In this document: positions 1 through 40,000 of the stretch, one piece after another
How the letters are laid out: each line of letters opens with the position of its first letter
Position numbering within the stretch: position 1 is the first letter of the stretch
Assembly (NCBI GenBank): GCA_963729055.1
Contig: CAVSMQ010000005.1
Span: 89,636-129,635, forward strand
Length of the DNA: 40,000 nucleotides
Reading direction: 5' to 3'
From: an uncultured Actinomycetes bacterium
GTDB taxonomy: Bacteria; Actinomycetota; Thermoleophilia; Solirubrobacterales; 70-9
Program-made: the position numbers and the translations under genes
The notes under the pieces: generated by a model
The model's input: only the letters and a program-made list of their open reading frames with translations
Database searches by the model: none
Told to the model about the DNA's origin: nothing

Positions 1-2
1 GC

Positions 3-428
3 ATCACGCCGAGCGGCACCCCCGCACCCCCCGCCACCGGAACCGGCAAGAAGTCGCCGATCCGCCTCACGTCTTTCCGCGCTCAGGTCAAGCCCGGTGG
101 CGCCAGGGTCAGCTTCGTGCTGAGCTCAGCCGCGAGCTGTTCGGGGGTCCTGAGCGGCAAGACCGCCAAACCCTTCGCCCTCGCCTCGGCCAAACCCAAA
201 CGTCACAAGGTCTCGCTCGGGACCGTCCGCTTCAGCCTGCAGGCGGGGAAGCCGAAGACCGTCGTCCTCCAGCTCTCGAAACCGGCGCAGCAGCTGCTGG
301 CGGCCAAGAGCAAACTGAAGGCCGGCTTCACGGTCACCCTGACCAACAGCGCCAACGCCCGCACCGTCCTGCAGCGCACGGCGACCCTGAAGCTGCCGCC
401 GCCGCGTCGCCACGGCAAGGGTCGCTAG
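3..428 (+). CDS. C-terminal part of a hypothetical protein (5' end outside window)
   Basis: Frame of ORF 117..428 stays open to the window edge. Strong GC3 bias. K/T/L-rich beta-strand-like repeats. No catalytic motif recognised. Confidence 0.5.
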   Translation: MTPSGTPAPPATGTGKKSPIRLTSFRAQVKPGGARVSFVLSSAASCSGVLSGKTAKPFALASAKPKRHKVSLGTVRFSLQAGKPKTVVLQLSKPAQQLLAAKSKLKAGFTVTLTNSANARTVLQRTATLKLPPPRRHGKGR

Positions 429-1246
429 CGCGTGACCGTCACCCGCAGGTAGGTGGCCGGGATCGAGGTTCCTTCGGCGCTGGTGTTCTGCTCGTTGAAG
501 AGCGCCTCGAGCTCGCTCTGCAGATCCCCCTCGTGTCCGTCTTTCGCCGCCGCCGCGAAGGCGTTCATCGTCGGTCCGTAGAAGTCGCGGAAGATCGCCA
601 GCAGCTCCGCAGGTGAGCCGTGGTACTCGAACCGCCAGGTGTCGCGCTGGCAGTTGATCTGATCAGGCGCGATCCCAGCCGCCCCGAAGCGCTCCCGCAC
701 CTCGTCTTCGACGCCCCAGGTAACCGGGCTGACGAACCCCTCCGGGGGCGGCGGCGAGTAGGCGGCGCTGGTCTTCAGGATCTGCGCCACCAGGGTCGGA
801 TCGCCGGGGATCCAGTTGCCCATCACGATCCGCCCGCCGGGCTTCGTCACCCGCACCATCTCTTTGGCGACCTCGAACGGCCGCGGCGCAAACATTGCCC
901 CGAAGTAGCTGACCACCAAATCGAAGCTCTCGTCCTCCAGCTCCTGTAGATCCGACGCATCACCCTCCTGGAAGCTGAGGTTGGAGAGCCCCGCGGCCTC
1001 GGCGCGCGCGTTCCCGGCCGCGACCAGATTGGCGGCGATGTCGACACCCGTCACCTCGGCCCCGCGCTGAGCGGCGGGCAGTGCCGTCGTCCCGTCGCCA
1101 CAGCCCAGATCGAGCACCCGCATCCCCTCCTCGATCCCGAGCTCAGCGACCAGCGCCTCTCCGCTGCCCCTCATCGTCTCGGCGATCTTGGTGAAGTCGC
1201 CCTTCTCCCACAGGTCCTTGTTGGCGTTCACGGCCTCTCCCCTCAA
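425..1246 (-). CDS. class I SAM-dependent methyltransferase
   Basis: Motif I 'VLDLGCGDGT', 'EVTGVDIA', 'FDLVVSYFGAMF', 'KPGGRIVMGNW'. Single long ORF with GC3 bias. Confidence 0.9.
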   Translation of the reverse strand: MRGEAVNANKDLWEKGDFTKIAETMRGSGEALVAELGIEEGMRVLDLGCGDGTTALPAAQRGAEVTGVDIAANLVAAGNARAEAAGLSNLSFQEGDASDLQELEDESFDLVVSYFGAMFAPRPFEVAKEMVRVTKPGGRIVMGNWIPGDPTLVAQILKTSAAYSPPPPEGFVSPVTWGVEDEVRERFGAAGIAPDQINCQRDTWRFEYHGSPAELLAIFRDFYGPTMNAFAAAAKDGHEGDLQSELEALFNEQNTSAEGTSIPATYLRVTVTR

Positions 1247-1338
1247 GCTTTGAATTGTCAGGCCGAGCCGCCCCGCGAGCCTAATGGGCTAGCGCCCGGA
1301 GTGGGTGAGATTCCTCCGCCGCCCGGGCCGCGATCGGC

Positions 1339-1635
1339 TCAGAGATCGACCGCCGTGCGATCGCCGAGCGCGCGGTAGTGCACAGCGGCGCGGCTCGGCA
1401 GGACCAGGGGTCCGGAGCGCACGGCCAGACCCGCCCAGCAGAGCTCGATGACCGCACGGTCGACCCGGTCGAGGTGCTCGAACTCGTCCTCACCGAACTG
1501 CAGTTCCCTCAACAGGTCCGCCTCCTGCAGCTGGGTGGGCCATTGAACCAAGAGGCGATCGAGTACCAGCGCCTGGTCTCGCAGGTCGCCGTCCACCGCA
1601 ATGGCGCCATGCGCTGGGGGGTTCTGGTTCGCCAT
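1339..1635 (-). CDS. small hypothetical protein (98 aa), divergent partner of an XRE regulator
   Basis: Intact 297-nt ORF. A frameshifted paralog in the same arrangement lies at 39195..39490. Confidence 0.6.
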   Translation of the reverse strand: MANQNPPAHGAIAVDGDLRDQALVLDRLLVQWPTQLQEADLLRELQFGEDEFEHLDRVDRAVIELCWAGLAVRSGPLVLPSRAAVHYRALGDRTAVDL

Positions 1636-1719
1636 TAGGAGCCGCGCTCAGCGTACCACCAACCGAATACATGTTTTAGGTTAGGGTACCGCCTGTGCTT
1701 TTCTGGAAACGACCGGTAA

Positions 1720-1953
1720 ATGCGGCGTTCGGAACGACCTCAGGCAGCGCTCGGTAAGGCGGTGCGCGAGCAGCGCATGAAGCGCCAGGCCACCCAGGAG
1801 GAGATCGCCGCCGGCGCCGGAGTCACGCCGCCGACGCTCTCGCTGATCGAGCGCGGACAAGCCAACCCGACCTGGGACACGACCCGCAAGCTCGCCGCCG
1901 CGCTCGGGATCTCGCACAGCGAGCTGGCGAAGCTCGCTGAAACGCACGAGTAG
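1720..1953 (+). CDS. XRE-family helix-turn-helix transcriptional regulator
   Basis: 'ALGKAVREQRMKRQATQEEIAAGAGVTPPTLSLIERGQANPTWDTTRKLAAALG' is a typical Cro/C1 HTH. Confidence 0.85.
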   Translation: MRRSERPQAALGKAVREQRMKRQATQEEIAAGAGVTPPTLSLIERGQANPTWDTTRKLAAALGISHSELAKLAETHE

Positions 1954-1986
1954 CCGCAGCGCGCGATAGCTAAGGCTCGAGGTTCC

Positions 1987-2541
1987 TCACGCGCGAGCAG
2001 GCGGTGCGACCGAGTAGCGCAGTACGGTCGTCTCACCCTCCTGCACGGAGGAGATGGGCTCGAGCTTCACCGCCGCGCCACGACGCTCGAAGAGGCGAAC
2101 GCCGGCCCCTACGAGCACTGGAGCAACGTGCACGATGATTTCGTCCAAGAGCCCGGCCTCGAGGCATTGACGCGCAACGTTCGCGCCGAGAATGACCACG
2201 TTGTCGCCCTCGGCCGCCGACTTGGCAAGTTGCACTGCCTCCTCGATGCCGACGCTGATGAACTGGCCGGTGACACCTTTCACCACCGGTGGCGCTGAGG
2301 GCGGATCATGTCGAAGTACGAAGAACGGCCCGCTGAACGCACCACCGTAAAAGCCCGGCTGCAACCGGTCCTCGACGTCCTGGGTCCGTCGGCCCACCAG
2401 CAGCGCTCCCGTCGACCGCACGATCTCGGTCATCGTCTTGCCGTCTCCACCATCGGTCCCGAGCGCCCAATCCATGTCGTCGTCCGGGCCGGCGACGAAA
2501 CCATCGAGACTCATCATCGTGTGCCAGATCAGCTTGCCCAT
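1987..2541 (-). CDS. dihydrofolate reductase-family protein (RibD C-terminal domain type)
   Basis: 'MGKLIWHTMMSLDGFVAGPDDDMDW', 'LLVGRRT', 'VVILGANVARQCLEAGLLDEIIVHVAPVLVGAGVRLF'. Start taken at the internal MGKL. Confidence 0.8.
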   Translation of the reverse strand: MGKLIWHTMMSLDGFVAGPDDDMDWALGTDGGDGKTMTEIVRSTGALLVGRRTQDVEDRLQPGFYGGAFSGPFFVLRHDPPSAPPVVKGVTGQFISVGIEEAVQLAKSAAEGDNVVILGANVARQCLEAGLLDEIIVHVAPVLVGAGVRLFERRGAAVKLEPISSVQEGETTVLRYSVAPPARA

Positions 2542-2646
2542 GTGCTCACGTCCCCGAACCCCCGTCATCACAGATGGTTACCAAAGAAGAACATCGTAAG
2601 ACCCAAATGCCGCCGTGACCATCCCAGATTTCCGGGGGTAAGGTGG

Positions 2647-3738
2647 TCAGGCGAGGGGGCCGCTGAGGCTCCCGTTGACGAAGTAGTGATCGACGAAGAG
2701 CGTGGCAACAAGCTCGCCGCGGCTTGCCACATCGAGCTTCTCGAAGATGGCCTTCAAGTGATCCTGGACGGTAAAGGCCGACAAGTGAAGTTGATCGGCG
2801 ATCGCGGTGGTCGAGTGGCCTTGCGCGACGAGCTCCGTCACGAGCCGCTCCCTCTGGGTGAGGCCATAGGCGTCGACGATCAGCGCCGCCAGCTCGGGCA
2901 TACGCGCAGCCTCGATCGTAACGGCGGTCCGTTTGCGCGTCCCGTCGAGAAGCACTGATCCTCGCACCAGCGCCCATCGGCCCGATCCGGCCCTGACCCG
3001 TGCAGTGGCGATCACTTCGCTTTGCCCGGAGTCGACGGCGCGCGCGCCGTGGGCGACCGCGGTGATGACGAGGGGCAGCTGTCGCATGTCGCCACCCAGC
3101 TCTTCGAGCCATTCGGCAGCGGCCTCGTTGGCGGTCTCCAGGCAGTCCTCGTCGTCCAGAAGCAACAGGCCGGCCTCAGCGCCGCGAGACGTCGCGTTGG
3201 AGGTCAATCTATGTTGGAGGCTCGTGCGCTGAAACGCCTCGGCTAGGCGACCGGAGAGCGAGGCGAGCAGTTTCACATCGTCGGCGTCGAAGTCGGGGCG
3301 GCCGAGGTCGCGGTGCAAGACGATTATGCCGAACGTACGTGAGCCATCCACACACGCGACCCGGAGTTCGTCCCCGAACCCGTGCGGGCGCATCAGCTCG
3401 CGATACCGAAGGCTTTGATCGAGCTTTCCTTCGGTCGCCTCGCTCATACTGGCGGCCAGTTGGCCTGAGAGCGCAAGATCCCCAAACTTGTTTACGTCAG
3501 GCTCGAGCAGCTCGATGTCCGCCAATCGTAAGCCGGCCTCCCCGCTGATCGAGTTCTCGTACCACTTCCCGGTTGCGAGCGTCGTCGCCGGATCGCAGGC
3601 AACGATGGCCACCCCATCAAACGGAACAGCACGGCCCAGGACACGCGCGGCACGAGGGGCGAACCCGGACAGGTTCAAGCCGGCGTGAGCGAGCCGGGTG
3701 ATCTCGCCGCGAGTGTCACTGGCGGCCGGGGTGGCCAT
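2647..3738 (-). CDS. LuxR-family transcriptional regulator with N-terminal GAF-like sensor region
   Basis: C-terminal 'LTQRERLVTELVAQGHSTTAIADQLHLSAFTVQDHLKAIFEKLDVASRGELV' is a LuxR/FixJ HTH. Confidence 0.85.
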   Translation of the reverse strand: MATPAASDTRGEITRLAHAGLNLSGFAPRAARVLGRAVPFDGVAIVACDPATTLATGKWYENSISGEAGLRLADIELLEPDVNKFGDLALSGQLAASMSEATEGKLDQSLRYRELMRPHGFGDELRVACVDGSRTFGIIVLHRDLGRPDFDADDVKLLASLSGRLAEAFQRTSLQHRLTSNATSRGAEAGLLLLDDEDCLETANEAAAEWLEELGGDMRQLPLVITAVAHGARAVDSGQSEVIATARVRAGSGRWALVRGSVLLDGTRKRTAVTIEAARMPELAALIVDAYGLTQRERLVTELVAQGHSTTAIADQLHLSAFTVQDHLKAIFEKLDVASRGELVATLFVDHYFVNGSLSGPLA

Positions 3739-3832
3739 CCATCAATATTACGCCAGCGTCAGCCCCAGCGCCAACTCCTCCTGCGTTTCGTAAAGGAAAT
3801 GCAGGTGAATCAACAAGGGCGAGGAGCCAGCT

Positions 3833-4074
3833 GTGCCCGGTTACGCCTGTGACGAGTGTGTCTTCAATCCCACACTAATCAACTATGTCAAGGCAAACCC
3901 GTCGCCGAACACTGCAACTGCTGCGACTGGTGAGAGGAGGCAGCGGTGGCCGCCGAGGCCGACGGCCTCGTCGATCTGATCATGGAATCGATCCAGACGG
4001 AGTGGGTGGATCCGACTAGGCCCGAGGGGAGCGCGGGCAACTTCAGCTTGAGCGAGGATTCTGTCGACCGCTAG
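3833..4074 (+). pseudogene. frameshifted remnant of an N-terminal Cys-rich domain (type seen at N-termini of RES/HEPN-associated proteins)
   Basis: Two frames read 'GYACDECVFNPTLINYVKANPSPNT', then 'CNCCDW', then 'VAAEADGLVDLIMESIQTEWVDP'. No intact ORF. Local AT-rich patch. Confidence 0.25.
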
Positions 4075-4136
4075 GGGAACGCGGCAGCGAGCACATCGGC
4101 TACCTGATCTGGACGCAGCGCCGGCAGGGGCTTAGG

Positions 4137-5432
4137 TTGGGGGGTGTGCCAGGGGAGCGGCTGACGATCGCTGCGCTGAGCTCGCGCGAGCGAGTCCTCG
4201 AGGCGATCAAAGAGTACGACCGGCTCGGGCCCCATCAGTTCCGCTCGCTCCACGGCTATCGTCGCGCCCGCCGGTACCGCCTGCGCTACAAAAGCCGCAC
4301 CTACGACGCCAAGGCGATCGCCGGCGTCGCCTGGGGACTGCAGCATTTCAACGACCCCCGCCAGCGTCCAGCTTCCTACACTGGCGGCGCCCACACTTCG
4401 GTGCCGGCCCTCGAGCGGCTGGGATTTACGATCGTGAACGCCGATACTGATTCACCCATAGAGAGCGAGAAGCCACCCGAGCTAGAACCCGGGCGCACCT
4501 ACAGCTGGGAGGAGCTGGGTGAGGTCTTCGACTTCCCGCCCAACTACCTAAGCCGGGCCGGCGGCATGGTGCCCCGCCCCGACCACGACTCTCTGCTGCT
4601 GATTACGCACGACCAGGAAGGACAGGGCTTTAGCTACGGCGATGAATGGGACGGTCCTGACCTCATCTATGCGGGCCGCGGTCGCACCGGGCACCAGGAG
4701 CTAAAGGGCGCCAACCGCTACGTCGCCGAAAACTCTCGGCACCTCTACCTGTTTGAAGCCGCCGGCTCGCGGCAGCTCTACTTCCACGGCCGCGTGCGCT
4801 GCGCCGATCACTGGGAGAGCACCGGCTACGACGTCGTCGGCAACGAACGCCGGCTCCATCAGTTTCGCCTCGCACCACTCGGCCGTCGAAAACGTCGCAC
4901 CCGCCGCAAAATCATCAGCTCCGAGCGTTCCGACCAAGGACGCAGCCCCGAGTCCTTTGTGCCCCGACCGTTTGACCCCAATCGCCGACCAAGCCAACGA
5001 AGGCGATCCGCACCACGCGACCCCGAGAGCCAAAAGGTCCTAGCCGAACAAGCCGATCAAGCCCACCAAAACGCCCTCAGTACCGTCGGTCTCTGGCTGC
5101 AGTCAGCAGGCTGGGTTGAGCTCCAAGAAATCGACGGTGCCATCGACCTCCTGGCAAAGAGCCCCCGCCCCCGCAACACGGTGCTATTTGAGATCAAGAG
5201 CATCACCGATGGCAGCGAGCGCACCCGAGTCCGCAGCGGCCTAGCCCAACTACTCGAATACCGCCTCTTCCTCGGTAGTCCCCGCAACCGCCTCTGCCTG
5301 GTCTCAAACCGACCAATCTCCGAGCGCCGCCTACGTCTCCTCGACTCGCTCGAGATCGCCCACCTCTACGTCGAAGGAGACACCGTGCAGGTGTCAGGCA
5401 CGAAATCCTCCCGAGCATTGTTCCCTCGGTGA
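4137..5432 (+). CDS. candidate modification-dependent (type IV) restriction endonuclease: McrA-type N-terminal head domain + SRA/YDG-like domain + C-terminal PD-(D/E)xK nuclease
   Basis: N-terminus 'AIKEYDRLGPHQF...YKSRTYDAKAIAGVAWG'. Middle 'LLLITHDQEGQGFSYGDEWDGPDLIYAGRGRTGHQELKGANRYVAEN' resembles SRA 'YTGSGG...DQ.L..GN.AL'. C-terminus 'IDLLAK...VLFEIKS...QLLEY'. TTG/GTG start uncertain. Confidence 0.7.
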   Translation: MGGVPGERLTIAALSSRERVLEAIKEYDRLGPHQFRSLHGYRRARRYRLRYKSRTYDAKAIAGVAWGLQHFNDPRQRPASYTGGAHTSVPALERLGFTIVNADTDSPIESEKPPELEPGRTYSWEELGEVFDFPPNYLSRAGGMVPRPDHDSLLLITHDQEGQGFSYGDEWDGPDLIYAGRGRTGHQELKGANRYVAENSRHLYLFEAAGSRQLYFHGRVRCADHWESTGYDVVGNERRLHQFRLAPLGRRKRRTRRKIISSERSDQGRSPESFVPRPFDPNRRPSQRRRSAPRDPESQKVLAEQADQAHQNALSTVGLWLQSAGWVELQEIDGAIDLLAKSPRPRNTVLFEIKSITDGSERTRVRSGLAQLLEYRLFLGSPRNRLCLVSNRPISERRLRLLDSLEIAHLYVEGDTVQVSGTKSSRALFPR

Positions 5433-5445
5433 GAAACGGCAGTGA

Positions 5446-5507
5446 GTTCAATGGCGGGGTCGGCGCCCTCTCGGCCTCATCCCAGAGTGATGCGACCGAG
5501 ATGAGAC
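5446..5507 (+). repeat. copy Y of the island repeat family (degenerate core + tandem 8-mers)
   Basis: 'GATGCGACcgaGATGAGACgca' at 5489-5507 matches copies at 29134, 30264, 32596 and 39896. The tail 'GAGACGCAgaTCGAAC' resembles copy C. It starts 14 nt after the stop of 4137..5432. Confidence 0.6.
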
Positions 5508-5639
5508 GCAGATCGAACCGTCACAGGGTGGCGCGTCTGCCCCGCTCCGGATTAGCCTGTCGACGTGATCAGATTCCTTGGTCGAGCCATTCTCGTTTTC
5601 ATCGGCCAAAGGGTCGGGATCTGGGCCGCCTTTCTCGGG

Positions 5640-5850
5640 GAGTCCTGCTCATCGGCGGCCTGGTCGGCCGCCCCGTAAGCTCAAAAGAGCACTCGAGGAT
5701 CTGGAGAACATCTGGCGCGGGGTCTTCAGCCATGCCGTCAATGACGCGCTCCTGGCGAAGGCCGCAGCGAGCACCCTCACTCATTCGCTCCGCCCCTACG
5801 ACGCTGTCCACCTAGACGGGAAGCCGCCAAGAAGCAGGGCTTTGGGTTAG
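5640..5850 (+). pseudogene. PIN-domain (VapC-like) toxin remnant, truncated and frameshifted
   Basis: 'RALEDLENIWRGVFSHAVNDALLAKAAASTLTHSLRPYDAVHL' is a typical PIN C-terminal half. The upstream part ('GVLLIGGLVGRPVSS') is in another frame. No N-terminal Asp box found. Confidence 0.35.
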
Positions 5851-5940
5851 TCCCGGGAGCATCTCTAGCGCCTTACCAAGCCGTTCTCCACCGGACTGAC
5901 AGGAGGGAAATCCTCGACTTGTTGGACGGACTCCATCCGC

Positions 5941-7119
5941 TCAGCTCGGGAGTTCGACCTGATCGCCCGGGGTCAGGTAGGCGGCGAGGCGTTCGAAGAG
6001 CACCGTGGAGTAGGCCAGTTCGGGGTCGGCGCTGGGAAGGATCGTGGTCACGATCGCCACTGAAAGCTTGCGCTTCGGCAGGTAAGCCATCACCCCGGTG
6101 TAACCGTTCAGCATCGGGTTCTGGATCACCCAGTCGCCGTCGACGAGCTCCCCCAGGCCGTAGTGGAAGTCCGGTTTGGTCCCCGGCAGGCCGGCGCTGG
6201 TGTTGGCGACGCGCTCGCGGGCGGCGGCGGGTGAGATCAGGGCGCCGCTGCCAACCGCCCTCGCGGTCAGCGCTACGTCGCCGATCGTCGCGCTCATCAC
6301 CTGTCCCGCGCCGATCGTCCACGACGGGGTCCAGAAGGTCGCATCCTCATAAAAGCCGCGCTCGGTGGTGTAGGAGTGGAGGGCTGGCCCTGGGAAGGCG
6401 GCGTAGCGGGAGATCTGGGTGTGCCGGAGTCCGAGTGGCTCGAGCACCCGTTCCCGGATCGCCTGCTCCGCCGATTGACCGGTCACCTCCGCGATCACCG
6501 TGCTGAGTACCGAGAGGTTGGTGTGCGCGTAGTGGAAGCAGGTACCGGGTTCGCAGGCCTGGCCCCGGGCGAAGGCGATCTGCAGCAGTTCGTCCGCCGT
6601 CCAGAATCGGAACGGATTTTCGAACAGGGCCTCGACGAAGGACAGGTTGCCCTGGATCCAGTCGAGGTAGCCGGAGGTGTTGTTGGCCAGCATCCGCAAC
6701 GTGATCCGGTCCGCGTTCGGCATCTCCGGCCGGTACTTGGCGAGTTTGTCGTCGAGCGAGAGCTGCCCTTCGTCCTGCAGTTCCAGGAGGACGGTGATCA
6801 TGTGTGGGATCGCCATCGAGCCAATCCGGAAGTACATGTCGGTCCTCGCCGGCGTGCCCTTCATCGAGTTGCCAAGGGCGAATTCGGCCAGTGGTTGCGA
6901 GCCAGTGTCGATGCGGACGATCGCCGCTTTCAACCCCAGTTCGCCCTTCGCTTCTTGGACCAACGTGCGCACGTGCTTGCTTGCCGTGGCCCGGCTGACG
7001 CACCCACCGGCGACGCTCACATTGCCCGCGATGCATGAGCTCGCGTCGGCGCTCGCCGGCACGGCGAGGAGCGACACCAAGACAATTAGGAGGGCAAAGC
7101 GGGGACGAATGACACTCAC
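5941..7119 (-). CDS. secreted serine hydrolase (beta-lactamase / DD-peptidase family)
   Basis: Signal peptide 'MSVIRPRFALLIVLVSLLAVPASADA'. 'FRIGSMAIPHMITVLLELQDEGQLSLDDKLAKY', 'LANNTSGY' and overall beta-lactamase-fold layout. Confidence 0.8.
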   Translation of the reverse strand: MSVIRPRFALLIVLVSLLAVPASADASSCIAGNVSVAGGCVSRATASKHVRTLVQEAKGELGLKAAIVRIDTGSQPLAEFALGNSMKGTPARTDMYFRIGSMAIPHMITVLLELQDEGQLSLDDKLAKYRPEMPNADRITLRMLANNTSGYLDWIQGNLSFVEALFENPFRFWTADELLQIAFARGQACEPGTCFHYAHTNLSVLSTVIAEVTGQSAEQAIRERVLEPLGLRHTQISRYAAFPGPALHSYTTERGFYEDATFWTPSWTIGAGQVMSATIGDVALTARAVGSGALISPAAARERVANTSAGLPGTKPDFHYGLGELVDGDWVIQNPMLNGYTGVMAYLPKRKLSVAIVTTILPSADPELAYSTVLFERLAAYLTPGDQVELPS

Positions 7120-7214
7120 ATCCTAGTTACAAACTGAACATTCGGCTTCGGCCGGCTAGGCGAACGTTCGATTGGCTTCATACCAAGGCAAAACTGCCTT
7201 AAATCGCCGGTACG

Positions 7215-10200
7215 GTGGTCAGAGTCTTGGCTTCCAGGGGTCTCGTCCGTTCGTTTCAAGCTGCTGTCTTCGCGGCTTTGCTCGCTGGCGCGATCATCCT
7301 CGCCGCCCCCGGAACGGCTGCCGGCGCCAAGCCGGCCGGCAAAGGAAAGCAGGGCGCAGGCGATGCCAAGGGCTCGGCGCGGCTGATCGTCTCGCCGCGC
7401 CCCGGGCAGCGGATCCGCGGCGACCGGGTGCGGATCGTCGTCCGCGCCGGTGCCGAGCCCGAGGACCTGAAGGCGAGGCTGAACGGGGAGCGGATTGGCG
7501 GCCGCTTTGGCGCCAACCCGCGGCGCCACCGCCGCCAGCTCGACGCGACGCCGATTGACGGTCTGCGCCGCGGCGGCAACACGCTCACCATCCGCGTCCA
7601 CGACCTCCGCCATGGCGGCTATCGCCGCGCCAGCGTCCGCTTCTTCGTCGCCCACCACCGGCCGCTCGCGTCCGCCGGCCGCGACATCCGCGTCGTCGCC
7701 GGCTCCCGCCTCGAGCTGCACGGGATGCTGAAGCTCGACCGCTCCGACAGCGGCGCGCGCGGCGTCCAGTGGCAGGTCGTCGGAGCCCCGCGCCGCAGCG
7801 CCCTCTCGAACAAGCCCGCCGCGAACGCCGCCGCCCGCGCCGCGGAACGCTCCGCCCTCGGCGAACGCCGCACCCTCACCCCGACCTTCCGCCCCGACGT
7901 CCGCGGCCACTACAAGGTGAAGTTGACCATCGAAAGCGGCAGCGGCAAAAGCGTCGACTGGGCCAACATCTACGCGGTGCCGACGAGCCCACTGATCAAC
8001 CTGCGCACCGAGGTACCAGCGTCGGCGCAGCAACCGCAGCCGGGAGTCTTTGTCGGCGGCGAAGTCATCCCCGCCCCCTTCATGCGCGAAGCCCGCCCGC
8101 CCTACGCGCGCGAAGCGAACCCCACCGGCACCTACGCGGGCAAGGCCGGCAACGTCACCTACGTGGCGATGGCACAGGTCGTCGCCTTCGAACGGACGAC
8201 GCTGGCGTTCAAGTGGAATCGCACCTACGGGATCTGCACCGTCCCGGGCGACTACTACCCCTGTCGGAACGGCCCCAAGGGTGAACCGATCGACGCCGAC
8301 CCGACCAAGGAACTGGCCGAACTCGGGCCCTCGACCCTCGTTGTCGCCGCCTCGCACCCGAGCGGCGCGACCCCTGGCCTCGCCTGGGGAAGCCCGGCCG
8401 ATTTCGGGTTCTTCAGCGCGTTCCTGGGCGGGATCGGGATGCCGACGCCCGAAACTTCGCCCACATCCGCTGCCGAACTCGCCGCAGCCAAGCCGGGCGA
8501 AATGTCGGGCGTCGGCGTGCCGGGCCTCGACCCCGGGGACGCCAAGTACATCCTCGGCGGCGGCCAGACCGGGATGGTCGGCTACCTCACCCCCGACAGT
8601 CACACCCCGAAATTCTTCTTCTTCATCCCACGCCAGCGGGAACCCTTCGACACCCGTGCTGCCACCTCGTGCAACGCCAACGGCTGCACCGTCGCCCAGA
8701 AGGTGGGTGCGAACGAAGTCACCGCGACCGTAGCCGCCGGCAAAGGCGGCTTCCTCGTCAGCGGCTTCGACCGCCGCACCCTGGCGCCGATCGAACACGC
8801 CCTCTTCACCACCGCCGGCGGCCAGCCCGAAAGCGGCGAAAACTCCACTGGCGAGTTTGGACCGAGAGAAATGTCCCGCAAGGTCGAAGCGCTGGCCAAG
8901 CAAGGAGCGCTCGTCGTCGTCACCTCGGTCCACGGCCAGTCGCCAGGGGTCCTCTTCACCCCCGGCGCCTCGAAAACCCCCTGGAACGCCCTGATCGCGG
9001 CGATCGTCTCGATCGGCGGCACCCGCGAAGGGCTGAACACGGCGGCGACCAGCGCCGGCGGTGATTACAGCCTGGTCGGCTGGTCCGGCCTCGGCGAAGG
9101 CGCCGGGGACGAGCAATCGGTGGCGGGAGCACGCCTCCGCGGCGTCCTCGTGCCCGGTGATCAGTCGGTCTTCGAACCGCAGGCGGTGCTGAGCGGCGCC
9201 AGCATGGATGAGCCCGAACTGCTGATCCAGACGCTGCTGCGCGAACCGAGCCAGGCGTGGTGGGGCGACGGCAACCGCGAAGCCGAAGCGGCGATCGTCG
9301 CGATCGGCGCCCAGTCGTCCCTGCTCGGCTACGACCCGCGGCCCGCCTACTGGACCCAGCTGACCACGCCGCTAGTCGCAAGCACCGCACTCGAACAAGT
9401 GAAGGGAGCCAAATTCCCTGCCGCACTCGGCGAACCCAAGTTCACCGAAGCGGTCTTCAACAAGGCCAAGGAAGAACTGGCCCATGAGGTTGAAGGGGTC
9501 AAAAAAGTGCGCACCTACATGGAAGAGCTGGCGACGCCGGCGCGGCACTCGGGAACGATCGCTTGGGAGGAAGCCACCAAGCTCTCGGCTGAACTCGAAG
9601 AACGGATCAAAGCCCTCAAAGAACAGGGCGAGGTGAGTGCCGAATGGCTGGCAATCATTGAGGGGGTGCTGGAAGGAGTCAGCACCCTCCTCGAGCTGAA
9701 ACCAATCAAGAGTTTTATGGATCTGACCCACTACGTAGCGTTGGCGGCGGTCGCTGCCGAGTTGGGCCAGACGATCTGGAACGCCAATTACCAGGGCACC
9801 TCGAAGGAACCCAGCATCCAGGTCGAGGCCCTCCGACTCGGCTCCGAGCTCCAGGCCCAGGCCGAAGCCAACATCAACACCTTCCACCGAATGGGCGACA
9901 TCATCGTCAGCGACCCCACCAAGCTGGCGGAAATCAAATGGGGTGGTTGCAACCCAACCGACGACGGCTGCCCAGCCAAGTTCGAAGAACTCGGCTTCAA
10001 CGAAGAATTGGAAAAGTTCGCGGACCTGACGATGAAGCGCGCTTTCCAGCGCGAAATCTACGAACGACTCCTCCCCCTCGCCTACCCCATCCTCGACCTC
10101 GGCCTGACCAAACGCAAAGAAACCATCTTTCCGGCAAACGCCGCCCCCTGCACCGACTTCTCCGAGCCACTCAAAGGCGCCCCCGCCCTCTCCTACCACA

Positions 10201-10517
10201 AGAGCCTCTGGGAAATCGACCCCGAAACGGGAGCCGAATACTGGCGCGTCTACCTCTCAGTGGCACGCAAAGAACGCGAATACGGCTGGGCCTCCCAAGC
10301 GATGCTGAAACCCCTCTTCGGCAAGGTCGAATTCGAACCCGGCGAAGAAAACTCACCCAACCTGGAAGCCGACCCAGGCCACTTTATGCGCCAAGGCATT
10401 GCGATCAAGGAATACAAGAACACCTGGAAGTGCGAAATGGTCCCGCCGGATGAAGCGTTCCCCCCCGGCGTGGGGACGCCGAAGTATTCGCTCGAACCTG
10501 TAACGCCAGCGCCCTGA
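7215..10517 (+). CDS. large secreted hypothetical protein (1100 aa) with an Ig/PKD-like segment and a C-terminal coiled-coil region
   Basis: Signal-like N-terminus 'FQAAVFAALLAGAIILAAPGTAAG'. 'TPTFRPDVRGHYKVKLTIESGSG' is PKD-like. The opposite-strand 666-aa ORF is a low-complexity shadow. Confidence 0.8.
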   Translation: MVRVLASRGLVRSFQAAVFAALLAGAIILAAPGTAAGAKPAGKGKQGAGDAKGSARLIVSPRPGQRIRGDRVRIVVRAGAEPEDLKARLNGERIGGRFGANPRRHRRQLDATPIDGLRRGGNTLTIRVHDLRHGGYRRASVRFFVAHHRPLASAGRDIRVVAGSRLELHGMLKLDRSDSGARGVQWQVVGAPRRSALSNKPAANAAARAAERSALGERRTLTPTFRPDVRGHYKVKLTIESGSGKSVDWANIYAVPTSPLINLRTEVPASAQQPQPGVFVGGEVIPAPFMREARPPYAREANPTGTYAGKAGNVTYVAMAQVVAFERTTLAFKWNRTYGICTVPGDYYPCRNGPKGEPIDADPTKELAELGPSTLVVAASHPSGATPGLAWGSPADFGFFSAFLGGIGMPTPETSPTSAAELAAAKPGEMSGVGVPGLDPGDAKYILGGGQTGMVGYLTPDSHTPKFFFFIPRQREPFDTRAATSCNANGCTVAQKVGANEVTATVAAGKGGFLVSGFDRRTLAPIEHALFTTAGGQPESGENSTGEFGPREMSRKVEALAKQGALVVVTSVHGQSPGVLFTPGASKTPWNALIAAIVSIGGTREGLNTAATSAGGDYSLVGWSGLGEGAGDEQSVAGARLRGVLVPGDQSVFEPQAVLSGASMDEPELLIQTLLREPSQAWWGDGNREAEAAIVAIGAQSSLLGYDPRPAYWTQLTTPLVASTALEQVKGAKFPAALGEPKFTEAVFNKAKEELAHEVEGVKKVRTYMEELATPARHSGTIAWEEATKLSAELEERIKALKEQGEVSAEWLAIIEGVLEGVSTLLELKPIKSFMDLTHYVALAAVAAELGQTIWNANYQGTSKEPSIQVEALRLGSELQAQAEANINTFHRMGDIIVSDPTKLAEIKWGGCNPTDDGCPAKFEELGFNEELEKFADLTMKRAFQREIYERLLPLAYPILDLGLTKRKETIFPANAAPCTDFSEPLKGAPALSYHKSLWEIDPETGAEYWRVYLSVARKEREYGWASQAMLKPLFGKVEFEPGEENSPNLEADPGHFMRQGIAIKEYKNTWKCEMVPPDEAFPPGVGTPKYSLEPVTPAP

Positions 10518-10550
10518 TCGGGGCGCGGTCGTGCTGCTCCGGCCGCCGTG

Positions 10551-12188
10551 TCATGTCAGCCAGTGCTCGTAGGACGGCAGCAGAGCCTGGGCCTCGAGTT
10601 CGCCGGGGGCGGTCCGCTCGAGACGCAGCGTCGCCTCGTCGTCTTCGATGGTCAGGGTCGAGACCTGGTTGTTGAAGTAGGGCCCCTCGAGCAGTCGCCA
10701 GCGACACCCCGGGTCGGGAGCGCCGGCGAGTTTCGCGAGACTGGAGCAGAGCGCGCTGAGCGGGCGCCCGAAAGCTGCCCGCACGACACGTCGCTCTTTC
10801 TCCTCGAGGGGGTTGCGGTATGGAGAGCAGACGGCCTGGTAGATCGGGCTGCGGTCTGACTTGTCGCCGGGCAACCCCAGCTCGCAGAGGTAGGCGTGGT
10901 GGACGTCGCCGGAGAGCACGACGATCGACTTCGGCGCCTCGCCGTACTCGCCCTTCGCCAGCCCGGCGAGCAGGTCTCTCATCTGGGCGAAGGAGTCCTG
11001 AAAGGCGGCCCAGTGGTCGAAGTCGACCGCGCGACGGAGCAGCTCGCTGCCTCTTCCGATCATCGATCCCCAAGCGCCTTCGCAGAGGCGCTCGTTCCAG
11101 GCCTCGAGGCGGTCGAATGAGGGCGAGAGCAGGAAGGGCACGGTGGTCGCCAGCAGCAGGTGGTCGAAGTCGCCGCTGCAGTGCTCGACGATCCAGTTCC
11201 ACTCCTCCTCGTCGAGGATCGCGCGCCTGTCTGGCTCGAGCACGCGCCCGGCCCGCGAGTCGATGAACACGGCCCTGGTTCGGCCGAAGTCGCGATAGAA
11301 GCTCCAGCGCGAGCCGGATGCGTCGACGTCGATCCGATCGGCCCAGGCCCGCAGCACCTCCGAAGCCTGCTGGTTGCCCCGGACTTCCCGGTAGACCTCG
11401 CTGTCGTCGAGCTCGGCCGGGGAGAGGTTGCCTAGGTGCTGGTAGATCCAGTAGCTGGTGATGCAATCGACGGCGCGGCGGTGCCACCAGGAGCGGCCTC
11501 GCATCTCTTCCAACCACGAGTGGGAGATGTTCCAGTCGTCGCTCATGTCATGGTCGTCCCAGAGCATCGAGACCGAGACCGTCGAGAACAGCCAGCGGAT
11601 TAGCGGCTCGCGCCAGCTCTCGCGGTAGAGCCAGGTGTACTCCTCGAAGTCGAGGATCTCCTCGCCCGGGGGCGTACCGGTTCCGCGCCGTTCCCTGATC
11701 TTCGCCCGCGTCTTCGGCGAGCCCTCATCGACGTAGACCTGGTCGCCGAGCAAGAACAGTTGGTCGGGCCGGCGGAAGCGCTCGCTCGCGACCATCTGCT
11801 TGGCGAGCACCCACAGCGCATCTGGCTCGAAGCCGTTCTCGTGGTCAGCGCCGTCGGTGAACGGAGGCTCGTGCGGCAGGGCGACACGGCAGGAGCCGAA
11901 GGCGATCTCCAGAGGGCCGGAGCCCCCAAGAGTGTGGATTTCGCTCGCCGGCATCCCCTCGAGCGCCGGCCAGACCTGGTGACCGTCGAGGGCTACCCCG
12001 TACTCGTAGGTGGAGTCGGGGTCGAGGCCTTCGAGGCGGACCAGCGCGTAATGATGGTCTTCGAACCGAAAAGTCGGCTCTTTGCGGCCGAGGATCTCGA
12101 CCTCGCACTGCGCGCTGGTCTCGACCCAGATCGTCGCCTCGGTGTCCGAGACGTAGCGCAGCAGCGGTCCAATCAGGAGCTCGGGCAT
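10551..12188 (-). CDS. PhoD-like alkaline phosphatase D family metallophosphatase
   Basis: 'IAFGSCR', 'LFLLGDQVYVDE', 'MLWDDHDMSDDW', 'VVLSGDVHHAY'. Confidence 0.85.
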   Translation of the reverse strand: MPELLIGPLLRYVSDTEATIWVETSAQCEVEILGRKEPTFRFEDHHYALVRLEGLDPDSTYEYGVALDGHQVWPALEGMPASEIHTLGGSGPLEIAFGSCRVALPHEPPFTDGADHENGFEPDALWVLAKQMVASERFRRPDQLFLLGDQVYVDEGSPKTRAKIRERRGTGTPPGEEILDFEEYTWLYRESWREPLIRWLFSTVSVSMLWDDHDMSDDWNISHSWLEEMRGRSWWHRRAVDCITSYWIYQHLGNLSPAELDDSEVYREVRGNQQASEVLRAWADRIDVDASGSRWSFYRDFGRTRAVFIDSRAGRVLEPDRRAILDEEEWNWIVEHCSGDFDHLLLATTVPFLLSPSFDRLEAWNERLCEGAWGSMIGRGSELLRRAVDFDHWAAFQDSFAQMRDLLAGLAKGEYGEAPKSIVVLSGDVHHAYLCELGLPGDKSDRSPIYQAVCSPYRNPLEEKERRVVRAAFGRPLSALCSSLAKLAGAPDPGCRWRLLEGPYFNNQVSTLTIEDDEATLRLERTAPGELEAQALLPSYEHWLT

Positions 12189-12237
12189 CGGCTACAGGTA
12201 GAACGGCCGGGTATGGGATTTGTCAGGCATGACCCGG

Positions 12238-13074
12238 TCAGACCTTGCGATAGCGGGCATCCGCTATCGAGTAGATCGCGAACCCTGCCAGCCCGGCGGC
12301 AACGATGCCGAGCAACGCCGGGCCGAAGGCCGAATCCGCGAGCTGGCGCAGCGCCCCATCCAGCCCGACCGCTTGCTGCGGGTTGTAGTTGATCGCCGCT
12401 TTGATCAGCCCGTAGCCGACCAGAGCGAAGATCACGGCCCGCGCCACCAGTCCGAAGACGCCGAGCGCGGTATAGCCCTTGCGGACCTCGGGGGTCATCT
12501 CGCCCGTCTTCGCATCTTCGAGGAACCTCCTCGCCAGGCCCTTGTACGCCTGGTAGATGGCGACTCCGATCAGGGCCGCCCCGGCGATCGCGACGATCAG
12601 GGTGCCGCCAGACCAGCCGAGCACGCCGCCGGTCGCCTCCTTCGGCGTCCCTGAGCCGGTGCCCGAACCGCTGACGATCTCCACTGCCGTGACGCAGAGG
12701 ATTCCGTAGGCGATCCCACTCGCGAGCGCCGCGACCCGGTCGGATCCGCTGTCGCGTTGTTCGGCGCCGTGGCCGACGGCAGCGCGGACCAACCGCCAAA
12801 GTGCGTAGCCGGCCAGCCCGATCGCGACCAGGATCAGCAGCGTCTTGCCGAACGGCTGGTTGGCGATCGTCTTCAACGCGTCCTGTTGGTTGGCCGCCTT
12901 GCCTCCTTCGCCAAGCGCCAGCTCGATCGCCAGGAGACCGATGATGAAGTAGACGACCCCACGGGCGATGAGTCCCGCTCGCGCAAGCCAGCCGAGCGGC
13001 TTCGCGCCCGCGAGCCTGTCGCCTTCCCGCTTTGCCTTGTCGGCGACATCCTTCCCGTCCTGCTGGTCGATCAT
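12238..13074 (-). CDS. DUF1206-type integral membrane protein
   Basis: Repeated 'ARG(V/A)VY..IG..A...A' helices ('LARAGLIARGVVYFIIGLLAIELAL', 'VARAVIFALVGYGLIKAA'). Start set at MIDQQ, giving an ATGA overlap with the upstream gene. Confidence 0.8.
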   Translation of the reverse strand: MIDQQDGKDVADKAKREGDRLAGAKPLGWLARAGLIARGVVYFIIGLLAIELALGEGGKAANQQDALKTIANQPFGKTLLILVAIGLAGYALWRLVRAAVGHGAEQRDSGSDRVAALASGIAYGILCVTAVEIVSGSGTGSGTPKEATGGVLGWSGGTLIVAIAGAALIGVAIYQAYKGLARRFLEDAKTGEMTPEVRKGYTALGVFGLVARAVIFALVGYGLIKAAINYNPQQAVGLDGALRQLADSAFGPALLGIVAAGLAGFAIYSIADARYRKV

Positions 13075-13968
13075 CGCGCGCCACTCCCTTCGCGCGCCGA
13101 GCGCGGCACGCATACCGTGATCGCGCCGGGTTCGACATCGACCTTGAACGACCGAACCCTCTTGCGATCACCTCCGTCGAGCTCGTAGCGGACCTTGCGG
13201 TCGAGCTTCACGCGTACCTTGCGGCCCTGGGTGATGCGCACGAAGGGCGACTTGTCCGCACTGCCGAGGGCGGTGCGGGTCGCGGCGCGGACCAGCTGCA
13301 CCGGGCCCTCCGAGGTGAGCACACCGACGTCGAGCAAACCGTCGTCGGGCTGCGCGTCGGCGAACACCTCGATGCCCCCGAAGAGGCCGCCGACGTTGCC
13401 GACGAGGATGCAACTCGCCGGCCCCTTGTACCAGCGCGTCCCGTCGATCTTGATCTTCGCCTCGAAGCTCGGAGTGTTGAGCTTCGTCGCCCCACCGAGC
13501 AGATAGGCGCCGCGGCCGAGACGGCCCTTGTGCTCGTCGGCGCCCTTGATCATCGCCGCGTCGAAGCCCGCCCCCGCCATCACCGCGAAGCGCTCTTCCT
13601 CGAAGCGCCCGACGTCGAGCGCGGCGGCGCTCGCCGAGCAGTGCGACCTGAACGGCCTCGTGGATGTCGGGCTCGATCCCGAGGTTGGTGGCGAACAGAT
13701 TCGAGGTCCCCGCCGGGACGATCGCGAGCGGGACCTGGGTGTCCTCGAGAGCGTTGACGCAGCGCCGCACCATGCCGTCGCCGCCCCAGGCGAGAATCAG
13801 CTCGGCGCCCTCCTCCAATGCCCGCTTGACTGCTGCCGGGGCTCGCTTGCTCTTCGGCACCTCGATCCAGAGCGGCTTCGGGACGCCCGCCTCCGCGAGC
13901 GTGCGTCGCAGCTCCGAGAGGCCGCCCCCGAGAGTTTTGCCCGCGTGGGCGACGACCGCCAGCTTCAT
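13071..13968 (-). pseudogene. diacylglycerol/lipid kinase family (YegS/DagK-like) gene with one apparent 1-nt frameshift near 13620-13630
   Basis: N-part 'MKLAVVAHAGK...ILAWGGDGMVRRCVNAL...LAIVPAGTSNLFA' and C-part 'LDVGRFEEERFAVMAGAGFDAAMI...' are in different frames, joined at a cgccgccgc run. Length 898 nt (3n+1). Could be a sequencing error. Confidence 0.7.
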
Positions 13969-14594
13969 GCTCGCTTCCGCCTCTCCGCGGCGGCGCCGGC
14001 GGCCCGGCAGGCCCACAGCGCCACCAGGATCGCCCCGATCCCGATCAGCACGCCGCCGGCGACGTCGAGTGGATGGTGCATCCCCTGGTACAGGCGCGAG
14101 AGGGCGATGTAGGTGACGATCAGGATCGCTCCGGTCCACAGCAGCGCCTTCCACAGACTGCTGGTCAGGCGACTCGTCAGCAGCAGCACGAGCCCGGCGT
14201 AGACGGCGATCGCGGCGGCGGTGTGTCCGGAGGGATAGCTGGCGTTGGCCTCCAGGTCTTCGAGGCGGGGGACGGATGGACGCTGGCGGGGAACCGCGAG
14301 CGAGGTGACGTAGTACGTCGCCGACTCGACGCACAGCGCGAAGACCGCGAACGCCCCGATCCGCCAGCGGCGAGTGACGACGCAGACGATCGCGATCAGG
14401 ATGACCAGCGATACGAGGACCACCGTGCCGAGTTCCGAGCCGATTTCGGCGATCGTGTTGAGGGTGCCGGTGCGGTGTTCCGCGAGCGTCTCGTTGACGC
14501 TTTCGTCGCTGCCGCCGAGACCGAGCCCGCTGCCGCTGACCAGCCCGTCGACGACCAGATGCCCGAGCGCGATCGAGACCGCCAGCAGCACCAA
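13965..14594 (-). CDS. PAP2-superfamily phosphatase (membrane)
   Basis: 'YPSGHTAAA', 'SRLYQGMHHPLDVAGG'. Multiple TM segments. TGA/ATG overlap with the downstream kinase gene. Confidence 0.8.
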   Translation of the reverse strand: MVLLAVSIALGHLVVDGLVSGSGLGLGGSDESVNETLAEHRTGTLNTIAEIGSELGTVVLVSLVILIAIVCVVTRRWRIGAFAVFALCVESATYYVTSLAVPRQRPSVPRLEDLEANASYPSGHTAAAIAVYAGLVLLLTSRLTSSLWKALLWTGAILIVTYIALSRLYQGMHHPLDVAGGVLIGIGAILVALWACRAAGAAAERRKRA

Positions 14595-14858
14595 CAGGCC
14601 GGCGAGCAGCGCTAGCGCGAAGACGACGGCGGGATGGCGGTCGCCGCGGGCAGCGGCAAATCGGTCGGCCTACCCACCCGGGCGCGCAGCGAGCACCGAC
14701 ACCGGCCGTCGGGTCGGTTTCCCCGGCGTCGTCGGCGCCGCAGCAGTTCGAGATCCTTGTCCAACCTCCACAGCAACGACCTATTGCCCGATCGGCGGCA
14801 TAGTAAGCCTCCGTATCCGGGTACTGGACCGCACCGCTCCGCCTGCGCCCCTGCCCCG

Positions 14859-15764
14859 ATGCCATTTCTCCTGCTCCTGATCATTTCCCTCGCCGCGGGG
14901 CTCGGAGCCGCCTCGCTGACGCGGCTCTACCGGCGACGCACCGACACCTCCCCCGTCCTCGAGGCGGCACGCGAGGCCGGCCGGCACGCCACCGGCCCGG
15001 TTGCGCGTCGCACGGTGCGGGCCGCGCGCCTCGACCCGGAGAGGGCAACCGGCCTGGCGCTCACGCTGGCGGTCGCCGCAATCCTCCTCGGCGGCGCGGT
15101 GCTCGCCTCATTGACGGTCCTGGTGCGCAGCACCGACGCCCTTGCCGGCATCGACACCAGCGTGGCCGAGTGGGGAAACCGACACGCATCCGCCTGGTCC
15201 CACGACGCGATCACCGTGGTGACGAATCTGGGCGCGACCTGGACCGTGATCGCCGTCGCCCTCGCAGTAGCAGCGGTCGAGATCGCCCGCACGCGCAGTC
15301 ACTGGATGGTGCCGTTCCTCCTCACGGTCATGCTCGGAGACAAGCTCCTCACCGAGGCGATCAAGCAGCTCGTCGATCGCGCCCGGCCGGAGCTCGAGCC
15401 CGTGGCCGCGACGCTCGGCCCATCGTTCCCCAGCGGTCACACCGCCACCGCTGCCGCCTCATGGGCCGCCTTCGCCCTCGTCGCCGGACGTTGGTGGGGG
15501 CCGCGAGCCTGGCCGGCGCTTGCCGGCACCGCCGTCGGCATCGCGGTTGGAGTCGGGGTCAGCCGAGTCTTGCTCGACGTTCACTGGCTAACCGATGTCC
15601 TCGCGGGCCTCGCACTCGGCTGGGCCTGGTTCGCCGCCTGCGCGATCGCCTTCGGCGGCCGCGTCCTCCGATTCGGTGCGACGGCGCAGGCCGCGGGACG
15701 TGGCGGGGTCGAGGCCCCGGCGAGCCAGCTTCGGACCAGGACCCGGCCGCGACGCCGTGTGTAG
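14859..15764 (+). CDS. PAP2-superfamily phosphatase (membrane)
   Basis: 'KQLVDRARP', 'FPSGHTATA', 'SRVLLDVHWLTDVLAG'. Start set at MPFLLLL rather than the upstream R-rich extension. Confidence 0.8.
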   Translation: MPFLLLLIISLAAGLGAASLTRLYRRRTDTSPVLEAAREAGRHATGPVARRTVRAARLDPERATGLALTLAVAAILLGGAVLASLTVLVRSTDALAGIDTSVAEWGNRHASAWSHDAITVVTNLGATWTVIAVALAVAAVEIARTRSHWMVPFLLTVMLGDKLLTEAIKQLVDRARPELEPVAATLGPSFPSGHTATAAASWAAFALVAGRWWGPRAWPALAGTAVGIAVGVGVSRVLLDVHWLTDVLAGLALGWAWFAACAIAFGGRVLRFGATAQAAGRGGVEAPASQLRTRTRPRRRV

Positions 15765-15767
15765 GCC

Positions 15768-16130
15768 CTAGGGCCGCCCGATCGCGCAGACTGCGGGGAC
15801 CGGGCGCAGGTTCTCGACCAGGACCCTGTCGACGGTGAATCCCCCTCGCGGAGCCGGTCGGCCAGCGTGTTCCCGAGGTCCCGCGCTCGCTCGGGCGCGG
15901 AGTGGCGCGCGTCCCAGAAGAGATAGAAGACACCGTCCCGGGCGAGGTGCTCGCGGACGGCACCGAGCGCCGCCTCCGGCTGCAGCCAGAAGGGAGCGAC
16001 GTTGAAGACGAAGACCTTGGCGAAGCGCCGGTCGCCGAGGTCCGCGTCCTCCAGCGCGGTGGCCTCGAGCACAGCGCTGCCCGCGTCGACGTGCCCGAAG
16101 TGCGGCGGATTGAAAGGCCGCCCATGTTCT
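15768..16130 (-). pseudogene. 5'-truncated, frameshifted class I methyltransferase remnant
   Basis: 'AVLEATALEDADLGDRRFAKVFVFNVAPFWLQPEAALGAVREHLARDGVFYLFWD', then after a shift in the C5 run at 15841-15845, 'GGFTVDRVLVENLRPVPAVCAIGRP*'. The GxGxG N-terminal third is missing and its place is taken by the 3' end of the nuclease gene. Confidence 0.5.
16109..16120 (+). repeat. copy Z of the repeat core (ATTGAAAGGCCG) at the left edge of the Dpd-like island
   Basis: The same 11-12-mer as at 29087-29098 and 32551-32561, and one mismatch from 30217-30228, in the same orientation. It lies at the junction between the truncated methyltransferase and the nuclease gene stop. Confidence 0.4.
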
Positions 16131-16137
16131 GACCGGC

Positions 16138-17184
16138 TCAGGTCCTGTCGACGCGGAGCGCGTTCGTCTCGCGGTCCAGCCTGCCCGGCGACTCTCTCTT
16201 CAAGTAGGCCTTGTACTCGTCGCAGTCGAAGCGCTGAGCGCACGCGGTGCACTGTTTTTTCAACTCGCTGGTAATCCGCTCGCCGACCGGCTTGTCCATC
16301 TCGAGTAGCGAGCCACCGTGGATGGCGACCGGGCCCTTGGCGAACTCAATCGTCGTCGCCCGCAGCAACTCGACCTGACCCACCGTCCACTCCAACGCCT
16401 TCTCGACGATCTCGTCGTCGATCGGGATGGCGAGCAGCCGGTTCTCCTCCTCGCGCTCGTTGACGAAGAAGAGGACACACCGCTCCGGCAGCTCGCCGGT
16501 CCGCTCGCGGTAAAGCGCGGCGTAGGTGGCGACCTGACGCACGTAGTCAATCTGGAACTCCGACGAGGCCCTGGTCGCCTTGAAGTCCCAGATCTCCTGG
16601 TCGCCGGGCGTGGCCTTGATCTCCTCGTGCTCGACGTGCCCAAGCAACTCGTCGCGGTGGTCCCACTTCCACAACCGGTGGTAGGTGAGCGAGTCGGGCT
16701 GCTGGAGGACCAGATCGATGATCCCGGTGAGAAGGATCTTCTTCTTTCCGGCGAAGTCTTTGGGTATTACCTTGCGCACCGATTTGAGCTGGTACTCGGT
16801 GTGCTGGGCGCCGCGGATCACGGTCTCGACCGGCCTCTGCAACTTGGACGAGTCGCTCTTCGTCTTGTAGAGGTTCCGGAGGATCCGGTCGAGGACCTCT
16901 TCCCGGGTGCTGAAGGCGGTGACGATCCCCCGCGAGCGCAGGACCCGGTAGTAATGGTCGAGCTGTTCCGCCAGTTCGATCCGCCTAGCGAGGACGCCGT
17001 CGTCGGCGTAGCGGCGCGCAAGCCACTCCATCGCGTGGTGCAGCAGGCGCCCCTCCATTGCCTGCACCTGCTCGTAGGGGACGAAGCCCACGTGGTTCTC
17101 GTATGCCCAGGCGCGGGGGCAGCGCCGGTGGGCCAGCAGGTCGCCCGTGTAGGAGACTTCGATGACCTCGTTCACGCCGACCAC
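16138..17184 (-). CDS. PD-(D/E)xK nuclease, Cas4/AddB-like with a 4-Cys (Fe-S) signature
   Basis: N-terminal 'RRCPRAW' plus C-terminal 'CTACAQRFDC' give the C...CxxCxxxxxC pattern. 'GIIDLV', 'EIWDFKATR', 'QVATYAALY' (D...(D/E)xK...QxxxY). Its start overlaps the helicase stop by 13 nt. Confidence 0.8.
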   Translation of the reverse strand: MVGVNEVIEVSYTGDLLAHRRCPRAWAYENHVGFVPYEQVQAMEGRLLHHAMEWLARRYADDGVLARRIELAEQLDHYYRVLRSRGIVTAFSTREEVLDRILRNLYKTKSDSSKLQRPVETVIRGAQHTEYQLKSVRKVIPKDFAGKKKILLTGIIDLVLQQPDSLTYHRLWKWDHRDELLGHVEHEEIKATPGDQEIWDFKATRASSEFQIDYVRQVATYAALYRERTGELPERCVLFFVNEREEENRLLAIPIDDEIVEKALEWTVGQVELLRATTIEFAKGPVAIHGGSLLEMDKPVGERITSELKKQCTACAQRFDCDEYKAYLKRESPGRLDRETNALRVDRT

Positions 17185-19622
17185 CTGCGGATCAAGGCCC
17201 TGCCGGACCGTTTCGGTTTCTTGTCCGCGAACAGGGATTCGATCCCCGCGTTCAGCTTCATCATCGGCCGCTCGTCGTCGGGAGCATGGATGACGGTGAG
17301 GTGCTGCTTAGCGCGGGTGATCGCGACGTAGACCTCGCGCTCGCGGTCCGCGGTCGCACTGCGCAGCACCGTTTTGTCTTTGGTCGTGGGATGTTCGTCG
17401 ACGACTTTGTAGGTCGGTGATTCGCCGCTGAAGAGCATCGTCGCCAGCACCGAGCTGGGGTCGACCTCCTTGCCGGTCATTGCGACGTAGACGTGGTCGA
17501 ACTCGAGCCCCTTGGCCTGGTGGTAGGTGAGCAATGAGATCGCGTCCTCGCTGAAGGCCTCGACCTCGAGGTCGTCTAGGCTGCCCGCCTCCACTAACTG
17601 CCCAAAGGCGCCGAGCATCGACCAGTATTGGTCCGGCCAGACGATCTTGCCGTCGTCCCTGCGGCGCGGGACCATCGGGTTCTCAAGCGATTTTTTGCCC
17701 CTGGTCCGGGTGACAGCAATGTTGGCGTCGAGCAGTTGGGCGAAGAGGGCCTGGCGGAAGAGCTCGACGCTGTAGCCGCTTTCACGGAAGGGCGGCATCG
17801 AGAGCAGCCGGGCCACCAGCCCGCCGAGCGACAATTTCAGGCTGCCCTCGGGGCGCGAGACGAGATCATCGCGCATCTGGTCGAGCGTTGTGAGCAGCGG
17901 CCCGAAAGTCGGCCCCGGTACCCCAATGCCGCCGCCGTCCCTTTTGATCGTCCGTTTCTGGATACCGGCGTGGTCGTTGCTGACCCGGAAACGCGGTCGG
18001 GCGCTGACCGCGAAGGCCGCCTTCTCGGTGTCGTGGTTCGTAGCCCAGACGCCGACGTCGCGGCGTTTGCCGGTACTCGGGTTCGCTTTCCCAGCCGGCG
18101 CCATGGTCACCGGGTCGATCAGGTATGAGATCAGACCGAGCAGGTCGTGAACCGGGCTACCGACCGCTGCCGCCGCCTTGTTGCGCGGGTTGAAGACGCG
18201 CAGCCCTCGCGCTGCGAGGGCATTACGTAGGTCGAGGGCAGCGCTATTGCCTTTCTTCGTGCTCGCCTCCTTGGTCGACGCCATCAGGATCGCGACAGAG
18301 GGCGCTGCCTCCTCACCGATCTCGGAGATCCGCCCCGCCCCCAGCGCGTCGATCTCGGCCGCGACGTGCTCGCAGACGGGGATCCACTTGCCTTCGACCA
18401 GACGGACCGGCGCGCCAGCGTCCCTGCTGGGTGGGGCGACCACGGTCTTGTCGAGCGAGTCGCTGGCGAGGACGGTCGCCTCGCGGAAGGCGCGGGCGAA
18501 GTCGACGATCGTGGCGCTACTGCGGTTGTTCACCTCGAGCAGCTCACGGCGGTACGGCAGGCCCGCCTCCGCGCAGTCGGGCTCGAGGTTGTCGAAGCAG
18601 GCGATGTCGGAACCGCGCCACCGGTAGAGAGCCTGGTCGTCGTCGCCGACCGCGGTCAGCTTCACCCCCTGGGACCTCGGCCAGGCGAGGTGGATCGCGT
18701 ACTGAATCGGGTTGGTGTCCTGGAACTCGTCGACGAAGACGTGCTCGAGGCTGCCGTCGAGAGTGTGCTGGCGCTCGAGGAACCTTTGAAGGAGGAGGGC
18801 GAAGTCCATGGTGAAGTTCTCCTCCAACTGCTGTGCCCACTTCTCCTGGATCGTGGTCAGCTTCTCGGTCAGTCCCGACGCGCCCGTCGCGGTCTCGATG
18901 CCGTTCGGTGTGCCGCTCTCGCTGCAGCGAGGGAGCCAGGTCTCGATGTGCTGGTTGATCACCGCCAGCGAGAGGTCGACGCGGTCCAGCCCACCCATGT
19001 AGTTGCTCCACGGCGGCCTGAACAGCGAGATCAGCTGGGGGAGATCGAAGATATCGTCGAGCAGGTTGCTGCCGTTCTCGCGGAACGCGTAAGCCCTGCA
19101 CTGGAGGAAGCGAAGGCGAGTCTCGACCTCGTCGATCACCTCCTTGCCTTCCTCGAGGTGCTCCACGTCGAACTCGGTGAGCAGTTCGTCGCAGAGCGAG
19201 TGGATGGTGCCGATCCGCAGGTCGTGGACCCGTGGGTCGTCGACCGCGATCCCCTTTGCCAAGGCTGCGTCGAGCAGATCGTCGGTGCGCTCGACCATCC
19301 GCACCGAGAGCTCCTGAGCCGCTTTCCTGGTGAAAGTCGTGACCATCACCCGCGTCGGGTCGACGACGCCGACGAGCAACTCGTAGAGGACCCGCCAGAC
19401 GAGCACCTCGGTCTTGCCGGCTCCGGGGCCGGCAACGATCTGGAGGACAAGGTCGTCGTCCTCGACCTTGACGATCTCCTTGTGGGAAGCCTCGAGCGGC
19501 GGGCGCCCCGAGGCACCGAGCGCGTGGTCGGCTAGCTCGAAGAAGACCTCAGGCGCCAACTCCTCGCGGACTTTGGGCGCGAGAGTTCGTACCTGGGACT
19601 GCGGGCCTGCGCCCTCAGCCAT
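17172..19622 (-). CDS. UvrD/Rep-family superfamily 1 helicase
   Basis: 'VAGPGAGKTEVL' (I), 'TTFTRKAAQEL' (Ia), 'VFVDEFQDTNPIQ' (II), 'VGDDDQALYRWRGSD' (III), 'LEVNNRSSATIV' (IV), 'LLTYHQAKGLEFDHVYV' (V), 'VYVAITRAKQHL' (VI). Confidence 0.9.
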   Translation of the reverse strand: MAEGAGPQSQVRTLAPKVREELAPEVFFELADHALGASGRPPLEASHKEIVKVEDDDLVLQIVAGPGAGKTEVLVWRVLYELLVGVVDPTRVMVTTFTRKAAQELSVRMVERTDDLLDAALAKGIAVDDPRVHDLRIGTIHSLCDELLTEFDVEHLEEGKEVIDEVETRLRFLQCRAYAFRENGSNLLDDIFDLPQLISLFRPPWSNYMGGLDRVDLSLAVINQHIETWLPRCSESGTPNGIETATGASGLTEKLTTIQEKWAQQLEENFTMDFALLLQRFLERQHTLDGSLEHVFVDEFQDTNPIQYAIHLAWPRSQGVKLTAVGDDDQALYRWRGSDIACFDNLEPDCAEAGLPYRRELLEVNNRSSATIVDFARAFREATVLASDSLDKTVVAPPSRDAGAPVRLVEGKWIPVCEHVAAEIDALGAGRISEIGEEAAPSVAILMASTKEASTKKGNSAALDLRNALAARGLRVFNPRNKAAAAVGSPVHDLLGLISYLIDPVTMAPAGKANPSTGKRRDVGVWATNHDTEKAAFAVSARPRFRVSNDHAGIQKRTIKRDGGGIGVPGPTFGPLLTTLDQMRDDLVSRPEGSLKLSLGGLVARLLSMPPFRESGYSVELFRQALFAQLLDANIAVTRTRGKKSLENPMVPRRRDDGKIVWPDQYWSMLGAFGQLVEAGSLDDLEVEAFSEDAISLLTYHQAKGLEFDHVYVAMTGKEVDPSSVLATMLFSGESPTYKVVDEHPTTKDKTVLRSATADREREVYVAITRAKQHLTVIHAPDDERPMMKLNAGIESLFADKKPKRSGRALIRRWSA

Positions 19623-19745
19623 CGCTCATCCGCCCCTGCGGCCTGCCCATGTCTCGATCCTTGCAAACTGGCCGGTCCGAAATTAGGAACTCGACCGGTG
19701 AGGTAGGCCTGCCCGATCGAGTCCTGTGACAGCCTGTCGGCGCTA

Positions 19746-20888
19746 CTAAGCGGCCTGCGCGACGCGCTTCCGCCCCCGGGAAGCCTTGTAGAGGGCGAGG
19801 ATGTGGTCCGTCAGCTTCTGGGTTTCGGTCGGGGTGTTCTGCAGCTCGTTCCAGCCCGTGGCGCCGCGGAGGCCGAAGCCCCACTCTCCCCCGGTCCAAG
19901 CACAGGAGTCGGCGATCCTTAAGAGCTCCGCCTTGAATTTGGCCTGCGAGGGGATCTCCTCTTCGCCGAGGCGGAACGCGATCTCGTCCATCAGCGCCCC
20001 CATGCTGGCGATGCCGACGCCATGCACCAGGCGGGAAGTGTGCGCAGTGCCGGCCCAGGCCTCGGGGAACGATTCCTCGACCGCGCCCCAATAGGCCTTC
20101 AGCAACTGCAGCATCGCCTCGGTGTTACCGCTGCCCTGGACCGAGTCGAAGTGGTCGTAGAGGGCGCCGTCCTCGAGGCTCGCCGCCAGCATGTTGAGGA
20201 CGGAGTTGTCCTTGATCACGCCATCGGGGCTGGTCGGGGTTTTGATTCGACGCTGCAGTGGCGAGTCGTCGTCGAAGTTGAGGCGCGCGAGGAGGAGGGC
20301 CGGGTAGCGCCGGCGCAGGAGGGCAACCGGCAGGTCCTCTGCCGGCGTCTCCGGGAGCAGCTCGTGGATTAGCCCCTTGGGCAGCGGCTTGGTCGAGTTG
20401 ACGAGGATGAACTGGGAGCGTTGCTCGTCGACCCGCTCGGCGACGAAGGCGGTGACGAAAACCGGGAAGCCCTCGAGGTCCGCCTCGCGTAGCGCCGCTG
20501 AGCGCTGCTGGCCGTCTACGATCCAACCGGCCTTCTCCTCGTCGGCCTGTTCCTCTTCGACCGGGATCACGATCTCGCCAACCCGCGCTTCCGGCCCCTT
20601 TCGGCGGCGTCGCTTGTCGGCAGGTTTGAATCGAACCCGTTTGTCGAAGGCGACGACGAGCGCGTTCGGGAGGATCGCGTGTGAGGTCTCGAGGTAGCGC
20701 TTGATCGCGCCTATGTGCGCCTGCGCCTCCGAGCGCTGGTAGCCGCCGAGCAAATGTGCGTCGTCACGGTGAATCCGCGAGACGGTGGTAAACGACGACA
20801 GCAGCTTGCCGTCGACCGCGAAGGTGTAGAGCGCGCGCCCACCCTGTTTCATTTCGAGGGCCGCCAACCTGATCTCCGACTTCGCCAC
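19746..20888 (-). CDS. dpdB: DGQHR-domain (DndB/ParB-like) protein, DpdB-type
   Basis: 'GGYQRSEAQAHIGAIKRYL', 'WIVDGQQRSAAL', 'QFILVNSTKPL'. It begins 9 nt after the dpdA-like stop. Confidence 0.8.
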   Translation of the reverse strand: MAKSEIRLAALEMKQGGRALYTFAVDGKLLSSFTTVSRIHRDDAHLLGGYQRSEAQAHIGAIKRYLETSHAILPNALVVAFDKRVRFKPADKRRRRKGPEARVGEIVIPVEEEQADEEKAGWIVDGQQRSAALREADLEGFPVFVTAFVAERVDEQRSQFILVNSTKPLPKGLIHELLPETPAEDLPVALLRRRYPALLLARLNFDDDSPLQRRIKTPTSPDGVIKDNSVLNMLAASLEDGALYDHFDSVQGSGNTEAMLQLLKAYWGAVEESFPEAWAGTAHTSRLVHGVGIASMGALMDEIAFRLGEEEIPSQAKFKAELLRIADSCAWTGGEWGFGLRGATGWNELQNTPTETQKLTDHILALYKASRGRKRVAQAA

Positions 20889-20897
20889 GCCTCGCCC

Positions 20898-22145
20898 CTA
20901 CCCGCCAGCGACCAAGGCCGGCCGCACTCCCGGGATCGCCAGCTCGAGCCGCTGCGCGAAGGCGTGCAAGTTGTGAAAACCACGGCGCTTGTTCCGCTCG
21001 GTGCCCCGAAAGAGGATCACCTCGACGCCTACTTGCAAACACACCTGGCATCCACACTCCTGCCAGGGCGCAGCGGCGAGCGTTTCCCGGTAGTCCTCGC
21101 GCCGATCTTTGCGCGGGTCGTGCAGCTCTTGGTACATACACAATGCGTCGAGCGCCTCCTCCAGCCCCACTGCGCCGCGATCGAAGTCGCGAACCGCGGC
21201 AAGTGCGTCGCGCTCCAGCCGCTGGGCTTCAGTCTGGTCGACTTGACCCGAGCGGACCTTTCTCTGCAGACGGGCGTTGCCGTCGACCTGGGGCACCCGC
21301 AGCGCGACGAAGGCACGCTCGGGGGTCCAGTAGTTGTCGCGCTCGTCTTTGAACGCCTGCCGGAACGGTGAGGTGCTGTCGAAGCTCGAAATCCCGAATT
21401 CGCGGAAACGGGGGATCGCCTTGCACCGCGTGATTCCGAACAGGTGGATCTCAGCGGTGGGGTCACGCACCGCGTCGATCGCCTCGAGCACGGCGAGGAT
21501 CTCTGGAGTCTTCAGCGGCACCAACCCGCCGATCGCCAGCCGCCTATAGCCCATCTCCTGAAGCTCCTTCACCGCCCGCGTGTAGGAGGTGTCGCTCCAA
21601 CCCTGGGCGACGCCGACTGGCTCGAAGCTGCAGCCCGAGTCGCGGTGAAGGGCAAGGAACTCGGCCGCGAGCCGCAGCGTCAACTCGTAGCGTCCGGTCC
21701 AACGCTCATCGACCTCCGCTTCGGGGTCGGCCTCGTAGATCGGGATCACGTGATCGACCGAGACGCCGGCGTCGAACCCGCACTGCTCGTAGAACTCGAT
21801 CACCTCCTCGCTCGAGTACGGCGGCTCGTCCTCTTCGAGATAAGTGAATGCGCCGCAGTCACCAAGCGTCTCGATCCGCCGCCCGCCGGTCTCGTCGAGG
21901 CGGAAAAAGTCACGCACCCCGCCGCGGTAGAAACGGCGGCGTTGCTGGGCGCTATAGCGACCGGTACCGCCGTGGTGGTCGATCATCGTCTTCGAGACGA
22001 GCATCCCGTCGTACGGACAGGGGTCGAGCACCTCGTGGGCGTAGAGATCGTCGCGCTGCCGTATCCGGGTCGGCGAGCGAACCTCCCGGTGAAACTCGAA
22101 GCTCGGGTCGACCTGGTCCTGGCTGTCGGGGAAGAAGAACTTCAT
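20898..22145 (-). CDS. dpdA: DNA-type guanine transglycosylase-like protein (TGT fold), DpdA/TgtA5-type
   Basis: 'LGDCGAFTY', 'GVSVDHVIP', 'VGVAQGW', 'LAIGGLVP', 'IHLFGITR', 'SSFDSTSP', Zn motif 'CGCQVC...HNLH'. Start set at MKFFFPDSQ. The 200-aa R-rich upstream extension in the ORF track is rejected. Confidence 0.85.
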   Translation of the reverse strand: MKFFFPDSQDQVDPSFEFHREVRSPTRIRQRDDLYAHEVLDPCPYDGMLVSKTMIDHHGGTGRYSAQQRRRFYRGGVRDFFRLDETGGRRIETLGDCGAFTYLEEDEPPYSSEEVIEFYEQCGFDAGVSVDHVIPIYEADPEAEVDERWTGRYELTLRLAAEFLALHRDSGCSFEPVGVAQGWSDTSYTRAVKELQEMGYRRLAIGGLVPLKTPEILAVLEAIDAVRDPTAEIHLFGITRCKAIPRFREFGISSFDSTSPFRQAFKDERDNYWTPERAFVALRVPQVDGNARLQRKVRSGQVDQTEAQRLERDALAAVRDFDRGAVGLEEALDALCMYQELHDPRKDRREDYRETLAAAPWQECGCQVCLQVGVEVILFRGTERNKRRGFHNLHAFAQRLELAIPGVRPALVAGG

Positions 22146-22801
22146 GCCGCGACGAGATCCGCCCCGGAGCGAACTGGTTCGAGCATCGCGAGGACGTCCA
22201 CGTCGGGGTCCGCGAGGCGGTCCACCACTTCCGGCTCGCGCGCGATCAGCCCGAGTAGCCGGCCCGCGAGCTCGCCCTTGAGGCCGACGACGCCGCATGA
22301 GAACCGCCGCGTCTCCTCCCTGCCGGCAGGAACGACCCGCAGTGACAAATGCTCTCGCCGCCGAATCAGCCAGCGGCCGCCGAACGCGATCGTCGGGCCG
22401 CCGAGCACCGTCGCCGGGCCGATCCCCGCCGCCCTCATGTAGGCCTCGCCGAGCAGCAAGAGGGTCAGCGCGTGGTCGCGACGCAGAAGGCGCTGCAGCG
22501 ATGCTCGCACCCGCAACTGCTCGGCAATCGCATCGATCGCGGGCCCTCCCAGGCCGGCAAACGAGGCGTCGTATGCCGCCACCCGCCGCGACGCCGCCAG
22601 CACCCCGTGCCGGGCCGAGAGGATTCGCAGGTCGAGGTCGAAGTCCGAGGACTCTTCGCGGAAGGCGCATACCCCGCGCATCAGCCGCTTGTGCTGCTCG
22701 CCGATATATAGGCGCTCCGCAGCGAGGGAACCCGACGAGGCGGCCGGGTCCTTCTTGGCGGTGCAAGAGGTGAGAACGAGGATCGTCCGCGAGCTATCCA
22801 T
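22142..22801 (-). CDS. 219-aa protein of unknown function in the position of dpdC
   Basis: Starts 'MDSSRTILVLTSCTAKK'. ATGA overlap with dpdA and an 8-nt overlap with the folE2 stop. No family assigned with confidence. Confidence 0.6.
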   Translation of the reverse strand: MDSSRTILVLTSCTAKKDPAASSGSLAAERLYIGEQHKRLMRGVCAFREESSDFDLDLRILSARHGVLAASRRVAAYDASFAGLGGPAIDAIAEQLRVRASLQRLLRRDHALTLLLLGEAYMRAAGIGPATVLGGPTIAFGGRWLIRRREHLSLRVVPAGREETRRFSCGVVGLKGELAGRLLGLIAREPEVVDRLADPDVDVLAMLEPVRSGADLVAA

Positions 22802-23601
22802 CGGGCCGCTCCCAGCGCAGGCGCGCGACCGCCTCGTGGGCGTGGATGCTCTCCTGGTTCGAGACCGCGACCGAGATGCCCATAACGCGCTGGTCGACAC
22901 GCAGCGCGACCAGGACCTCGCGCGCGAGGTCCTCGACGAAGGCCGGGTTGTCGTAGGCCTGCATCGTCACCACCCGCTCGTCGGTGCGCTTCAGCAGGGC
23001 CAGGATCGGGGCCGAGCCCGCCTCCTCCGCGACCTCAATCAGGTCCTCGAACCAGAGATCGGCACCGCGGGCCCGAATCTCGATGTAGGCCTCGTTGGTT
23101 GTGGGCGCCGTAGTCGCTGATCTCCTTGCTGCAGGGACAGAGGCTGGTGACCGGGACGCGGACCCCGACCTCGAGCCCGAAGGGGGCGCCAGCGATCGCC
23201 GTCCCCACCAGCCGGCAGTCGTAGCGATTCATCGACGCGGCCCCGCTTGCGGGGGCCTCGCGGCGGAGGAAGTAGGGGAAGCTCAGCTCAACCAGGGCAC
23301 GCTCAGATTCGAGGCGCTCGCGGACCTCCTCGGTCAGGCGGGCGAAGCCGCCCGGCGAGACCTCCCCCGCGCGCTGGTCAAGCGCTTCGACGAAGCGACT
23401 CATGTGCACTCCGCGTTGCTCCGGTGCGAGCGCGACGGTCATCGCCGCCTCGGCGACGGTGCGCTGGACGCAGCCGTCGCGCCCGACCACCTCGACCGGG
23501 TAGGAGAGACCGCCGATCCCGACCTCGTCAATCGGGACCCCGCGCGCGTCGGGACCACTCTGCACGTCCGGGATCGGAAGCGCGACCTCCTGCACACTCA
23601 C
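22794..23601 (-). pseudogene. folE2: GTP cyclohydrolase IB (FolE2/MptA type) with one apparent 1-nt frameshift near 23089-23094
   Basis: 'PDVQ', 'GVHMSRF', 'TSLCPCSKEISDYGAHNQR', then in the next frame 'AYIEIRARGADLWFEDLIEVAEEAGSAPILALLKRTDE...NQESIHAHEAVARL'. Length 808 nt (3n+1). GTGA overlap with queD. May be a sequencing error. Confidence 0.75.
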
Positions 23602-24035
23602 CCGGCCCGACCTCCGCGGTAAGAGCAACCGGAGGTACAGGTCTCGCGGACGAGAACCTCCTTCAAGCCGGGAAGCGTCGGGTCGAGCCGGTCCCAGATC
23701 CACTTCGCCAGGTTCTCGCTCGTCGGGTTCTCGAGCCCGGGCACGTCGTTCAGGTAATAGTGGTCGAGTTCGGCGTGGAGCGGCTTGAACGCGGCGCTCA
23801 GCTCGGCGAAATCGACGACCCAACCGGTCGATTCACCCACCTCCCCACCGACCCGGATCTCAACCCGGTACGAGTGTCCATGGAGCCGGGCGCACTTGTG
23901 ACCCTCAGGCACGTTCGGCAGCAGGTGGGCCGCCTCGAAAGTGAACTCCTTGAAGATCTCGGCCTTGGTGACTCGCTGCTTCGCCCCGGCCTCCTGCCCG
24001 TTGCCCCTGGCATCGATGATCGCCACCTCGCTCAT
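23598..24035 (-). CDS. queD: 6-carboxy-5,6,7,8-tetrahydropterin synthase
   Basis: '[10 protein letters not shown]', '[13 protein letters not shown]', 'LDHYYLND', 'ENLAKWIW'. ATGA overlap with queE. Confidence 0.9.
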
Positions 24036-24784
24036 ACGCCGCGTTCCTCTCCCCAAGCGATCACGTGCAACTGCGGCAGGACTCTGGCGCGCGCCAAATC
24101 CGGGTCGGCCGCGACTCTCTCGCAGAGCTGGCGGAAACTCGCTCCCACCGCCGCGGGCAGATCAGCCGGCGCCGGGACGGGGGTCCCTGCCGAGAGGTGC
24201 AGATCGGGCTGCGGCCAGCGGCCAGCGACCGCCTTTGCCCATGCGAGGTCCTCGGCGTCGAAGCAGACGATCTTCAACACCGTCCGTTCCCATGCCGTGG
24301 TTTCGGCAGCACGGTGCATGAACTTGTCGAATTGGGCCTCGTGCGCCTCCCCGGCCATCCTCGAGGAGGGCGGCTTCGGCGAGACCGTCAGTCGGTCAAC
24401 GCGACAGAGCCACTCCTTCCACAGCGAGCCCTGCGTCTCGACCGCGACCGCGAGCCCGTCGGCGTGGAGTTGGTCGACCAGCGCGTCCAGTTCGTGCAGG
24501 GCTGGGTTGCCGCCGCTGATCACCACCCACTGCGCGCCGCCGCCGAGCGCCGCCACCCGCGCGGCGATCTGCCCCGCGTCGAGGTGCTCGGCTTCTCGGC
24601 GAACCTCGGCGGGGTCGACTGCGTACATCGTGTCGCACCACGAGCAACGGTAGTCACAGCCGCCGAAACGGATGAAGTAACACGAGCGGCCCGCCTCGGC
24701 ACCCTCACCCTGAATGGTAGGACCGAAGATCTCGACCACGGGGAACGTCTTCGTGGCCCGAGCTTTTTCAGCGACAGTGGCCAC
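24032..24784 (-). CDS. queE: 7-carboxy-7-deazaguanine synthase (radical SAM)
   Basis: '[36 protein letters not shown]', 'VVISGGNP'. Confidence 0.9.
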
Positions 24785-24790
24785 GATTTC

Positions 24791-25498
24791 TCAGGCTCCC
24801 GCTTGCGCTTGGTAGGGAGCGGGGTCGACGAGGCCATTCTCGGCGAATCCCTTCAGGCGCAAATGGCAGGAGTCACATTCACCACACGCCTCGCCCTCCG
24901 GCGTCGGGTCGTAGCAGCTGCGGGTCAACCCGTAGTCGACCCCCAGCGCGATGCCCTTGGTGATGATCTCGGCCTTGGTCAGGTCGATCAGCGGCGTGTG
25001 GATCGTGAGGCGCTTCCCTTCTACACCGCGTTTCGTCGCCAGGTTGGCCATCGCCTCGTAGGCGGCCACATACTCAGGGCGGCAGTCGGGGTAGCCGCTG
25101 TAATCGAGCGAGTTGACACCGATGAAGATGTGGTCGGCCTCGAGCACCTCGGCCCAGGCAAGGGCGAAGGAGAGGAAGACCGTGTTCCTGGCGGGAACGT
25201 AGGTGACCGGAATTCCCTCCGACATCTGGTCGATGTCACGCGCCTTCGGCACCTCGATGTCGTCGGTCAGAGCCGATCCGCCGATCCGGCGGAGGTCGAT
25301 CTCGATCTCGACATGATTGGTGACGCCGGCCGCGGCGATCACCCGCTTCGCCGCCTCGAGCTCGACACCGTGGCGCTGGCCATACCGGAACGTCATCGCG
25401 CCGGCCTCGAATCCTTCCTCAGCCGCGATCGCCAAAGCCGTCGCGGAGTCGAGCCCGCCGCTGACCAGGACCACCGCCTTCTGCGAACCGGCCGTCAC
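24791..25498 (-). CDS. queC: 7-cyano-7-deazaguanine (preQ0) synthase
   Basis: '[13 protein letters not shown]', 'YGQRH', '[12 protein letters not shown]', 'SCYD...[10 protein letters not shown]'. Confidence 0.95.
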
Positions 25499-25734
25499 GT
25501 CGCCTCCGCCTCGGCTTGTGGGACTGCCTCCGGCGTTGACCGACGACTGGCCTCGATGAACTGGCGAACCTCGTTGGGCTCGAACAGGGTGCGGCCCCCG
25601 ACCTTGACTCCGACCAGGTCGCCGGCCCGGCAGAGGCGATAGATGCCGCTCTCGGAGATCCCGAGGTACTCGGCCACCTTCTTTACCGAGAGGAGCGGCT
25701 CCAGGTCGTTCAGGGAGCTTTCAATTGCTGTCAT
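25495..25734 (-). CDS. excisionase-family (MerR-like) helix-turn-helix DNA-binding protein, first gene of the operon
   Basis: '[48 protein letters not shown]'. 4-nt overlap with the queC start. Confidence 0.8.
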
Positions 25735-25765
25735 CGGCGCCCAAGCTAGGCCGCCGATCGGACGC

Positions 25766-25796
25766 GAGGCAGGGCCGACGCTGAGGCAGGGCCGAC
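25766..25796. promoter_or_regulatory. two perfect 14-bp direct repeats (GAGGCAGGGCCGAC, 17-bp period) upstream of the HTH-queC operon; candidate operator
   Basis: Copies at 25766-25779 and 25783-25796, 32-62 bp upstream of the 25734 start, in the divergent intergenic region. Confidence 0.35.
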
Positions 25797-25957
25797 CCTG
25801 CGGCCAGACGAGGATGAAAGAACTTCCCTGCTAACGGGGATAACCAGGCGCCGGAGCCAGGTAGGCGCTACTGCGCTGGAAGGAGCCAGACCCGCTGCTC
25901 GGCGCCCCGACTACGAAACCATTCGACGGTAACAGCGACGGCGTTTAGGTTGGCGCG

Positions 25958-26452
25958 ATGACAGGCAAGCTGAAGCTCGGCAATAGAGGGATCTCTGATC
26001 TCCTCGGCATCTATGTCCAAGTACTCGAGGAGCTCCGCGAGCGCGAAGTGATCCGTAGCGCCAACGCACCCACCGGCGACTACGCGGAGTGGTTGGTACA
26101 GCGGGCGCTCGGCGGCGACTTGCAGCCGAATTCCAACAAGAGCGCCGACCTGATCGTCCGCATGGAGAGGATTGAGATCAAGTCCAGGGTTCTCAGCGAT
26201 CCCGAGAAGTCAGGTGAGCGGCAGCTTTCACCATTTCGCTCCTGGAATTTCGACTGCGCCGTCATCGTCCTCTTTGATCGTCGTTACGACGTCCGGCGGG
26301 CAACCCGGATCAAGGTCTCGGAGCTTAAAGCGGCATCCCGGGAAGACGAATGGGTTTCCGGGAAACGGGTGATCGCACGTGAGGCACTGCTCGATCGCGG
26401 CCTCGATATCACCAAGAAGGTGCGGGAGGCGGCCGCACGGCAAGACGACTGA
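25958..26452 (+). CDS. small PD-(D/E)xK-like (restriction-endonuclease-fold) protein, function unknown
   Basis: 'GDYAEWLVQRALGG...KSADLIVRMERIEIKSR' gives a D...ExK arrangement. Divergent from the Dpd-like operon. Confidence 0.55.
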   Translation: MTGKLKLGNRGISDLLGIYVQVLEELREREVIRSANAPTGDYAEWLVQRALGGDLQPNSNKSADLIVRMERIEIKSRVLSDPEKSGERQLSPFRSWNFDCAVIVLFDRRYDVRRATRIKVSELKAASREDEWVSGKRVIAREALLDRGLDITKKVREAAARQDD

Positions 26453-26531
26453 ACCGAGGCGAGGGAAGAAGCCAGCCTTCGCCTAGCGGGACTAGGCAGG
26501 GGGCGTCGGGGTCGAGCGCTACTTTCGGAGA

Positions 26532-27569
26532 ATGGCGACTGTCATGAAACAGACCGAAGCTAAGGGCCTCACTACGCCCGCGCTGGCTGTCGCCCTCGGG
26601 GTGAACGAAAGCCCAAGCCTCGCCGGCCATGTCGACTGGACTCAGGTCGGCCGGATCTCAGCTCAGACCTCTCTCCGGGCGGCCGGCTTCCAGCGCGCGG
26701 CCTGGGACGATGACCATTTCTGGAACCTCCAGGACGATGCAGCTCTGCGATCGCAATTCTTCGCCATAGGCAACAGCGTCAACTTCCGCTTCTGGAGCCT
26801 GAAAGCGGGGCAGATGCGACCGGCTGGGGGAAAGCTCGACGGGTCCGAGTACCAGGGCGCAATGTACATGTGGAGAGCGCTGCGGCGCGCACTTGACCAA
26901 ACCGGAGGGGACCTGCTCGAGGCGGACTTCCTCGCCGGGCTGGCAGACGCCGACTTCGACCGCATCTTCACCGACGACGACGGCTGGAACCCGCTCGCCC
27001 CTGGGCGCGACGAGCGCATCGCCAACCTCAGGGACCTCGGGGAGCACCTACGGGCCCGCTGGAACGGCGCGTTCTTCAACCTGGTCGAGTCCACGGAAGG
27101 CTCGCTGGTCAAGTTCGCCCACCTCGCGAGCGGCATCCGGGCGTTCGACGATCCAATCTGGAAGCTGACGATGCTTACGGCGATCCTCCACTCGGGCAGT
27201 GGCATCTACCGGTTTGAGGATGAGCCCCTTCCGGCCATCGACTATCACCTGCTCAAGCAGGCGCTGCGGCAGGGCATGGTGCAACCGAGCCCGAACCTAG
27301 CGCAGGAGATCGCCGCCAGCCACATGCTCCGCCCCGAGGATGCACTCGAGTTGCGCCGACTGGCGCTGATCGCCTTCGTCGGCGTCTCCGAGCGGACCGG
27401 ATTGAGCGGCGAGATACTCGACAACAGATACTGGCTCAACCGCGTCAACTGCACCGATCCGGATCCGGTCTGCCTCGACCCCGCAACCGCCGTTCGCTGC
27501 CCCTTCCATGGTGCGTGTAGCCAATTCACTCAATTCGAACGGCCGCTTGAGCTCACCCGTTACTACTAA
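26532..27569 (+). CDS. Qng1/DUF2419-like (queuosine-salvage N-glycosidase family) protein with an extra C-terminal Cys4 insert
   Basis: From memory of human QNG1 (C9orf64): 'NSVNFRFWS' vs 'LNFSFWS', 'YQGAMYMWRALRRALDQ', 'WKLTMLTAIL' vs 'YKRAQILVAD', 'LPAIDYHLLKQALRQGMV' vs 'FADYRLPQVLAHLGAL', 'ILDNRYWLN', terminal '..RYY' vs '..IYY'. Insert 'CTDPDPVCLDPATAVRCPFHGAC'. Confidence 0.7.
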   Translation: MATVMKQTEAKGLTTPALAVALGVNESPSLAGHVDWTQVGRISAQTSLRAAGFQRAAWDDDHFWNLQDDAALRSQFFAIGNSVNFRFWSLKAGQMRPAGGKLDGSEYQGAMYMWRALRRALDQTGGDLLEADFLAGLADADFDRIFTDDDGWNPLAPGRDERIANLRDLGEHLRARWNGAFFNLVESTEGSLVKFAHLASGIRAFDDPIWKLTMLTAILHSGSGIYRFEDEPLPAIDYHLLKQALRQGMVQPSPNLAQEIAASHMLRPEDALELRRLALIAFVGVSERTGLSGEILDNRYWLNRVNCTDPDPVCLDPATAVRCPFHGACSQFTQFERPLELTRYY

Positions 27570-28549
27570 CGCTCGAAGGCCGCCAGAACGTTGATGTCGG
27601 GCTCGGCCTTCAGCCTGCCGACTATGCGCAAGCCGTGCCTGTTCCCGCGCGCCAGCAACTGGTAACCGAAAGTTCCAGTGTCGTACTGACCGCGACCCGC
27701 CAGGTGGAGATGAACGAACTCCCCCAAGAGCGGGATCCGATATGCGATCCATGAGACCTTGCCGTTGTTCACCGCCTCCTCGACCACCTCAAGGGCGATC
27801 TGCCGATCGTAGTGGTCGGCGAACCAGTTCCAGTAGTCGTACCGGGCTTGCGTTGAGGCGGGGTCGGGCCCACTCTGGTATTTCGGCTGGGTTGGCGTAC
27901 CGTCCTTTGCTTCGAGGCGTTCGGCGAACGTCTTGTAGATCGTGACCACGTTGCCCGTTCCGTCCACCTCGAGGGCCGCCGGGATGAACTTCGTGTTCGG
28001 TGGCACCTCGAGCATAATCATCGCCCGAGGAATGCTGCGCGGGTAATCGGGGGCGGCAAGGTCGATCTCTTTGCCCCCAGCGTCGACACAGCGCTCGCCG
28101 GTGACGAATAGCAGGCGGGAGCGCAGCGAAGGCTCGGTCGCGTAGCGCAGCACGAGGCCAAGAAGGCGGCGATAGGGGTTGGCAACCCGGTCCCAATTCG
28201 ACCCCGACGCTTCGCCGCTCCCGCGCTCGTGGCCGACGTTAGCCCCTGCATCGACGAGCGGGGAGAACACTGCTCCGACCGTAAGCTCGGCACCGATCTT
28301 CGTGTTGGCAGAGAACGAGCGGTCGAAGCTCCTCCCGATCTCCTCGTAGTCGGGCTGGAGGACCGCGTCGTAGAAGGCGTCCACCTGTTTGTCGTCGATG
28401 AAGAGCGGGGCGTCGGCGAGCCAGAGCAACTCCTCCGGGAGCTGTTTCGTCGCGCTGGCGCTACCGTCGACAATAACCTCCCCCTTGGGCCGGGCCCGCT
28501 TCGCCTTCCTCTGGTTCCAGCGCTGCTTCAGTCGCTCGAGCCGACCCAT
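27566..28549 (-). CDS. 327-aa hypothetical protein (no family recognised)
   Basis: Long ORF with coding-like composition. Convergent with the Qng1-like gene, with a 4-nt overlap. Confidence 0.65.
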   Translation of the reverse strand: MGRLERLKQRWNQRKAKRARPKGEVIVDGSASATKQLPEELLWLADAPLFIDDKQVDAFYDAVLQPDYEEIGRSFDRSFSANTKIGAELTVGAVFSPLVDAGANVGHERGSGEASGSNWDRVANPYRRLLGLVLRYATEPSLRSRLLFVTGERCVDAGGKEIDLAAPDYPRSIPRAMIMLEVPPNTKFIPAALEVDGTGNVVTIYKTFAERLEAKDGTPTQPKYQSGPDPASTQARYDYWNWFADHYDRQIALEVVEEAVNNGKVSWIAYRIPLLGEFVHLHLAGRGQYDTGTFGYQLLARGNRHGLRIVGRLKAEPDINVLAAFER

Positions 28550-28639
28550 GCCCTACCCCCGTTTCCGTCGTCCCGCAGTTAGCGCATTATCTTCCTTGAC
28601 GCGCGGGCCTTGGGCAACTCGGATTTGGCGTTTACATCC

Positions 28640-28830
28640 GAGAGGCTTCTATCGAACCATTTGGAGACCCGTCCAGGAGCAACGGCGACGGACATCAGAA
28701 CCCACGTGTTCCACAGCCACATCACGCTGCTACGTCATCAGGGCATCGACGACAGCGGCCTCGCGGAGATCGTCGGTCACGGGTAGCCACGAAGCTCGCT
28801 CGATACGCCCATCCAGTGGGACGAGCTTCA
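28640..28830 (+). pseudogene. C-terminal remnant of a tyrosine recombinase
   Basis: 'DIRTHVFHSHITLLRHQGIDDSGLAEIVGHG*' then, shifted, 'SHEARSI' / 'RYAHPV'. This parallels 'DIRPHECRHSYVTNL...VVGHG...LAHYTH' of the integrase at 37.2 kb. It has an internal stop and has lost the box II Arg. Confidence 0.4.
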
Positions 28831-28907
28831 ACGACGTCCGCCGGGCTATTGGCTGAGGAGCCGTGCTTGGGACCGGGCAGTTGTAATCGGGCCCGTCGGC
28901 TCCGGCC

Positions 28908-28932
28908 TCAAAAGGGACCGTCAAAGGGACCG
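28908..28932 (+). repeat. tandem direct repeat TCAAA(A)GGGACCG x2 (a third GGGACCG at 28869-28875)
   Basis: Read directly, between the integrase remnant and the tRNA fragment. Confidence 0.5.
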
Positions 28933-29052
28933 AAATCCTCCGCGAACTGCCCTTCTCTGCTTTTCGCTGCACTCAGTTGATACCACCGCGCGAGGCGGTG
29001 TCAGTGCCCGCAATAGAGCCAAATTTGGCGCTGCCGTTAGAGAAGAGAGGAA

Positions 29053-29099
29053 TGCGCCCGACCGGATTCGAACCGGCGACCTTCGGCTTGAAAGGCCGA
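29053..29099 (-). other. 3' portion of a tRNA-Glu(UUC)-like gene (anticodon arm to discriminator); not a complete tRNA; probable att-site remnant
   Basis: Minus strand reads TCGGC-CTTTCAA-GCCGA / AGGTC / GCCGG-TTCGAAT-CCGGT / CGGGCGC-A. The 22 nt upstream cannot form a D-arm. A 6-bp hairpin (CACCGC gcgag GCGGTG, 28984-29000) lies downstream in tRNA orientation. Confidence 0.6.
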
Positions 29100-29152
29100 G
29101 GGTCTTTGGCTTGGGAGGCGCGTTTGCCGAGGCGATGTGACTGAGATGAGAC
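29088..29152 (+). repeat. copy A of the island repeat family (core TTGAAAGGCCG + arm with GATGTGACtgaGATGAGAC)
   Basis: Core at 29088-29098 (the anticodon loop/stem of the tRNA fragment). 8-mers at 29134-29141 and 29145-29152, 46 nt from the core as in copy B. 'GGCTTGGGAGG' is shared with B. Confidence 0.7.
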
Positions 29153-29172
29153 CCGCAGGAGCGGGCAGCCGC

Positions 29173-29400
29173 TCAGTGCGTCGCGAGTTCGGGCTTGAGG
29201 ACTCTGGTGCTGCCGTCAGCTGAGACGAGGACGACCGAGAGTCCTTCGTCGGCGGCGCGCTCGATGTCATGGCCGGCCGATGGCGTGTCGGCGTCGATGA
29301 ACGCAGCGCGCTCGGGATAGGGCGAGCGGCCTTCGATCGCAAGATCGATCGCTTCGTCCATCACCTTGGCGGCGGGAGAGCGATTGCTGTCAGCGGTCAT
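29173..29400 (-). CDS. 75-aa hypothetical protein (second gene of a coupled two-gene pair)
   Basis: ATGA overlap with the upstream 103-aa gene. Acidic small protein. Start could be 29412. Confidence 0.5.
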   Translation of the reverse strand: MTADSNRSPAAKVMDEAIDLAIEGRSPYPERAAFIDADTPSAGHDIERAADEGLSVVLVSADGSTRVLKPELATH

Positions 29401-29708
29401 TGCCTTTCCCATCCTTCGATCATCTCGCGGTATCCGCGCTCGACCTCGGAGATCGCGGCGCGCATTCCTTCTCCAAGGGTACCGCCATGGAAAGCGGTTC
29501 CCGGCCCCTTGCCCGTGTTGCGCGTGTATCGGTGCATCTCGTTGTGGCCGTGGGCGGCGTCATAGACGCGAATCGTCTCCATTCCGTTTTCGGTTTCGAG
29601 CAGCAGAACCACCGCGTAGTCGATGACATTGCTGCCCTGCGTGGTGAACTGAACGCGCAATAGAGCTCCCAGGGAGTGGTCGAGAATCCGGCGGTAGCTG
29701 GCGCCCAT
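29397..29708 (-). CDS. 103-aa hypothetical protein (first gene of the pair; His-rich 'VYDAAHGHNEMHRY' motif)
   Basis: ORF 29397..29753, start set at the ATG at 29708. The motif is loosely reminiscent of small TA-type toxins, but no family is assigned. Confidence 0.55.
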   Translation of the reverse strand: MGASYRRILDHSLGALLRVQFTTQGSNVIDYAVVLLLETENGMETIRVYDAAHGHNEMHRYTRNTGKGPGTAFHGGTLGEGMRAAISEVERGYREMIEGWERQ

Positions 29709-29755
29709 GTCCGAGACGATAGATCCATGACCGGCGAGATGTTTTGTCTGCAAAG

Positions 29756-30181
29756 ATGAGCGCCATGGACAAGGCGCCGCGCGTGAGACTCAGTGGGGAC
29801 GAGGAAGGCGACTACGTCGTCCTGCAGCGGCGTCCCGGCGGCGTTCTGCGGATTGCCCCCGAGCGATCGGGCCGGCTACCGGAAGTGGTCACGCTGAAGA
29901 AAACCTCCATCGCGTGTCCGTCCCAGTGGGAGGGCACCCTCGAGGACGGGCGGGTCGTCTATGCCCGCTACCGCCACGGCGAACTGAGCGTCGGCGTCGG
30001 CGATGCCATCGAGGCGGCGGTCCGGAACTCGACATCGAATCAAGCCCTCCATGCAGACCATGTCGGTGACGGACTCGATGGGTTCATGGACTTCGACGAG
30101 CTGAAGATCCACCTTCACGGGCTGTTGGAGTTTCCGGCCGACCTCATCGTTGAGAACGAGTGGCCGCCGGATCAGCACTAA
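29756..30181 (+). CDS. hypothetical protein (~141 aa)
   Basis: ORF 29744..30181, first ATG at 29756. 'CPSQWEGTLEDGRVVYARYRHGELSVGVG'. Divergent from the 103-aa gene. Confidence 0.55.
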   Translation: MSAMDKAPRVRLSGDEEGDYVVLQRRPGGVLRIAPERSGRLPEVVTLKKTSIACPSQWEGTLEDGRVVYARYRHGELSVGVGDAIEAAVRNSTSNQALHADHVGDGLDGFMDFDELKIHLHGLLEFPADLIVENEWPPDQH

Positions 30182-30217
30182 CCGCCGAGCCGCCCAACAG
30201 AGCCATTCTCGGTCAGA

Positions 30218-30282
30218 TTGAAAGGACGTTGGGCGTTGGCTTGGGGAGCGGGACCGCGGCGGCGATGTGACCGGGATGAGAC
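30218..30282 (+). repeat. copy B of the island repeat family
   Basis: 'ATTGAAAGGACG' at 30217-30228, 'GGCTTGGGGAG', 'GATGTGACcggGATGAGAC' at 30264-30282. Lies between the stops of 29756..30181 and the RelE-like gene. Confidence 0.7.
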
Positions 30283-30297
30283 TCCCGCCGCAACGCG

Positions 30298-30558
30298 TCA
30301 GCGATCGTAGGCCCGACCGCGAGGCAAGACACGCAGGACGACGATCACCTGTTTCTCGTCGTCGAAGGTGAAGCGAATACGCCAGTCGCCAACCCGCAAG
30401 CGCCACTGGGCCGAATCGAGCTTACGAATGTCTCCCATACGAGGAGCGACGACGAACCTGTCGAGCGCATCCAGAATGCGGCGCTGCACCGGTCGATCGA
30501 GTCGCTTCAAGTCACGCCACGCCCGCGGCATGATTCGAAGAGACCAGCTCGGTGTCAA
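30298..30558 (-). CDS. RelE/ParE-family type II toxin
   Basis: 'WSLRIMPRAWRDLKRLDRPVQRRILDALDRF...DIRKL...WRLRVGDWRIRFTFDDEKQVIVVLRVLPRGRAY'. TTG start overlapping the antitoxin stop. Confidence 0.85.
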   Translation of the reverse strand: MTPSWSLRIMPRAWRDLKRLDRPVQRRILDALDRFVVAPRMGDIRKLDSAQWRLRVGDWRIRFTFDDEKQVIVVLRVLPRGRAYDR

Positions 30559-30800
30559 TCGAGATCGAGCTCGGAGCGCAACTCGTCGGTGGACATACCT
30601 TCGCCGCGTCGATAGGCATCCAGCGCCTCAGCCGCGCTGGCATCCTCGTCTGCGTTGGAAGGCTCGTCATCAAGCGGAGCAGCCGCAAGGGCATGCAGCA
30701 TCGGGTCGTCGCGGCGTCGCTCGACGATCACCAACGCGGCCTCAGCCTCCTGGTCGGACAGCTCATCGACCAGCTTGTGGAGTCGCTCCTTCGTGGTCAT
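30555..30800 (-). CDS. cognate antitoxin (81 aa, acidic)
   Basis: Start set at 'MTTKERLHKLVDELSDQEAEAALVIVE'. Position and 4-nt overlap with the toxin. The upstream part of ORF 30555..31046 is rejected. Confidence 0.7.
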   Translation of the reverse strand: MTTKERLHKLVDELSDQEAEAALVIVERRRDDPMLHALAAAPLDDEPSNADEDASAAEALDAYRRGEGMSTDELRSELDLD

Positions 30801-30903
30801 GCGCTCATGGTAATGCCGACCAGCGATTAGCTCCTCAAAGCCGTTCAGACCGGGTACGCTGCTCCCCTTTATTCGGTCTTTTTCAAGTGGGGGAGGCTCG
30901 GCG

Positions 30904-32505
30904 ATGGGATTCCTTGCCGAAATGCAGCGGGAAGCGGAGCGGCGCCGGAAAGCGGAAGAACGAGAGCAGCGGCGCGCCCAGCGCGAATATGAAAAATCCC
31001 TGCGAGAGGCTGAACGACAGGCGGCTCGCGACGAGAAGGAACGCAAGAAGCTTTATGCCGAGAGCCGCCTGCGGGAGACGGAGAATCTCAATTCAGCGGT
31101 CGAAAGGAGCATCGACAAACTTGAATCGCTCCTTTCCGCGACTCTCCGCGTCGATGACTTCATCGACCTCAGTGCACTGAAGCAGACCTACGTCGAGCCG
31201 CCATTTGAGCCCGGCTCGCTCGCGCATCCGATTCCGAAGCCGGAGCCAGAGAATGTGCCCGCCCCAAGCACTCTCACTGCCCTGGTGCCTGGCACCAGAG
31301 CTAAGTATGAAGCGGCGATCCAGCAAGCCCAAGAAGCTCATGAGGCGGAGCTTGCCGATTGGCAGCAAGAAGAACAGCGGCGACAAGACGAACTCGGGCT
31401 CGCCCGTTCCGGCCATGAGGAGCGGGTGGCGAAAGAGCGGGAGGAGATCGAGAAAGCCAACGCTCAGATCGACGACTTCGACGCTCGGCTAGAGGCTGCC
31501 GAGCCCTCAGCCATCGTCGATTACCTCGGCATGGTCTTGGACCGCAGCCGCTACCCGGAAGAGTTTCCGAGCGGTCACAAGCTCGCCTACGTTCCTGAGA
31601 GCAAGCAAGTCGTGGTGGAGCACGACCTTCCAAGCTTTGACGTCATCCCGGAGGAGAAGGGATTCAAATACGTCAAATCGCGCGACGAGATCAGCGCGAC
31701 CCCAAGGCCGGAAAGCCAGCGTAAAGCTCTCTACGCAAAGGTCATCTCCGAGGTCTCACTCCGCACCGTGCATGAGCTGTTCGAGGCCGACCGTCGAAAT
31801 CACGTTGAGACGATCGTCTACAACGGAATGGTCGAAAGCATCGATAAGCGCACGGGAACCCCGGCACGAGTGTGCGTTGTGAGTCTTCGGACGACGCAAG
31901 ACGTTTTCGAGGAATTGAACCTGGATCATGTTGACCCGGAAGAGTGCCTCAAGGGACTGAATGCCGGCGTCTCGAAGAAGCCCGCCGAGTTGGCGCCCGT
32001 TCGGCCGGTGGTCGAATTCAAAATGGTTGACGACCGCTTCACGGACGAGACCGATGTCATCTCGGAACTCGATCAACGGCCAAACCTGATGCAGCTCACT
32101 CCGTCGGAGTTTGAGTCCCTGATAACCAACCTATTCGAAAAGATGGGCCTTGAGACCCGCCAAACGCGGCCCTCCCGGGACGGCGGGGTGGACTGCGTCG
32201 CCTGGGACGCCCGTCCGGTGATGGGCGGCAAGGTGGTCATTCAAGCGAAGCGCTACAAGAACACTGTCGGTGTCAGCGCCGTTCGCGACCTCTTCGGGAC
32301 GGTTCACAATGAGGGGGCCGGCAAGGGCATCCTCGTTACGACCAGTGGCTACGGAAAATCGTCCTTCCAATTCGCCGATGGCAAGCCACTAGAGCTGCTG
32401 GACGGCAACAACCTTCTCTATCTACTGCGAGAGCACGCCGGCATCGAAGCGAAAATCGAGCCTCCGGATGACTGGGTCGATCCGGAAGCAGCAGCGACTG
32501 CGTGA
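30904..32505 (+). CDS. restriction endonuclease with C-terminal Mrr-cat (PD-(D/E)xK) domain and long N-terminal coiled coil
   Basis: 'LTPSEFESLITNLFEKMGLETRQTRPSRDGGVDCVAWD...VVIQAKRYKNTVGVSAVRDLFGTVHNEGAGKGILVTTSGY'. RBS-like GGGGGAGG precedes the ATG. Confidence 0.85.
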   Translation: MGFLAEMQREAERRRKAEEREQRRAQREYEKSLREAERQAARDEKERKKLYAESRLRETENLNSAVERSIDKLESLLSATLRVDDFIDLSALKQTYVEPPFEPGSLAHPIPKPEPENVPAPSTLTALVPGTRAKYEAAIQQAQEAHEAELADWQQEEQRRQDELGLARSGHEERVAKEREEIEKANAQIDDFDARLEAAEPSAIVDYLGMVLDRSRYPEEFPSGHKLAYVPESKQVVVEHDLPSFDVIPEEKGFKYVKSRDEISATPRPESQRKALYAKVISEVSLRTVHELFEADRRNHVETIVYNGMVESIDKRTGTPARVCVVSLRTTQDVFEELNLDHVDPEECLKGLNAGVSKKPAELAPVRPVVEFKMVDDRFTDETDVISELDQRPNLMQLTPSEFESLITNLFEKMGLETRQTRPSRDGGVDCVAWDARPVMGGKVVIQAKRYKNTVGVSAVRDLFGTVHNEGAGKGILVTTSGYGKSSFQFADGKPLELLDGNNLLYLLREHAGIEAKIEPPDDWVDPEAAATA

Positions 32506-32551
32506 CTCAGGTGCCTAGCCCGATCGAGTCAACCAGTGGCGCCCGTTCAGC

Positions 32552-32614
32552 TTGAAAGGCCGGCGGTATCGGCGTCAAGAACGGAATCAGGTCGGCGATG
32601 AGACAGGAATGAGA
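32552..32614 (+). repeat. copy C of the island repeat family
   Basis: 'CTTGAAAGGCCG' at 32551-32562 and 'GATGAGACaggAATGAGAC' at 32596-32614. To the left, 'GGCGCCCGTTCAGC' looks like the tRNA 3' end with the T-arm deleted. Confidence 0.65.
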
Positions 32615-32689
32615 CGCATCGAACGAGCGCTAGATCGGCTTATACAAATCTCAAAGGCGTCCGGCTGATCGTTCATATTTTTACCTGAA

Positions 32690-33952
32690 ATGGCTAGCCA
32701 GCCAGTGGATCCGCAGCGGCACCCTGACATTGCTCGCCGTAGCTTGGTCGCCTGGCCCGGCTATCAGTCCGGGGTTAGAGTCGACGAGCTCGATCGGCGC
32801 GTGGTCGGCACCATCGCGAAGCCGCTCTCGCACACGGTTCACGATTCGCTTCAGGTAAGCCGAGCGCTAGCTGCAGGCATGGGGGTTCTACTGCCTGCTC
32901 AAGCTTGGCGCAATCAGTTGCCTCTGGATCATGCAAAGCGGAACGGCGCCTTCCGTCACCTCGGCATTCATCGTCCCGGACTCGTTCTTGATCCCGATGA
33001 GTCGGCACTCGGTGCGGATTTCGCAGATCACTACACCGCCGACCATCTGGAAGCAGAGCTCGGGGCAGGAGCCACCGTCGCGACGACCCCAGCTCATGTA
33101 CTTAGAGAAGAGGGGGGCGTTGGACGTGCGAACGAGCTGCTCCTTACCCGTCTAACGGCTGAAGAGTTCGCCGCTAGGAGTGCTGGCGCCCCGGGACCCT
33201 CCCGACCCGCACACGAGACCCGCGAGCTTTACGCCACCTTGATCGTGGAGGGGTCTCACTTGGTCCAACCTGGGGTCCTTGAAGCTCTTGTGATGGCCTA
33301 CGCAGATGTTGAAGGAGTTTCCGGCTATCTGATCATCGCGGCGAACTGCTCTCAGTCCGGGGTCCAAGTCGCAGCTTTCGCTTCTCTCGCCTTGCTCCTT
33401 CAGAGCGCAACGGACCGTCCAGCGGTGATCTATGGCCTCGGCGATGCGCACCTTGCGGTTCTCGCCAGCGGCGTTGCGGCGACCTGCGCTGGAGTACACG
33501 GAATGTCATTTGAATTTCCTCCCGCCGAGTTCGAAGACCTCGAAGACGAGGAGCGAGAGGATGACGAAGACGAACCTGGGCTAGGCATCCACACTTACCA
33601 TCCAGCGATCCTGGGAAACGTCGGGCGTCTTGGCGCTGAAGGCGAGCCGGCTCGTTTGGCGATCTTCAGCAATCGATCGTGCCACTGCGGCCATCACCGG
33701 CCCGACGTGCCGCCGCGAAAGAAGGGTGAAATCGTTCGCCACAACGCCGATACCGTCGCTGCGGATGCTCGGATCTTCGCCACCGATGCCGTCTCAATAG
33801 CCGAGTCCAAGCTGCTAGCTCGCGCTCAGAACGCTGAACGCATGCGTGCCTTCCTCAAACTGAGCAAGCTCAAGCGTGGATTCTTCTCCGTCGCGCCGAA
33901 GGCGATCCAACTGCGTGGTGAGAGTGATGCCGCCGAAAGTGAAGGCGGCTAG
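32690..33952 (+). CDS. 420-aa hypothetical protein (acidic insert, 'CHCGHH' motif)
   Basis: Long ORF. AT-rich leader. No family recognised. Confidence 0.6.
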   Translation: MASQPVDPQRHPDIARRSLVAWPGYQSGVRVDELDRRVVGTIAKPLSHTVHDSLQVSRALAAGMGVLLPAQAWRNQLPLDHAKRNGAFRHLGIHRPGLVLDPDESALGADFADHYTADHLEAELGAGATVATTPAHVLREEGGVGRANELLLTRLTAEEFAARSAGAPGPSRPAHETRELYATLIVEGSHLVQPGVLEALVMAYADVEGVSGYLIIAANCSQSGVQVAAFASLALLLQSATDRPAVIYGLGDAHLAVLASGVAATCAGVHGMSFEFPPAEFEDLEDEEREDDEDEPGLGIHTYHPAILGNVGRLGAEGEPARLAIFSNRSCHCGHHRPDVPPRKKGEIVRHNADTVAADARIFATDAVSIAESKLLARAQNAERMRAFLKLSKLKRGFFSVAPKAIQLRGESDAAESEGG

Positions 33953-34497
33953 CGGAGGGAAAGTTCGGTAGTGAGCGCCCACTCGCTCATCGTCTGTCCT
34001 GAGAGCACCGCTGCTCGCTCCCAACTTGCCCCGGATCGCAGCAACTCGGGCCTCACTAGCGAACGAAATCCTAGACGAAGGATGCGATCGCTCAGACGCA
34101 TGGGCAGTTTGAACGTCGTGGGGGTCGGCGACGAGTTTGTAATGCGCGGTTTCAGCGCTCGCAAGTAGCCGGCAGTGGCGGGCGCCAGTTGCATCGTCAC
34201 TCTCGTCCGCTCTGCCGAATCGTCAAGAAGTTCAAGCATTGCGCTCATCGAGTCTAGGTTGAACTCGGCCTCGATAAGCGCTCGCTCCACGGTCAGAACC
34301 ACCGCGAGATTGGTATCGAGGCCTGCGGAGGCAGCCGCCTGCGCGATTCGCGCAGTGAGCCCGGGGTCTTCCAATCTCCATGACTCACACCTATCGGCAG
34401 GTCGCGCGTGAAGGAAGCCACGATCCGCGCTCGGACCGGAGTTCGGAAGATCAGGAAGGAGCGTTAGTCGGGCCAAAGTAGAATTAATTTCTACCAT
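33949..34497 (-). CDS. 182-aa hypothetical protein
   Basis: Start set at 'MVEINSTLARL'. C-terminal 'SWERAAVLSGQTMSEWAL' is RHH/antitoxin-like. The upstream part of ORF 33949..34680 is rejected. Confidence 0.45.
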   Translation of the reverse strand: MVEINSTLARLTLLPDLPNSGPSADRGFLHARPADRCESWRLEDPGLTARIAQAAASAGLDTNLAVVLTVERALIEAEFNLDSMSAMLELLDDSAERTRVTMQLAPATAGYLRALKPRITNSSPTPTTFKLPMRLSDRILRLGFRSLVRPELLRSGASWERAAVLSGQTMSEWALTTELSLR

Positions 34498-34843
34498 GGC
34501 CCGCGGCGCAAAGAAGCTGACTTCTCGTGATTGGCTGTTCGGTTCACGTCCCAGGCGACTCGTGCTGCAATACGTTCTCTCCAATGAGCCAGGCCCGGAC
34601 GGTTGGACGAAGACTGCACTGGCGGCGCAGGCGGAACTCCATCCCAAGGGCGGGGTGGATGAGCACGTCCGAGGCCTCATTGCTCTCGACCTTCTCCGAG
34701 AGAGCGAAGGTCGCTATTGGCCCGTCCAACCAAGCCCCGCGCTAGCCAAGAAGCTGAAGGGTCTCCTCCGAGAGCTCGACCACGTTCCCGATGACCGGAT
34801 CTCCACCGAGAGGAGAGACCATGGCCCACAGGCCGCGACGTGA
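34496..34843 (+). CDS. putative winged-helix DNA-binding protein (115 aa)
   Basis: 'RPRRLVLQYVLSNEPGPDGWTKTALAAQAELHPKGGVDEHVRGLIALDLLRESEGRYWP'. Its start codon shares the CCATGG at 34494-34499 with the divergent 182-aa gene. Confidence 0.5.
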   Translation: MARGAKKLTSRDWLFGSRPRRLVLQYVLSNEPGPDGWTKTALAAQAELHPKGGVDEHVRGLIALDLLRESEGRYWPVQPSPALAKKLKGLLRELDHVPDDRISTERRDHGPQAAT

Positions 34844-35049
34844 ATGCCTTACTGCGAGTGACTTGGTCTGGGAGAGCAGAGGCCGTCGAAAGCCCGGAGC
34901 ATGCGATCCCCTTTGAGTAATGGGGGGGGAGAATTTGACTGACTGAGCGATTCTGAGCACTATGCCTTCCCAGAATATGTTTGACTTCTTCACGGCGGGA
35001 CTCATGAATACCGCAGGCTCGCCCCACCACCCAACAACCGCTCGCTCAA

Positions 35050-35412
35050 TTGACGACCGCCATCGCCGCCATGCCTTGCCTTGCTTCCTCGGCCAACTCG
35101 GCGGGAGACACCTTGACCACCCTGCTCAGCGCGGAGGGTCTCGTCTTGGTAGCGATCGGCATCAGCGTCTCGATCGCGGGAGGATCCGCGTTTGGGACGA
35201 AGTGGCTGATCTCACCAGGCTGGCTCGCTGTGATCTCGACCATCTTCCTCACTGCCATGGCGATAGGCGCTGGATTCGCTTGGGTTGGCGCTTGGGCAGG
35301 CTGCCACTGGCCAACCAACCTCACGGATCAGGTCGCCGCCATAGCCCTCGCGGTCGGCGTTGTTGCTCCGCCGGTCCTGTCCTCAATCGTTACGATCAAC
35401 GTCTCGCGCTAG
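35050..35412 (+). CDS. small integral membrane protein (3-4 predicted TM helices)
   Basis: 'GLVLVAIGISVSIAGGSAF', 'WLAVISTIFLTAMAIGAGFAWVGAWAG', 'VAAIALAVGVVAPPVLSSIV'. TTG at 35050 or ATG at 35071. The overlapping frame of ORF 34962..35762 is R-rich junk here. Confidence 0.5.
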   Translation: MTTAIAAMPCLASSANSAGDTLTTLLSAEGLVLVAIGISVSIAGGSAFGTKWLISPGWLAVISTIFLTAMAIGAGFAWVGAWAGCHWPTNLTDQVAAIALAVGVVAPPVLSSIVTINVSR

Positions 35413-35762
35413 TGGCACCGCGAATCCTCTCAGAGCATGAGCGGATCCTCCGCGACGAGTTTGACCTCAAAGGTTGGGTGCAAAAAGTTCCGGAGCGGCG
35501 CTCGCGCTACTTTGAGTGGTGCGGAAGAGCGGTGGATGTCGTCCGAGAAGTCAACGGCGGAGAGGTTCCCGAGCCCGCCACCGTGATCGGGTCCATGCTC
35601 GGCCTCTTGCAGGAAGACGACACCTTTTTCGAGCATGCGGCTAGCCGGAAGAACTCCGAATTTCTCGCAAAAGAGGAGAACTGGTTCCCGCTCCGTCGAG
35701 CCTGCGCTGCACAGATCTATCGGGAATACCTCGTTTCCGTGGAGAAAAGCGAATGGCCATAG
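35412..35762 (+). CDS. 116-aa hypothetical protein
   Basis: GTG at 35412 overlaps the TAG of the membrane gene by 1 nt. Coding-like part of ORF 34962..35762 ('ILSEHERILRDEFDLKGWVQKV...'). Confidence 0.5.
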   Translation: MAPRILSEHERILRDEFDLKGWVQKVPERRSRYFEWCGRAVDVVREVNGGEVPEPATVIGSMLGLLQEDDTFFEHAASRKNSEFLAKEENWFPLRRACAAQIYREYLVSVEKSEWP

Positions 35763-37141
35763 AAAAGCCCATGCGGGTAGTTCGTTCTGAGGATCTGGAG
35801 GCGCGCCTTCGCGACCTCGTCGGTGAGGCAATGGCCGCCGGTCGCGAGGCTAGTGCTGCTGCGACTGCCGCCGGCCAGACGGCCCGCCGCTATGCCAATA
35901 AGCCCGGCGGCGAAGAGGAGCTCCTGAACGGGCTGCGCCAGGCGCTAGAAGACGAAGTTGAGGTAGCCGCCCCAGCCGCAGGTGAGAGTGCAATTGACGA
36001 ATCGGAGGTAGACAGGGAGATCGCGAAGCGGGCTCTCATGCATTTGAAGCTGCCAACGTTGAGGGAAATCGCGGAATCGATGGACCTCCCTAGGTCAGGA
36101 AACTTGGAGGAAGTAATTGATCGCATTGCCCGGGAGCTTCGCTCTGATCCGTACGAGATTGCACGCCTTATTGTCAAGTACGAGACGGAGCCTGCCCCAG
36201 AGCGTCGCTTTGCGTCCCGCATCTTCAATGTTCGCGAGCCCTTGGAAGATCCCGAGCAGCTAAGCCAGAGGATTGATTACCTCGCGAATCGCTACATCCG
36301 GACCGGCATTGCGCGGTGGGTTGTGTTTGAGGATGTGCGAGCGACTCCAGTTCTGTTGTCAATCGATGGAACCTTTCGCTCCTATCGCGCTGACGCAGAA
36401 CGGTTTGACGACGACTATAGGTTGAGGGCCGATCCTCACAGTGCCCCTGCTTCTCTACGGATGTTCAAAGGGGAGAAGTCAGTAGAGATCCGCGCTAAGG
36501 GAGAACTCGAAAGCAAGGCATTTGTGCTCGCCTTGCAGAGAGCAAGTAGCTTCAAATGGGAGAAGAGACTGCCAATCTCCCAGAGCTTGGCGGACGGTGA
36601 GCTGTGGGGGTGGCACCCTTGGAGCATCTTCTTGGTTGACCTTTTGAACGCCCGTTTCCGCAGCTCCAATGTCGAGATCTTCGACATGTTCACGGCTGGC
36701 TTTAGGACCGCCAAAGAAGCATCAGGCCACGAGGATGACCGCCCGGCGGTCCGTTCGGTGAGGTTCCAGGGTCGGCACCTTTTGGACTCGCTCGTGGCAT
36801 GCGACCTGATCGTCAGTGGCCAAGCGCTAGCCGAGCTGGGCATGACTGTGCGATACCGGCACGAATCGGAAACCTATCTACTGCCTCTAACGATCAAATT
36901 GGCGGAAGATCACGCAACCGTCTTGACGAGCTTTGGACTGCACGATCCAGCGATTGCGGGATCCCTCCATCGTGAGATCGTTCAAGGATTGAGGAAGTCT
37001 CTTCGGAACGGGCTCGCGAATGAAGGTGCGCTTATACAACTCGCCGTCCAGATCCGAGAGCGGGCTGAATCGGAGGAAACCCCTGATCATCCGACGATAT
37101 TCGGGCCAGACCCTGTGTCAGGCCAGGAAGTCGGCGACTAG
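35753..37141 (+). CDS. 462-aa hypothetical protein with a SAP/HeH (Rho_N-like) DNA-binding motif
   Basis: 'LMHLKLPTLREIAESMDLPRSGNLEEVIDRIAREL'. The ATG overlaps the upstream stop by 10 nt. The rest is unassigned. Confidence 0.7.
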   Translation: MAIEKPMRVVRSEDLEARLRDLVGEAMAAGREASAAATAAGQTARRYANKPGGEEELLNGLRQALEDEVEVAAPAAGESAIDESEVDREIAKRALMHLKLPTLREIAESMDLPRSGNLEEVIDRIARELRSDPYEIARLIVKYETEPAPERRFASRIFNVREPLEDPEQLSQRIDYLANRYIRTGIARWVVFEDVRATPVLLSIDGTFRSYRADAERFDDDYRLRADPHSAPASLRMFKGEKSVEIRAKGELESKAFVLALQRASSFKWEKRLPISQSLADGELWGWHPWSIFLVDLLNARFRSSNVEIFDMFTAGFRTAKEASGHEDDRPAVRSVRFQGRHLLDSLVACDLIVSGQALAELGMTVRYRHESETYLLPLTIKLAEDHATVLTSFGLHDPAIAGSLHREIVQGLRKSLRNGLANEGALIQLAVQIRERAESEETPDHPTIFGPDPVSGQEVGD

Positions 37142-37144
37142 CTT

Positions 37145-37181
37145 GGATCCAAAATCAGGATCCGCTCGCGTCTAACGAGCG
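37145..37181 (+). terminator. two short hairpins after the 462-aa gene (possible terminator)
   Basis: GGATCC-aaaatca-GGATCC (37145-37163) and CGCTCG-cgtctaa-CGAGCG (37163-37181). No U-tract. Confidence 0.3.
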
Positions 37182-37218
37182 CATCGCGAAACTGGCCGAG
37201 TGTTGAGGCTGGTCGCTG

Positions 37219-38313
37219 CTAGGCGATGAGTCGGCGGATGGCCCCGAAATCACGCCCGGTCGAATGCGTGTAATGAGCGAGCATCGTGGCTAAGCCGTGA
37301 CCAACGACCTTCGACAAGTCAGCATCGTCCACAAGTTTGGTCGCTCTTAGATTGGTGACGTAGCTGTGCCGGCACTCGTGAGGCCGAATGTCTAGGCTCA
37401 GCCGCATCCTGCGTCGGCTTCCAGACGTCGCGATAGAAGGTGCGCTCGCGCCAAAGGCGGCCCCGAGGCGTCGGAAAGAGCAGGTTGCAGTCGGGGCCGT
37501 TGAGGTTGATCTGGGCTTCGAGCATCCAGGCGAGGGTCGCGGGGACAGGGACCACGCGGCCGGCGTCTCCTCGCCGTGGTCGGTCTTGGTGCCCTCGAGG
37601 ATCTGGCCCTCGTGGGCGGTGCGGCGGACTTGGAGGGTCTCGCCGTCGAAGTCTTCGCGGCCGGAGGGGGAGGACCTCGCCTAGGCGCATGCCGGTGTCG
37701 GTGAAGGTGCGGACAAGCGCCTCGTAGCGGCCGGCCGCCTTGGCGAAGCGGTGCATTTCCTCGAAGCTGAAGACGCGGATCGGGCGGCGCTTCTTCGTGG
37801 CCCGCGGGTCGTTGGCGCGGATGCGGACGCCCTTGAAGGGGTTGAGGTCGCAGACTTCGTCGGTGATCGCGTCCTCGGCCATTGCCGAGAGGGCGCGGAG
37901 GATGCCGACGGCGCCGGTGGTGGCTCGACCTTCGGTCCTCAGCATGTGGTCGACCAGGGCGAGGGCGTGGCGGCGGCGCAGTTCGCGAAGGGGCCAGTCC
38001 TTCAAGGGGATGCCCTCGACCTCGACGTCGGCGACGCGGCTGATGCGGTGCTCGTTGGTGGCGTTGGTCCGCTCGGAGCGAGGGTGGCGGTCGGTCCAGG
38101 TGGCGAAGTAGTCGCCGAGGGTGTCGGGCCGATCGGAGAGGCCGTAGGCCTCGTCGATCGCCCGCTGGGCTTCGCCTTGCGGGCGAAGGTGCCTTTGCCG
38201 CGGTTCCAGGTCGGTTTGGCGATGCGGCGTTTTCCGTCGCGGCCGGTGTAGCGGGCAAGCCACACGACCTTGCCCGACGGGTTGCGGCGTTTGGTGGGCG
38301 ACTCGCGTCTCAT
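37219..38313 (-). pseudogene. tyrosine recombinase/integrase with at least four frameshifts
   Basis: 'MRRESPTKRRNPSGKVVWLARYTGRDGKRRIAKPTWNRGKGTFARK' | 'GEAQRAIDEAYG...TDTGMRLGEVLPLR' | 'REDFDGETLQVRRTAHEGQILEGTKTDHGEETP' | 'GRVVPVPATLAWMLEAQ...FYRDVWKPTQDAA' | 'LDIRPHECRHSYVTNL...VVGHG...LAHYTH'. Shifts near 38175, 37655, 37560 and 37400. Confidence 0.8.
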
Positions 38314-38504
38314 GCCGTCTCGTCCCTGTGTCGGGCGAGGAAGTCCTCGACATCGTCGGGGTCGATCCGGCGAGAGGCGCCGAGCTTGTAGCTGGGCAGC
38401 TCGCCGCGCCTGATCCAATTGCGGATGGTCCGATCCGAGACGGCGAGATAGGCGGCGAGGGTGCGCTCGGTGAAGAAGCTCGCGGAGGCGCGTTTCCGTT
38501 GCAT
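38310..38504 (-). CDS. excisionase-family HTH protein (Xis-like)
   Basis: 'FFTERTLAAYLAVSDRTIRNWIRRGELPSYKLGASRRIDPDDVEDFL'. ATGA overlap with the integrase start. AAGGGG RBS before the ATG at 38504. Confidence 0.8.
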   Translation of the reverse strand: MQRKRASASFFTERTLAAYLAVSDRTIRNWIRRGELPSYKLGASRRIDPDDVEDFLARHRDETA

Positions 38505-38703
38505 GCCCCTTATGTCCCGCGAGCGGGCCAATTGCACCGGGTGGGAACAGAATTATTCGCGAGCGCATTGACCTTCGGCCGCAATTCGCCGGGCGACCGT
38601 ACGAGCCGACCGCGCGGCGAAGCCGCGCCAAAATCGGCGAGCGGTCGCCCGGCGACGGAGCGCCTTCGAGGCTTTCTTGAATTGAGCATCAAGAAAGTGC
38701 GGC

Positions 38704-39186
38704 TCAGGCACGGCACCAGGAGGGTGCGTACTGTGTCGGGCTGGTTTTGGTTGGTCTCTGGCTTTGGGCTTGTTGTGAGCTTTGCATTGCCTCTCTTTCT
38801 GGGCTTGTTGGTTGGCTCATTACTGGCCTTCTGAGATCTTGGCTTGCTCTTCTTTGGTTTCTGTCTTCGGTCTTTCTGCTTCTCTTTTCTGGTTGGCTTT
38901 TGCTGGCTCGATTTTCAGTTCGCCTGGGCGTGATCTGCGTCGGGCGCCAGCGCAGCCCGGCGAGCAGCGTCTCGGGGGCCGACGCCGAGCGAGCCGCAGA
39001 GGCGCACGAGCGTGTCGGTCCTGGCGACTCGTTCGCCGCGCTCAAGCTGGCCGACGGCCGTGCGGTGAAGTCCGGCAAGGAAGCCGAGGTCTTCCTGGCT
39101 GACTCCGAGCTCGCTCGCGGCAACGGGTGAGGTTCTCGCCGAAGACGCGCGCGAAACGCCTCGTCGCGGGTTCTGAGGCTGCTCAT
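38704..39186 (-). pseudogene. XRE-family HTH gene disrupted by about three frameshifts; 3' limit uncertain
   Basis: Pieces in three frames: 'MSSLRTRDEAFRAR', 'FGENLTRCRER', 'ELGVSQEDLGFLAGLHRTAVGQLERGERVARTDTLVRLCGSLGVGP', 'ETLLAGLRWRP'. Followed by a low-complexity K/R/E/Q tail. Confidence 0.4.
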
Positions 39187-39194
39187 CGCCGAGC

Positions 39195-39490
39195 TCAGAG
39201 GTCGGCTGCGCCGCAGTCGCTCAGCTGGTGGTAGTGAAGCGCTGCTCGCGTCGGGATGACGACCGGGCCGGAGCACAGGGCGAGTCCCGCCCAGTGGAGC
39301 AGACGACGGCGCGGTCGACGCGGTCGCGGTGGTCGAACTCGTCGTCGCCGAGCTGAAGCTCGCGCTGAAGGTCGGCCGCCTGGAGGTGCGTCGGCCAGTG
39401 GACGAGGAGTCGGTCGAGGACGAGGGCCTGGTCCTGCAGGTCTTCGTCCGCGGCATCGGCGCAATGCGCCATAGGGTTCTGATCAGCCAT
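39195..39490 (-). pseudogene. frameshifted paralog of the 98-aa protein at 1339..1635
   Basis: 'MADQNPMAHCADAADEDLQDQALVLDRLLVHWPTHLQAADLQRELQLGDDEFDHRDRVDRAVV' then, shifted near 39300, 'LLHWAGLALCSGPVVIPTRAALHYHQLSDCGAADL*'. 296 nt versus 297 nt in copy 1. Confidence 0.6.
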
Positions 39491-39586
39491 GAGGAGCGTC
39501 GCTCTCCTTGTGGTCAGGCCCTCGGTTGGCGTGTCCGCGCCGGCCGGGGGCCGCTTTTTCAATGAACGCCGAGGGTAGCACGGCTA

Positions 39587-39600
39587 AGGGATATATCCCT
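39587..39600. promoter_or_regulatory. perfect 14-bp palindrome AGGGATATATCCCT in the divergent intergenic region; candidate operator
   Basis: Read directly. Lies between the pseudogene pair 39195..39490 (-) and 39652..39886 (+). Confidence 0.4.
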
Positions 39601-39651
39601 AGGTGTTTCAGACGTAGCTTTTGTACTTGGTCTTTGAGACCTTCCGTTGCG

Positions 39652-39886
39652 ATGAAGCGATCCACTCGACCGCAGCCCGGCCTCGGTGGCGCCGTTCGCC
39701 AGCTGCGTCAGAAGCGGGGCATGACGCAAGAAGCGCTGGCCAACGAGTCCGGCGTCACCCTGAGCACCCTCTCGGTGATCGAGCGCGGGCTGGCCAATCC
39801 GACCTGGGCGACCGCGCGCGACATCGCCAGCTGCACTGGGCGTCTCGATAGGCGAGCTAGCGAAGCTCTCCGAGAAGCACGAATAG
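39652..39886 (+). pseudogene. frameshifted paralog of the XRE regulator at 1720..1953
   Basis: 'MKRSTRPQPGLGGAVRQLRQKRGMTQEALANESGVTLSTLSVIERGLANPTWATARDIA' then, after an extra base near 39829, 'ALGVSIGELAKLSEKHE*'. 235 nt versus 234 nt in copy 1. Confidence 0.65.
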
Positions 39887-39895
39887 CGCCGGTCC

Positions 39896-39914
39896 GATGT
39901 GACCAGGATGTGAC
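39896..39914 (+). repeat. copy D of the tandem 8-mer motif (GATGTGACcagGATGTGAC) without the TTGAAAGG core
   Basis: Read directly, 10 nt after the XRE-paralog stop. Confidence 0.5.
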
Positions 39915-40000
39915 ACGGACGAGCCGGAACGCCGCGGAATCGTTCGGCAGCCGCCGGAATGCCTCTCCCGCTTCCGACCGTCATCTTGGCTCTACACCGG

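Follow-up and report, generated by a model that had tools for sequence, protein, structure and literature searches.

A coupled SF1 helicase and Cas4-type nuclease as a candidate restriction arm of a compact Dpd-type 7-deazaguanine island

We examined a 40,000-nucleotide stretch of DNA (hereafter the window) from an uncultured Actinomycetes bacterium and identified an integrase-bearing island of roughly 22 kb, at which all features described here lie on the (-) strand. The island reads queC-queE-queD-folE2-dpdC-like-dpdA-dpdB-helicase-nuclease, with the helicase-nuclease pair as its terminal cassette. The preQ0 synthesis genes (22797..25498) were recognised by Pfam matches to GCHY-1 and PTPS and by homology to the related locus L017. 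Of these, queC (24791-25498) and queE (24032-24784) were named from the L017 homology together with cluster analysis, and are followed by queD (23601-24035) and folE2 (22797-23601), the latter being split between two frames in tblastn with the L017 orthologues. The dpdC-like gene (22142..22840) is 79% identical to its L017 orthologue; it matched Pfam DUF6884 with 28.8 bits (cut-off 30) and PADLOC DpdC with an E-value of 7e-5 over part of the model. Next to it, dpdA (20898..22136) encodes a TGT-like DNA 7-deazaguanine transglycosylase (552 bits against NCBIfam NF041059, cut-off 200; PADLOC score 565), and dpdB (19746..20888) encodes a DGQHR/ParB-like ATPase (452 bits against the NCBIfam equivalog NF041060, cut-off 300; 454 bits in PADLOC). 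Judging from these profile scores, the DpdA and DpdB of the window are bona fide.

At the far end of the island, a tyrosine integrase gene (37319-38353) and an HTH_17/Xis-like ORF taken from the ORF listing (38310-38537) together span 37319..38537. The integrase is apparently frameshifted, its tblastn match to the L017 integrase (76% identity, E = 3e-133) being split over frames. Since both folE2 and the integrase are frameshifted, decay of this particular copy or an imperfect assembly is possible. The window also carries two type IV restriction-like genes. DpdD and DpdJ had no tblastn match anywhere in the window, and no PADLOC match to dpdD-K was found in the helicase, the nuclease or the other window ORFs scanned, which were a subset of the ORFs. 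There was also no CRISPR-like array in the window and no cas gene among the ORFs scanned.

The helicase gene (17172..19622) encodes an SF1A UvrD-like protein of 816 aa, as indicated by Pfam, motif alignment and AF2 folds. Pfam detected UvrD-helicase (PF00580) with 140 bits, in addition to AAA_19 and UvrD_C. The preliminary description of this DNA had reported SF1 motifs I-VI to be intact, and all SF1 motifs were indeed invariant in a family alignment of 80 sequences, at Q61, G65/G67/G69-K70-T71 (motif I), T95-T98 (Ia), D298-E299-Q301-D302 (II), D327-D328-Q330-Y333-R334-R336-G337 (III), N365/R367 (IV), T699-H701-Q702-K704-G705-E707 (V) and Y765-V766-A767-R770 (VI). The AF2 model (pLDDT 92.6) had UvrD, PcrA, Rep, AdnB and AddA as its top folds, with a Foldseek E-value of 8e-27 to UvrD; with motifs Q, I, Ia and II-VI and the four-subdomain fold, the protein belongs to the SF1A superfamily. 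It is not an equivalog of UvrD, PcrA, Rep, RecB or AddA, as it scored 89-126 bits against NCBIfam cut-offs of 696-1144. In PADLOC, GajB (UvrD-like) models matched part of its length with E-values of about 1e-31.

The nuclease gene (16138..17175) encodes a predicted Cas4/AddB-type iron-sulfur PD-(D/E)XK protein of 345 aa, based on Pfam (PDDEXK_1, 50 bits, cut-off 22), conserved residues and AF2 folds. Across 121 homologues E41, H46/H47, D154, E194, D197-x-K199 and Q214...Y218 were invariant, as were cysteines C19, C309 and C318, with C312 at least 90% conserved; the cysteines are spaced as C...C-x2-C-x5-C. The D...(D/E)xK...QxxxY motif and the four-cysteine Cas4/AddB pattern, which had been noted before in the single sequence, are conserved among these homologues. 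The AF2 model (pLDDT 89.9) resembled Cas4-family ACE1, Dna2, Cas4 and the AdnA/AddA nuclease domains, and the top Foldseek matches were ACE1 (9iac), Dna2 (5eax) and Cas4 (8d3l), at TM-scores of only about 0.4-0.5. Like these three, the nuclease has a PD-(D/E)XK core with a C...CxxCxxxxxC cluster. It shares the motifs and the four cysteines of a CRISPR-associated Cas4 but is not one, since it scored 18.5 bits against the TIGR00372 cut-off of 65 and its neighbours are dpd and que genes; it is also longer (345 aa versus about 200 for Cas4).

The longest ORF of the nuclease starts at GTG 17184 and would give 348 aa. GTG 17175 is the more likely start, because its overlap with the helicase stop reads GTGA, AGGTGG precedes it by 5 nt and the homologue N-terminus MSDVIEVSYTGD agrees with it. 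The two genes do overlap, as was described before, but the 13 nt proposed at that time are counted from GTG 17184, and an overlap of 4 nt (GTGA) is likelier. In 7 of 7 related loci with called genes, helicase and nuclease overlap by 4-13 nt.

The helicase is separated from dpdB by 123 bp (19623-19745). This is the sole sizeable gap in the operon, as already claimed, with only 5 nt at the dpdC/dpdA junction and 9 nt at the dpdA/dpdB junction, while the que genes abut or overlap. We searched the gap for conserved elements and detected a 13-mer, TTTGYAARRATCG / TTTGCAAGGATCG (19655..19667), that occurs once per locus in L017-L020, always upstream of the helicase, where the rest of the spacer has diverged. 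It is a candidate extended -10 promoter (TGn + AAGGAT) or operator. The suggestion that the pair has its own promoter gains support from this sole conserved element of the gap, but a scan for the sigma-70 consensus gave no match. A candidate 11-codon uORF (19615..19650) can also be read from the sequence, the TGA stop of which overlaps the helicase ATG; it would be leaderless, because its ATG lies only 7 nt after the putative -10. L017 and L018, unlike L020, have equivalent uORFs of 11-12 codons that overlap the start of the helicase. Just past the dpdB stop, a hairpin of about 12 bp followed by UAAUUU (19687..19724) may be a weak terminator, though the gap as a whole reaches a z-score of only -1.8 and relatives do not conserve the hairpin.

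To place the pair in context, about 100 related loci were compared. Of the 60 loci having enough upstream DNA, 57 have the helicase directly upstream of the nuclease, as do all 14 genome loci, and the distances of the two proteins co-diverge (Mantel r = 0.94, n = 50). Neither ORF is a product of chance, since each protein falls into a tight family (E-values down to 1e-211). Beyond the family, the relatives nearest to the nuclease profile (E = 1e-20 to 1e-10) include single-chain UvrD + PDDEXK_1 proteins of 950-1160 aa (P0296, P0301, P0335, P0341 and P0342), with the helicase N-terminal and the nuclease C-terminal, in the same order as in the pair; unlike the pair they are fused, and they are far more divergent. 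No modified-base reader domain was obvious in the helicase or in the nuclease. PADLOC matched neither with a Dpd model, giving generic GajB/Cas4-type matches only, and the pair would be a family missing from this defence-system catalogue, which gave no family-specific model for either protein. No published description of the pair was found in the literature searched.

An exact peptide-pattern scan of 185,579 species genomes identified 15 loci, a lower bound since exact patterns are needed; no pair was found in 2.9 million viral contigs, and a plasmid search gave one distant match. We defined full-flank loci as those with 7 kb or more on each side and looked for dpd genes within 10 kb. Either dpdA, dpdB, dpdC, preQ0 genes or DpdD/DpdJ were near the pair in 18 of the 21 full-flank loci (13 of 16 having the helicase and 5 of 5 further long contigs), in shuffled gene order; of the 42 loci flanked by 8 kb or more, 31 had dpdA. 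The dpd genes are located upstream on the same strand, convergently downstream or past the que genes, and thus the linkage survives rearrangement (in Actinomycetota, Myxococcota, Planctomycetota, Pseudomonadota and others). The preliminary description had considered that orthologues might be routine housekeeping repair genes with no modification link; this is not what we found, because the pair is sporadic and the linkage holds in those 18 loci despite the rearranged order. Distances to DpdA correlate with r = 0.52 for the nuclease and r = 0.65 for the helicase, to which shared host phylogeny could contribute. No bona fide dpd gene lay within 10 kb in three full-flank loci, those of Mycobacterium asiaticum, Actinoallomurus oryzae and a Chromatiaceae MAG. 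In eight loci (L004, L014, L032, L038, L039, L059, L060 and L071) DpdD and/or DpdJ coexist with the pair, which is therefore an addition there and not always a replacement of the canonical arm. In the deepest-branching variant, NurA- and HerA-like genes, which form a further end-resection pair, are present as well.

In Salmonella Montevideo, DpdA/B/C modify DNA and DpdD-K, eight proteins without assigned roles, form the canonical restriction arm (PMC10164549); dpd islands without a restriction operon are already known (PMC12235509). Because the overlapping genes travel together across phyla, almost always beside DNA 7-deazaguanine genes, the pair is likely a "cutting arm". We consider it probable, from sequence and gene context, that it is a helicase-nuclease complex providing restriction (the R arm) in a compact Dpd-type 7-deazaguanine R-M island. 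We infer that the two proteins form a complex and cleave DNA in vivo, and that modification spares self DNA. FolE2, QueD, QueE and QueC of the island would make preQ0, which DpdA and DpdB would insert in place of guanine at target sites of the host DNA, and the DpdC-like protein may turn the preQ0 base into its amide form. After loading on DNA, the SF1A motor would move 3'->5' and feed the unwound strands to the Cas4-type nuclease, so that DNA without the mark would be degraded. Self DNA could be spared through recruitment or activation of the pair by DpdA (or DpdA and DpdB) bound at unmodified sites. Alternatively, the translocating enzyme may stall or be attenuated at modified bases in a Chi-like manner.

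Like the canonical Dpd system (dpdA-dpdK; PMC10164549), the island has a bona fide DpdA and DpdB, a DUF6884 DpdC-like gene, clustered preQ0 synthesis genes and a mobile setting, and some relatives of the pair adjoin DpdD and DpdJ. It differs in that no dpdD-K gene was detected among the ORFs scanned, and in its candidate effector, which pairs an SF1 UvrD-like helicase with a Cas4-type nuclease instead of the SNF2/DEAD helicases and PLD nuclease of the canonical arm.

The preliminary description had likened the pair to AddAB/AdnAB. This holds for the fold, since AddAB, AdnAB and RecBCD also combine an SF1A UvrD-like motor with a Cas4/AddB-type Fe-S PD-(D/E)XK nuclease, and the helicase matched AdnB (TM 0.57/0.61) and AddA, and the nuclease the AdnA/AddA nuclease domains. 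It fails for the architecture: AddAB/AdnAB consist of two helicase-nuclease subunits of roughly 1000 aa, whereas here there is one motor, on a helicase without a nuclease domain, and a 345-aa PDDEXK_1-only subunit, in a pair that is rare, resides on islands and is associated with dpd genes rather than recombination genes. The pair is therefore not AddAB/AdnAB. Type I and III R subunits (HsdR, Res) couple an ATP-driven translocase and a PD-(D/E)XK nuclease to a DNA-modifying, target-recognising module. By analogy, the pair appears to share this logic as well as the division of labour of RecB/AddA, but it has an SF1 rather than an SF2 motor, carried on a different polypeptide from the nuclease, and the partner is a transglycosylase instead of a methyltransferase. 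Gabija was also discarded, as there were only partial GajB matches, no GajA (OLD/TOPRIM ATPase-nuclease) was found among the PADLOC-scanned ORFs, and the partner of the helicase here is a Cas4-type nuclease.

It is possible, if unlikely, that the pair is an autonomous defence or anti-plasmid module of RecBCD/AddAB- or Gabija/Hachiman-like type, independent of modification, which merely shares islands with dpd genes and is at most incidentally protected by the mark. Full-flank loci that lack dpd genes are surrounded by other defence genes: N6_Mtase, HEPN_Swt1, ResIII and SRA_ScoMcrA in M. asiaticum, and a giant helicase together with DEAD, NACHT-like and RNase_T genes in the Chromatiaceae MAG; the type IV restriction-like genes of the window and the partial GajB matches would also fit such a module. 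However, dpd genes are rare (the GATOR-GC survey found them in about 2% of genomes, PMC12235509) and yet accompany the pair at most full-flank loci, often in an operon-like manner, where DpdA or DpdB immediately precedes it in the same orientation or where a DpdC-DpdA fusion abuts the helicase. Random co-residence in islands would not yield co-divergence or conserved adjacency across phyla. Moreover, the dpd-less loci nest inside dpd-linked clades of the nuclease tree, which suggests secondary separation.

The pair, or at least the helicase, could instead belong to the modification machinery, opening DNA at the expense of ATP for DpdA exchange and replacing or assisting DpdB, with the nuclease processing failed or abasic intermediates. 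DpdA depends on an ATPase, and the ATP hydrolysis of DpdB has been suggested to serve a helicase-like role (PMC10164549); in ten or more DpdB-less loci, the helicase is the only ATPase beside the DpdC-DpdA fusion. We regard this role as improbable, since DpdB is retained next to the helicase in the window and most loci, and pairs exist without a bona fide dpd gene nearby, while the fully conserved Cas4-type active site with its Fe-S cluster and the single-chain relatives point to degradation; the NurA- and HerA-like genes of the deepest-branching variant also speak against it. Least probable, and by our estimate very unlikely, is a housekeeping or element-borne function in recombination, repair or replication, either as an AddAB/AdnAB-like double-strand-break processor or as a helicase-exonuclease for the replication or recombination of the integrative element itself. 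The folds resembling AdnAB, AddAB and RecB and the terminal position in an integrase-bearing island would agree with it, but the sporadic occurrence, the absence from the viral contigs, the single distant plasmid match and the UvrD, PcrA, RecB and AddA equivalog scores (90-126 bits against cut-offs of 650-1144) would not, and the linkage tracks dpd genes rather than integrase, relaxase or recombination genes.

If the pair is the restriction arm, its two proteins, both from well-understood enzyme classes, would make a much more tractable model than DpdD-K and would account for some of the dpd islands described as "lacking a restriction operon" (PMC12235509). In the DpdB-less subtype, the DpdC-DpdA fusion is directly before the helicase. 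Perhaps, although we give the combined proposal only a small chance, DpdA (often as this fusion, without DpdB), the SF1 helicase and the Cas4-type nuclease form a separate minimal class, in which a single motor would power both base exchange on self DNA and degradation of unmarked DNA, with the 7-deazaguanine mark as a Chi-like stop signal. In loci of this minimal type, QueD, a HAD hydrolase and a transporter are sometimes the sole accompanying genes. The two-protein effector, which some loci carry in a four-gene DpdB-less operon, could show how the mark is read and self is discriminated from non-self.

The minus strand of the window carries, from about 25.5 to 16.1 kb, a tightly packed row of genes in which queC (24791-25498), queE (24032-24784), queD (23601-24035, Pfam PTPS), folE2 (22797-23601, Pfam GCHY-1, split over two reading frames), a dpdC-like gene (22142-22840, DUF6884), dpdA (20898-22136) and dpdB (19746-20888) are followed by genes for a UvrD-like helicase (17172-19622) and a Cas4-like nuclease (16138-17175). 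The modification half belongs to the Dpd family, with DpdA at 552 bits (NCBIfam cut-off 200) and DpdB at 452 bits (cut-off 300), both above the curated cut-offs. No DpdD, DpdJ, DndB-like or c22 homologue was found in the window by tblastn, and PADLOC scans of its larger ORFs gave no Dpd restriction component. With no dpdD-K gene found in these searches, the complete system falls outside the canonical Dpd definition.

The preliminary description had reported a helicase with all SF1 motifs intact and a nuclease with a D...(D/E)xK...QxxxY motif plus four cysteines, and both observations held. As an SF1A enzyme the helicase is complete (Pfam UvrD-helicase, AAA_19 and UvrD_C), and all its motifs are invariant in an 80-sequence family alignment. 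Its structure model (pLDDT 92.6) superposes on UvrD, PcrA, Rep, AdnB and AddA. It is a UvrD/Rep superfamily member; orthology to UvrD, PcrA, Rep, RecB or AddA was rejected, its NCBIfam equivalog scores (about 90-126 bits) falling short of the cut-offs (650-1144). The nuclease matches PDDEXK_1 (50 bits, cut-off 22). Among 121 homologues, E41, H46/H47, D154, E194, D197-x-K199, Q214...Y218, C19, C309 and C318 are invariant and C312 is conserved in at least 90%, and the cysteines match the Cas4/AddB C...C-x2-C-x5-C arrangement exactly. The nuclease model (pLDDT 89.9) finds the Cas4-family ACE1, Dna2, Cas4 and the AdnA/AddA nuclease domains, and a profile search of PDB sequences returned only spurious designed-repeat matches. 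Kinship to solved structures is detectable at the fold level only.

Related loci (designated L and a number) were gathered from species-representative genomes (15), metagenomes (80) and contigs reached through exact protein look-ups (7). A helicase orthologue lies immediately 5′ of the nuclease in all 14 complete genome loci and in 57 of the 60 loci having at least 2.6 kb upstream, and the two genes overlap by 4-13 nt in each of the seven relatives for which genes are called. The overlap in the window had been described as 13 nt; the overlap itself stands, but this length is a longest-ORF figure. The more likely nuclease start, judged from the sequence, is the GTG at 17175: it overlaps the helicase stop codon as GTGA, is preceded by AGGTGG at a distance of five bases, and fits the N-terminus of the homologues, MSDVIEVSYTGD. 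Pairwise distances of nuclease and helicase are strongly correlated (r = 0.94, n = 50; Mantel p ~5e-4). When 1.84 billion cluster representatives were searched exhaustively with a profile, the nuclease family proved small and tight: 33 of them reached E <= 1e-30, most being fragments of ~340-aa proteins; outside it, the same search found single chains of 950-1160 aa in which an N-terminal UvrD-helicase is fused to PDDEXK_1. Taken together, the gene overlap, the strict adjacency, the co-divergence and the existence of fused relatives make it sensible to infer that helicase and nuclease form a physical complex. A scan of viral contigs revealed no relative, and a plasmid scan gave a single distant match, a Halomicrobium helicase fusion.

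The main result is the linkage of the pair to dpd genes. Of the 42 loci whose retrieved flanking sequence reached 8 kb or more, 31 contain dpdA there. In seventeen loci the flanks reached 7 kb or more on each side. One such locus is a nuclease fragment that lacks a helicase; dpdA was present in 11 of the remaining 16, and L014 and L071 add DpdD and DpdJ adjoining the pair (PADLOC 761 and 1699 bits). Precomputed Pfam calls placed dpd genes on all five further long contigs, bringing the total to 18 of 21 full-flank loci (13/16 + 5/5). Dpd islands occur in only ~2% of genomes (37,198 windows, ~1.93 million genomes; PMC12235509). The dpd genes lie upstream on the same strand in the window, L017-L021 and L099, convergent downstream in L001, L011, L023, L029, L062, L064 and L080, downstream past que genes in L005, L038, L039, L041 and L100, and divergent upstream in L003, L004, L009, L044, L047, L052 and L053. 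The hosts include Actinomycetota, Myxococcota, Planctomycetota, Pseudomonadota, Acidobacteriota-like and other lineages. Linkage that outlasts such heavy rearrangement of gene order is the classic signature of a functional tie. Orthologues of the pair are not routinely housekeeping repair genes unlinked to modification, the outcome that the preliminary description had set against its own reading. Distances to DpdA are also correlated (nuclease r = 0.52; helicase r = 0.65), to which shared host phylogeny may contribute.

A DpdB-less class of loci (L006, L013, L030, L035, L049, L058, L061, L098 and L102) has a divergent DpdA of 570-700 aa, with an N-terminal DUF6884 (DpdC) fusion, directly 5′ of the helicase; its neighbours are QueD and a HAD hydrolase, joined in L102 by a transporter of the Vut_1/YhhQ type. 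In the deepest-branching L077, L078 and L087, genes for a NurA-like protein, a HerA-like ATPase and an uncharacterised 584-aa protein separate the DpdC-DpdA fusion from the helicase, and the six genes at 631-11062 of L087 encode the DpdC-DpdA fusion, the NurA-like, HerA-like (DUF87) and 584-aa proteins, the UvrD-like helicase and the Cas4-like nuclease. NurA-HerA is another nuclease-translocase resection pair. A ~500-aa DndB/DGQHR-like protein and a ~200-aa protein, the latter with no family match, stand directly 5′ of the helicase in L001, L014, L065-L067, L071, L097 and L101; in L014 and L071 they adjoin DpdD and DpdJ. This position is filled by an HNH + Ser/Thr-kinase protein in L011, L064 and L051. 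DpdD and/or DpdJ occur together with the pair in eight loci, so the pair sometimes adds to the canonical arm rather than replacing it. Two DpdB paralogues, ~37% and 50-60% identical to the DpdB of the window, flank dpdA in L004, L005, L009, L011, L029, L038, L039, L041, L047, L064, L066 and L067, where they stand in for the dpdC-like + dpdB arrangement.

The closest working analogies for the pair are the Type I/III R subunits, in which a helicase and a PD-(D/E)XK nuclease are coupled to a modifying and recognising module, and the RecB/AddA-type end processors. The resemblance to AddAB/AdnAB proposed earlier holds for the models, which match AdnB/AddA (helicase) and the AdnA/AddA nuclease domains, but not for the architecture, which the pair fails. 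Unlike Gabija, it has no GajA; the nuclease carries the Cas4/AddB signature yet fails the Cas4 model, and CRISPR context is absent in the window. The HerA/TGT "BRC" system was also rejected as an equivalent, since its components are PglZ, BrxC-like, STAND and DUF4007 proteins with no UvrD or Cas4-type pair (PMC12839542). The PADLOC (2023) matches were only generic ones of the GajB/Cas4 type, with no model specific to the family of either protein. Full-text literature searches for dpdA with UvrD or Cas4 returned only unrelated phage papers, and an earlier mention is possible. Surveys of dpd island diversity mention islands with no restriction operon and do not mention the helicase-nuclease pair (PMC12235509).

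We favour, with moderate confidence, the reading that the pair is the restriction (R) arm of a compact Dpd-type 7-deazaguanine restriction-modification island. The island would mark host DNA with 7-deazaguanine via DpdA/DpdB, while the SF1A 3′->5′ motor would unwind DNA and feed it to the Cas4-type nuclease. No domain evidently suited to reading modified bases is seen in either protein, and the means of discrimination must therefore lie elsewhere. Speculatively, DpdA(/DpdB) might sense unmodified target sites and license the pair, or the modified base might stall or attenuate the translocating enzyme.

It is unlikely that the pair is an autonomous defence module merely co-travelling with dpd genes. 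No bona fide dpd gene was found at three full-flank loci, those of M. asiaticum, Actinoallomurus oryzae and a Chromatiaceae MAG (which has only a 29%-identical DpdJ-like giant helicase); these loci sit among other defence genes, and in the nuclease tree they nest inside dpd-linked clades. Slightly less probable again is that the pair helps the modification reaction, which is most credible in the DpdB-less operons since DpdA needs an ATPase (PMC10164549); the window carries its own dpdB. To a role in repair or element maintenance we give very little credence, and a housekeeping AddAB/AdnAB role was rejected on its distribution, scores and context.

A 123-bp gap separates dpdB from the helicase, as had been stated together with the proposal that the pair has its own promoter. 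The spacer has diverged from those of relatives (genes 72-87% identical) except for TTTG(C/T)AA(G/A)(G/A)ATCG at 19667-19655, a 13-mer that occurs once per locus in L017-L020, always 5′ of the helicase, and is absent elsewhere in 97 loci. Read as TGn + AAGGAT, it is a candidate extended -10-like element. Seven bases past it, an ATG at 19650 begins an ORF of 11 codons that ends in a TGA overlapping the ATG of the helicase; the arrangement is the same in L017 and L018 and absent in L020. Such an upstream ORF, if leaderless and coupled in translation to the helicase, would be typical of Actinobacteria. No promoter emerged when 15800-26600 was scanned for the sigma-70 consensus, which is unsurprising at 65% G+C, and terminator-like matches there were no commoner than in shuffles. 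A hairpin 3′ of dpdB (~12 bp, weak U-tract) was rejected as a terminator (z = -1.8, non-significant; not conserved in relatives). On these grounds of conservation, the proposed separate control of the effector unit is plausible.

The closest relative of the island, L017, is 84% identical to the window over 9.6 kb of DNA, and the homology ends 3 nt past the nuclease stop codon; its integrase matches window 37319-38353. The pair is thus the last cassette of a ~22-kb island that bears an integrase. G+C rises from 0.64 to 0.73 at the edge beside the nuclease. No convincing att-type direct repeats were found flanking the island, and no tRNA gene in the window. Directly after the nuclease stop, a start-less ORF (~15581-16125, minus strand) resembles the C-terminal half of a class-I methyltransferase, a reading with no supporting family match; the island may have inserted into it, and neither a matching 5′ half nor an att repeat was found. 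The tyrosine integrase (37319-38537 region, minus strand) is 76% identical to that of L017, is spread over two or three frames and adjoins an HTH_17/Xis-like ORF (38310-38537, minus strand). In L017 the integrase abuts queC, and in the window ~11.8 kb of extra genes lie between them. A 17-bp tandem repeat, GACGCTGAGGCAGGGCC (2.6 copies, 25761-25804), upstream of queC, sits exactly where related-island homology starts (25765) and could be a regulatory or recombination site.

The enzyme encoded by folE2 (minus strand) opens the island's own route to preQ0. Residues 1-171 of the L017 orthologue map to 23601-23089 and residues 155-268 to 23138-22797, and the split reflects either decay by frameshift or a mistake in the assembly. 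The plus-strand gene at 26532-27569, a Q_salvage (DUF2419) homologue, is convergent with a gene for a 327-aa protein of no family match (27566-28549, minus strand). Both travel with the island family (L020, L021, L099), homologues of the 327-aa protein are also found in the DpdB-less L013, L035 and L045, and the two may form a 7-deazaguanine salvage or accessory module. Outside the island, an 1100-aa ORF (7215-10517, plus strand) has a signal-peptide-like N-terminus and no PADLOC match. The neighbourhood is rich in defence genes, and two modification-dependent (type IV) restriction-like genes lie at 30904-32505 and 4137-5432 (both plus strand), one a Mrr_cat protein with a PADLOC mREase_IV match of 362 bits and the other with a weak mREase_IV match of 47 bits.

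Follow-up and report, generated by a model that had tools for sequence, protein, structure and literature searches.

A conserved 77-nt unit probably marks the junctions of small integrase-less modules stacked at a tRNA-like gene in Solirubrobacterales

Background

pSAM2 and mycobacteriophage L5 have attP/attB sites of the lambda type and target the anticodon loops of tRNAs. The locus described here, contained in a 40,000-nt stretch of DNA from an uncultured actinobacterium (the window), resembles them in several respects. The anticodon stem, enclosing a 7-nt overlap, serves as a core inverted repeat, the tRNA 3' half is duplicated on the element, presumed arm-type sites are repeated on both arms, xis adjoins int, and the putative attP is about 250 bp long. 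Unlike in pSAM2 and L5, a regulatory module stands between int and the tRNA, which are about 1.7-2 kb apart, and the arm-site GATGNGAC and GTTCCGG repeats are specific to the family.

CIMEs found in tandem accretion, as in islands related to ICESt1, are integrase-less segments with att sites on both sides (PMC5704250). The segments analysed here are similarly integrase-less and apparently att-flanked, and stand in tandem with an integrase element at the 3' part of a tRNA-type target. Unlike in CIME islands, the integrase element is seen without a conjugation module, modules are far smaller (0.5-4 kb), many end in one short B-type end that lacks a tRNA copy and is conserved across genomes, and the host is from an uncultured order of soil actinobacteria. 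Tycheposons of Prochlorococcus are tyrosine-recombinase elements found at specific tRNAs and flanked by partial tRNAs, in which new integrations push older elements deeper into the island (bioRxiv 10.1101/2020.12.28.424599). Fragmented integrases, scattered partial tRNAs and adaptive or defensive cargo are features in common. Unlike in tycheposons, no replication module (primase/helicase) is seen here, the target is a single non-canonical tRNA-like gene (tRNA-Arg in a sister lineage), and crossover is assigned to the anticodon loop, with long lambda-type arms. A study of Dehalococcoides describes genomic islands in tandem at ssrA (PMC3146451); these are likewise cargo islands site-specifically integrated at one small-RNA gene, and target, host and integrase are different.

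Stacking of islands by integration is a well-known route. The integrase family found here is undescribed; its modules stand out by their unusually small size and by recurrence in different genomes. The locus is classified as tandem accretion with integrase-less modules, as a new family.

The repeated unit

A 77-nt unit is present three times in the window, as A (29077-29152), B (30209-30282) and C (32544-32615), each time on the + strand. In the three-way alignment the columns have a mean identity of 75%; over 70 nt, A and B share 76% identity, and the last 37 nt match in all copies. Searches by nhmmer with a profile of 32 copies, 29 of which were taken from other genomes, gave E=3e-20 for A, E=1e-18 for B and E=1e-12 for C. 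Each unit features a TTGAAAG core inside an imperfect inverted repeat and, 45-46 nt beyond the core, two GATGNGAC 8-mers 11 bp apart. TTGAAAGG starts at 29088 (A), 30218 (B) and 32552 (C), and the first 8-mer starts 46, 46 and 45 nt farther on, respectively. In A the core-type inverted repeat CCTTCGGC / TTGAAAG / GCCGAGGG spans 29080-29102, the putative overlap region, coincident with the anticodon loop, is at 29088-29094, and the 8-mers are at 29134-29141 and 29145-29152. The core is at 30218-30225 in B and at 32552-32559 in C; 8-mers are located at 30264-30271 and 30275-30282 (B), and at 32597-32604 and 32608-32615 (C). The preliminary description of a repeat family with copies in the same orientation, of the distance between core and 8-mers and of the spacing of the latter is thus borne out by the alignment. 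Of the boundaries then proposed, the ends of A and B are kept, and that of C moves from 32614 to 32615. The GGCTTGGG block, attributed to every copy, is common to A and B only; it sits in the variable middle of the unit and is no common feature in C.

The doublet GATGNGAC-N3-RATGAGAC has six matches in the window at up to two mismatches, against 0.16 expected, a number reached in 0/100 shuffles. Doublets beyond A, B and C, both on the + strand, are at 5489-5507 and 39896-39914, the latter being counted also in a second, overlapping register. In the former, GATGCGAC-CGA-GATGAGAC, the doublet alone matches the unit profile, and neither a core nor a unit was found around it in the profile search; it is located 57 nt past a type IV REase-like gene (PADLOC match).

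Left arms and tRNA-like target

The left arm of A is a tRNA 3' portion (29053-29099, - strand) with anticodon UUC, discriminator included. The Rfam tRNA model aligns to 29053-29119(-) with 29.4 bits, the threshold being 29, and the entire score comes from the 3' half. Anticodon arm, variable loop, T arm and acceptor 3' strand are perfect, the D arm is absent from the match, and ARAGORN called no tRNA over the window; hence the match is a 3' portion only, and the tRNA 5' half is missing, as had been noticed. The UUC anticodon stands as well, but the assignment to a canonical tRNA-Glu does not. The sequence is of the class found in the 3' half of an intact 96-nt tRNA-like gene, the chromosomal gene at which the array begins in related loci. 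This gene has a UUC anticodon, a tRNA-Arg-like body and an extra hairpin in the D-loop, scores 65.6 bits on the Rfam tRNA model and has a conserved chromosomal synteny (PrmC-AspRS-adh_short). It was found in 30 loci upstream of int, at about 1.7-2 kb in most; here it is predicted by alignment at about 40034-40129(-), starting some 34 nt past the right end of the window. Sister integrases are found at canonical tRNA-Arg(ACG), with the same arm layout and the core TTCGTAG.

An integrase remnant 220 nt to the left of the tRNA half in A makes it probable that this half is the copy of another element and not the original end of the chromosomal gene. This C-terminal remnant of a second, diverged tyrosine integrase (28679-28830, + strand; tblastn with residues 304-338 of the integrase of locus L065, 51% identity) includes box II and the catalytic tyrosine region, carries a stop or frameshift, and reads toward the tRNA fragment. 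Its peptide matches the C-termini of about 70 integrases of the family at 47-57%.

Left arms differ in B and C. Unit B with its left arm spans 30195-30282 (+ strand), the B-type arm CAGAGCCATTCTCGGTCAGA being at 30198-30217. The arm fits the consensus ccGCTCTnnAGAGCCAaTCTCCgTCrGA, kept in at least 15 junctions of other genomes. B, earlier described as more degenerate, is by its sequence a second, conserved junction class, the left arm of which has no tRNA copy. In C (32531-32615 with the left arm, + strand) the arm, GGCGCCCG followed by TTCAGC, resembles by eye a tRNA 3' half from which the T arm was lost.

The integrase element

An integrase-bearing element, laid out as in L065-type loci, starts at 32616 and runs off the window at 40000. 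Its cargo genes (32690-33952, +; 33949-34680, -; 34496-34843, +; 35753-37141, +) have no matches in Pfam and PADLOC. A tyrosine integrase gene, frameshifted in the assembly (37219-38313, - strand), was read in three frames, and PF00589 was recognized on the reconstruction. Its product is 89% identical to intact 363-aa homologues, and the family counts 1402 homologues at E<=1e-30. Three indels fall within 37385-37660 relative to Logan contig L001, a short-read contig from a near-identical strain in which the frame is open over the last 163 codons; more frame changes occur upstream. The frameshifts may denote a real pseudogene or an assembly artefact. The closest folds are those of the Tn1549 integrase and lambda Int, and among the Foldseek matches are lambda Int chains, with alignments of about 390 columns. 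In the model the N-terminus consists of four strands and a helix (pLDDT 76-89), and occupies the position of the arm-binding domain of lambda Int.

Directly upstream of int is an excisionase-like HTH_17 gene (38310-38537, - strand; Pfam 2.5e-14), 75% identical to the L065 xis. An XRE-family HTH regulator (39652-39886, + strand), which the L065 XRE gene matches in two frames by tblastn, has a frameshift near 39835, and its end adjoins the start of the tRNA-side arm (39896-40000, + strand). Order and spacing in this arm are as in 38/41 related loci: the doublet GATGTGAC-CAG-GATGTGAC (39896-39914) is followed by CCGGAAC-type repeats (39924-39930 and 39954-39960) and by the motif GGCTCTAC (39988-39995).

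Modules and distribution

Small gene modules meet at A, B and C, in agreement with the partition of the region originally suggested. Inter-unit stretches measure 1.1 and 2.3 kb in the window and 0.5-4 kb in other loci, have no integrase, and carry toxin-antitoxin and restriction genes. Module 1 (29153-30208; Pfam) encodes a 79-aa protein (29173-29412, -), a DUF7718 protein (29397-29753, -) and a 145-aa protein (29744-30181, +). The 79-aa/DUF7718 block is found in nine other loci at 76-87% nucleotide identity, and is in L102 a stand-alone 667-nt core-to-core module; the 145-aa gene is again just upstream of units in L145, L051 and L073. Module 2 (30283-32543; Pfam) hosts a ParE toxin (30298-30558, -) with its antitoxin (30555-30803, -), a pair found also in L075, L037, L023, L088 and L045, and a type IV methyl-directed restriction enzyme (Mrr_cat; 30904-32505, +; PADLOC mREase_IV, E=1.4e-108). 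Module cargo thus occurs in other genomes in differing, shuffled combinations. Homology between the window and L037 begins at the TTGAAAGG core, as expected of a junction, and cargo homology starts at the core in three comparisons. Among loci with common cargo, some homology breakpoints depart from the core; several are found within the right arm, close to the 8-mers, so homologous exchange between units also shapes the arrays.

The whole unit is present in about 27 Solirubrobacterales/actinomycete MAG loci, some of which host two units 2-3 kb apart. These are among 63 loci detected in a genome-wide pattern scan, a total close to the chance expectation of about 35 matches (hand estimate). In 34 metagenome loci centred on the one tyrosine-integrase family 55 units were found, all on the strand opposite int, and 54/55 downstream of it. 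The order in L065 is tRNA-like gene, tRNA-side arm, XRE-family regulator, xis, int, cargo, B-type unit, PemK toxin-antitoxin module and A-type unit with the displaced tRNA 3' half. Repeated integration at one anticodon-loop att site, proposed at the outset, is directly visible in such loci.

Origin of the array

A, B and C are very probably attL/attR/attP-type junctions of a tandem array built at the tRNA-like gene by one integrase family. The builder would be a lambda-type tyrosine integrase family of Solirubrobacterales, for which the site of recombination would be the 7-nt anticodon loop of the chromosomal gene, TTGAAAG when read on the + strand; the core inverted repeat CCTTCGGC / GNCGAAGG around the loop presumably provides core-type integrase sites. 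The left arm of a junction would be whatever end the left module has: in A this is a copy of the tRNA 3' half, in B the conserved short B-type end, and in C a tRNA copy that lost its T arm. The right arm, a conserved 58 nt ending in the two 8-mers, would belong to the right module. The 8-mers, one helical turn apart, are presumed arm-type sites. This role, already suggested in the preliminary description, fits the presence of the doublet on both arms, the second being 119 nt beyond the tRNA 3' end in 38/41 related loci. The N-terminal domain of the integrase would bind the 8-mers, and Xis or another factor would bind the GTTCCGG repeats. Read from left to right, the window would comprise a decayed element with the integrase remnant, A, module 1, B, module 2, C and a 7.4-kb element (cargo, int, xis, regulators) with its tRNA-side arm (8-mers at 39896), followed just past 40000 by the tRNA-like gene.

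Whether the integrase-less modules are moved in trans by the resident integrase, and are not dead remnants only, is evenly balanced. They could be wreckage of full elements that lost int by deletion, recurrence and shuffling reflecting vertical descent and homologous recombination or gene conversion between 77-nt units. This is a minority possibility, to which the left arm of C, resembling a tRNA copy with an internal deletion, the integrase remnant left of A, the frameshifted resident integrase and the off-core breakpoints inside the right arm all lend some weight; decayed att-flanked elements (CIMEs) are moreover the usual outcome in the literature (PMC5704250). A B-type end of about 28 nt in at least 15 junctions of different genomes is, however, unexpected from independent decay. 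The 79-aa/DUF7718 block reaches 97% protein identity across metagenomes next to differing neighbours and also exists as a stand-alone module, and homology begins at the core in the three comparisons mentioned; all this speaks against mere wreckage.

A structured RNA, or a dispersed repeat derived from a tRNA (SINE/MITE-like, sRNA or 3'-UTR element), with functional hairpins, is an extremely improbable identity for the unit. At threshold, A aligns over the whole Rfam tRNA model, ARAGORN calls the unit of L063 a tRNA-Glu and several hairpins can be drawn, but the four candidate helices pair no better than column-shuffled controls (71.4% vs 70.7%, 73.1% vs 71.3%). Rfam found no family at threshold in 14 loci, promoter or terminator signals in the unit are not above chance, and the strict placement of units, in side and strand, relative to one integrase family does not suit a dispersed repeat unrelated to island junctions. 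Units as attC-type folded-strand sites, and modules as gene cassettes, are a next to negligible prospect. The outcome is alike, a row of 0.5-4 kb, mostly single-operon, toxin-antitoxin-rich modules with one conserved site each, as in chromosomal integron arrays. Yet the array is not a member of that class: the resident enzyme is not of the IntI type, the R''/L''-L'/R' (GTTRRRY) architecture of attC was not found in the unit, nor were attI, signs of folded-strand sites or structural covariation, genes lie in both orientations, and the anchor is a tRNA-like gene. Both structured RNA and integron attC were rejected as identities of the unit, having found no support. Winged-helix regulators typically have direct repeats one helical turn apart as their sites, the elements encode two or three HTH proteins, and the doublet at 5489 stands alone. 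The 8-mers are nonetheless very unlikely to be operators of a transcription factor (such as an OmpR/PhoB-type response regulator or the XRE/HTH proteins of the element) unrelated to recombination. In A and B the doublet does not precede a gene but has the unit on one side and a convergent gene, 3' end first, on the other; its distance is fixed from the core in one arm and from the tRNA in the other, and the two-arm layout covers about 250 bp, as in attP sites of the lambda type.

Structure of the repeat units

The three plus-strand repeat copies reported in the preliminary description are indeed present, as copies A (29077-29152), B (30209-30282) and C (32544-32615) of a 77-nt unit. Their alignment has a mean column identity of 75%, and a repeat finder links A to B over 70 nt at 76%, and all three copies over the final 37 nt. 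With no more than two mismatches allowed, the doublet of 8-mers GATGNGAC-N3-RATGAGAC occurs six times in the window, where 0.16 occurrences are expected, a number reached in none of 100 shuffles. The matches are all on the plus strand, and correspond to units A, B and C, to a site at 5489, and to one at 39896 found in two overlapping registers. Single 8-mers, unlike the doublet, are not enriched in the window.

In an alignment of 62 units the TTGAAAG core is nearly invariant, and is flanked by the half-sites CCTTCGGC and GNCGAAGG, in which, as read from sequence, 64% of the cells pair across. Conservation is highest in the core TTGAAAGG, in parts of the flanking half-sites and in both 8-mers, while the middle of the unit is variable. 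To judge by sequence, the core has the make-up expected of an att site, with inverted half-sites enclosing a 6-8 bp overlap common to all partners. The left flanks of units from Solirubrobacterales or 'Actinomycetes' MAGs fall into three classes, which are a tRNA 3' half like that of A, a shortened form of it, and a conserved non-tRNA sequence like that of B (ccGCTCTnnAGAGCCAaTCTCCgTCrGA). Copy B had been viewed as more degenerate than the others; because its left flank recurs, conserved, in other loci, it is rather to be placed in a class of its own.

No support was found for the unit as a structured RNA or a folded single-stranded DNA. Four candidate helices pair no better than shuffled columns in the 62 sequences, and Rfam returned nothing at threshold across 14 loci; the fold check suggested for the repeat thus had a negative outcome. 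No signal of promoter or terminator function was found above chance. The conserved doublet could be read as a transcription-factor operator, a reading that fits neither its fixed geometry on two arms nor the sites located between convergent genes.

The 5489 doublet (GATGCGAC-CGA-GATGAGAC, 5489-5507) is isolated, as no unit surrounds it. It is located 57 nt past a gene weakly similar to type IV restriction enzymes, and a GAGCCATTCTCG stretch resembling the B-type arm lies about 80 nt beyond. That the site is a decayed copy of an Mrr gene plus unit C was rejected, since in proteins and flanks nothing is shared besides the doublet. The sequence CGGCGGATTGAAAGGCCG at 16103-16120 resembles a B-type core (TTGAAAGG at 16110), and at this point G+C falls from 0.73 to 0.64, the average of the window being 65%. 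The 16110 match is not claimed as a site, since it is part of the closing codons of an ORF, and chance alone predicts one match of this sort.

The tRNA fragment and the tRNA-like target

The Rfam tRNA model matches the minus strand at 29053-29119 with 29.4 bits. Anticodon arm (UUC), variable loop, T arm and acceptor 3' strand are all perfect; the D arm is absent from the alignment, and two of the seven acceptor pairs are broken. ARAGORN called no tRNA in the window. A functional tRNA-Glu gene at 29053-29119 is rejected on these grounds. The tRNA 3' fragment proposed next to A is in turn real, because the match is perfect over the 3' features, and comes without D arm and without ARAGORN call; the displaced 3' part spans 29053-29099. 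The right arm of the unit is not a true tRNA 5' half either. ARAGORN calls of this kind in two related loci (L063, L031) are unbacked by Rfam, and at the junction the anticodon stem contains mismatches.

In 30 related loci a 96-nt tRNA-like gene is found upstream of the integrase gene, in most at about 1.7-2 kb (for example 8264-8359 in locus L065). The gene scores 65.6 bits with the Rfam tRNA model, and has a 25-nt insertion in the D-loop, which forms a 6-7-bp hairpin with a UNCG-like loop; nine variants of the sequence differ in it by compensatory changes. With a body like that of tRNA-Arg(ACG), the gene has CTTTCAA as its loop and UUC as its anticodon. Its gene neighbourhood (PrmC, AspRS, a short-chain dehydrogenase) is conserved in at least 19 loci, which marks it as chromosomal. 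Of the tRNA-Glu target originally supposed, the UUC anticodon stands, while the canonical tRNA-Glu gives way to this gene with Arg-like body and D-loop hairpin. No published description of a tRNA with such a hairpin was found in literature searches, and a conserved tRNA-like gene combining a Glu anticodon with an Arg-like body and a structurally supported D-loop hairpin merits a study of its own. The gene may be a diverged descendant of tRNA-Arg(ACG). A sister lineage of integrases with about 80-84% identity (L066, L067, L031, L124 and other loci) is found at canonical tRNA-Arg(ACG) genes, with a TTCGTAG core and a like arm layout; the two lineages are a natural pair for studying a switch in att specificity.

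The arm on the tRNA side was compared across 41 loci, counting positions from the tRNA 3' end. A GCAGAGCC motif is found near +37, and GTTCCGG-type repeats, one to four in number and unmatched in a few loci, near +72, +92 and +102. The 8-mer doublet follows at +119 in all but three loci (38 of 41). Doublet, CCGGAAC repeats and GGCTCTAC recur at the corresponding positions in the final 105 nt of the window, which places the tRNA 3' end near 40033-40034. The predicted tRNA-like gene would accordingly lie outside the window, immediately to its right (about 40034-40129, minus strand). The displaced 3' part is inside the window and the intact gene is predicted about 34 nt past its end; in L065, L088 and L140, for example, both ends are found together.

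The integrase element and its probable attachment sites

The stretch between A and B (module 1) contains a 79-aa gene, a DUF7718 gene and a 145-aa gene, and that between B and C (module 2) a ParE toxin, its antitoxin and an Mrr-type enzyme, identified by PADLOC (E=1.4e-108) as a type IV methyl-directed restriction enzyme. Five genes right of C have no database matches. To the right of this cargo, on the minus strand, are a tyrosine integrase, whose reading required three frames, and an excisionase-like gene of HTH_17 type, followed by small HTH genes and by an XRE gene ending at 39886, ten bases short of the 39896 doublet.

The element does encode a tyrosine recombinase, as the reconstructed protein has the PF00589 domain and is 89% identical to intact 363-aa homologues, though the copy in the window is frameshifted. 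Three single-base indels fall within 37385-37660, and the XRE gene is also frameshifted, at about 39835. Logan contig L001, assembled from short reads of another sample, is 99.6% identical to 29526-37712, and its integrase frame is open at all three indels; the frameshifts may therefore be due either to decay or to assembly error. Identity between window and L001 falls from about 100% to about 90% from 37363 onwards, as if the two assemblies had different integrase alleles, or paralogues had been collapsed in one of them.

Residues 1-60 of the integrase are modelled as four strands and a helix with pLDDT 76-89, within a model that is poor as a whole (mean pLDDT 61). Best Foldseek matches of this low-confidence model are chains of Tn1549 Int and lambda Int, over about 390 columns. 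Arm-type repeats distinct from the core are present on both arms, and the N-terminal domain, as modelled, seems suitably placed to bind them.

The complete arrangement is seen in L065, where the order is tRNA-like gene, tRNA-side arm, XRE, HTH, xis, int, cargo, a B-type unit, a PemK toxin-antitoxin pair and an A-type unit carrying the displaced tRNA 3' half, with other DNA beyond. In related loci B-type modules are placed distally with respect to the integrase element, and none borders on the tRNA 5' half.

From this architecture and from the comparative pattern observed, binding, directionality and movement in trans might be pictured as follows. The circularised element would consist of left arm, core and right arm, with an attP of about 250 bp and doublets on both arms, a lambda-type design. 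The integrase would sit on the core half-sites and bridge to the 8-mers via its N-terminal domain, strand exchange taking place within the 7-nt loop sequence. Elements with a tRNA 3' half in the left arm would restore the gene on entry, displacing older residents outwards. Modules with a B-type end would be unable to restore the tRNA, and would need to enter an existing junction, which fits their distal position.

A second, diverged tyrosine integrase, reduced to a C-terminal remnant, is found at 28679-28830 on the plus strand. It is separated from the tRNA fragment by 220 nt and is read in its direction, which suggests that the tRNA half of A is part of an older element with a different layout. 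Between remnant and fragment are two AAAGGGACC repeats (28911 and 28923) with a spacing of 12 bp. A second site of this doublet, a possible arm repeat of the older element, was searched for, and none was found.

Distribution of the family and nature of the modules

A scan with the pattern GGCGATGNGACNNNRATGAGAC, limited to one genome per species, identified 63 loci. About 27 of these are from MAGs labelled Solirubrobacterales or 'Actinomycetes', and have the whole 77-nt unit, not the doublet alone. With a cut-off of E<=1e-30, 1402 homologues of the reconstructed integrase were found; the top 120, several of which are labelled Solirubrobacterales, are more than 80% identical and about 363 aa long. 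When a profile of the unit was searched against 83 integrase-centred loci, 55 matches were found in 34, in arrays of one to three. All 55 are on the strand opposite to the integrase, and 54 are downstream of it. Literature searches returned no published description of this element family in Solirubrobacterales. It is a new family of a known kind, that of tandem accretion, abundant in soil members of the order to judge by the number of homologues in public data, and with its att-site anatomy laid out, island boundaries become predictable in these largely uncultured genomes.

Stretches between units range from 0.48 to 4.1 kb across loci. Their cargo includes three PIN toxins, PemK, ParE, HepT/MNT, Phd antitoxins, two Mrr nucleases, a NERD nuclease, three AAA_14/DUF4143 ATPases and two glyoxalases. 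The module genes of the window recur widely. The 79-aa/DUF7718 pair adjoins the 8-mer arm of a unit in nine other loci, with 76-87% nucleotide and up to 97% protein identity, and makes up a module in L102 that measures 667 nt between cores. The gene for 145 aa is again found directly upstream of units, and the ParE pair in five loci. The order of recurring genes varies among genomes.

Modules 1 and 2, which carry only toxin-antitoxin, restriction and unknown genes, and are bounded by units A/B and B/C, resemble cis-mobilizable elements (CIMEs). The finding of the same cargo in different array contexts is indirect support, drawn from sequence comparison, for their possible mobilisation by the recombinase of the neighbouring element, and there is an even chance that integrase-less modules are cassettes moved in trans. 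Alternatively, modules could be dead remnants shuffled by homologous recombination. DNA shared with the window starts at the core in three loci (L037, L145, L023); in six others (L102, L087, L123, L081, L128, L104) it starts inside the 8-mer arm or beyond, so that units must have exchanged DNA by homologous recombination as well. The remnant reading, which concerns the modules only, is a serious rival, though judged less likely than movement in trans. More far-reaching, tentative and somewhat less likely than not, is a true gene-cassette system, in which units of 0.5-4 kb with their own site of about 105 bp (B-type end, core and 8-mer arm) would be captured and reshuffled in trans by a lambda-type integrase at the 96-nt tRNA-like landing pad. 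If true, this would be an integron-like platform of independent origin in Actinomycetota. Small toxin-antitoxin and restriction modules with a dedicated common end make it worth asking whether a cassette economy like that of integrons could be run with lambda-type integrases.

Integrons themselves (IntI, attC) are rejected, as the closest structural relatives of the integrase are Tn1549 and lambda Int, a GTTRRRY core is missing, and covariation is not above shuffles. The array works like the tandem accretion of CIMEs (PMC5704250). It is also comparable to the stacked tycheposons of Prochlorococcus, which target tRNAs and leave partial tRNAs and integrase fragments (bioRxiv 10.1101/2020.12.28.424599), being likewise stacked at a tRNA-type target with both kinds of remnant; in contrast to tycheposons, which have a replication module, neither primase nor helicase was seen in the element. 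Very small modules, their recurrence across genomes, the dedicated end and the non-canonical tRNA-like target distinguish the family from known systems.

Other features of the window

A second copy of the regulatory pair of the element is found at 1339-2021. It consists of a small gene (1366-1587, minus strand) and an XRE gene (1720-1953) 57% identical to the XRE of L065, with neither integrase nor tRNA beside it within the window. The XRE gene is followed, at about 2003-2021, by a degenerate doublet, GGTGCGACCGAGTAGCGCA. Directly left of the array, at 16138-28549, is a Dpd-like 7-deazaguanine DNA-modification cluster, lower in G+C than the 13-16 kb region, and encoding DndB-like, TGT-like, FolE2, radical-SAM QueE-like, QueC and Q-salvage-like proteins, a UvrD-type helicase and a PD-(D/E)XK nuclease.
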